A stretch of 55,929 nt of DNA, counting the filler, from Basidiobolus ranarum (taxonomy: Eukaryota), in NCBI GenBank assembly GCA_040143965.1. It is 4 parts of 4 records of this genome, joined end to end, with 100 filler letters (N's around TTAATTAATTAA, not from the genome) between each part and the next. Parts side by side here need not be neighbours in the genome. Positions count along the whole stretch, not along the records: positions 42,072 to 55,929 come from JASJQH010000455.1; 3 more parts are not named here. One strand, 5' to 3'. This document shows, one piece after another, positions 1 to 55,929 of this stretch. The stretch's first letter is position 1. Every line of letters starts with the position of its first letter. The translations under genes were made by a program, and so were the position numbers. The notes beneath the pieces were generated by a model. It did not search any database. It had not been told where the DNA came from and saw only the letters and a program-made list of their open reading frames with translations.

Positions 1-700
1 GTAAATTCCGATTGAGAATAATTGATAATATCTTAGTGAATTACAAGATAACTAAGTACTAAGCTATATATGACTATATAGGTGTTTAGGCAATGCTAAT
101 TTCAACAATAGCTAGGTGCATAAAGATAGAAATAACAAGTATGATGAAAATAATAAACTCCCACAAGTTTTGCATTGTTTTCTTCTCCTACAACTGTATC
201 CCACAGTTCTTTTTCTTGAAGCAGTATTTTCATTTTTGATTTCCAGACTTAATAATTGATTCCATCCCATTTTTCAGAGGAAGAAGTTCCAGAAATTTGA
301 GAAGTAGATATCACAGAGAGTGCAAGCCTGGGGCTCAAAATCTGTTGAAGTATTTGGGAGTTTGCTCAAAGGATTTGTTAAACCAGAAGAATTGGTGGTT
401 TTCACCTATTGATTTATTCAGTAGAAAGTTGACATTTATAGTTTTGTCAAGAGAAAAACAAACAAGTAGAATGTGTTACAAAAGGTCCCAGGAACGTGTG
501 TGCAGAGTTTGGGGCCTCTAGCACAATTTTGAAAAGTCCATATATTGGAGAACTTCTAAGTTGGTGAAAATATTCTAAGTAAATTCCAATTGAGTAAAGT
601 GGGTGATATCATGGTGAAGTATAGAATAACTAAGTACTAAGCTATATATGACTATATAGATGCTTGAGCTATTTTAATTTCAACAATTTGTAGGAGCAAA
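1..700. repeat. Degenerate direct repeat (~120-bp unit at 1-120 and 579-700, offset 578 bp) in CpG-depleted DNA; probable decayed repeat or transposon remnant
   Basis: A 34-nt core ATAACTAAGTACTAAGCTATATATGACTATATAG is identical at 48-81 and 626-659, with diverged but alignable flanks. Only 3 CpG counted in 1-840. Confidence 0.7.
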
Positions 701-889
701 ATGAGCCATCTTGAAGTCAATTTGGATGACTTTGAGGTTTGAGTATGACTCCTAATTCTTGAATCTTTGTTAAACTTGTTTATTGAAATTCTATTACTTT
801 AAGTACTGCCAACGATCCTGTGATTTACAAATCTACTCAGAAAATCTATAGAAGCAGTGAAGCCTTTGTTGATATTAACAAACATTTCA

Positions 890-2936
890 TTAATTGGTCT
901 TCTGTCTCTTAGGCGGAGTATCCAAATCATCAGTAGGGAACGCATTCTCTAGGATATCAATAGCCTTGGCTAAAATAGATCTTTCACCAATGCGTACAAC
1001 CAATGAGTTCAACAAATTTCTTTCAACATTATCTGATGAACTCTTCATTTGGTTAAATAATGCTTGATCCTCCTAGTAAGACGGAATTCGATTAGGATAT
1101 TAAGTGAATGAATGTGTGGAGATTCATAAATACCTCTAATGTTCCGTTATACAGCTCACTTCTGGCTTTTAAAATGGTCAGGAAGACTTTTTGAATCTCT
1201 GGGGTTAAGGTGGGTTTGGGTAATTTCTCGGATTTCTGGACTTTGAGGAAATCATTTTCACTCATCGAGAGTAGTTTAGCTGATGAATTTCAAAGAGTTA
1301 ATTGATGAACTTGGGGGGCTAACTAGCGTATTTCTTACCAGTGACGATCATCTCTGGGGGAATCTCTCCATCCACTTCAATCACAAAGCAACTGAAGAAA
1401 TCCAATGTAGGTTAATAAATGAATGAATGGCTGAGCCTGGAATCAAACTACAACCACACTTACTCATCCAGAATCTCATTGTCTAACAATGCGTCGATCT
1501 AATGTACAGAATCATCAGTGTGGCTTCTATTTTGTCTGATACTCGATGGCATACTTACTCTATCACTTTTATCATCTTCTTCGGTGCAGTACGCATTGAC
1601 AACGTACTCTCCACTGATCTCAACGATGTCATTGGGATTATTTTCATCCACAAACCCATATTTACGCAGCAAATCTATGAGCAGAGGAAACCATTGTTAC
1701 ATATTTGAATGGGGAATCCAGTAAACGAAAGCGCTGGTTACCAGCAGAGCATAGATCTCCATATGTGTTATACTACAAAAGAAGTGTTAGTACTTATCAA
1801 GTGGTAGAAAGTAGCTAAGCATTACAATCTGTTCTCCGGCTTGAATGTTCTTGATAGCACACATACCAAGACGATCTTCTTCATAGAATAATCTAGCCTA
1901 ATCAAGAATTAGTGTCTTTCCTTCGGATCCAAGGTCATTTCAGTTGAAGTCTTACATTGTTAAAGCCAGTCTTGTGGTTGAGCATATCAGCCATGGGCAC
2001 CATGGTGACCTCTCCCTCTACTTCCTCCTCATCCTCATCCGACTCTTCATCCGATTCACCGGGGGCTTCATCGATGAAGCTGTAGGCCATGATCAATGAG
2101 CCCATACGATGAAAGAGAGAAAGGTAGTCCAATCCCTTAGGGAACAATTCTTCATGTTTCTAAACCATCCAAATCAGTAAAGGCTTCTCTTTGAGAAAGT
2201 ATCAACAAGCAAATCACCTCGATTATAGGCAAAATGGTTTCTTTGAAGCACTCCTCAGCCTGTTCTTTTCCAATTTTATCTATTGAATTGATTTGGGTTT
2301 AGTTCATTTCTTTAGGATGAATTTCACCCATGTAAATCATACCGATGACTCCAGTTCCTGTCAATTCCTTTTGTTCTTCTTCTGACCAGAACATGGGTGT
2401 ATGGAACTCCTTGGGAAGAATATCTATTTCAGTTGGTAAAAGAGTGGTTTCGGTTTAGCTACTTAAAGCATGACTAGTATCGATTATTTTCATAGGTTCT
2501 ACCAAAATATGGTCTCCATTTTGAGTTGGCGTTTCCACTTTCATAGATCATACAACTATATCGAATGGGACCAAAGTGTCAAGGTTTGAATAGATAGACA
2601 GTGTAGTATGGAGCTACCTACAGAATCAACGGGTTCCAACCCTCCAACTCTGCTAGAGAAATCTTTTGTGAAAGTTCGGAGTTCTTGACAGAAAGTAATA
2701 CAGTACGAGGTAGAGTAAACAATACTTCCTCTTCCTATGATAACAAACTATATGAGTTTTGCTTCTTAGTCTCTTTCGTCCGAACTTCTTACTTTTATAT
2801 CCTCTACTGCATATACACCACGACCTGCACCCTCCTTGGAATAATCTTTAAAGGCGATCTTGGAGGATATGGTGGAACCTTCCTCTTTTAACCAGTTGAT
2901 GAAACGTTCGTTTTGTTGTTCAAAGTCTGCTTTCAT
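890..2936 (-). CDS. RKM4: SET-domain N-lysine methyltransferase, SETD6/Rkm4 family (multi-exon)
   Basis: Spliced translation gives MKADFEQQNERFINWLKEEG, GAGRGVYAVEDI, KWRPYFDILPKEFHTPMFW, VPMADMLNHKTGFNN and YNTYGDLCSADLLRKYGFVD, ending PPKRQKTN* (stop 890-892). Introns are GT-AG. Confidence 0.88.
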
Positions 2937-3271
2937 GTTGGTTGGTTTTCTTCTATGTTTACCTTTCAAGTTAAAGATAACCGAAAAAAACCCATATATA
3001 CTAGCTAGTCACTGGATTGAATTTTTTTTAGAAAATTTCAAATTGTAACTAAATCCATTGAATGAATAGGAATTAATCAATGTTTCCCCTACTCTTATCT
3101 AGTGTACCGAGTACCTACCATGAAACATTTTGGTAGGGTATGATTACTTAATTGGAAAGATCTTTTGTTTCGATTCAGGGATGGAACTTGAAGCGATAAA
3201 TTTAGTCCATCATTCGAGGAATCTTTATAGGTTTTAAACCACACTTTACCAACGCTAAGAGTTACTTCAAC

Positions 3272-4562
3272 ATGTACAATTCAACCAAGACAACCAATTC
3301 TTCCAGTCAGAAATATTTTGAAGAGGTACCATTTGAAAGTTTTTAGATAAATATTGTATTACTTCTTATGTTGAGCTTGTTTGTGCTTACTTCACTTGAT
3401 TTCTTTATCCATTATGGATGTAAATTTACATACCTATTTTTGTACCTTCAGTTTTTACCTTTTAGACAATTTTAGTTCGACTTTAGTGCTATGGATATTA
3501 CTCTTCCAGATGGATTTGAACTTTGTTTACCAGGATCCAATACTTCCAACAATAGTCTACCAGAAGATACCGATATAGTCGATGTAGATACACCCATTCC
3601 CTCTACTAACGTTGGTTATCAACTGCTACTTAAAATGGGTTGGCAAGGCAAAGGTCTTGGAGTCAATCAACAAGGTAAATACTACCTATAGCAAGTGACA
3701 CTTGGCTTAAAAATTCTTTACTAATACACTTGGTAGGTCGTCTGGAACCAGTGAAAGTCACCCTAAAAGAAGATAAATTGGGTTTGGGTAAACTGGAAGC
3801 TGAACAAACGGTACATACAGAGAGTACCTCTAGAAGAAAAGCCCTCGAAAGTGAAAAGATTGCGGAGGAAAATGAGGAACAAAAAGTGTTGCGTGAGGTA
3901 CGCCTAATACTCCTCTCCCCTCCCCTCCCCTCCCCCTCCTTCCTCCTCCTATGTTCTAATGTATACATATATCTTTTAATTGACATTAGGAAAAAGCACA
4001 GCAACAGGAGGATTTGAAAAAACATATTCATGAGATAAATTCAGCCTTCTACTGTTCATTATGTGACAAACAGTATACAAAGATATCCGAATATGAGTCA
4101 CATTTGTCCTCATACGACCACCATCATAAGAAGGTATTTCTCACCCAAAAAGGTGCTTCCTTCATGTAGTCTAACATGTCATTATTCAACCAACAGAGAT
4201 TCCAGGAGATGAAGCAATCCAGCAAAAATCCCGATGATTTGCAAGCACGTAAAGAAAAGGACCGTAAGAGGGAAGAGAAAGAGCTAAAACGCATGCAAGA
4301 AGCAGCTATGGCTGCGGCTGCGAAACGAAGCACAAACGTTAGCAACAACGTCACACAACCTATACTCGAGTCTACCAGTAATGGCGCCTCTTCAGAAATG
4401 GCCAAAGATCTCTCAAGCTCAACCCACAAGCCCATCTCTTTTGGAATAGGGAAGAAAGCGAATGAGGTAAGCTATTCATCTATATACTCTCGATGTCTGG
4501 ATTCAACTAAAGATTCTTTCTAGGGTGCCAAACCATTCAAATTTGCACTCAAGAAGAAATAA
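3272..4562 (+). CDS. G-patch plus C2H2 zinc-finger protein, GPATCH8-like (multi-exon)
   Basis: G-patch IPSTNVGYQLLLKMGWQGKGLGVNQQGRLEPVKV..KLGLG, then zinc finger [35 protein letters not shown]. ATG at 3272; ends FALKKK* at 4560-4562. Confidence 0.85.
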
Positions 4563-5045
4563 GACTTTCTTTCATTTGATTTGTAATACTTTTATAACAC
4601 ATACACCAACTTTCAAAATAAATCTCTTCTGAATTCTAGTTTGTGCAACTATCAATGCTCATGTGGTTATTTTCTCCTAACCTGATTAAATTCTTGAATA
4701 CACAACCAACCAATGCTTGCACCCGAACTGAACCCAAATCTTATTATTGTTCAGGAAATGTCACTTTTATGCTATCCAAATTTATTGCGTCATCTGTAGT
4801 TGAATGGCATGCCAAATAATTACTAAACACATTTCGTAATCGGTCAGATTTATCATGAACCGAAGGCATATATGGATGAAATTATTAGCTCGGTACTACC
4901 AAAAAATTCATTGCGTGTGTGTCTGACGTAAAACGTAGTTATAAACAGTACTCATGAAGAGAAGCCCTTTAGCTCTTGATTGTTTTATCTTGACTTGACT
5001 TATTGCCAAGTTTACTTTGAAAACACTTTCAACTCTATCGATACT

Positions 5046-7738
5046 ATGGCAGCTTCCGACAGAATAATATTACCAACTAACGTGAAGCCTTCTCACTATG
5101 TTGTCTCTTTAACTCCTGACCTTGAGAAATTCACCTTTGACGGATCCGTGGATACAACGTATGCCTTTTAACTATATTTTTGGTTTATCTTGGAAGTTCA
5201 CTCGATATTCACCCTTATTATGACCTATATAGTATTACTATCAACGAGAATACCTCCAAAATCACCCTCCACGCTAAAGAGGTCCAAATTCACAGTGCTT
5301 CCTTAAGCGGGAACATATCCAAGACCGAACATGACAGTACTGCTACTGATATTTCATATGATGAAAAGCTTGAAACTGCCACCTTGACTTTCCCTCAAGA
5401 ACTTCCTGCTGGCTCGGAAGCTATATTAAGTATCAAGTTCAGTGGTATTCTAAACGATAAGATGGCAGGTTTCTACAGAAGTTCCTATAATGATAAAGAT
5501 GGTAATAAACAACATATGGCTGTTACTCAATTCGAGGCCACCGATGCTAGAAGAGCCTTCCCTTGTTGGGATGAACCCGCACTTAAGGCCACTTTCGATA
5601 TTACCCTTCGTGTTCGTAAAGACCTTACCGCTCTATCTAATATGAACGTTATCTCTGAGAGTGAAGTCGATGGTTTGAATGAAGTCAAGTTTGCTACCAC
5701 CCCAATCATGTCAACATATCTAGTTGCTTTTGTCGTTGGTGATTTGGAATACATCGAGGCCTCCACTTCCGGAATCAACAATGGTGAGCCTGTACTTTGT
5801 CGAGTTTACACTCTTAAAGGGCAATCTAACCAAGGCCACTTTGCTCTTGACGTTGCTACCAAATCTTTGGAATACTTCTCGGAGGCCTTTGGTTCCGCTT
5901 ATCCATTACCTAAATTAGATCTTATTGCCATTCCAGATTTCGGTGCTGGTGCCATGGAGAATTGGGGATTGGTCACATTCCGTAATGTCGTTCTCTTATT
6001 TGATGAAAAAACCAGTTCTTCAAGAATCAAGTTGAGAATCGCTAATGTAGTCGCTCATGAGCTAGCACATCAATGGTTTGGAAATTTGGTCACCATGGAG
6101 TGGTGGAATCACCTTTGGCTTAACGAAGGGTTTGCCACATGGGTCGCTTCTCTAGCTGTTAACAAACTTTTCCCGGATTGGAATGTTTGGACTCAATTCG
6201 TGGTGGATGATTTACAACGCGGTCTTCAACTCGATGCACTTAGAAGCTCTCACCCCATTGAAGTGGATGTCCGTGATCCCGCGGAGATTAATCAAATCTT
6301 CGATGCTATCAGCTACTCTAAGGGGGCCAGTGTAATTAGAATGTTGAGTGCCTTCCTTGGAGAAGAAGTTTTCTTGAAGGGAGTTCGAGCATATTTGAAA
6401 AAGCACGAGTACGGGAATGCCAGTACTCAAGATCTATGGGACTCACTTAGTCAAGAATCTGGACATGATGTCGGGAAATTCATGACATTGTGGACCAAAC
6501 AAGTTGGTTACCCGGTACTGACTGTTACCGAATCTGAGGGGAAATTGAAAGTACGTCAGTCTCGTTACCTTTCTAGCGGTGATGTTTCTCCTGCGGATGA
6601 TACCCAATTGTGGTGGGTTCCACTAAGTATCTCTGATGCGTCCAACGTCGAAAAGTGCACCAACGATATCTTGACTGAAAGAGAAGCTTCCTTCACTATT
6701 CCTCAAAGTGGTTTCTATAAACTCAATTCTCAACAAACCGGTGTTTATCGCGTTCATTACCCTACTGATGCCCTCAACAAGCTCGGTGAGGCGGTGAAAC
6801 AAAAGCAAGGACTTACAGCTAGTGATAGGATCGGTATCGTGGCTGATACTGCCGCTTTGGCCTACTCTGGATTCAGTAAAACCTCGGATTTATTGAGTTT
6901 ACTCCAGAACTTTGAAAATGAAGAAGATTACACCGTCCTGAGTGAAATTTCTTCCCGTCTTCACTCACTTATCTCTGTGTGGTACCAGGAGCCTGAGGAA
7001 GTCATTCAAAAGATTCTGGCCATTCAACGTAATATTTTCGCCAAACAAGCCAAAAAACTTGGCTGGGAGGCTCCTAGTGAGGAGGATTATCTTTCATCAC
7101 TTCTTCGTAACTTAGCTATTGCCATGGCTGGTAAGGCTGGCGATGAAGAAATCATTCAAGAGGCACAACAGAGATTTGCGAAATTCATTGAGGGTGATGA
7201 AGCTGCCATTCATCCTAACCTTCGTAGCACTGTTTATGGTATTGTTGTAAGAAATGGTGGTCAACAAGAGTACGAAGCAATTCAGAAGTTATACGAGGAA
7301 ACCACCACTGCTGATCAGAAGTTGTTCGCTTTAGCCGCTTTAGGTGCCACCAGACAACCTGAATTGATCCAACGTGCCTTGGATTACTCCATTAGTGAGC
7401 ATGTTCGTCCTCAAGATATCATCTACGTTTTAAGCACACTCTCTAGTAACCCCAAGGGTCGTGAACCCCTCTGGAAGTTCGTTACTAGTCACTGGGACTC
7501 GTTGTCTGAACGTTATGAAGGTAGTATCGCAACTTTGGGTAATATCATTAAAAACGCTACCGGAGAGTTTACCAGTGAAGAGAAAGCCAAGGAAGTGGAG
7601 GAGTTCTTTAAAACCAAAGATACAAAGGATGTCGCTCGCCCCTTACAACAATCTCTTGAAAAACTCCGAGCCAACGCGGCTTGGTTGAGCCGTAGTCGTG
7701 AAGATGTGGAGAAATGGTTAAAGGAGAATTCCAATTAA
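5046..7738 (+). CDS. APE2: M1 family alanyl/puromycin-sensitive aminopeptidase (Ape2/Aap1-like); one intron at ~5159-5232
   Basis: Starts MAASDRIILPTNVKPSHY. Contains TQFEATDARRAFPCWDEP, GAMENWGL, the HELAHQWFGNLVT..WLNEGFA zinc motif and an ERAP1-like C-terminal domain. Confidence 0.95.
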
Positions 7739-8290
7739 TCTTAATCCGATTTTAAATACTAGTAGTCCCCTCCCACATACACCTATCACTGTTGTTACCA
7801 TTCTTAATCAAATTAACGAGAAAGATCGCGTAAAGCACCCAAGATACTTTGCTTGATCAATAAAAAAGAGCGTGAACACGTTAATACGATAACAGCATTT
7901 ATTCCACTTTCTTGAAGAACGATAACAAGAAACGATTCAACAAATCAAATCCCGCCTTAACTTCATGCACTAATTTCGAGTAGCAAAACCATTTGCATCA
8001 CTGTTATCAACAATAACTAATTCCAATTAAAATCATCCAATTTATAGTATTCATCTAGAAAATCCCGAAAGATGAATTCATTTGAACACGAGAAAATCAA
8101 ACCATTCACACATAACAAAGCAAAAAACCAGTTTGAAAATATGGTTAAATTATAGTAAACAAAGTAACAGTAACAAATACCAATGGTTGGGTGAAATTAG
8201 GTTGAAAGAACCTTCGTTTTGTGAGTGGTGTTTATCCAAGTTTTCCTTTGAACACATAGTTTCCCTTTGTTGAATATTCTCAAGTTCTTC

Positions 8291-11200
8291 ATGACCAGTT
8301 TGACTGAAGAAGAGCTTTATCGGGTATTTTTGTAGAGTTTCTTCTTTTTACTCAAAATCTCTGCTGAATAACCAATACTTGAAACTCATTAGATAACCTA
8401 TAAGAAGTTCTCTGACCATGACTTTACGTATGATGTATATGGAGACCAAGATTTTCCTGGGGCAATCTTACCTGAACCCTTCACTTGTAATGACAACAGA
8501 AATCCCTCTTATTACACGCAATTATTCTGGCAGAGTCCATTAGTACACAAAGGTATCCCCTTTCGAATTTCTTGGCGTTTTAAATGTTCTTTTCTAACTT
8601 GATTTAAAATACCTCTTCAAAATAGAACACAAAAATTTCCTTGGAATCTATCGTCCTGTTGGTTCGATAGCCATCAGTTTACTTCACGATAAGCCAACCG
8701 ATTACTATATAGCCGTGGTCCGTACACCTTTGGTTAGTGAACTCAAGAGCATCTTTACCATCTTATTTATTCGTCTCTGACGCCTAGTTTTAGAAATTCA
8801 CTACGATTAAGATTAGCGGTAATATGTTAAAAACTTCGAACGCTTCTTACATTGGAAAACAGATTCCGTCCAATTCTCGACATAAGATACTTTTGTATTA
8901 TATTTTGGAAAAATATCTGGAAAAAGTAGAGGCAGATATTGAAATACTTCAAGAGTGGGAGAAAGAAACACTGGGACAAACATTCAAGCGAACTACTGTT
9001 AACAGACTTCCTCTAACATATTCCAAAACCGCCACATTTCATCCAATCGAGTACAACGACGTGGTAGTAGAGATTTCGGCGAAAGCGTTTAAACACGACC
9101 TGTTTTCAATCGTAGCCAAACTTGAACAAGTAAAGGAAGATAGCATTATTCCTGTCTTGAAGAGTCTGGAAGCGAAATTGGTAGTCCTCATTTATAGTCT
9201 TCTCAGTTTACTTGATTTTGCTGACTTTCTTTGTCATAGATCAACAAATCGTTTCATTTGGATGTGATCTTCATCGATTCTGACAAATCCCCAGGTAAAT
9301 AGTTGAATAATAATAGTATCTGAAGCGTTGATCGCAAGTCTTTTTTCCGGTGATTTGTGTGCTAACATATTTGAAGAATTGGAGGAGACTTGGGATGATT
9401 TTCAGGCGATCTGCGGGGTTCAATTAGAGCTTCAAATTCCAGAGCATATACCGGCAATAGAATCTCAATTCACTCCCCCAGTCACCAAAGCCACACCATC
9501 GAAAGTAAAGAAAACACGGACTCCTGAGGAAATGGAAAAGGAAAGAAAAAATGCGTTCTACGAGATCATGGAGACCGAGAAGAATCATGTGAAGAGACTT
9601 TGGTCACTGATGAATGTGAGAAGATCCCTTAATTTCTCAGTAATTTGGAAAACTACTAATCCTTCATGATAGACTTACGTGTTTCCGCTACGTCAATCAG
9701 CGGAAAGTGGACGACATGTCATACTTCGAAAGTACCATTTGAACAAGATATTTACCAACATTGAGTCTGTGATTAAGATACACGAGGAGTTCTTGGAAGA
9801 TCTCAAGAAACTAGAGGAAAACGAGCTCAGAGGGCTAGGCAAGGTTTTCTTGCATAATGTAAGCGAATCACCATCACGCAGGTATCATGTATTTGAAGCA
9901 CTACTGATTCAAATTCATCTTTCCTGTAGTTGACCAAGTTTGGCCCCATCAAGAGCTATGTTCTTGATTACCCCAGTGCCTTGAAGCATTCGAATACCTT
10001 AGCCAAGAGTGAAGCTTCCTATCGGGACTTTCTGAAAGTAGGTTATTTCCAGGGATCTGCCTTCATTTCTCTCACTAATATTTACTCTTATTAAGCGCGT
10101 TCTGGAGGATCCGAATTGCTTGGATTTACCCGAGTTACTTGGAACCCCTTGTCAAAGAATCTCTAAATACATTGTTTTGTTTGATAGTAAGCTCTCATCT
10201 TCACATGGTATTCAAGTGAACTCCACATTGACTTTTTCCAAGTTCTATTTTCCAACACTTCGCAGCAACATCCCGACTATCGCCCACTGAAGAAAGCTCA
10301 CGAACAGTTGAAAGAAATTGCTGGATTGTATGAAAGCCCTGATTCGGAGTCGGTGAAAGTGTTACATCAACTCTACCGTATAATCGATGATTGCCCAGTA
10401 AGTATTTGTTTCTTCTCTGCGCTGTTCTGGACGGTCATTTTAACTAACCTTAATACTGATCGAAAATAGCCCGATATCATTAGCGCTTCACGCAAATTCA
10501 TCACTCAGTTTGTTGTTCAAGAAGTGGACTTCACTGTAGCCACACCACTGGTTCAACTCACTTTGTTCTTGTTTACCGATCGTCTACTGGTAGCTCGTGC
10601 CAAATCTCAAGACCATCTTCTGGGGGAAAGGAAGAAGCCTTATGAGTTTGTCGGATGGATTAGTTTAGTCGGACTGTCATGGTACGAAATGGATTCTTTA
10701 GGTTAGTTCAAGAAATTCCTAGAAAATCATGAAAAGGAGAAACTAATTCATCTTCAATAGCGCAAACTGGATTTTATATTCATGCACATGCTGAATACGT
10801 CGAGGATGAATATTGGATCGTCCAAAGGCTACGATCTTTCATCAGCCCAAATGTAAAGGAAAAGGATAATTTTAGACTACAGCTGGAGGCCGCAAAGGCA
10901 ATCACCAAAACTGAAAGTGAGTGATCATTCTAAAGACATCAAGCTAAGATATTGGCCATTAAGATAATCCTTTGTTCTTTGCAGAAACCAATGCCATACC
11001 GTTCCATCTTCAGCATCGAGGTGCGGATATCTACTTGAATATTTACCGCATGGAGGACTATAAGACTTCAAAGTTCAAGGTTCTTTCTAGTTCATTTCTT
11101 GGTGTCATCGTTGAGTCTTCTAACCCACTCTTTCTAGAATCAATTGGCGATTGTTTACATTGACAGTAGCACTAAAGTTGATGATACGACCATTCCAATT

Positions 11201-11814
11201 CAAGGGTTTGACTCTTTTGCTATTGGGATTTTGCAAGCTAGCAATTTTAAATACAGGTATTTCTCTTGTTGAATGTGCATCTTCAACAAAGTCTTGTTGT
11301 CATTAAATGTGTGTACGTCTTTTATCTGTTCTAGAATGATGCTCAAGTGTAAAGCAGACACTTCTCCACCGACATGTGATCTAGCCACCGCAGAGGATGA
11401 AGCTATCTCTCCATCTGCTCTAGCATATCAGTCTATCGAAGATTTTCGGATAACCTTCTTCGATCGAGGTATCTATCACTCAGTATTGACTAATTTGACT
11501 CTTATGCTAACCTTATCATGATAGTCTTACAAACTTTCGAATCACTCAAAAACTCCGTGGCCCACGCGAGCCAACAGCTTACCTTTAATGATCTGTTACT
11601 TGGTGGCTTAGAGGGACGAAGCTTTCACTCCAAAAACAGCATCCTCTCAAAGGCGAAATCCATCACCAAGAGGATATCCCATGCGTTGGCAGAACATCCC
11701 CAAAAGAAAACACTCCGAACGCTAAGAAAACATGATCAAGAAGATCGGGGCGCTGCCAGTCCAATGAAAGGTAGAAATGTTGAGTGGAACGATTTTTTCA
11801 CCGAGAAGCAGTGA
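8291..11814 (+). CDS. Dbl-homology (DH-PH) Rho guanine nucleotide exchange factor (multi-exon; start codon uncertain)
   Basis: DH motifs RKNAFYEIMETEKNHVKRL, IFTNIESVIKIHEEFLEDL, LPELLGTPCQRISKYIVL and QHPDY; PH-like TLFLFTDRLLVAR. Confidence 0.8.
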
Positions 11815-12915
11815 AGCATGTAATCGTACTGAGTGAAGGCTGAATCGACTTTAGCCCTTTCTCCACCATTGTCTTAGTTTCAATTGAATATCCATCCTTT
11901 CACTCTTGTATAGTTTTAGCAGCTTTTTGGACATATAAATATTCATTTTACGATATAGAAGCAATCAATCAATAATAAATAAATCGGATCATTTCTGACT
12001 CTCTTGCCCATGCTTACGTTATTTCGTAATTCTTGGAATATCGATAAATAACATTCTCCCATATTTTATGATCTATTGTTTGATTGGCCAGCCGGAAAGT
12101 ATTTCCCAGTCCTCGTGACTGGTTTTAACTCTACAGTCTTTAAGAACTCTATGAATCCATGATCAAGGGCTGCCAGGCTACTTTACTAGCAAGATATACT
12201 TGCAATACTGCGGCTTAGAAGTTAGTTCGATTTGAAAGTTTCGGAAATCGTGGCTCATGTATACATGAAAAGATGAGTCCACATCAAGGGCCTTATATGG
12301 ATCTTGGCTATCGTTATATAAGTGGTGCTAATTGATCGAGTTTATCAATATCGAAGATTGATCACCAATATGATTCATTCATCTCTATAAACGGAAAAGT
12401 TAAAGAGGCAGGTTGACCATGTGCGAAAGCAAAGTTCTTTTCGTAAATCACGGTCATTTCTCATTTCTCCATAAGCCTATGAATATCTTCCCCTAAATAT
12501 GAACCCTGGCCTTTGTCATATTTCTATAATCTTGTTGAATAATTTCCCGCTCTTTACTCTTACCAGCTTTCCATCTTCTCCCCTAGCTCTGTTGTGACTT
12601 GTTCATTCTTAATTATATCTGCTTCCTTTTCTTCCGCCATTTCTTTTCCAGTGCTTGCTCAGGTTATAGTTTTGAGCAGTAGGGGAGAACTAGCTTTGAT
12701 ATAATATACTAGATACAAGCACTTATTTTCCCTCTTTCGATATCGTCTTGATAAGACCAGTACTATTATCCAACTCTCAGTATTAAAACGACTCCGGAAT
12801 CTACACTAGGTGTCTTCATATTTCGACTCTACACCGAAAACAAAACAATACTATACTCTTGACCATCCACCAGCCCTATCTCTCTGTTTACAGCACTTTT
12901 AAAACATTCAACACA

Positions 12916-13488
12916 ATGGGCTTTGCACACAAAACTTATTTATCTGGCAATAGAATATTTGGTTGTAAAGATTGCAAAACTCATCTAACAACCACAGATT
13001 GTCTGGTTTCCAAGGTAATGTTTAAACCTTCAATAAGTTATCTCCAGCCCGAGGTTTCCACTAGACTTTGAAGTTTATAGTATCTCTTTGGGATTATCTC
13101 TAACTGATCTTTTGTTGAATGTAGGCTTTTCAAGGACAACATGGACGAGCGTATCTCTTCCAAACAGTGTAAGTAGGAATTTAAATACCATTCATCAGAC
13201 TATGCATTCAAATATGTATCCATCCCTTACTCAAGAGCGAATGTTGTCGAAGGGGAGGAAATCGAGCGTTCTATGACTACAGGCCTTCACGTTGTCAAGG
13301 ATATTCAATGTTCTAAATGTCAACGCGTTGTAGGGTGGAGATATGTTCGTAGCACAGTTGACTTTTCACATAGGATTGTTTATTAAATAATCGAAATTCT
13401 CTTTCAGGTACGAGCGTACGAAGAAAGTCAGCGATACAAAGAAGGACAATACATCCTTGAACGTAATTTGTTGGTAGATGTAGAATGA
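12916..13488 (+). CDS. MOH1: Yippee-like zinc-binding protein (Moh1/YPEL family), 4 exons
   Basis: Spliced: MGFAHKTYLSGNRIFGCKDCKTHL..VSKAFQGQHGRAYLF..SMTTGLHVVKDIQCSKCQRVVGWRYVRAYEESQRYKEGQYILER. Confidence 0.92.
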
Positions 13489-13941
13489 TCTCACTTTACT
13501 CTCCTCAAGAAACTTTTAATAGCATACTCCAATTCCTTTTTTTTATACTTTTGCGCAGTACACGTACACGTACTTGTACCCTAATATACATTCGATTTTT
13601 TTGTGGCACCTTTTTGCATTCCTTGCTTGACGCAATCACACAAGACACTCTTGCTCTGTTCATGCCATGTGTTTCCCTTTAGTTCTTTAGGAAATCTTAT
13701 AGATGAAACCATCTCTTTTGGCATCTTTTCCGCTAGTTATAAATCACTATTTGCCAAGATACAAGTCATTATTCTCACTGTCATTAAATGTTTCAGAAGA
13801 ATCACTCTTATAAGTTCCCCTTTTCCCTTCCCTTTCCCTCCTCTACGAGTTTTGAGTTTACTTATCTCTTCATAGAATGTAGATGCATTCACTTTCTTTG
13901 ATCAATAAATGGAAGAACCATTTCCCAAGAAGACCACAATC

Positions 13942-14041
13942 NNNNNNNNNNNNNNNNNNNNNNNNNNNNNNNNNNNNNNNNNNNNTTAATTAATTAANNN
14001 NNNNNNNNNNNNNNNNNNNNNNNNNNNNNNNNNNNNNNNNN
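13942..14041. other. Artificial contig-joining linker (N44-TTAATTAATTAA-N44)
   Basis: Exactly 100 nt; the central 12-mer has stops in all six frames; identical to the two other linkers. Confidence 0.97.
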
Positions 14042-14755
14042 ACTATCAAAAGGAGTCGCAGTGTAAGGTTGCTTATAAATCATACTACTGACCATCCACC
14101 TCATGTGCAAGATGAAAGATCTCGGCTAAAGTCCTGGAAATACATGGACATCATCAAGGTAAGGTTTCATTGGGTCATTACATAGAATAGCACTTTTATG
14201 TCAATGAATTAATGCGACTTGGGCACTCAACAATATTTCATTCTCTCTGGAGGCATTCCAGAACTTTCTCCTTCAAAGTGTGTCACAACTTTTCTAAACT
14301 AGGTGATTCATCTGATAGTACGAATGATGAGAAGGAAAACAAGTAAAACCGAGAATGATATTGTCACCCGTCATAACTAGTCGCCTATATATATATCCAC
14401 CTGTGGCGCATGTCTAATGTATTGGATTCCCTTGAACAAACCCCGCAATGAAGATCGGCATACTCTGCAGTGTTGTTTGACCTTTGGTGAGAGAACTTGG
14501 ATAGAAAATAGCAAGAAATCCAGTACAGGTATTGACAACTCTGTTTTTAAGTCCTCCATGTTTATCCTATTTTCCTGGCATGTCCAGTATATTGTTTCTA
14601 TTGCTAACGCAGTTCAGTAGTGTATCAACTTCTGGACTGATTCAAGTACATTAAAGTGGTCAGCGAGTGAATGGTGAAAATATGATCTTCTCATGTCTTT
14701 AATAACTATACAAGGACAATGACAATCTCAAAAGAAGTAGATGAATTCTAAATAA

Positions 14756-15436
14756 TTAAACTATACTAGAAGTAGGAAGCTGGGTTGATAGATCCTTCTT
14801 GATTTTAGGCATGACAAACTTGCGTTCACACTTGAGACTTGATCCACGGAATCCCTTGAGATGCTAATGTTAGATCGGGCTTACAGTAAAATTGAATTTA
14901 ATAAACATACTAGTATTAAATAGATGACGCCCACTGAGAGTATCAACCAGCCAGGTATCTCAACAAAGATGGTCCAGTCTTGCTTGCTGATGTTGGCGAT
15001 CTGGCTTTTGCATAAGCTCAGCATCGAATTTCCAATCCTATTTTAGACAATGAAGATATTATAATCACAAGTACAAGATGAAGAAACCGGTATTCAACAA
15101 ACCAGCATTGCATGATCCCAATGTACCCTAGTCCATGATTGTCATCAAAGAATGGAAAGTAAGTATATAGGCTTTGTGGGTACCCGGACTCCGCCATGAA
15201 AACGATCGACGCTTGGAGAATGAGAACAACTCGGTTGACAAATTGGAAGAAGCCGTTTTCCTGCGAGATATTAATGTTTAGATTGAGCAATAACACTTGG
15301 AGAAACAGCCACTTACCACTCCTATCAGATGGAATGATTCAACATTGAGAAACATGCAGCACATGATTGAATATATGCATGAAATAAAGGATAAAACTCG
15401 TAGGAAATTCAACAGAATAGATGGAATCGAACCCAT
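14756..15436 (-). CDS. Small four-TM-like fungal membrane protein (COPI-associated/Tvp15-like architecture), 4 exons
   Basis: Spliced: MGSIPSILLNFLRVLSFISCIYSIMCCMFLN..ENGFFQFVNRVVLILQASIVFMAESGYPQSLYTYFPFFDDNHGLGYIGIMQCWIG..FVEIPGWLILSVGVIYLIL..LPTSSIV*. GT-AG introns join the frames without stops. Confidence 0.65.
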
Positions 15437-16403
15437 AGTAGTGAATTGGTTGCTTTCTTGTAAAGAGAGATGAAGATGTAAAATGGTTGCTATACGACAG
15501 AGCGAATCTAGAACTTTTATAGCTTTTCTGGCCAGGGTATTGTGGTTAATGAACAAATCCTTTATTGCCTTCACTCCATAGCCTTGTTTACTAAACACTA
15601 AGATGTAAATTCGCTAGATCGCCACATTCTCAAAGATTCTCTGTAGGCTTTCAAAGTTCTCCTGAGCCTTGTTGTTGGCTCCTCGCCCTTGGTTGTGACT
15701 TATATTAAAATGAAAATCACACGCTTGAGAAACCCTAAACAAAACTTGGATTTATTTAGTAAATAAATGGCACGCCATGTCGAGTCTTGATGTTAGGCAC
15801 AGATCGATTACCTCTCATGTATATATCGACTACTTAAACACAATACTCAAATCACTCATAATGGCAGCCTTGATTTTTGTTTTGGTATCAACTCAATTAT
15901 GTCATCTCGCATAACACTCCAAACGATTATCCGAGCCATAAAACAGAACAGAACCTGAATTGGAAGTGGATAAATCACGTGAATTCTGCTTCATTATAAT
16001 GTCACATAAACTCAATTGCTAAACCTCCATTCCTTCGCAATTTGGCACCAAAGTTAAACCAAAAAATCCACTTTCTTGGTACCCTAAATATGTATTTATA
16101 CATTTGCAGACATCGACCTTCTGCTGGTGAGCATACAAATATTGACGTAGTCTATATTCCCCCTCAAAATCCACTCAAGTGGATGCACCCCACTGCGTTT
16201 GTAGTAATAACACAACAACGTGGTGTCTTATGGATACCGTTCATCACGATATCACCCACCATCAAAGGCCAAATCATCACAAAAGAAGGGTTACTTATGT
16301 TTCTTGGTTTACTTGTTGGCGACATGACTTTAAATAGAACAAAATAATAAATAACATATTAAAGCGAAATGACCAGATTACAAAATGCATTGACGAAAGG
16401 GTT

Positions 16404-17503
16404 CTAATCAAGTTTCTTGTCAAGAATATGAGGATTGGCAAAAACTCGTTCTAACTTCTTGCCTATAGTAGCACCCTGGAAGCCATCAAGATAACGATGG
16501 TCCAAAGTAGCACAAATATTAACCATAGGGCGAATGGCAGGTTGACCATCTACAACTACAACGTGATCCTTGATAGCTCCAATCAAAACGAAGAGAGATA
16601 CATTGGTATAAGGAGAGAATGGGACATATGCCTATATATAAAGGTAATTAGCAAAAACTCTATCTTTTTTAAACCGAATGTGACTTACATCTTCAATACC
16701 AAGCATTCCGACACTAGTTACAATGCAGCAGCCAAAAGGTCTCTTTTCCATACCCAATATTGACATATCAAGACCTACGACATTGCTGAACCATCCTACA
16801 AGGTAGATCTAAAAATAACATCTAGTCAATGCCGACTCGAAAACTACGGCTTATAAGCTTCTAACTTACCACAGTTCTAATAACCCATACAGGTAGGAAC
16901 TTCATAGGACCCATGCTTTTGCTCATATTCTTATCGGTGCCGGAGCGAATAGGCTTCACTTTGGAATTCAATATGGAAGCAACTTCACGAACAGACTTCT
17001 TATCAATGGAATCGACTTTAGCTTGATAGAGATTAGTTCCTCCAAGTACTTGAACTGTGATGAGACAGAAATAAATGTTTCAATAGCTTGTTAAAAAATG
17101 ATATAATATTCTGAATGGAAATCCTACCCAAAAAAGAAATGTCAAGAGTTTTGTTAGGAAGGAATCTATTACAGAGGATTCGACGATTCAAATCTGGTGC
17201 ATCTTTAAGGCACTCGGCAAGAGCTCTTCCAACGAAATGAGTGACAGTAATTTTAGTAGGGTCACTTGCCTCCAAACCTTCGTTTTTTTCTTTGATATAT
17301 GCGAGCATCGCGGTACAATCTAAAGCTGTCTTGGTAAAGATGCTTCCCTCACGGGGTGCGCTCCAAGTAGCGAGCATCACTTTTTGACGAGGACTCTGTC
17401 CAATAGTGGACCATAGCCAATGGAGAACAACAGCTCCACCAATAACACCAAGCGCTAAAGGAGATAGAGTGAGCTCTAAAGATTCAGTATTGAAGTTGAA
17501 CAT
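16404..17503 (-). CDS. Stand-alone 2-oxoacid-dehydrogenase E2-type acyltransferase catalytic domain with an N-terminal hydrophobic helix and no lipoyl domain, 4 exons
   Basis: Catalytic TLDHRYLDGFQGA (DHRxxDG), PFGCCIVTSVGMLG and ITVTHFVGRALAECLKDAPDLN; N-terminus LTLSPLALGVIGGAVVLHWLW; about 300 aa after splicing. Confidence 0.85.
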
Positions 17504-18792
17504 AACCCGCTAGGTTGAAGTCAAGAGAAAAATTAGATAATTTCAGAGTGTGAAAAGCTTTACATTATATATATGGACCTCGAATGGTTGAATATAACGC
17601 CACCCTCCAATCATATCGAGTATTTTTGATTCGGTTCAACAAGCACTGGTTTGGTCTTGGATGGACAAAAGATGGGTTATGGTTTAACTTCAATAAAGCC
17701 TCGATATATTTAGACCTGATTGTACTTCATTGGCCATCGGGGTCCAACCACCTTTTAGGTATGAGTGGACACTTGTTTGTGTGGCCACTTTTAGAATTAA
17801 GGAGTCAAGACTCGGTTAAGCCCTGGGTGTTAAGAAATCCAAAAACTAAATGCATTCATTTTCATATGGAAATTGGCTTTCAAAAATTATTTCACATGAA
17901 AATCATGAGATTATGAGAGAAACACATGATATTTCTGATGTAGACTAGTGGCACATTATTATCACTTTTCTTGGGTACATTTGTAGCCAAATAAAGGTTT
18001 ATATTTGTATTCACAAACTTATGAGCGCCAATTCCTTTTCTTGACGCAATTAACACAACAGATTCGATTTGGCCTGTTTAATCGCTTATCTTTTTACATC
18101 GAGGGAACAAGCACTAGATTCGGCTTTTTTCACGCTCATAGTATAGATGGTTTCTGGAAGTATAACGAGATTATAGCCAAATTTTACACCAGACCTTCCT
18201 ACGAGCATTTTCTCGGAGTATTTATTGACCCATATTACGGTGGAATAATAGCATTTGAGCCTTCTGTCTATTTTCTGACTCTGCTAGAGGCTGTATTGAT
18301 GAGTATGGTAAAGCACAAGTATCTTGGTATTTTAACAAGATGTTGAAATGAGTTACAACCAGAATGTGGTTCTCTTGTGAGCTCTACGGTTGTAATTGTA
18401 GCTTAAAAATCCAATAAGCCCAAACGATAAACGTACGCTTCATTACACTTCATGTGACTAGTAATATTGTATACGTGTGAAGTGAATAGACTCACCAACG
18501 GCCTTCATGTATGGTGTCGATTTCCCAGTATATAAGGTTCTTGAATTTCCAATGGAATAATAATTTGTTAGGATACGACCTCTTAATAATATCGTAATTT
18601 TAACGACAAAAAATTGATCTCTGTCAATTCTTGATGAGGGATTGGTCAAAAGAAGTGACTATACCCTAAATTCTTTTTTCTATTCCAAAGTTTGTTGGAA
18701 CCTTGGTACAAAAGTAAACCAGTGATCTTAGGTGTTTTTCCTCCTCTCCTTTTTCGTGGTCGAAACGTACATCTTATTCGATCTGAATACAA

Positions 18793-19441
18793 ATGGCTCC
18801 TAAAGGTACGAGTATTTCTACGTTGAATTGTGTTCCAAGTTCCAGTAGCTATTCAGCATGGATGCTGCAAATGCAACTTGATTTTACATGTAATATGTAA
18901 ATCCTATTGCTGCTGCCATTCCATCCATCTGCTTTTCGCTAGCTAACTTGGACAATAAAGCGTTATTCAGTTTGAAGTATTTAGTTAACTAACAAGTATC
19001 GCTTTTGTAGTTGCTTCCGAGAAGAACAAGGCTCTTGCCGCCAAGAAGGCTGCTTTGAAGGGTGTTAATGCTCATGCCTCTCGCAAGGTCCGCACTTCCA
19101 CCACCTTCCGTCTTCCTAAGACTCTCCGTCTTGCCCGTGCTCCTCGTTATCCTCGCAAGTCTGTTCCCAGCGCTCCCCGCATGGACCAATATGAAGTTGT
19201 CCGTTCCCCATTGAACACTGAAACTGCCATCAAGAAGATCGAAGATAACAACACTTTGGTTTTCTTGTGTGACGTCCGCGCCAACAAGAGACAAATCCGT
19301 GAAGCCGTTAAGCGTCTGTATGATGTCGATGCCGCTAAGATCAACACCCTCATTCGTCCTGATGGTCAAAAGAAGGCCTACGTTCGTCTTACCGCTGATG
19401 TTGATGCCTTAGACGTTGCCAACAAGATTGGTTTCATCTAA
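18793..19441 (+). CDS. RPL25: 60S ribosomal protein uL23 (L25/L23a); exon 18793-18805, intron 18806-19010
   Basis: [81 protein letters not shown]; strong codon bias. Confidence 0.97.
18831..18954 (+). ncRNA. Putative structured intronic RNA element (long rod-like hairpin ending in ACA) in the RPL25 intron
   Basis: Nested helices TCCAAGTT/AACTTGGA, TAGC/GCTA, AGCA/TGCT, TGGATG/CATCCA, GCAA/TTGC and GATTTTACAT/ATGTAAATC, all in the correct nested order. Confidence 0.55.
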
Positions 19442-20420
19442 ACTAAACGATTTCTTTTAGAAATTGAAGAATCTTCATTTTCTTTTCGTGTTTACTACTT
19501 CCCGTAATAAACCTGTAAAACTTTATTCATTGAAATTTTCAAAGTGATTTTCTTTATAGCTGGTTCATTTATTGTCAACATTGCCAATGAGTATGTGCTT
19601 TATTTTGAGGATTTTATATATGGTACCTCTGGCCAAGCATAATGGTGGTTTCATTTCTATATTCTTGGTGTAAACATGGAAGGACATATTTAACAGGTGC
19701 AGCCGATAACTGGTGCCCTTTCTTATGAAGTGTATCATTCTTGTAGCTTGTTTGATTTCGTTACCTTTATTACGACCAAGTTTAGTACACATGTAAAGCT
19801 TGGATTTGGGTAATGGTAATCGTATGGTGTTTGCGATTCAGTTACAGGTTAACGAATTCAATCGCTTTAGTCAAGATACAAATCATGATTGCCCTCGTTA
19901 CAGATTTCTAATTCCCAGTTCCTCTTTCGTGAATAAATTCATTTTATATGTAATGGAAAAAAAATAGATTCTTCAATATTAATGCGACGAGCTGTATTGT
20001 AAGGATATCAGATAATCATTATATGGTCAAATCCAATATTGCTTCATTTATACATTAATAGGGAGTTGGGGTACTTTTCATTGTAGAATTTTTACTAGCA
20101 GAAAAAAATCTTCTGAAATGTTCAATGCAACTAGTGATAGTGGATCATCAGCCATAGTTTGGTCGCACCAATATCCTCAAGTTTCACTGCAATGGAGCGT
20201 AAAAATTGGAAGACACTGGTCAGAGTTATTTATCATGAATCGGCCAAATTAGGTGATAAATATCCGTTTTATTGTGGGTTTTTTGGGTCATAATGACATG
20301 GCTTCAGAGCAGTAAGGAACAAAGATATGTGAAGAATAAATGTTTAGCAATAGTGAAGTGCTTTCGTAACCACCACCACCACCAATACTAATAGGTAATA
20401 AATAGCAATCTCGATGAACG

Positions 20421-21700
20421 TTACTGACTAGTCAGCCAGGCCTCGATCACTCTCTTCATTTGAGAGGAGGCGCTGCTCTTAGATTTGCTATAGATATTAA
20501 GTAATCTTTCGGAAGCCATAACATCTAATTCAGAGAGACGCTTGGTGTTGCCATTGGTGCCTCTGGAGGATGAACCAGGTCCGGATTTAAGAAGGCGCCC
20601 GGTGCACTAATAAAATGTTGTGAGAAAGCATTGAGTCTATGAGATAATGGCGGGTCGGCAATATAAATGACTTACAGCTTTAACACCATAGAGACCACGA
20701 ACATGATCAGTACACAATTCAATAACATGACAGAATTCTTTCAATGCCATTGGAATGTTATCCATGGTAAAGAGCACCTATCACACGATTGTATGTAATT
20801 GAGTTTCCATATTATGAGTAATATATAGAATTAAAGTAAAAGATCCAACCTCAGCGTACTTCAAATGAAACAGGTGATTTAGTGGTTGCATAAGGATAAC
20901 TTCTTCTAGGCAAAATGCTGCTTGCTGGTACCTAATACCATATGGAGTTGGTAAAAGAGTTGAGATATTATTCAATTTGTGCCTAATTAATGAATACCGT
21001 ACATGAATTGATCAAGATAGAGTGCGCACAGTTCAAGCCAAGCTTCGGTATCATTACAATGAATATCCAAATATTTGGTCAAACTTTGAATGGCTTCGGT
21101 GATGGAGCCACGAGCCTTTTGAATTGCGATTTGGCGCTTCACAGCCAGCTATTAAGGATATAAAATTAATTATAGAAGTAAAAGTTGTAAACATTCGTAT
21201 AGTATTCTTACAATATTGGTGGGATCTTCGGTAAGAATATCACTGTAAAGAGTATATGCTTCCTCAAGTTTACCTTCAGCTTCAAGAGACATACCTTCAA
21301 GTCGTTTAACACGAAGAGATTTTGGGAAACGAGGTTGAAGCTTATCTAAACATTTCTATCGGATGAAATAAAAGTAAGGAATATATAGTGAGGCATTCCA
21401 ACTTAAAACCGAAATAAACGAACCTTGGCCAAATCGAATCTCCCAGTATCCAACGCAGCAATCAAAACTTGCTCGTACACATTCCAAACTTCAAAAAAAA
21501 GTTCAGTTAAGGGGAGATGAAAAATATGCATCGGATCCTCGATGGTATAAAAAATATTTACCTTCATCACCAAGCTGACCGGCATATCCCCCAAAGAGAA
21601 TCTTTTCTCCAAGTTCAACGACCTCCTCAGGACGACGCTCACCAGTCAAGCTTAAATCGTGGAGCTTTGCATATGCAGTATTGTAATTGAAACCAACCAT
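20421..21700 (-). CDS. EMC2: ER membrane protein complex subunit 2 (TPR protein, multi-exon)
   Basis: MVGFNYNTAYAKLHDL..LGDE|VWNVYEQVLIAALDTGRFDLAK, FPKSLRVKRLEGMSLEAEG, KYLDIHCNDTEAWLEL and YQQAAFCLEEVILMQPLNHLFHLKYAE; stop 20421-20423. Confidence 0.9.
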
Positions 21701-22527
21701 TAGAGTGAAATAAGTTGCCCTTTTTTGCAACAAAGATTCGAGTTCAGCAGTTGTAAAAGGATTATATCCCGAAATACGTCTATAAGTGAATTCAAGGAAT
21801 ATACTTTTATCAATCATTTGTCAAACTTGGTTTAAGTTATTCTATTATTTTTCATCCAAACTCAATTGTCACCAATCACTAGCAATCAACCAAGTATCAT
21901 ATGATCGGAAATCATCGTTGTCAAATCAGTTTTGGTCATTCCAGGCGCGACATTTAATAATATTTACACAGAAATGCAAACCATTTTTTAACCCACCTTT
22001 TCTCAATTGCTTTAGGTAACCAAATGTGCACTAGCTAACGGTCAGACTGTATGCGGAGGGTTATGGTATTTCTTGTTTCATGGAAGTCTAGTACTATTGC
22101 GGCCCAACATAATCATAGTGTTGACTAATATCGAAGTTGATGCTTTATTATCATCGGTTGCTCAGACCATTGTGATAGGAGAGGCGGATCTATGTGATAC
22201 CGCTATAAGATACTGGGCAAGTATAATAGTATGTAGCAGTAGGTTCATTATTTCCTTTTCCTCTTTCTACCTTCGCGAGTTCTACGGTATGGCTGGCGAG
22301 AGTAAGGAGAAGGAGGTGCAACATAGATAAGAATTCGCATAATTACGTGATTTAAACTAATACTCAGCATGTTCTTCACTTGAGTGATTTTTGTGGCCTT
22401 AACTTTTCGCTGTACTCCTCAACAACCAGGATATCGGATGAAGGGAGAACTGGCAGAAAGAGAATAAATAGGTGGTAAGGGAGTGGGGGTATTGTTTGCG
22501 CTTGTTTGGTCTAATCCAGTGCTTCCA

Positions 22528-24423
22528 CTAGAGACCAGTCTCTTTTAATATCGTTTCGAATACCTTGAGCATCTTCCGGCGCGCTCCCAGAGCTGCAACC
22601 CCTTTCTGGGAAAGTTGATCATCATTCATTCGAACGATATCTTGCCATTTCATTCCTTCAAAGAGTGGAGTGTATTTATGCAGACGAAGGCTTCGAAGCC
22701 ATGCAGGGATGTCTATTCCAAGATGTTGCATCAGTAAAACAAAATTAATGACAAGGTTTGAATGGAAACATACCATTCAATAGCTCCAAGTCGACGCCAT
22801 CTTGAATCTTATTATCTTTAGCCAAATTACGTTGGTTATTCAGCCGACTGACTCGATCACTACGATAATCCTCGTCGTTAAAATTATCAGTCATGCTAGC
22901 ATATTGCTTGTTGTGAAGCCCCTGGGGCATATGGCGTTTCATTCCATCCCGCCCCCAATTAGTAGAGAATAGTCCAGGTGGAGTGGGGGAGGTGGGTCTT
23001 GAGCCAGGATAAGAGTTATTATTTGGTGGAAACATCGGGGATTGAATAGGTGATTGTAACCCATTAGAATAAGGCGGGCTTCTTATATCGCTCTCATAGA
23101 CAGATCTTCCAATAGCCGATCCTGGGGCGCGATTGGCACCAGGCGATGAATAAACATCAGGGACATTGATTGTTAGTCCAGTGGAGTTGGTACAGGTTCC
23201 TCTTTCAAATTTATTCTCATATCTCTCTTTATTGGAGTTTGCTAGTCTCCATTGGAATAGACCTAAACCATTAGAGTCAACATCTGCGGCAGATTTGGGT
23301 CGTTCTATAGCTTTAGCATACTCTCCCCAGCTGGAAGCCGAAGGTGATGTGCTTATACCCCAGGTAGATGTACTCAGAGAGCTATATTCGCTCATGGTGG
23401 ATCTTGGACGCTCCTTAAAAGAGCCAGCAATCGACCGTGAGCCTCCAAGAGCGTCGATACCACAAAATGATCTAGGTCTTTCACTTTCTCTTCGGTCAAC
23501 AGCGCGAGAGGTATTATTAGATGACACAAAGTTTCTGAAAGCTGCATTGGTGATGGTAAAGACAGGATCAGTTTCTGCTTCAGCATGAGAAACAGGCCTA
23601 ACGGGAAAATATTGGGAGTTGTTGGAGTGTTGAGGCTGAGTCTCTAAGGGATTAAGGAGAGCACTACCTCCGGTTGGTTTATCTTCCTGTTGCCCCAGAG
23701 ATTTAAAGAATGCAGCAGCCTCTTCAGGAACACTGACAGGCATAGAATAGCGATTATATAAACGTCTAGATGAGCGATTTATGATCCCAGAGCCAACTGA
23801 AATATTACGAGCGTCTTGTTGCAAAATACTGATTGTGGATTTATCTTGGACATTTGATATAGGCGACCTCTTCAGAGTTTCCTCAACTTTGTTTACATAA
23901 TAAGTAGTATCAGATGCATCTTGATTGAATTTCTTGATAGAAAAAAATTTGAGCCTTACCTTTCTCAACAGTGTCAGGAGATAGGGCAGGTCTTGTAGGT
24001 TCCTTGTTAGAAAGTTGTAAGAGTACGACAACAAAAAACCTAACCTGAACCGGAGTTGAGAACTGAAGTAGGCTATACATAGCTGCAGTCTTCTCAACGT
24101 CAGACAAAGTTATGTACCATTTCTGAATGGTGTTTAGTTCCTCTTTGAAACTTTGAACGAAATTAGCAGAACTCATTTCTTCCAGAGTTTTCTCGTATAG
24201 ATTTTGCTCTTCAATCCATGGGTCTGTATGTATAAATGTCTGAATTAAAAAATAAGAACATGGCAGAGGATGTCCTAAGTAACGGACCTTGGGGTTCCTT
24301 AAAACCAAAAGGGGGAAATATTGCGGAAAGTGGGCGAAAACTACTATTGGAGACCTGTTGTGGGTCAATTGGCCTTCCTTGCCGAAAAGATAACGACTCA
24401 AAAGTGGTTTGCTGGGCAGCCAT
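22528..24423 (-). CDS. VTS1: Smaug/Vts1 SAM-domain RNA-binding protein (multi-exon)
   Basis: N-terminal [60 protein letters not shown]-terminal [44 protein letters not shown]. Confidence 0.93.
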
Positions 24424-26187
24424 AGTGTGTGGTCTACCAAATTAACAATAGGTAGAATTGACAACTAAAGGATTTAGGCCTAGGTCAAAAAGGCTAAAAG
24501 TTGATATAAATCTACCCTACAGTTGTCACGCAATAAAACAAAGCAAGTTCGAGAAAAGAGAAGCTGATACAAAGGACTATGATCCACTAAAAGTTGAGAA
24601 AACTAGGGTATTGTGACTTTAGTGTGGTCTATTTAATGCGTGAGCTATTGACTGTCGTATTTTGACAAAACTCAGGGTACAAATCATATGGTAAGATGTA
24701 ACTATATCAGCTTAATGAACCAATCTGATGGTACTTCTTAATACTGTTTCTAATAATATATCCAGTATTAAGTGTGGAGGGCATAAGTTTTGTGACTTCG
24801 ATTTCCTGTTCTTGGATTTTAGTTTTTACCCCAACTCCCCTTACCTCTGGTCATTTGTACCAGAAACCAGTTGAGAACCAGCCAGCTATATGAAATTATA
24901 ATGCACTGACACAGTTTAAAGAGAGGCCGCATGGCCATTGAAGTAGAGTTTGAAACAAACAACTATAAATATTCAGAGTAATCCGTGAGTACTCCTTTAA
25001 TAGTAGTAGGCGTAGGGACCGTTCATTTTTCCCTATTGTTTTTTAATTTGCCTTAGACCCTGTATACAGCCATCACATTACTCTATTTAACATCAACATG
25101 GCTTATCAATCATCTACAATTACTATAAAGTACATGCTGATTTGAATTATTTAACTGTACTGTGAGTGCAAAGGAGAACGAGAGTAATACATAGCAACGT
25201 ATACAATCACGAGTACAACTAGTTGTTAGGCATTCCTGGGTTCAACTTCACGTACGAAATCCCATTCGAGAATACTATTTAGACAGTCTTCAGTGTTTTC
25301 TATTCGTAGCGTATGAAGTTATATTTGCAGTAACTTTGGCTAACCTCATCTAATTTGATATATGTAATTAAAAAGGCCTACTTCTATGTTGTTGAAGCTT
25401 CTACGACAACCCGTCCAAAATAAATCCGGATTATCATATCCGCCTCTACAGAAGATTATCGACCGCGCTGGAAATATACAAAGGACTCGTGGTAACAATA
25501 AAGATCCCACAAGAGAGCATCAGTAACTCGGTGAGAAAAATAGCTAGTGTCAACTGCCTTGAATTGTTCTTGATTCTATCGACATCCCTTCTTATACCGT
25601 TCAGATCATTAAGCAACATCAGTGGATAGGCTTCCATACAGGAAGGCTGTACCAAATACTCAGATGTATTCTGCGTCAGAAAAGTTGCCCAATGTGGATT
25701 AGTAATTTTAGGTATTATCCTTACACATCTCCCCTCGCCTGTTCTGAAACTCAATCGTGCTCGCTCTCTTAACTAAGTGGGATATAGGATTGATCTCTGA
25801 GGACAAGGTATTTACAATGAACTATGTTGAAGTCATGTTGCAATGCTATACGGTAAAGTAATAACGTGTAGGTGTTTATAGGCTGTGACATTTGTTCACA
25901 TATATGAATCACAATCATCTAAGTAAGAATAGACATGGCTTTTGCTGACATATAGAAACCAGGGGAAGGATAGAAAAGTTAAAGCACAACGCAAAAAACT
26001 CAGCTCAGCTCAGCTAGAAGTGGTGACAAGGGTAGTGTACTGTTAGGTTGCCTTGTGGTATGATTAATCCAATTAATAGTGGTTTTGTAAAGTTCAGTTA
26101 GATTTTGTTAATCTCGTGGCAATGAGTGATAAAGGTGTCTAGAAAAGAAGTTGTTTGTTAAACGGCTGCTTGATTCAATTCTCTAAC

Positions 26188-27038
26188 TCATGATTTCATG
26201 AAGGCCTGACGAAAACGTCCTTTGGCATAAATGGCACGTTGTTCGTCCATTGCACTCGGAAGGCGATCATGCGACCGTGAATGATCGGTGAATTCACGTT
26301 CCCGACGAACATTTCGCGGCTCTGCGTCTTGATTCGACATCCGAGATCCTTCAAGTCTGCAAACTCTACCTAATAGTTCTCGAATAAACATATCACGTTT
26401 CTGATGACCAGAGAGTGTATACCGTTGCAAATTCAATGGTGCGTTTTCGGGTACACGTAGAGTTGTCACAAGCTCTTCAATCTCTGCCTCACATACCTGA
26501 GATTGGCACTTCCAATCCTATTGGTTAAATAAATCCACGTTAACCTCAAAATCAATTATGCTCAAAAGGAAATAAACATTCAAGCGTGACTTACTTGATC
26601 ATCTAACCGAGACCTTTCCATTTTGTTAACCAGCTTGCCGAGTCTTGCCAACTCAAGATTCTTTTCCTGATACTCAGTCATAGTGAAACGTTGTGAAGCA
26701 CCTTGTTGACTGAATTTAGATATTCGCTGTAGAAGTCCCTGGCTACTGTGTATGGCTCTCTGGTTGCTATATTGTCCTCGGGATAGACGATCGACATCTT
26801 TGGCCAATGCAGCTGCACTCATCTTCGTCTTTTGATTCTCACTTAAGCTAGCACATTGGTCTTGATATCTAGGGAAATGAACACCCATACGGTTTACAGT
26901 GGCAATAACAGTAGCGATAGGGTCGTTGTCGGTTTTATCGTTGGAGGTGGATACCTTTTTGTTCTCTTCTGGGTAGAGACTGTGATAACTTGGAGGAGCA
27001 GTGTCGCCTAAATCTGATTGGTTCTTACGTGTCTGCAT
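26188..27038 (-). CDS. Hypothetical 257-aa protein with a PPSY motif and internal R/Q-x-x-N/D-Q-R/D-A repeats; exons 27038-26595 and 26517-26188
   Basis: A GTAAGT..TAG intron joins two long ORFs in frame; the sequence has recurrent helix-plus-NQRA-like motifs. Confidence 0.7.
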
Positions 27039-27966
27039 TGTTTCTTTTTAGTCAATGTGCGGTATGAATACTCTATGGAGAGGAAAGTGACGGTTATATT
27101 CAACAAAAGTGAGGGGAAATGAACTACGGTTTGTTAACTTGAGCGTTGGAGTTTAAGAAAAGAGTTAGCGCTTCAACTTAAATGAGGTGATTATACTGGA
27201 TAGTAGAGAATAGCTAATTACGAAGGAGTGAACTAACTTCAAGCCGAGCTTCCAAATATAAGTAAGAGAAAACTTCACCAAAAGGAAAAATTAAGTATCG
27301 ATTTGCTTCAGAAAAGTGGATTGCCTCTAAATGGACATGGCTGTCAGGCAAATATATGTCTGAGCTGTGCTCATTCATTGAATCCGCTAGTGCATCTGAT
27401 TTATTTACGTGAAATTATACAATGATCCACTTAATTTCCCTTAAGCACGGTGTTTGATTAAATAATGCTCGAATATAAAGTGAACTAATATATGACAAAT
27501 CATGATTGTGCAAGTCAGATAATGAGTTGAGCCCAAAACTCGATTATGAAGGTTTCGATCGGCTCAAACGAACAAGGGGCTACCTGAACCTGAGCCATTG
27601 TGAACGAATCTGACTATTGGTTTGAAACAAACAATATGAAATGACTTATAAAATATACTGCACAAAAGGGAATATCACAAATATATTATGATGTCTTGGG
27701 CTCTGTTGAAACAACAAAGCCATCGAACCCCAAACATTGTTCCATGCCAGCGCAGAAGTAGAGCTCTAATGCACTGTACTAGGCGCACTGCCAGGTATCT
27801 TCCAGGAGAGCCAAGTAGCAAGTGATCGACTCCAGCAGAATGGTCTCACGTGCATCCGTTGAATCCAGACGCGATGAAGCAGTGCTTACAGTACCCTCCA
27901 TGAGTGGTAGATTCACTAGAAGAAAAGGTGCTTCTAGAACAACAACTCAAACTTATCAAATTGGAG

Positions 27967-28066
27967 NNNNNNNNNNNNNNNNNNNNNNNNNNNNNNNNNN
28001 NNNNNNNNNNTTAATTAATTAANNNNNNNNNNNNNNNNNNNNNNNNNNNNNNNNNNNNNNNNNNNN
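27967..28066. other. Artificial contig-joining linker (N44-TTAATTAATTAA-N44)
   Basis: Identical 100-nt spacer. Confidence 0.97.
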
Positions 28067-28074
28067 TATTCATA

Positions 28075-31000
28075 TTACATGGAGCTAAGTGCATCATTTT
28101 GTTCATCAGCAACGGTGATTACTTGTTTGAAAGCATTACCAACATCTAGAGTGGTAGATCTTTCATAAGCCTCTGGTGTTCGATCAAGGATTTTTTCCAT
28201 TTCATCTAGCGATAAGACACTATCTCCATTATGAATAATTTTGGCATTTTCGTCAGCATTCTCAAGAATCTCCATTAGATCCTCGATATTGATTCTAGTA
28301 GAAGCTTTACCATTGTTTCCTTTGAATTGTCTTTTATGAATCACCAATTTCTCTAATGTTCTTTTGCTGTTGGCTCTCTCTAAGATTTGAGCCTCTACGG
28401 AGTTCGAAGTAACGAACCGGTATACGATTACCGGTTTGGTTTGTCCAATGCGATGTACACGATCTTGAGCCTGTAGATCCATTTGAGGATTCCAATCATT
28501 ATCAAATAGAATGACGGTGTCTGCGGCAGTTAGGTTGATCCCCAGCCCACCTGCACGTGTACTGAGTAAAAATATCTCGATACTATGATCAGTATTGAAC
28601 TCATGAATTTGTTCACGTCGCTCCTCTTGATGAATACTGCCATCTATGCGACAACACTTCCACCCCTTCAAGATCATTAACCAGTCTTCGATGATATCTA
28701 GCATCTTAGTCATCTGGGAGAAAATCAAGATACGATGGCCTCTACCAATTAAGGTGGTAAGTAACTGATTCAAAAGAATCATTTTTCCACTGGAGGATTG
28801 GACCTCCTCGGTTACATTCAAGTAACCAGTTTTATCATCATATGGACCGTCGAATAGATATGGATGATTACATATTTTGCATAATTGCATCATTATCGTC
28901 TGCAATTTCATGTGTTTGAATACCTTCTGATTTGGTGCTTGGAGTTGAACTGAATCAGACGGCTATTCTCTCAAAGAATGAAATATTCAAAACTTACTGT
29001 CTTTGGTCATTGGCATTGGCACTGGCATAGCCTCTGAGTCTTCAAACTCTTCTATAGATTCGTTTTGATCGAAAAACTCCTCGTCTGATATCTCTGCATA
29101 ATTCGTATTCTTAGTAGCTGATCTACGACGACTGCGGTCTTGGACACAGCAGCTGGTGAGTATCATTATTAAGTAGGAAAATTTAAGGTAGGAACTACAT
29201 ACTTGCATCCATATCATCACCATCGCTTTCAGCTTTTCCTTCAACAATACCCAGTCGCTTCTTCAAGAACTCATGGATTTGGCCATTCAAAGTGGCATCA
29301 TAGTATTCTTTCTGTTTAGCGGTCATTGGCGCATACAATACATATTCTCTCTTCTTGGGTAATTGGAATTCAACTGAAGAAGAAAATGTTAAGATATTGT
29401 TAGGCGATGTTCAAAAGGGCAATTACATCGTACCATCCAACTTGAGTCTTCTTAATAAGAATGGCTTGAGGATATGATGAAGCTTCGAGATGATATTATG
29501 TTGAGATTCGTCACTAATCACTTTGTCTTTTCCTTTTTGCTCGTTGAGATCATTGAAATCAAACCAACTTTGGAAGATCTCCACACTGTCGAAAATATCT
29601 GGCAAAAGAAAGTTGAGCAATGACCAAAGCTCCAGAAGATTGTTCTGAGTATCATTAGCAACAATCAATATCTATGCCTGTATATCCAAAACTGACCTGA
29701 AGTGGCGTTCCAGTAAGCAATAATCGATTTGCACTATGATAAGATTTAAGTTCTCGAACAAGTTTACAATTCATATTTTTGATTCGGTGGCCTTCGTCAA
29801 TAACTAAGTATTTCCAGGCGTATTTCTGACTTTTCATTTAGTCTCTGGAAAATCAATGTAAAAGTTGAGTTGAAACTCACTTGAAGAAATTTACGGTCGT
29901 TCATGATCAACTCATACGAGGTGACCACTACAGGGAATGTTTCACCAAGCTTACTCATTCGCTTCCGACGTATATGAGCCCTCTCTTCAATCGAGCCATG
30001 GTAAAGGACAACTGGGATGGTGGGAGTGAATCTGTGAGTGAGAATAAGTATGGGTTTCTTGGCAACTAGAATTTGGAAACCCTCTACCTATTAAATTCGC
30101 TCACCCAATTAGCAAGGGTAGACATAGGTGCGATCACCAGAAATGGACCCCAGACATTACGCTCACGTAAATATGCTAGGAAACTAATTGTTTGAAGTGT
30201 CTAGTTTAAAGAAATTGGTAAACAAAGGGTGTAGTTCTACAAACGAAACAAGCTGAATCTTACTTTGCCAAGACCCATCTCGGCTGCCAAAAAACCATTC
30301 AAACCATTCTAGTATAGAGAGACCAGCCACTCGAATCCAGTCAATTGATATTCTTTCAAGATACCACCAGTGACTAGAGATGGTTGTCGAGGAGAGACGA
30401 TTTGACCATTAATGATTCTGGTACTCGGTGTCTCATCTGGAATGACAGGTCCTTCATCTTTGTGCCGCTTGGGAGGACTCTATAATAAGTACTTTGAGTG
30501 GTAATGTAATCCAAATCTATATCAAGTTAACTAACTGTCTCTTCGATTGATTCGGAGATTTCTACACGCTCCCCATTTTTCCTTTTAAGTCCACCAACTT
30601 TCTTATTTCCTTGTTCCTCGCGAATTTTTTCTCGTTTCTCTTGTTGTTCTTTTTCTAATCTCTGAGAAAGAAATTGAGAATATAATGTGGATTTCTCTAA
30701 GAGGTAATTTAATCGATTTAATCTACTGGTTTCTGTTTCCCGTTTTAATTCCATCATAGCCTAAAAAGTGAAATGATTAAATAATCGAGTTGTACACTTT
30801 GTTGATTCTCTTCTATAGTAAGGAACTAGAATGGTTGTTTACTCCCAAAGATAAATCTTCTATCATATACCTGTTGCCTTTCGGTTAGATTGTTATTTTC
30901 ACTAGGAGGGGTAGCATTTTGTTCGACTTCTAGCCTTATTTCACTTGGTTTTTCGAGTTTCTGATCCGTGAAGCTATTGTTATTCTCTGAACTTTCGGAA

Positions 31001-31277
31001 GGTTGTGGCTGATACTAAAATATATAAGTTAAGTCGTATTCAAAAGTGAAAAGTAGGATAGGTCTCAATTTACTTGACAAGTTGCTTGTTCAACGGGCTC
31101 TAAGTCCTCGACTTTAACTTCAGTCTGCAAGAATATAAAGAATTTTTTAAGCAAGGAAAATATCGAACTAACCAAAGTTGTATACCTTTAACGCTACTTA
31201 TTCAGTTAAACATGAATTCTAAAATATACCTTGATGCTAGCATCAATAGTGGGGTCACGAGGGCCGATCCCGAGCAT
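28075..31277 (-). CDS. HELLS: SNF2-family chromatin remodeller LSH/HELLS/DDM1 (Irc5), multi-exon; in-frame TAG at 30309-30311 (pseudogene or consensus error)
   Basis: [71 protein letters not shown]-like region [30 protein letters not shown] and [17 protein letters not shown]. Confidence 0.9.
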
Positions 31278-31701
31278 GTCTTAGCAGGTTATTGTAAAAA
31301 GAGGAAAGCAGTATACTGAGTAAGTTAGTACAGAGGTAGAAGGAAGGAGTGGACGTATTCAAAGGTTTAGAGTAGCTTGACTACGTATAAAATGGGATTA
31401 TTTAATAAATCCCAAATATTTACATGACTGAGGGGTGGGTGGTTTTTGTTTAGAAAGTATATATGCAAACCAGTCAACAGAAAATGTTGATCAGCATTGT
31501 GGAAATATATGGCATACTGGGCATATTTTGAGTCGTCAGCAAATGGAAATCGATGATTCTAGGAAATACAGTCCACTACCTCAACCCAGTCACAAGTCAC
31601 TTGTATCAGGTAAGGGAAGAGCATACTGGAAATATGAGGCATTAGTCAAATAGAAGGAGATATCACGTGCTTCTAGTGGTTTATTATTATCGTTTTAATC
31701 G

Positions 31702-33003
31702 CTATGGATCGTAGGTTGTGCTGTCGGGATAATCATCGATGTCATGTGATGTGATATGATAATTTGTATCAGAGATGTTTTTGGTAGCTACGTATGCGAA
31801 ACCCAAGGCAACATAAAATAGCGCACAAATCACTATTATCCAGGTAATTGGAGAAATTCGCGACAAACTGATATACCAAGCCACCGCTGTTCCTCCACTC
31901 TGAATTGCTTTATAGAATCCGGCATAACGTGAAAGTATCATCGCATTATTGGTCATAGCCCCCATCATCCAATAGCACCAACTCTGAACAGTGGCGTCCG
32001 TAAACCCGCTTAACAGCATCAAGACAAGTGACGCACCATATGAGTCATCGAGAATATCAATTCTTGAGCTTACCAGGCTGATCACGTCTGGATTGTTTAA
32101 TTCCAAAAAAAGACAGCCAAGCCACGTGGCTGTTGTGAAGAAAGCAACAAACAACAAGCCCAGTCTAGCTTTTTTAGACCTAACACATAGAGGGTTATCG
32201 AGATACTGACCGAAGGTGAATGCGCCCAGCATTTGAGAGGCCCAGTAACAGACAGTGTTGAGTGCGACTGTTCGAACAGTAAACAGTTCATGTGAAAAAT
32301 GACCCAGTCGATAGCTGTAGTAGAAATTGGTGTAGAAGAAGATCGGGAAAAGCAGGAGAATATTCTTATTCAAAAGAGTTCTTCGTATTTGATTAAGCTC
32401 CTGACTCATATTGAACCCAGTTTTACTGGTAACTCGGGATCCATCTTCACGTATCACTCGTGCCGGAGAGACCATGAAATAAGAAAGGCACAAACCAAAA
32501 GCCATCAGGCATAAGAACCATATTGTAATATAGTTCGATTGTGTTGAGAAGAAGGGCAAGAATCCACTGATAAGCGAGCCGAGATTAAATAGTATCCAAA
32601 ATATTCCAAAAAAACGGCCTTTTTGATTCTCCATGGGATACGACATTATAATGGTACCTGCTGCAGTCCATAGGAGTGAGGCGCCTGCACCAAGAATCAC
32701 AGACCCTACCACCGGAAGGAAATCGACCTTGAACTCTCGATACAGCCAGAGGCAGCACACATAAATCATGTATGGTATACATCCAAATATAACACTAATA
32801 CGGGGCCCTAGGTAGTTGTGGGCGCTTCCGGACACTATGGAGCATAAAGAGAAGGAGGCATACAGGGCTATATTATTCCAGTTGGAAAGAGTTGAGTTGT
32901 TGCTCTCCAGGTCTCCTAAGCTGTAATAAATATTGTATGTTCCTACTATAAAGCAGCATACTAATGATACTATTAATAATTGGATTGTCGGGGCTTCTAT
33001 CAT
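31702..33003 (-). CDS. UNC-93-like major facilitator superfamily membrane protein, intronless
   Basis: About 12 hydrophobic segments; ILGAGASLLWTAAGTIIMSYPMENQKGRFFGIFW and YWMMGAMTNNAMILSRYAGFYKAIQSGG. Likely ATG at 33003. Confidence 0.88.
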   Translation of the reverse strand: MIEAPTIQLLIVSLVCCFIVGTYNIYYSLGDLESNNSTLSNWNNIALYASFSLCSIVSGSAHNYLGPRISVIFGCIPYMIYVCCLWLYREFKVDFLPVVGSVILGAGASLLWTAAGTIIMSYPMENQKGRFFGIFWILFNLGSLISGFLPFFSTQSNYITIWFLCLMAFGLCLSYFMVSPARVIREDGSRVTSKTGFNMSQELNQIRRTLLNKNILLLFPIFFYTNFYYSYRLGHFSHELFTVRTVALNTVCYWASQMLGAFTFGQYLDNPLCVRSKKARLGLLFVAFFTTATWLGCLFLELNNPDVISLVSSRIDILDDSYGASLVLMLLSGFTDATVQSWCYWMMGAMTNNAMILSRYAGFYKAIQSGGTAVAWYISLSRISPITWIIVICALFYVALGFAYVATKNISDTNYHITSHDIDDYPDSTTYDP

Positions 33004-35175
33004 GGTTGTTTTTTGCGGAATAGAACTGAACAAAATCTTTTTGAACGTACGAAACTCACAGTTAGATAGAAGAAAGCGCTCTACCACAGACTACTATGAA
33101 TTACTATTATACAAAAGGATATACACTAGACTATTTGCTTATAATAAGTACGAACCGCTATCATAAAACTTTATAAGAGGAGAAGAGAGGGAGGGTGCGA
33201 TATATGGTTCAAGTAGCTGAACGGGTATATTCCAATCCAAGGCTGGCTCGAACTCTCTAGGACTATGACACAAGCAAATGGAAAGAACAGCGAAATATCT
33301 AGATTTTAACCAAAAGCCATGTAGGGCTTCAATCAGTTTGAATTCAATATCAGAACATTAAATTTCCCATTCGGATATATTGATCCTAACTCATCGATGA
33401 GCAAACTCCTCTCTCTTGTTTGGGGTGAATAGGTAGTGTCACAAGAAGCCTCTCACATTTTTAGAGACCACTTCTCTCAACGACATACTTGAATTCATTG
33501 AAGCAATAAAATATATTCCATATTAGATTTAATTAAATTACTGACCGGGATCAGGAGACACTGTATTGGTCTTGAACCTTGTTTTAAACTTAGAATGCTA
33601 TAACTCAGAGAAACCATTGGCCTCCCTAATTTTGCACAACAATCTTTGAGTTCAAGGTTGAGTGATGTATCACATGTGGGTTGGGTATATTTAAGTAGTA
33701 ATATTGGCTTCTGTCAAACAGAGCTTTATCAAACAAAGGGAATTAATATGCCTTTAGAGAACGATGACAACTAATAAAAGTGAAAATACAGGCATTAGAT
33801 GGAGTGAAATCCACATCGATGCAGTCAAATGGCTAATCACAACGTTGGAAGAAGGTTGTACAATAGAGTGAAATATGCTCACTGCATTGCACAAAGTCCG
33901 AGCCATAAAAGGTGCTTGGCCAACCCAGCACTTTGACGAACCTTCAGAAACTTAACAAAGGTATTGATTCTCGATAATCTGTATCACTAGAAGGTAGCAT
34001 TGATATAATTTGTCCAATGGAATATGGTGTCACAAAGTTCAACCAGTAAACCATAGTATGAGTCTTGGGGAATACGTATCAATAAATAAAAAGGTCTAGG
34101 AAAGCGTACCATCTATTGCTCAAGTTTCAATCGAAGCCTCCATAGATTATAACTCGTTCGAGTAGATCCCAGTACAGTCAACACGAAGTAATATGAGGAT
34201 AAAATTTGACAGGATTAGGCCTGGTCTCTTGTCTAATTTATATAGTGAACAATTTTATCACTGATTCTGCTGGCTCGACAGCTGAGGTTGCATTTTTATT
34301 ATTATATCTCAAATTTAGCCATATATGTGGTTTTGGTTTATTCCAAATCATTTGGTAAATCTACTATTTTCAACATGAGGTGCGCAAGTGACCCTCGAGA
34401 ACTTTCAAGGAAAAGTCTCAATTGGTACGACCTCGCTTTTTTTCCAAGGAAGAAGGAAGTGCATAATTTCATCAGTCATATTGAGCCATGTTGGAGTCTC
34501 TCCGTGCTTTTGTGACTGGTAACAACATGCTGAAACCAGATACTAAATTGGTGTGTGTAACAATGGTGTTAGAAAGAGGAATTCAGGTTTCAGAGCAGTA
34601 TTTAGAGCATTGGACGGATGAAAGAATTCGCACAAAACTGAGGCAGCTTGAAAGTCTTGTTAAAGTAGTATATGTAAGTAATGGACACTGAGCCCCATGT
34701 AGGCACAAATGCAGCAAGTCGGATTAGATGAAGACCGTGAGGAAAATAGCTTACGTTCGGCACAAAAGATCATCTGATATTCAAAGTACTATCCAATCTG
34801 TTAGCTGAGTAAAATCAAGAATTCTCCTATTTGTTCAACTGCTGCTTTTGATTATCGAATTGACCATACCATGCACAGCAATTTTAGGCTTTACTGGGGA
34901 TTTTCAGGAACCAGTATGCAGACATAGAATAGATGCAGATTTAGTATGAACAGGAAAGATTCGGAAAAATTGAATTAGTTCCTATCGTTTCGGCAGATAA
35001 ATATGATCTTGCTCATTACAGCTAACTCCTCCTAGAAGTCCGCTAAACCGTGCTATGAAGAAGTGAAACATGTTCACTAACAAGAGAACCTGAATAAAGA
35101 TATATTGGAATGGTTACGGGAAATTGTATCTAGGCCAAATTAGGAATGAAAGGTAAGATTGCAAATAAAGATAAG

Positions 35176-35220
35176 CAGCCATTCTGTCAGCAATTCTGTC
35201 AGCAATTCTGTCAGCAATTC
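35176..35220. repeat. Short tandem repeat, 12-bp unit CAGCAATTCTGT x ~3.7
   Basis: cagccattctgt cagcaattctgt cagcaattctgt cagcaattc read directly. Confidence 0.85.
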
Positions 35221-35753
35221 AAATTAAAACCAATCTAGCGAGTAGATTGTGAAACACCTGAGCCAATCCAAAATTGATCCTTATGAGAATAAGCATACAC
35301 TCTTAAATTCATCATCTAGTTGTCATATAACTTGGCTTTCAAATTCAATTTAAGGAGCATGATTATCGTTACGAAACAGTATACATATACCGCGAAAGAA
35401 AACGTCACTAATGAAGAGTCTGATCGAAATGGCTTAATGGTGTGTCATATTGGATTGAAGCTGTGATCATAATTGGTTACGGCTTGAATGAATCTATCCA
35501 GGAAAAGTGGAATATTATTTAGTAAGGCAGTAAGGGTAGGTAATGCATACTATTATGTAATTGACGTGTCATGATCGCTAGCATTTACTAAACACTAAAT
35601 ATATACATAAAATACCAAAGTGCCTTGATTATACTAATATAGAAAGAGCAGTTCGCTCATGGGTTTGACAGTCTTATCACGATATCTAGGAGATTTTGTA
35701 TTTGTGTATCTATAAACTCTCATTATCAGGTTTGTCACTTCAGCATTCTAAAG

Positions 35754-38700
35754 ATGGATAATGGTAAGCTGTGTTTTCATTACAAGCAAGAAACAAAACT
35801 AATGGTTTTCATCTCAGTATACACTACTCCCATTCAAATCACTAAAGCTGAGGACGAAATTTTGAAGCGCGATTTAATTACTCGTGAGATCTCAAGAGAG
35901 TTTCGCCTCTTGCGGGATTCACTTTCTTTACACAATTTATTTTATGATATTTCTGTTCTACAGCCACCTAAACCACGACAATCTCTCTTATCAAATATCA
36001 CCTCATACTTTCGGTCCTCTGATAAAGAACAAACAGAAGAACCTACTTCAAACTTGACAATACCAAAAGATACGGAAACACCGTTACTTAGATATGCCTT
36101 CAACAATTTCGTCCTAGATTTTCCTTTTCTAAGATATGCTGAAGCGAGCTTTTGGTACAATATTCAGCAATTTTTAGACGCTTACGGAGCATTAAGATTC
36201 GGCACTTATGCTGTGGGGAAAGAAGAGGCAAGTAAACGAGAAAAACTGGCAAAAAAAGTGGAGCTTGGCTTGGTGTTGTTATTCAATACGGGTATATGTA
36301 CTCTGAAAGATAATAAACTGGAAAATGAAGATCCAAAAATCGAGAATGTAATCAAATCGAATATGGATCCCAAGTCAGTCCAAAGTTCTGACAAAGTAAC
36401 ACATCCTATAGATATTATCTCAGTTAGGCGTGTAACAGAGAGAGGCTTTATCAGGGGAAAGGAAAAACCTGTAAGTAACGGAAGTTAGATTCTTCGGATT
36501 TCTGTAATTTCCTTGGTGCTTATAAGTTTACGTTTTTATCAGCTGTTTATCATCCAGTCGAATATCGAGTCCAATCAAGGTCACATTGTAGGACGCACGG
36601 TTACTCAAATTCAGAAATACATCGCCAAGGTATTTTATATATTTTTATCTGACATGCCTATATTTCGTTGCTGAACAATGTTACTTGAAGGTTCATCGCC
36701 TATTTCCAACTCTTGAAATCCCATCCCCACCTCCCAAATTTAAAGATCCACATGAAGGCCAGCTCTATCACGAGAAAAACCGCATTGCATTCCAGGCTCA
36801 CCTACGGATCTTAGTATCAAGTTCATGTATAGCGCGTAGTCGTCTTACCAAAGAATTCCTCAGTGATTCTCCTATTGAATTATTACCAGCTGATATCACT
36901 GATAAAGCGCAACGTGAAGTATTTAGTAGGAATCGCGCCGAAGAATACCAAAAGATCTTGAAAGTAGCTGAGGATAAGTCAGTCGAGCTTCGCGAGTCCA
37001 TTGAGCAGTTTACTAAAGAGATTCTTGAACCTGGTACATGCATCTTGAGTTCTGTAATGCCATAATATATTTCTGACATTGCGATAATTTGAAGGGGGCC
37101 TTAGTCGAATCTCTCAAGTTCTCCACGATATATCTGAGATTTCTCAACTTCCAGAAAATTTCCAAAAAATAGTTGAGTTAGCCAGAGTCAAGTAAGTAGA
37201 TGCGGATATCCATTTTTTCGTCTGATATCGCAGTACTAAATTTCTTTCATCTGTAAGTCTTGCCGCTACCCTTTATAGAGTCTTTTGCGCTGACGAAAAT
37301 GCCCCCGTCAATTTCCATCAACTTCAACAAACTCACGGATTGATTCCTTATCGTACCCTTAAAGGCATACTTAAGATCTCTAATCCGACTGCAATGATGA
37401 AGGGTGTGCTGGATCTGTTCTTGGCCCAACCTTTTGGTCATGCAAGTATCATCCAAAGGTATACCTATTTCTATAGGGAATCAGATAAATCTCCACTAAC
37501 AGTCTAATTGTATAAGGGTGGCGATTGCCAATCTTGGAGACTCCGCTAAGCAAAAGAGGCAGGATATTGAGATATTGAGAGCGGCTATTAATAATGATTC
37601 CCTTTGTGACAAGCTTTACAATTATGTAAATTCATCTGAGAAGCGTCCTTACGATGATGATGGTAGTTTGTTCAACTTTAAAGTAATTATTTTTCATTGA
37701 CCTGGATACTGAAACTTTACTAGTAGCAGAGTCCTCTGACCTTGACCGATTGATAAATGTAATCACTGATCAGAATATTCAGCCATGTATCAATCATGAC
37801 ACCATTATCATGTTAGACAGTGCTAAAGAAAACCTAAAACGAACTGGGACCGCACAGGAACTTCTCGATACTGATTGGAGCATTGAGAGTCTTTCATCGT
37901 CCGAAAGCGTAGAGCATGAAAAAAGCCAATGTATGTTTAACACCTCCGAGATGCAGCTTCGTCGGCTGTACCGCCTGCTAGTATTATACACACAAGCTCG
38001 TAATACTAAGCTTGCTATCGAGCTTGTGTTTGAAGGAGTTACTGGGGAAATTCTCAAGGAAATACTGACCATGTTTTATAGACCCCTTGCTCAGGTTTAC
38101 AAAGATGCTAACATAAGTGATTTTGTAATGGAGGTCAGTGGTTTCATAGATCAGTTGATCAAGGTAGTAGAGAATAGCCAGCAAAAACAAGGTATGCTCT
38201 TCTATTTTAAACTTGATGAACTGCCTAACTAAATTCTTTTCAATCTATGACGTTAGAATTGACTCCCATGGAAACTCTTAAACAATTCACCGAATTAGTG
38301 CAAAGCTATGAAGGCACCTTCTATCGTTTTGTTCACTCGCTATACCGTCAACGTACCGATGGCTTATTCCAACAGCTCATAATTTGGTTTGAACGGATAT
38401 TTAGTACCTTGCGTGTAGGTCTTAACTCCAAACCTATAGATCTTGGAAGCATCATAGATGAATGTATAAATAGCCAACAACAGGATCAATTCAAAAAGGA
38501 TCTTCAGGCGTTAAAAATATACACATTTGAAACTAAACTTCGTCGATATAAACGTCTACATAAGCGAATGATGGCCAATATGGGGGCCAAAGAAACGAGT
38601 ATAGACCAAATCACTAGTAACCGGCTTACGATTCCCTCCAGCATACTAAGAAAATACATGAAAGAAGCAGGATTGGAAATTTTGCCTGATACATTGCTGG

Positions 38701-39032
38701 AGAAACTCCGGACCTCAACCACCACTATATCACATTCGGCAGATTGCTCAAGATATGCTGAGAATTCGCAGCAGTTGCAGGATTTACTTGCTTCATCCGG
38801 AATTCAAGTATCCATTGACGATATGCTAGAAATGCAAGCAGCAGAATACGACTCGGATACTGAAGAAGGTGAGAATGGTGTGAATGGTGCACCTGGCTTT
38901 CTAAATCTAGAAAGATCTAACAAGAAAATCACCGAGCCGCAAGTACCCTATCCCAAGCTTACGTCAGTGCCAAACTTAGTTGGTAGGTTTATGGAGCAGA
39001 TCATGTGCAGCTTAAATACATCTTCCACTTGA
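35754..39032 (+). CDS. PX-associated (PXB) + PX + DUF3818 protein, YPR097W/Lec1-like (multi-exon)
   Basis: EDEILKRDLITREI, TPLLRYAFNNFVLDFPFL, FPTLEIPSPPPK..LYHEKNRIAFQAHLR, HGLIPYRTLKGILKISNPTAMMKGVLDLFLAQPFG and MFYRPLAQVYKDANIS. Confidence 0.82.
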
Positions 39033-39525
39033 TAGTTATCACCGATTCATTCATTCATTTATCCTTCCTCACTATAGACACACACACACAACGAATTATA
39101 TAATTGATTTTTTGCATGACTTCAATCTTCCAATGAAGAACCACCAATAACAAACACGTATATTATTTTGCTTTATATTGGACTCATTGCACAATGGTCA
39201 AAGGCATTCATAGTTTGCATCAACAAATATTGTTTGATTTTAGAGAAGGGTAAACGGATTTGACCTGCTTACTAATAGTGGGAAAGCCATCCGATACATG
39301 AAGGTTTCCTAGAAGCACGGATATTCTAAGCCTCCCATACCTACTATTGGAGGATTTGATGATTTTATGAAATATACCTCACTCTGGAGGATCCCTATTT
39401 GTTCTAATGAATGAACAATAGATAAAAATCGGCCTATATTAGATAATTCATAAGCCCAAGAATTGGATATAGATACGGGCAACACGTACTCATGGGTATC
39501 ACTCTTAACTTCTCTTTCTTTCACT

Positions 39526-41083
39526 ATGGCTTCAACTAAATACCTATCAAAGCGTTCACACAATGTGCATCAAGTGCCCAAACCTCTCCTGGAAGGAGCT
39601 ATGAGATTTATGGCCAACCCCTATGACTCTACTACTAATCCAGAAGGAATCGTGAATATTGGAGTTGCTGAAAACTCCTTGATGCACGAAGAACTTTTAG
39701 AAAAAGTATAACTTTCTTAGTCGCTGGTTGTTGCTTCATTTAAAGTACAGACAATAATTTTTCTCCTTCCAAATATAGTTAAAGCCAGCCTTGACTCTAA
39801 AGAAAGAGGTATGTATATCGATAATTAGGAATTAGCACGTTAATTGACACTTTCTCCATTGTCCATTAGTTTTTCAACTATGGTATGATGTTTGGAACAT
39901 TGGAGCTTCGTACACTTATGGCTGGCTTGTTCAATCGTCACTTTAACCCAGTTGAACAAATTCAACCATCTCATATCACAGTCCATAATGGAGCTGGACC
40001 GTCAATTGATTTATTGAGTTACGTTATATCAGATCCGGGTGATGGAGTACTAATTACCACCCCTTACTATGGTAATATTAAATATGCCTTTCCAAGATTA
40101 GCATTAAAATGGGGTTTTAATGGCATATTTTAGGTGGATTTGACTATGATTTTGAGGCTCACGCTGAAGTTAAAGTAATCCCAGTGAATTTGGAGGGGAA
40201 AAGCCCATTCCATGTGGACCATATCGAATGTTTAGAGAATGCCATGCTAAAGGCAAAGGAGGATGGAATTCGAGTTCGCTCCATGGTTTTGTGTAATCCA
40301 CACAACCCCTTGGGGAGGTAATTTGAGCGACTATATTTTGTCAGTTCCTATTGAAATTAATTTATATCAATATTCAATAGATGCTATCCATTAGAGGTTT
40401 TAATCGAACTTCTACGCTTTGCAAATCGACACGATCTCCACGTGATTTCAGATGAAATCTATGGACTAAGTTGGTATGAACATGACAATGATGCAACACC
40501 ATTCATATCGTTGTTGTCAATACCGAATTTGTCGAATTTCATCGACCCAAAACTAGTGCATTTCATTTGGTCATTTAGTAAAGATTTCTGCATCAACGGT
40601 CTAAGAGTTGGAATAGTCATGTCACCATTCAATACTGAGGTGATTAGTAATCTACAGGCACTCTGCTTGTTCAACGCCATCCCTAATACCTCGGATCACT
40701 TGATACGGGAATTGCTTGTAGATACGGAATGGGTGGATTGGTTTATTCAAGAAAATCAACGTAAATTGCTAAAGAATTACACGCAAACCGTAGAGTTTCT
40801 CGATCGACATCGGATTCGATATAATCCCAGTACAGCTGGTCATTTTATCTGGACTGATTTTACACCTATCACCCAGAAAATCGCCATGGTTCATGGTTCA
40901 GAGAAGGCCGAGCGGGTACTTTGGAACGCTTTTATTGAGAATGGTGTTTATAGTTCGTTAGGCGAGGCCTTCCATTCATCTGAACCTGGCTATTTCCGAA
41001 TCACCTTTAGTATTGATTGGGATGTTTTAAACCTGGGCTTGTCCAGACTAGTGAAGGTCATAGATTCCTTTGAGGAGAGTTGA
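39526..41083 (+). CDS. PLP-dependent aminotransferase class I/II, ACC-synthase-like (multi-exon)
   Basis: NPYDSTTNPEGIVNIGVAENSLMH, DPGDGVLITTPYYGGF, LCNPHNPLGRCY, ISDEIY, WSFSKDFCINGLRVG (PLP lysine) and EPGYFRITF. Confidence 0.9.
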
Positions 41084-41310
41084 TTCACCATACGCACCCC
41101 TTACTCTCCATTTACTTTACCCTCGTACAGTCATCAAATCGTTAACAGAAAGATATATGCGATATGACGGTTTATATATATATATATATGCATATAGACA
41201 ATGTACTGGACATTATATTAAAGAACGTCATCTGAATTACTCTCAATAACACTCGATCCACTCTGTTCATCGACGATAGTATAGATATTTTTTATTTTGC
41301 TTAGGTACCT

Positions 41311-41922
41311 TCACCATCCAAACCCTGATTGTGGTAATGGTAACGGTAGCGGTAACTTCCGCTGTTGTGGATGCATGGTTTCAAAAATATCGTTTAACTT
41401 GTTTTGAAGGGGAGTATGGGTGGTTTGATCATAGGAGATGCTTCGAAGTGGGGGTGTGGAGGGAGCAGAGTAAGCGGAGTAGGTGGAGTAGAAATTCCCA
41501 TTTCTCATTGAAGCAGGTGTACACGAAGTAGATTTGAAATCTTTACAGGTCAAGTAAACGAAAGGTGGAGATGTGGATGTGGAGTATTGTGGCTCTAAAG
41601 GTTTGATATAGGAGGTATACGGATGATAGGTGCTAGTACGATGATCAAAACTTTCATTAAATGAGGTAGGATTCTGGTTGGTTCTAGGTCCTTTCAGTGA
41701 ACTAGCGGAGCGAGAACGAAGATGCTTTTTTCCTCGTATGCTACCAACCGATTCCTTTGTATGAGTACGTATATGTCTTTTCAAATGATCGTGACGAAGA
41801 AACGCTTTGTGGCATGTGATACACTTGTATGGTCGTAGAGGTGGAAGTTTATAGCTTCGCTCATCGTCATTATCTCCGGTAATCTGGGCTTTGATAATAC
41901 TACTGATTGGAAGAAGGATCAT
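41311..41922 (-). CDS. C2H2 zinc-finger transcription factor with one visible finger; an upstream exon may lie beyond the contig end
   Basis: RPYKCITCHKAFLRHDHLKRHIRTH followed by an S/T/P-rich tail ending LPLPLPLP. A CTGAC..TATAG acceptor-like sequence lies just upstream of the ATG. Confidence 0.75.
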   Translation of the reverse strand: MILLPISSIIKAQITGDNDDERSYKLPPLRPYKCITCHKAFLRHDHLKRHIRTHTKESVGSIRGKKHLRSRSASSLKGPRTNQNPTSFNESFDHRTSTYHPYTSYIKPLEPQYSTSTSPPFVYLTCKDFKSTSCTPASMRNGNFYSTYSAYSAPSTPPLRSISYDQTTHTPLQNKLNDIFETMHPQQRKLPLPLPLPQSGFGW

Positions 41923-41971
41923 GATGTCTATAAATGTCAGTGGGAATCAATTCAAGGTAAAATGGTAGAAC

Positions 41972-42071
41972 NNNNNNNNNNNNNNNNNNNNNNNNNNNNN
42001 NNNNNNNNNNNNNNNTTAATTAATTAANNNNNNNNNNNNNNNNNNNNNNNNNNNNNNNNNNNNNNNNNNNN
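41972..42071. other. Artificial contig-joining linker (N44-TTAATTAATTAA-N44)
   Basis: Identical 100-nt spacer. Confidence 0.97.
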
Positions 42072-42123
42072 AATGGAAAAGAAAGGTCGTCAGCAAGACG
42101 GGTATCTCCCGAGTGAAAATTAG

Positions 42124-44531
42124 GGAGTGATAGGAAATATGAGAACAGTGGCCCGTTGGAGTGCGGAGGGAAGCATTGATTTCCTTTGCTATCCCAACTT
42201 CGACAGTCCATCGGTGTTCGCGCGTATGCTAGACAAAGACCGGGGTGGGCACTTCTCCATTTCGCCCGTTGATTATCGCTCGAGCAAGCAGCAATATCTA
42301 CCAGGCTCTAATATATTAAATACAAAATTCATTTCAGAGGAAGGTGTATGCGACTTGGTGGAATTTATGCACCATCCCAGCAGCAGCGACAGTTTAACGC
42401 CACTATACCCGTGGCTGATAAGAAAGGTAAGGATGATTCGTGGAAAGATCGATCTACAAGTGGAGTGCTATCCTGCCTTTAATTATGGTTTAGATACACA
42501 TGAGGTTTCAATCAAAGATCCAACTACAAGCCCATCTCATGATGATCCGTTTCAGCAAGATGAGATTCATTTTAATTCCCAGTCACTGTCTTTGAGACTT
42601 CAAAGCGTACATAAGGCTTGTGAAGGAACCCGAGTGGGTCTTGAATGGAAGACGAATGAATCAGATATCGGCCCCGGGGTATCTGCAAACTTTACACTAA
42701 GTGAAGGCGAAGAGATCATCTTTGTCTTGGGAGAAATCCCCACATCGTCTAGCGCTCAACCAAAACTGAAGAGCGTCACTCCGGATTTCTTGCACCACCT
42801 GTTTAATGAGACCTTGTTGTATTGGAATGATTGGATTTCTCAATGTAAATATGATGGGAAATGGCGAGAGACAGTCCACAGAAGCGCATTTATGCTAAAG
42901 ATGCTTACATATTCCCCCGTAAGTAGATCAGTCATATCAATTATTACCTTCCGTCACCAACTTCTTCTTTTCAATAGACTGGGGCCATCATAGCTGCACC
43001 AACCTTTAGTCTGCCTCAAAGTAACCAATATGTTGATGATGCCCTCTTAGTATTCTGCTTACTAATACTTGAATTCAGTCCTTGGGGGATCTAGTAATTG
43101 GGACTACAGGTATTGTTGGATACGTGATTCATCATTCACTCTATACGCGTTACTGCGCATAGGAATGACCGAGGAATCGGACGCATACATGAAATATCTA
43201 GAGAAAATCTTGGATAGTGTATGTATTACACTGATGTACAATACTTTTTATTCCACAATTCTCACGACAAAACACCATTTTTAGAGCGACGATGGTTCCA
43301 TCCACCCTATCTACACTATTCGTGGTGAGGAAACAATGGAGGAGAGAACACTAGATCATTTCGATGGCTATAAATCGTCCCGACCGGTAAGAGTAGGAAA
43401 TGCAGCAGCTAATTTCCCACAGCTAGATATTTATGGAGAGCTGTTGGATGCAATATATCTATACAGCAAATATTCAAAGCCCATTTCGTACGATATGTGG
43501 AATCATATTCGTAAGATGGTGAATTATGTATGCGAAAATTGGCAACGTGCTGATGCAAGTATCTGGGAGTCCAGAGAAAAGACTCAAAACTATGTGTTTT
43601 CTAAAATCATGTGCTGGGTAGCTATAGATAGAGGTAGATTTTCCCTCTTTCCGTGCTTGCTCAGTATTGTTGTAACAACTGTCTCTCACTATATTAGGAC
43701 TACGTCTTACTGAAAAACGAAGCTGGTATCCTTGCCCTGAAATGTATTATTGGAAAGAAACCCGAGATAAGATATACACTGAAATAATGAATAAGGGGTG
43801 GAACGAAGAAAAAGAAATATTCGTACAATCCTATGAATGTAACAATATTCTTGACGCCTCGGTATTAATAATGCCCTTAGTTTTTTTTATTTCTCCTACG
43901 GATCCACGTCTATTAAAAACCTTGCAAGCCATCAGAAAGCCTACTGACAAAGGAGGGTTGATTGAAAACAACCTCGTATACCGATGTTTGTACGATTATT
44001 GATGAATCGAAGTAATGCTCGAAGCTTTCTAATACACTTTATCAATCCCTCTCCCACAGATAACTGTTCCAGTAACGAAAAGGTTCAAGGAGAAGAAAGG
44101 TAATTCAACTAAATATTTCTTTTATCGACTCTAATAACACAACTCTACTATTATAGCCATTCCATTTGCACTTTCTGGCTAGTAGAGGTAATTAGATCTA
44201 TCAAAAGATAGAATCAAACTTGAATTATTTGTCAACACACTTTATATTCCTAGGCGCTCACCAGAGCAGGAAAGTATGATAAGCAACTGCTATACGAGGC
44301 GATGGTGATTTTTGAGCAGGTTCTAAGCTATTCTAATCACCTGAATTTATATTCGGAAAAAATCGCCAAAAGTGGAGAATGTTTGGGGAATTTTCCTCAG
44401 GTATGCTTGGCTTTCGTTCGAAAGTATGAGCTTGTACTAACAATCTTAACAATAATTACCTTTAGGCTTTCACTCATATGGCATTGATATCCTCTGCGTA
44501 TAATTTAGACCGAGTATTGTCTAAAAGATAA
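42124..44531 (+). CDS. Glycoside hydrolase family 15, trehalase-like type (multi-exon; 5' end truncated or uncertain)
   Basis: [71 protein letters not shown] (acid Glu) and [22 protein letters not shown]. Confidence 0.9.
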
Positions 44532-44834
44532 TTAGATCTTGTGGTTCAATGTGAATGGTTGCACATCCATTATGTCTAATAAAAACAAATATTAACAAGC
44601 AAGAAATGTAGTGCATTTATTAACGAATGATAATAAATATGTTATAAATTATGATGTAACATCCAATGATAATATTGATGAAAACTCTGAAGGGCTTGGT
44701 GGAATTTTGCAAAATGTGCATCGTGAATTTTTTATAATCCCTCTAGTACAACACCATTCATATTGCTTTGCAAACTCTGATAGGCCCTATCTCACAATAT
44801 GCTTACTGCTGAATCTGTAACGACATCCGATATC

Positions 44835-45498
44835 ATGGCTCTTATAGAGCAACTCGAAACTACAGAGCAAAACTTTAGAGAACTAAATATAGGTAGCTCT
44901 AAGAACCTATTATTCTATACTTAGCACTTGAAGTAAACATTGAAACTAGCCAATGTAGATGAACAATACTCGGAATTAATCAGTGGAGACGAATTAGATG
45001 CAACAGATTTGGGATATCAAGCCCTAGAAGAGGATGAAGACGAAGACGAAGGGATTCCTGAAGAATATCAGGTATCTTCAGAATATATATTATTTATGAA
45101 ATTTTTGCTTGTTAAGCTGAACGCAACAACGATTTAGTATCAACGACTTCCTCAAGATGCCGCAGAGGAGTATTTGGAGTCAACTACTGAGCCTCCAGTT
45201 CTTATTATCAACCCTACTTCTAGCGCTCGGATACCTGATGGTTAGTCAGTATTTAGATTGTCTTTTATCTTATTTTCAGAAACCTAATTCTGGACAACAG
45301 CCGATTTGGACGTAATTCGTGGTGTGATGCAGTCTTTCGCTCTACCAGAATCTGCCGTTCCAGGTAATTCTTGTCAATTAACCTCAAAAACTTAACCACT
45401 TTCTTACTTTTCCGTGTTTTTTTTTAGAATGGGCCAAGGTTGTTCCTGAAGAGAAATGGATGCCAAAATTGGAATCCTCAGAGGATAAGATAGAATAA
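44835..45498 (+). CDS. Male-enhanced antigen 1 (MEA1)-like small acidic protein, 5 exons
   Basis: Spliced: acidic tract with GYQAL, then DLDVIRGVMQSFALPESAVPEWAKVVPEEKW, which resembles the MEA1 C-terminal LP..P.WA....W motif. Confidence 0.7.
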
Positions 45499-46136
45499 GC
45501 ATTAGCCAAATATCCTTTCTAACGAGTATTTCTATTCAAGTTATTTCCTAAAGCCTATCTTCAGCTATAATTATGAATACGCAACTTGGCATCTACTCAG
45601 CATCTGCCAATAAATATACTGTATATAACTTGATTTCTATTTTAAACATCTTCTTTACTTCGTCCAGTTTGACACCGCATGAACGCATTCAAGGTAGAAT
45701 TTGATCAAAGCTCAACTGGTAGTAAATTGCTCAATCTTGATTTTGAAGCTATCTTTGTAGAAAATCAACATAATACTTGACATTACATATCTATGAATCT
45801 GATCTTACTGTATATACAGTTAGTGATAATGGAAAATACACCAAAGTAACGAACACATAGGCTAAACGATATTTCTATTTTACAAGCTATATGCATCGAT
45901 AATTGCGGATCAATCACAAGTCGATACTGCGACAGGAAAGGTCTGACAGATCTTGAATACCATAGACACTCACGATATTGTGTTTCTATGCATCATTCTT
46001 TGGTGAATGAATGCAACAGAGTGCTACTTGATTGGCACAACAGTCACAATAAATATAATTTTGGTTCAAATTATTTGTTTTCAAAAAATCCATAGCTGCG
46101 GCTCCCATATGTTCCTTAGCCGAGAAGTTGTCAGTC

Positions 46137-49100
46137 ATGTCTAGTGAAGAAATCAAATTCGAAGTTTTATATACTAACCAAAAAATAAAGAAAAACAAAA
46201 CTTGGCATGATGGTTAGTGCTAATCTTTTAGAACTTTCCCTATTACATGAACTATTGATTTTCCTTTGTACTAATTGAGTTTTATTCAAGGTTATTTACG
46301 ATATAATGTAGTTAGTGCGAAGGTACTCATTTTCAGAGTCCATTATTTATTCGCTCACCCATTCATATTTCTCACTTATAATCATAAGGTTACCTTATAC
46401 GACGAAAGTGATTCTAAATTATCAAGGTTGGAACAATAACTTAAACCCCCCCCCTACCTTAACCGTTCTTGAGATCTAATTAATCTTTACTCTGGTGAAG
46501 TTTGTTTGCCAAAGGAAAATCTGTGACTGTAGGAGAGCAGCTAGAATTCGATAGGTACTTGGTGACACTTGAAAGCATTCTAACCCAGGCGACTATAACC
46601 TCCAAGAATAAAGAAGTTTCGAATACACCCGAAGTATCTCAAGTGGTAGATATGATTAGAGTAGCAAAGTTGGAGATAAATATTTACTAAAGCTCTGTTG
46701 AATGTTAGACTGAGCCACTTAGCAAACCGAAGTACAACCCTCGATTCAAGAGAGGACTTCTGAAATCTATCAAGCGTGACTTACCAAAAGATCAAACAGT
46801 TGATGAGAAAGACTCACCTGGTTTGCAAAGATTATTGTTTATGGCATTGAGATTTCAATTACTGATATATATATGTAGGATCTTCTACTACTATGAGCAA
46901 TTCAAATGAGGATGTAGTGGTATCTGTGGGCGAGGAAAAAGAGGAAGTCAAGCAAGATCTAGCTCCGATAATCCAAGTAATATCTCCAGGATAGTCGCAT
47001 ATTATTACTTGACCAGTTCAATTAAATTTTTGGATATCATGTAGCCTAAACGTCGCAGAGTTGGACTTTCACGCAGTCGAGGAAACGAGCTTCCAGAAAA
47101 ATCGATAGAGTGTGATGTTGACGCAGGAAAAGATAATCCTCAACCTGATCAAGAGCATAAGTCGAAATTCAAGCCGTTGGCGATCCAAAGAAGGTATGTC
47201 TTGAGTCTAAGTTTGACTTTAATTCTTACATTGATACGAGATCGAATATTATAGTCGGATATCAAGCGAAGCAATTAGGTATCCTGGAAAAGACGAATGC
47301 TTCAAAATGTCACAAAATAATGGAATAATTGTACGGACCGGAAAAGCACCTACATTCTTTGTAAGATTTAATTACACATTCGAAACCAGTCAACATCGAA
47401 ATAATAACCAAGTTACTGTACAGAAATCAATTATAGAGTATAAAAGTGCATTCGATGGTTTACTTCGAGAACATATCCAGGTATTTTATATGAATGTGAT
47501 ATGATCAGCTTGATGTCAACTAAGCAACAGCAAAGGTCACACTTAACCTCCAAGTCGTGCACTTCCGTTCTGTGAGTTGGCATTACCGACAAGAAAAGCA
47601 GAAACAAAATATCGAAATGTATTTCCGAAAACGCGGGATCAGTCTCTATGATGATTGCTCGTTGATGTGAGTATTTGATACGTTTTTTTTATTGTATTTT
47701 GACTGATGATAAGCGTCTCTAGAAAAGCGGGATACTTCGGAAGAAATAGTTTTGGCGATTCTGACAACTTAAAACCATCAACTGGACTGGAAACTTTTAT
47801 TTTAGGGCTGTCAAGCAAAGAGCATCATTCAGTGTGAGTTTTTTCTGAACGTTTTTAAAGGCCGAACTATAAATGACTAACCATTCCTCTAGCTATTCAA
47901 AAGGTTCTATTAACTCTTCAATCTTGATTATCAAATATTTTTGACTCATTCAACGAATTCAGATGATATTTGGGCTATTTCCACGACTATAGAATTTGAA
48001 CCTCATTCTACTTTCCTGGCACGAAATGTTTTTTATGGTCCTTCTTCATCGGGAAATCTAGAAGTAAATATTCGTCGTTGAGCCTTTATTAACAATATTC
48101 TAATATACTCTCTATTTCAGGTAAAATGTCTCGGGTCTCATGATACGAGCATTGCTTCGCGTCTGGTCGCAGCGAAAGGTTCTGTATTTGCTATTAGAAG
48201 CTTCAATGCTGGGAATGAGTTCACTATGCTTGGTATTTATACACAATTTTTCTACCCCACTAAAGGATCATTTATCTCATCCATATAAACGTTTTTTTAC
48301 CTAGATAATCTTTCAAACAACCTTACTGTAACTCCCCTAATATCGTCCATAATGAACCATCCAAAAAATATATCTAAAGAGCAGGACTCCCAGATGGATA
48401 GCTCACTTGACTTGCCTCTGAACTCTTGTGCTTCTTCCATGATACACATAGAAGAACAGTATAGATCACAAGTAGATGAATTAATAGAAAATACAATTAC
48501 TGAATACTCACTGAATGATGACCAAGCAACGTATAGTATTATTCTTTTGTGTTTATCTAAAACTATACCTTATATCAGTTTCTCCAGCGTTCTTAGAAAG
48601 TTCGCTTCAAGTATGACCGAATCCTCTGAGCCCGGCCAAACCTCCCCGATCCTTTTGGTCCATGGTGAGATTTATACATTTCATACGAATTGAAGCTCGA
48701 TTTAAAACTTTAATTATTACAACAGGTGCTTATGGAGCCGGGAAAAGGTATTTCATCAATTGTTTAAAAAACTATTGATCTAACACTTTGGTTTAGTTAT
48801 CTTATCGGTGTACTGGTTGTGTTCTTGGAACGATTGATAAATCTCACGGGACTGAGTGTTAAATGCCCGTTCAAAATTTTAGTTGCGTCCATGACAGTAA
48901 GTAAAAATGTAAATCGAATAGACTATTTTTATTCCTGTTTTAAGTATTTTTATTTAGAATATTGCTGTTGATAACATCCTTCTTGGTTTGTTAAAATTGG
49001 GCTTCTCAGACTTTGTTCGTGTAGGAAGGTATGTATCAAACATATACTCAAACATCAAACCGAGAATTCTCATTATTAACAATTTAATTAGTATAAAGAA

Positions 49101-51529
49101 AATCGCGAAGTCTATTCTACCATTCACGGCACAAGTAAAAAGCGATCCTAGTGAAGGTATATATGTAAAAAATGATTATTTCCATTAAACAATATACTTA
49201 GCAAATCTTTAGATATCAAGGAACTACAAAGCCTGCTAAAAGAGGACAACCTCACAGAAATTGAGTACAAGAATGTAAGCGACACTATCAAGCGATTCAC
49301 AAAAAATGAAAATAAGGGGTTACTAAAGCGATCGATGGTTGTTGGTATGTAGCATTAATATTCTCGAGAAATGTGATGTATCTTGAGGTCATATTTGTAA
49401 TGCTTAATAACTTCGTCATTTAGGTACAACCTGCCTGGCGTCAACATTCGATATATTTGAGAACATTCCGTTTCCAATTATTATTCTTGACGAATCCAGT
49501 CAAGTTACCGAACCTATGGCATTAGTACCCGTTTGTCGCTTTGCGTGTGAAAAGCTAATTCTTGTTGGTGATCCACTTCAAGTATATACATTTTGATATT
49601 TATAATTCATCAGCACTTCTTTAAACTGAGTTAATTATAGTTACCGCCGACTCTTTCTACTAATTCCTCTAAAGATTCTTCGAAGTGTGGACTTGATAGG
49701 CCTCTTTTCGACCGACTAATACAGGTATTATTTGTAAAGGAAACTAACCTCGTTACTGAAGTAATTAACATATTTGCAAATTAGATGGGAGCAGAGGTTT
49801 GTTTTGAATGTATCTCGACGAATTTACTGTATTTTAATCATATCGTCCTAGCCTGTACTATTAAAAACCCAATATAGAGTATGTTTGTATGTGATTTTTT
49901 ATTTCAAAGCATATTATTTAATCCAGTTTTTTCTAGTGTCACCCTACTATCTCTGCGCTAAGTAACCGCCTATTTTATCAAAGCAAACTCATCAATGGTG
50001 TCAAAGAATCAGAACGTCAGCCTCTGGCACTCGATCTTCCTCACTTATTGTTTATTAATGTTAATGGAAATGTTAGTTGAATATTGTTAAACTACTAGCT
50101 TCGCTCATGCTCTCAACTAACGCGGTATTCATATAGGAACAACAACATTCTCGATCAAAATCTTATATAAATAATAATGAGGTTGGTGTTGTAGTTCTTG
50201 TTGCTAGGGGATTACTTGAAATAGGAATTCGACCGGAGAATATTGGCATCATCACGCTATGTAAAGTACAGGCTTACTCATATATGTACCTCAATTACAA
50301 AGTCAAATTTATCTTTTTTAATGGCAGATAAACAGCAAGCTGATCAAATAGACCTGAAGTTGAAAGATAGCCGAAGCATGAATAAGTTTAATTCAATACA
50401 GGTACATTAAATTTCGAAAGCTGTCTCTAGATTTTTTCATAAGCTCACATTTTCAAAAATTAAAGGTTAGCACTGTCGACGCTTTTCAGGTACCAAACAT
50501 TTATAGATATGGTCTTTAAGGGTAGTGTCTGACATTAACCTACTAGGGAGCGGAGAAAGAAATCACAATTGTCTCCTGTGTTCGGACGCGCCAAATCGGG
50601 TTCATTGACAATCGGCAAAGAGTTAACGTAGCACTTTCGCGAGCCAAAAGGTTTTTGAACAGTTACAATAACAACAATATAGTTTTAAATATTTAACCAA
50701 GTATACAGACATCTGATCATTGTTGGATGTGCGAAACTATTAGAAACCAATCCACTCTGGAAGACGATTGTGACTGAATGCAGATGTAATTTCAAAGTTT
50801 TTGTTCTTTAATAGATATCTGCCTAATGCTTTATTATTTTCCACAGCAAATCTCAATGGATTTATCCACGCCGCTCAAGTTCCCTCACTATTAAAAAGCT
50901 TTGGATGCTCCGGAGAATTTTCTACGTCACTGGCTCCAAATATGAATCAGGGAGAAAACCCGGTCTCTCCCCGAACTAGGTTATCAATCAATTCAACTTT
51001 CAACAGCCGTTCAAATATTCTAGCCAATTCAGATGCAGATGACCTGGAAGCTGAGGAATTTCAAATTCCCAACAATTCAAGTAATAACCCCAATATGTCT
51101 AATTCAAAGAAGTCTCTTGGCTATATACAAGAGTCAAGCCATCAGCACACTTTGATTAATTCTTGCCAAGCATTGAATGACAACAAATCATCGAAGCACA
51201 TAGATTCGGAGAACGCTTTCATCGTTGATGAACCCTTCTCAGATAGCATCCAACTCCGTGAACGTGAAGAACATGATTTGTTAGAACTTTTTAGAAATAA
51301 GGACAGTAGTACCACATCAAGTCAAAAAACGATGACAACAACTCCCCAAATTTCATCAGATGAACAAGATCATTCCATTCGTAACCAGTTCGAAAATGAT
51401 ACTGAGAATTCTTGGAGAAATGATAAACCCTCTTCTGCAACAGAACCACCTAGTGCCAAACAACAACAGAACCAGAACCCTTTGTTCACTATTCTAAGGA
51501 ACTTAAATCAACGTGGCAAGAACGAATAA
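46137..51529 (+). CDS. ZGRF1: ZGRF1-like protein: N-terminal DUF2439 plus C-terminal Upf1/DNA2-like SF1 helicase (>20 introns)
   Basis: MSSEEIKFEVLYTNQKIKKNKTWHDG (DUF2439), YSKDDIWAIS..FYGPSSSG, Walker A VHGAYGAGKSYLI, NIAVDNILLGL, ILDESSQVTEP, LILVGDPLQLPPT, LKTQYRCHP, VSTVDAFQGAEK and RVNVALSRAKRHL. Confidence 0.87.
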
Positions 51530-52189
51530 ACAATATTAAAGTACATTTCAAGAACGATGGCAATTTCGAAAATACAAGTGAATTTCTATTAATGTTATCC
51601 AGCTGTTTTTAGGAAATCTCCAGGATATTTTATATTTTTACACTAATTCCTATAGTTAGGTTAAATTATGATATCGGCATTATCTAATTTTATATAATGG
51701 AGTAAAAGCTAAAATTTGATTTTCGTGTCTGCAATTTCTGTAGTTATCTTGATAAAATTCTTATCACAAAGCACCTAAAGTTTTTACTAGCCATATCTCT
51801 ATTATACTAATAATTTTAAGTAAACTGTTGTAATGATGGGTGTGTATTGGAGAAACCTTTGCAAGGAATTCCCTAACGTTTATATATCTTTTTGGTTTTA
51901 TATTCAAGTCTGATTCTGTAGGTAAAGCATCATGTAAGCCTATAGATCCATGCTATTTAACTAGGATTTGTTGTATTGCTGAAGGATCGCAAATATGAAA
52001 TTTCTGATTTCCTGGAACACGTGATTGTGACTGATTGGGGTTGGAGAACGAAAAATTTTGATGATCAAATAGGAAGTGGACTCTTATATGCAAATTTGAT
52101 TTTTCTACCTAATACCACTGAGCAGCTATCCGACTCTCGACAACTGGTTTTGATTCTTTAGCAAAGCAAAGTCAATTTGAATAGACACA

Positions 52190-53028
52190 ATGACCACCTT
52201 ATTAAAGAAAATCGTACCTGCTTTACCCAAGAGTAAGTTTTTTATAGCGTATACCTCTTTAAGATTTTATAGCTGTCTTTCTATTATTGGTTTTTAATCA
52301 TTTCCTTTTTACAGACCCTTTCCCTCAAACCGTTCAAGCTTGGGAACATGAGTTCAAAAACAAAAAACCTCTTCGTATTCTTGATCTCCATAAGAGTGTT
52401 TTCGGCTCACCCCTCCGTGTTGACATATTGCACCGTGTTGTTGTATGGCAAAGAGATGCCTTAAGACAAGGTACACACTCCACTAAGGGTATTAGTGATC
52501 TCCGTGGTTCAACCAGAAAGGTTTTCGCTCAGAAAGGTAGAGGTGCCGCCCGTGTGGGTACCATAAGAGCCCCTCAGTTCCGTGGTGGTATGTACAATAT
52601 TTTGAGTTTACTCATTTTTATAGAAGCCCACACACTAAATACTGAATTCACTTTAAGGTGCCGCTGTTCATGCCCCTAAACCTCGTAGCCATGAAAGCTT
52701 TCTCCAAAAGAAAGTAGTAGATATGGGACTTCGTGTTGCTCTTTCTACCAAATATGCTCAAAACCAGCTGGTTGTTGTCAACAAAATTGAACTTGCAACT
52801 CACAAGACCCGCGATCTTTCCCATATTCTTAAATCCAATCAATGGACATCTGCTTTGATTGCTATCAAAGATGAGAACGAGAACCTCAAGATTGCTGCCA
52901 GTAACATCCCTGGTATCAAGATTGTAAAGGTTGAGGACCTTGATGTTTACAATGTCTTGCTTCACAAGAACCTCATTCTTGATACCGGCTCTGCAACTTA
53001 CTTGCAAAAGAAGTTGAAAGTACGTTAA
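52190..53028 (+). CDS. YML6: Mitochondrial ribosomal protein uL4m, 3 exons
   Basis: VFGSPLRVDILHRVVVWQRDALRQGTHSTKGISDLRGSTRKVFAQKGRGAARVGTIRAPQFRGG|AAVHAPKPR..MGLRVALSTKYAQ. Confidence 0.92.
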
Positions 53029-54675
53029 GCGATGTCTACCAAACCTCACATTAACGTAGACTATTCTTTATTCGTGTCTTTGGAACATAACTTGACATTG
53101 ACAGATCCTAGAGTAGGAATTTTTATGCATTCATTTATTTTTCAACATCATTCCTTAATAAAAATTGTCGTCGTTTAACTCGAGCCCCTTGATTTTCTAA
53201 TTTTTAGCACTCACTAACACAATACGGTAATAGATGACTTTGAATTCAAAAAAACATAAATTTAGAATTCTGAATTATTAGTTAATCTGAATATATACCT
53301 TAGCATTATGTATTGACCGTTGAAATAATTTATGAGAAGCGGTTACAACCCCAATATTTACTATATATCAGGGACTTTCTGGGTCATACGATTCTTCATC
53401 GTCACTAACCAGGCTGAGAACTGGATTTACAATCGGTTGTCTCTTTTATGTTAAAAAGATATTGTTCCAAAGTCATCATGAAGTAATGAACTTGCAAAGA
53501 TTTCAATGAGTTTTCCACTAGTCGAGAAGGAGCAAAAGGCTGCCAAAAAACGTTGTCGCGATATGTAACCATTTTGTATACATTGATTCTTCTTAAATAA
53601 ACAACGCTTTTTCAAAAGTGATGGCTCCAAACAAAGATCACCAACTGTCATCAGCTATTCAAATCATCGCAGGAAAAAGATGATTTGGATAATGGAGGCA
53701 AGATACAGCTGAGCAAAACAAGCTTCGATCGAGTGTCATTGTATCTGTAAAGTAGAATTGTCTTTTTAAATATCTAAGGGTATAAAGTCTTTACTATATG
53801 ACTTTGACGGTCGTGATGTTACAAGCATCAAGTTTTGTGCCAGGTACAACCAAGGGGGTCTTTATAAACCTTCGGCCTATGTTCAGCCAAAAGATAGAGT
53901 TATATATGTAGTTGTTGGGAGGCTAGAATGCAATAGGCCTTGGTTTTGGAAAATGTTGTTTTAAATCTGATTTAGAACCTGTTTACAAGACCCTTGTAGC
54001 AGCATATAGCTTGGAACAGTCGTATTTCCTAGCTTAAAATTGACAGTGAAATTCATTTAGTAGCTACATGGATGCAGCCCCCTTGCATAGTCTTCGATAG
54101 GCTTTGGGTTAGTGAGGTCATTAACTTAACTGCAAGTGTTGATCGCACAAGTGTGCACAAATATCATTCACATTCCAACACAAACCTCTGTTCATAAATA
54201 CTATTACCAAATTAGGTTTCATATTCGATGGAATCACCTCCAATATAGTTAGCCTGTTCCACGTGTTGTCACTCAAAGCTACTGAGCACTATAGGTGGCT
54301 TCAACCATTATTGTACGAATCTTAATTTTTGTGATGGTGGCTGGTCGTGTGCAAACATAGCATTTCCATAGGTGGAGGCAATCTCCAGTTTAGTAACCTA
54401 TAGCTTTAGTGCCTCTCTCGATTGCGAATCAATTAAACTTTATGTATTATTCTCAGGACTGTTAGATGACTACGTGACTGGGTAAGTGAGAGGAAAGAGA
54501 TCGGCTGACGCATGCATAATTTCGGGTATTTCTTTACTCTTGCTCGGTCTCAACTCCAGAGATATCTTGATCATTTTTGTTGTAGACAACAGATAAAAGG
54601 TGCCTTCCAGAAGACTTTATTCGTGAGATTCAGCCAGAGAATCCTTGGTGAAACCCGAAACAAAGTTACATTATT

Positions 54676-55929
54676 ATGAAGTTCGCTAAACAACTTGCCT
54701 TGCGCTCCATCCCCACTTGGGCCATATATTATGTTGATTATAAACAACTCAAAAAATTCATCAAAGATTCTGAACTTCAGTATGAAGGTATTTACTTTGC
54801 TTGTCTTGGGCATATGTTCGATACTTCGAGTATCATTCACTAATTGAATTACCCTTGAAATGCTCTTTGTCCACTGCAGAGAACAACAAAGACCCTGCTC
54901 AGCTAGATAGGATCACTCAGGAGTTCAAAGCGCATATATATGCGGAAATTGACAAAGTAGAAGAAAGGTACATCAATAAGGAACAGGACTCGAGTGAGAA
55001 GCTTCAAATTTTGAAAACTAAGGTACTTGCATTATTCTACTTCATGATTTTCGAGTTCTTCGTGCATAATCCATTATCTGCTACCGACTTATTAGTGGCG
55101 ACCTGACCTTTCAGATGAAAATCAGGAGCAATGGTTTGTTATTCTCTTTTTAATTGGGGTGCATCAAACTCATACTCACATTACTCATTTCCCTAGGATT
55201 AAAGATTTTACGAAACTGTTACAGTCGCTCGAATATCTATCAGGTAGATTACATTTCTATGGTTATGTGCCACCCTCAGCTCAAGCTAAGTCTGATCCTC
55301 TGGTTATTCATTTCAGAATTTACGCAAACAAATATTGTCGGGTTTCAAAAAATTCTGAAAAAATTCGACAAGCATTTCGGTGTTACTTGGGGCAAAGAGT
55401 TCTGGCCAGAAATCACTACAAAGAAATTCGCAAACTCTGAAAAAGAAGAGAATTTACTGCATGAAGCTAGACAGGTACAGTCCTTTTCGTCGATCCGTAA
55501 TGCCTGCTTGACTTTGAATCTAACATTGTGTATATCTTCAGGTATGGCGCAAGAGAGTTCCTGTTGCTCCCCTTGAGCCAAAGAGAAGTCTTGATGTGGT
55601 TAACTCTGAAATTCCCACTGTATCAGCATTGGATCTTCAGTCACTCTCCAGTGGCCAAGTGCACCGTTTTTGGGTAGTTCTTTCCGAAGACGGACTAAAT
55701 CTACCTATAAAGGTCCCAGTAATCATTGCGAAGGTATAGCCTGTGCTTCTTTTCGTCTTAAATAGCCACATTTTAATCATGACTTTCCGATGAACGTTTA
55801 TTAGGGAATCAAACCTGGACCTACATTAGGCATTACAGCGGCGTTGCATGGAAACGAATTGAACGGTATCCCTTTAATCCACCGACTATTCCGTGAACTC
55901 AAGTGTGGAGCATTACATGGAATTGTTGT
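54676..55929 (+). CDS. SPX domain fused to a succinylglutamate desuccinylase/aspartoacylase (AstE/AspA, M14-like) domain; 3'-truncated by the window end
   Basis: Exons 54676-54787, 54880-55022, 55096-55133, 55197-55243, 55317-55474, 55542-55733 and 55805-end splice in phase. They give MKFAKQL..YYVDYKQLKKFIK..NIVGFQKILKKFDKHFG (SPX), then [39 protein letters not shown] (HGNE zinc motif). Confidence 0.85.

Follow-up and report, generated by a model that had tools for sequence, protein, structure and literature searches.

A predicted fusion of an SPX domain with a DoeB-like zinc deacylase domain in Basidiobolus

The last 1.25 kb of the window (the whole 55,929-nucleotide stretch of Basidiobolus DNA that was analysed, filler included) is the 5' half of a gene whose predicted product is a soluble two-domain protein of ~517 residues. 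That this protein combines an SPX domain with an AstE/AspA-type domain, and is orthologous to other proteins so built, is virtually certain. By sequence comparison, the gene is a member of an old eukaryotic orthogroup that has been inherited vertically within fungi. By analogy with other SPX enzymes, its deacylase activity would, somewhat probably, be controlled by PP-InsP. A literature search found no study of an SPX-deacylase fusion, in agreement with the first-pass annotation, which had placed this architecture outside the known SPX fusions.

Gene model and domain organization

Positions 54676-55929 (+) contain seven exons separated by GT-AG introns, which together give a stop-free predicted reading of 271 codons. 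The introns are 63-92 nt long, with GT and AG at each, and the phases after successive exons are 1, 0, 2, 1, 0 and 0. This model, proposed earlier from the DNA alone, is confirmed by translation of the joined exons and by comparison with two proteins. P0001, an independent database gene model for the same DNA, is identical to the joined translation at every residue, while residues 1-272 of the Basidiobolus ranarum protein P0002 (517 aa) align to it gap-free with 234 of 272 residues identical (86%). The window's edge falls at codon 271 of ~517, and the 3' half of the gene lies beyond it.

Exons 1-5 encode a complete SPX domain. Exon 1 (54676..54787, +) starts with the ATG and comprises codons 1-37 plus 1 nt, ending at a GT donor in phase 1. 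It encodes the N-terminal SPX helices, with Y22 (54739-54741) and K26 (54751-54753), and by itself matches positions 1-31 of the 340-position Pfam SPX profile from Met1 onwards (37.1 bits, cut-off 27.8). The long SPX helix (~residues 38-85) is encoded by exon 2 (54880..55022, +; AG/GT borders, phase 0 after) and is modelled by AlphaFold2 as a helix spanning residues 43-85 of P0002. The loop or turn joining the long SPX helices, WRPDLSDENQEQW, comes from the 38-nt exon 3 (55096..55133, +), which is the same in P0001 and conserved in P0002. An alternative exon 3 at 55115-55137, also with GT-AG borders and of equal phase, was rejected because it is not conserved in B. ranarum; only 55096-55133 produces the WRPDLS..W stretch that is present in B. 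ranarum too. The second long SPX helix begins in exon 4 (47 nt; 55197..55243, +; AG/GT borders, phase 1 after). Exon 5 (55317..55474, +) carries the lysine cluster, with K125 (55349-51), K128 (55358-60), K129 (55361-63) and K132 (55370-72), as well as the C-terminal SPX helices; by itself it matches SPX profile positions 309-335 of 340 with 22.2 bits, under the cut-off.

The two domains are bridged within a single unbroken exon, exon 6 (55542..55733, +), which finishes the final SPX helix, continues through a disordered linker (~55563-55604) and enters the first β-strands of the deacylase. Its product is 97% identical to P0002, contributes to strands 205-230 of the P0002 model, and can be aligned at residues 221-230 to PDB 3cdx and DoeB. 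Exon 7 (55805..55929, +), cut by the window's end, starts the AstE_AspA catalytic domain and by itself matches positions 1-36 of the 192 positions of Pfam AstE_AspA_cat (PF24827) with 29.9 bits (cut-off 25). The motifs quoted in the first-pass annotation are all found in the joined translation: YVDYKQLKK in exon 1, GFQKILKKFDK in exon 5, and the deacylase signature across the exon 6/7 junction. The two domains are joined only if intron 5 (67 nt) is spliced out, as its retention would shift the frame to a stop at 55576 and leave an SPX-only product.

Residues 1 to ~172 are, on sequence grounds, an SPX domain with six intact ligand-contacting residues. Scores against Pfam SPX (PF03105; cut-off 27.8) are 68.2 bits for P0001 and 62.5 bits for P0002. 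The best PDB sequence match of the domain is 5ijj (E 1.3e-7), described as the SPX-InsP6 complex of Chaetomium Gde1, and the SPX domains of Vtc3 and XPR1 match too. The AlphaFold2 model of P0002 (mean pLDDT 90.5, pTM 0.63) has SPX helices at residues 3-171 (pLDDT ~85-97), arranged as the helical hairpin and three-helix bundle of the SPX fold, with a target TM of 0.85 to the XPR1 SPX domain 8tyu (Foldseek). The ligand residues encoded in exons 1 and 5 are Y22, K26 and K129 for the phosphate-binding cluster (PBC), and K125, K128 and K132 for the lysine surface cluster (KSC). For Vtc4, PMC9911596 gives Y22, K26 and K133 (PBC) and K129, K132 and K136 (KSC), and the YxxxK and KxxKKxxK spacing encoded in the window matches these. 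Conservation among 41 aligned fusion proteins is high (Y22 36/41, K26 39/41, K125 39/41, K128 39/41, K129 40/41, K132 37/41), which bears out the earlier reading of an intact ligand-binding surface.

Residues ~190 to 517 are a DoeB-like member of the AstE/AspA zinc amidohydrolase family. Against AstE_AspA_cat, the portion encoded in the window (P0001) scores 25.5 bits, just above the cut-off of 25, and the full ortholog P0002 scores 112.8 bits over profile positions 1-192. The P0002 model has the two-lobed fold of the family, with a catalytic α/β domain and a C-terminal β domain. Foldseek matches it to DoeB 6twm with an E-value of 1.5e-26, and ~327 columns align with full-length DoeB, 3na6 and 3cdx at target TM values of 0.83-0.85; CphZ also matches the model (E 1.4e-18).

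The predicted zinc ligands are H245, E248 and H330, and the predicted catalytic residue is E388. H245 (55847-49) and E248 (55856-58) in exon 7 form the HxxE zinc motif, as first annotated, whereas H330 and E388, which fall past the window's edge, are read from P0002. These residues are conserved in nearly all of the 41 fusion proteins (H245 39/41, E248 40/41, H330 40/41, E388 40/41), and R287 and R374 are present in all 41. Loss of the third zinc histidine or of the catalytic glutamate, which had been named as a sign against the deacylase reading, is not observed in P0002 and in 40 of the 41 fusions. Judged from these residues, the deacylase of the fusion is very likely to be catalytically active.

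The whole-domain fold is shared with the N-α-acetyl-L-2,4-diaminobutyrate deacetylase DoeB/EutE (6twm, 6twl) and with the uncharacterised structural-genomics proteins 3na6 and 3cdx, and the HxxE...H zinc site and catalytic glutamate of the DoeB group align with those of the Basidiobolus deacylase. Unlike DoeB, the fusion is eukaryotic, carries an SPX domain and is not in an ectoine-operon context, with an identity of 20-22%. None of the NCBIfam equivalog cut-offs is reached for DoeB (TIGR02994, 64.8 vs 402.7), AstE (TIGR03242, 20.6 vs 305.65) or aspartoacylase (NF002601, 24.9 vs 180). Thus, the substrates of these families are not transferable to the fusion enzyme.

A disordered linker of ~15 residues separates the SPX domain from the deacylase, with pLDDT <50 at residues 174-187 of the P0002 model. 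This low-confidence linker, together with a pTM of only 0.63, means that the model does not define a fixed interface between SPX and enzyme. The overall organization resembles that of Gde1 (an SPX-ankyrin-GDPD glycerophosphodiesterase) and Vtc4 (an SPX-TTM polyphosphate polymerase), which likewise have an N-terminal SPX domain with a PBC/KSC surface and a fused catalytic domain. In Basidiobolus, however, the output domain belongs to the AstE/AspA zinc amidohydrolases, a family whose chemistry does not use phosphate, and the predicted protein lacks ankyrin, GDPD, TTM and membrane segments.

Distribution of the fusion and relatives of the enzyme domain

Both Pfam domains are present in 98 of the 120 best homologs listed. 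Fusion-bearing lineages among them include Zoopagomycota, Mucoromycota, Chytridiomycota, Taphrinomycotina (Pneumocystis, Saitoella), Plasmodiophorids and Balamuthia. The architecture is thus spread over several fungal phyla and non-fungal protists, and the rarity implied in the first-pass annotation is not supported. P0002 is 60-68% identical to other fungal fusions over the full length. In P0395 (MMETSP) and P0109 (a transcriptome assembly), both domains lie in a single complete ORF from assembled transcripts. Database titles of the fusion homologs are "SPX domain-containing protein", "hypothetical protein" or "predicted deacylase", and the Smittium culicis record P0091 is named after DoeB.

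SPX-type proteins form one clade in both trees, with a support of 100 in FastTree (43 rows) and an SH-aLRT of 93 in IQ-TREE (29 rows). A fungal subclade is supported at 99 and 98, with P0002 placed beside Neoconidiobolus and Massospora. Four of the 43 rows (P0104, P0130, P0133 and P0134) lie inside the SPX-type clade with no detectable SPX domain; P0130 is the shorter member of a cluster whose 733-residue member, P0395, has one.

A sister eukaryotic clade has a HutD/Ves domain (PF05962) at the position of SPX. Carriers of this HutD/Ves-deacylase are Absidia, Phlyctochytrium, Chytridium lagenaria and Acanthamoeba. The two clades are joined in IQ-TREE at an SH-aLRT of 91, and unjoined in FastTree. 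The HutD/Ves proteins share the C-terminal deacylase subfamily, with ~50% identity to the fungal enzyme domain, but they are longer (650-900 aa) and begin with a putative ligand-binding HutD/Ves cupin instead of SPX. As HutD/Ves takes the place of SPX in this clade, the N-terminal module fits the role of an exchangeable ligand sensor. Chytridium lagenaria encodes both fusion types (P0056 and P0199).

The nearest prokaryotic relatives of the enzyme domain are proteins of Saprospiraceae, Myxococcota and Bdellovibrionota, with 45-55% identity over the full length. On the trees, the eukaryotic clade is placed among these near bacterial rows. The SPX clade has 56 positions, each at least 90% conserved, that are identical in the near bacterial clade, among them the catalytic residues and a set of Arg, Asn, Tyr and Trp residues. 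Among the 61 nearest bacterial loci, 33 contain one or both of two co-oriented ligase genes, mostly abutting the deacylase gene. Homology and gene neighbourhoods therefore uphold the earlier suggestion that the enzyme half has its closest relatives among bacterial proteins encoded beside RimK/GshB-type ATP-grasp genes. In this bacterial cassette of two ATP-grasp ligases and a deacylase (e.g. locus L001, 3398-6927), the deacylase is the nearest relative of the fusion enzyme. Unlike the Basidiobolus fusion, the cassette deacylases are stand-alone proteins of ~320 residues, without SPX, and are co-transcribed with the ligases.

A sequence search of the PDB with ligase-1 gave nothing significant (best E 0.19). 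Its fold matches glutathione, homoglutathione and glutathionylspermidine synthetases with a Foldseek probability of 1.0 at low TM values (0.3-0.47), and the second ligase type is predicted by its model to be a glutathione-synthetase-like ATP-grasp enzyme. All 120 matches listed in a sequence search with ligase-1 are Saprospiraceae-like (78-93% identity), a result that is uninformative on eukaryotes. For ligase-1, the look-alikes in the Atlas comprise one cluster (score 0.98) with a mainly eukaryotic membership, most commonly Mucoromycota; those of ligase-2 are in bacterial clusters only. This one cluster hints that eukaryotes may retain the ligases, and serves as a lead. No ATP-grasp ligase was found among the 10 longest frames scanned in the window (ORFs of at least 110 aa).

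Alternative explanations

The joined frame could be an artefact in which splice-site picking has wrongly combined adjacent SPX-only and deacylase genes; the stop that retention of intron 5 would bring at 55576 is compatible with this. However, exon 6 is an unbroken ORF that begins within the last SPX helix, at its end, crosses the linker and reaches the first strands of the deacylase, and the identical join recurs in most of the best listed homologs and in the two complete ORFs from assembled transcripts, which makes such an error extremely improbable. The first-pass annotation had raised the possibility that a horizontally acquired bacterial deacylase was grafted onto an SPX gene, which as a recent event would be specific to Basidiobolus. 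The closest non-eukaryotic relatives of the enzyme domain are indeed bacterial, and rooting the tree on a distant prokaryotic clade places the eukaryotic one among bacterial rows. Yet the Basidiobolus protein nests in the fungal subclade within a single eukaryotic clade, and a recent, lineage-specific graft is therefore rejected, with almost no probability left to it. The breadth of the architecture across eukaryotic lineages, the closer similarity of P0002 to the fungal fusions than of its enzyme domain to the bacterial proteins, and the six spliceosomal introns of the Basidiobolus gene argue in the same direction. If the deacylase did come from bacteria, it must have done so before the fusion-bearing lineages diverged.

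A different question is whether the enzyme is simply an ortholog of DoeB, AstE, aspartoacylase or CphZ (a β-Asp-Arg hydrolase) to which SPX has been added. DoeB is both the best structural and the best NCBIfam match and lends its name to the P0091 record, and CphZ also matches; but the scores for DoeB, AstE and aspartoacylase are far under the curated cut-offs, the structural alignment with DoeB has an identity of 20-21%, and the nearest relatives lie next to two ATP-grasp ligase genes and not in operons for ectoine, arginine or cyanophycin. Such an orthology is improbable. SPX might also have a role other than gating catalysis, either as a PP-InsP-dependent tether or scaffold (for a partner, a membrane or an oligomer) or in a reverse arrangement in which the deacylase reports a metabolite and controls binding by SPX. 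SPX domains are known to work through protein partners, as in the SPX1-PHR1 interaction described in bioRxiv 10.1101/2019.12.13.875393, and the predicted model does not suggest a rigid intramolecular interface. For the reverse flow, the analogy is with stand-alone plant SPX proteins that sequester PHR factors. On the other side, retention of the catalytic and zinc residues in 39-41 of 41 fusions indicates that the enzyme activity itself is under selection, and the HutD/Ves domain at the SPX position is easier to understand as a swap of allosteric sensors. We consider a non-gating role rather unlikely.

Proposed function and regulation

Control of catalysis by SPX is, with fair confidence, the reading we prefer. 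By analogy, the deacylase would cleave an amide bond beside a free α-carboxylate, in a small N-acyl amino acid or a short non-ribosomal peptide, and its substrate class would be that of the bacterial relatives encoded beside two ATP-grasp ligases. Binding of InsP7/InsP8, the signal of phosphate sufficiency, to the SPX domain would alter the deacylase activity. The contact involved could lie within one molecule or at the level of an oligomer. The precedent is the Vtc4 polymerase, in which, as PMC9911596 describes, the SPX domain switches on the enzyme to which it is fused. If InsP7/InsP8 gates the deacylase in this way, turnover of the metabolite would follow the phosphate status of the cell.

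A broader proposal is that the SPX-deacylase is the regulated breakdown arm of an ancient and so far undescribed eukaryotic pathway derived from the bacterial cassette of two ligases and a deacylase; this is possible, but we put it forward with considerable doubt. If it is true, the ATP-grasp ligases would build a small peptide-like metabolite from which the deacylase frees an amino acid. Inositol pyrophosphates would have come to control this step in early-branching fungi, Pneumocystis, plasmodiophorids and some amoebae, so that phosphate signalling would reach into nitrogen and amino-acid metabolism. Such control might serve to supply or withdraw basic amino acids that go along with polyphosphate. 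In the HutD/Ves paralog, this enzyme would respond to another ligand instead.

Outputs of SPX domains include polyphosphate synthesis, phosphate transport and export, glycerophosphodiester hydrolysis, inhibition of the PHO-pathway kinase, and ubiquitin ligases acting on transporters. To our knowledge, all SPX outputs studied to date act on phosphate directly. A conserved fusion of SPX with a zinc amidohydrolase would be a further class of output, with phosphate-free chemistry, and would suggest that phosphate status is coupled to the metabolism of amino acids or peptides. The fusion also provides a handle on an orphan bacterial cassette, as the substrate of either, once found, would probably explain both. 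That Pneumocystis has kept the fusion despite its reduced genomes speaks for an important function. The family occurs in lineages without good genetics, yet also in the tractable Mortierellaceae.

Gene structure and domain organization

The SPX-deacylase gene at the window end (54676–55929, + strand) starts at ATG 54676 and comprises seven exons joined by GT..AG introns: 54676–54787, 54880–55022, 55096–55133, 55197–55243, 55317–55474, 55542–55733 and 55805–55929, the last being incomplete because the window ends inside it. The introns (63–92 nt, phases 1, 0, 2, 1, 0 and 0) separate 271 codons without a stop. These are the phases proposed in the first-pass annotation, and the spliced translation equals P0001, a 272-residue model of the same DNA in the protein collection. 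The N-terminal half of P0002 (K7432_002412, 517 residues), an ortholog from B. ranarum, aligns to it without gaps and is identical at 234 of 272 positions. Given the match to both proteins, the reading frame is not a product of chance. An alternative exon 3 (55115–55137), with GT-AG borders and equal phase, was rejected, as only 55096–55133 gives the stretch conserved in B. ranarum.

Exon 6, which on its own is 97% identical to P0002, is a single unbroken ORF that begins at the end of the last SPX helix, crosses the linker and reaches the first strands of the deacylase; residues 221–230 can be aligned to 3cdx and DoeB. The exon 5/6 junction lies at the end of SPX and the exon 6/7 junction within the enzyme domain. 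Intron 5 (67 nt) contains no in-frame stop; its retention shifts the frame and leads to a stop at 55576 (55475–55576), which would give an SPX-only product of ∼200 residues.

Both halves of the fusion claimed in the first-pass annotation are recognized by Pfam, in individual exons and in the ortholog. Exon 1 alone matches SPX at positions 1–31 (37.1 bits, cut-off 27.8), exon 5 alone matches it at positions 309–335, and exon 7 alone matches AstE_AspA_cat at positions 1–36 (29.9 bits, cut-off 25). For P0002, the SPX score is 62.5 bits and the AstE_AspA_cat score (residues 234–414) is 112.8 bits. Sequence comparison indicates that the fusion is real and was correctly read.

P0002 was modelled with AlphaFold2 from an alignment of 41 fusions (mean pLDDT 90.5, pTM 0.63). 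The model consists of helices (residues 3–171), a low-confidence linker (174–187), and an alpha/beta domain with a beta-rich lobe extending to residue 517. Given the pTM, the relative placement of the SPX and enzyme domains is not fixed by the model. The closest Foldseek match of the enzyme half is DoeB/EutE (6twm, E 1.5e-26, target TM 0.83–0.85), along with 3na6 and 3cdx, followed by the remoter CphZ, AstE, MpaA and aminoacylase 3; the N-terminal half matches the SPX domain of XPR1 (8tyu, target TM 0.85). A sequence search of the PDB is concordant (3cdx, 1.5e-17; DoeB, ∼1e-13; the SPX entry 5ijj, 1.3e-7). Equivalence with DoeB, AstE or aspartoacylase is ruled out by NCBIfam scores.

In Vtc4, the ligand surface of SPX comprises a phosphate-binding cluster (PBC; Y22, K26 and K133) and a lysine surface cluster (KSC; K129, K132 and K136), according to PMC9911596. 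AtSPX1 has the same pattern, and 5ijj is the Gde1 SPX-InsP6 complex, according to bioRxiv 10.1101/2019.12.13.875393. The window encodes Y22 and K26 in exon 1 and K125-x-x-K128-K129-x-x-K132 in exon 5, with spacing identical to that of Vtc4. The ligand surface had been described as intact, and all six predicted ligand residues are indeed encoded and widely kept among the 41 aligned fusion proteins: Y22 (36/41), K26 (39/41) and K129 (40/41) of the PBC, and K125 (39/41), K128 (39/41) and K132 (37/41) of the KSC. In the enzyme domain, the zinc ligands H245 and E248 are kept in 39 and 40 of the 41, and two arginines, R287 and R374, in all of them. Loss of a downstream zinc ligand or catalytic glutamate was considered: the third ligand, H330, and the aligned catalytic E388 are each present in the ortholog and in 40/41 fusions; both lie past the window end and, for the window gene, rest on the ortholog.

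Distribution and origin of the fusion

A search with P0002 detected 2852 proteins (E≤0.001; 8000 candidates scored). Among the best 120 of these, 98 contain both PF03105 and PF24827, and 22 contain PF24827 only, several of the latter being short or partial models. Sources named among the matches listed include Entomophthoromycotina (Neoconidiobolus, Massospora), Kickxellomycotina (Coemansia, Kickxella, Linderina, Smittium and others), Mortierellaceae, Calcarisporiella, Jimgerdemannia, Glomeromycotina (Geosiphon, Ambispora, Paraglomus), chytrids (Synchytrium, Chytridium, Irineochytrium and others), Taphrinomycotina (Saitoella and three Pneumocystis species), and the non-fungal Plasmodiophora, Spongospora and Balamuthia. 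In Fonticula, the domain scan detected the enzyme and no SPX. The same best 120 of 2852 include no record from Saccharomycotina, Pezizomycotina, Basidiomycota, animals or plants, which does not imply absence from these groups. Both domains occur in one complete ORF on assembled transcripts in P0395 (MMETSP) and P0109 (a transcriptome assembly), indirectly supporting a single mRNA for the fusion. The fusion is not new to sequence databases, where homologs go under the names "hypothetical protein", "SPX domain-containing protein" and "predicted deacylase".

When P0094, an enzyme-only fungal model, was used as query in an exhaustive profile-free search, 5263 representatives reached E≤0.001, 394 of them E≤1e-30. 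A prokaryotic scan (one genome per species) gave at least 576 confirmed relatives, the best 80 of which are 32–55% identical and come mostly from Saprospiraceae and other Bacteroidota, Myxococcota and Bdellovibrionota. Enzyme-domain trees were calculated with five partial rows excluded. In FastTree (165 rows), the SPX-type proteins form a clade of 43 rows (39 with and 4 without SPX, support 100), within which 25 fungal rows make up a nested clade (support 99). IQ-TREE, used in "quick" mode under a mixture model on 76 hand-picked rows of the 165, groups all eukaryotic rows together (35 rows, SH-aLRT 91), with SPX-type (29 rows, 93), HutD-type (6 rows, 100) and fungal (14 rows, 98) clades; P0002 is placed beside Neoconidiobolus and Massospora, near Mucoromycota. 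The HutD clade is unresolved in FastTree and is not sister to the SPX clade.

It had been suggested that the enzyme was a horizontally acquired module grafted onto SPX. A recent graft in the Basidiobolus lineage is rejected, because the trees place P0002 in the fungal clade of the eukaryotic SPX clade. An old bacterial origin of the deacylase module may be compatible with the trees, whose root was placed by choice on a distant prokaryotic clade and does not fix the direction of transfer. On this phylogeny, the SPX-deacylases are best described as an old, vertically inherited orthogroup.

Bacterial cassette and putative function

The enzyme half had also been placed nearer to bacterial proteins, some of them encoded beside rimK-type ATP-grasp genes, and a RimK-type neighbour is conserved at the nearest loci. 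Across 80 prokaryotic loci, two conserved same-strand neighbours mostly abut the deacylase gene. One encodes a protein of ∼335 residues of GSH-S_ATP/RimK type (Pfam, 102.7 bits); the other, of ∼480 residues, matches no family in Pfam or NCBIfam. Among the nearest 61 loci, many on cut contigs, the 480-residue gene is present in 29, the 335-residue gene in 22, both in 18 and at least one in 33; the 480-residue gene occurs in none of 19 distant loci. The cassette, exemplified by L001:3398-6927, thus comprises genes for the 480-residue ligase-like protein, a GshB/RimK-type ligase and the deacylase. When modelled with AlphaFold2 (pLDDT 86.5, pTM 0.89), the 480-residue protein is matched by Foldseek (probability 1.0, low TM-scores of 0.3–0.47) to a putative gamma-glutamylcysteine synthetase (3k1t) and to synthetases of glutathione, homoglutathione and glutathionylspermidine. 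We read it from this model as a divergent ATP-grasp amide ligase with a glutathione-synthetase-like fold. An Atlas look-alike cluster of this ligase (score 0.98, 85 members, 539 residues, 86% eukaryotic, most commonly Mucoromycota) hints that the ligase partner is kept in fungi.

Between the SPX clade and the near bacterial clade, 56 positions are identical and conserved to at least 90%; several of these (Y341, C431, R497 and others) hold a different residue in the distant clade. Given these shared positions, the two groups probably have a substrate class in common. The enzyme would hydrolyse an amide beside the free carboxylate of a small N-acyl amino acid or short peptide.

Occupancy of SPX by inositol pyrophosphates may modulate the deacylase activity. 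A HutD/Ves cupin (PF05962) precedes the same deacylase in 7 of the first 10 long representatives scanned; the clusters of such proteins (P0140, P0141, P0142, P0146, P0161, P0170, P0199, P0392, P0399 and P0401) have members from Absidia, Phlyctochytrium, Chytridium lagenaria and Acanthamoeba, and C. lagenaria has deacylases of both the SPX and the HutD type. In ten more long representatives, from the distant clade, the catalytic domain alone was recognized. The exchange of SPX and HutD/Ves on the same enzyme favours the logic of a sensor gating an enzyme. However, no SPX-enzyme interface is predicted for P0002 (pTM 0.63), which weighs against such gating.

A deacylase partner had not been counted among the characterized SPX fusions, and we found no paper on one in the open-access PMC literature and bioRxiv. 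In a fission yeast paper that mentions both an SPX domain and a deacylase, the latter is Bst1, which is unrelated. Plant and algal papers also mention an SPX domain and an amidohydrolase, in a single place each. Within this literature, SPX-deacylases appear to be an unstudied class of SPX-coupled enzyme.

Other content of the window

Ordinary eukaryotic genes account for six long frames in the window: an M1 aminopeptidase (5141–7738, +, an intronless frame of 865 residues), the C-terminus of an SNF2-type helicase (28075–28962, −), an MFS/UNC-93 transporter (31702–33090, −), a PX-associated protein (35643–39032, +), a class I/II aminotransferase (40361–41083, +) and a trehalase-like N-terminal domain (42124–42993, +). 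None of these six is an ATP-grasp ligase. Two further frames, at 22745–24109 (−, 454 residues) and 50774–51529 (+, 251 residues), are not assigned to any family by Pfam at E≤0.001. N runs of 44 bases occur as three pairs (13942–14041, 27967–28066 and 41972–42071), regularly spaced at ∼14,025 bases, and resemble masked or withheld sequence more than assembly gaps.
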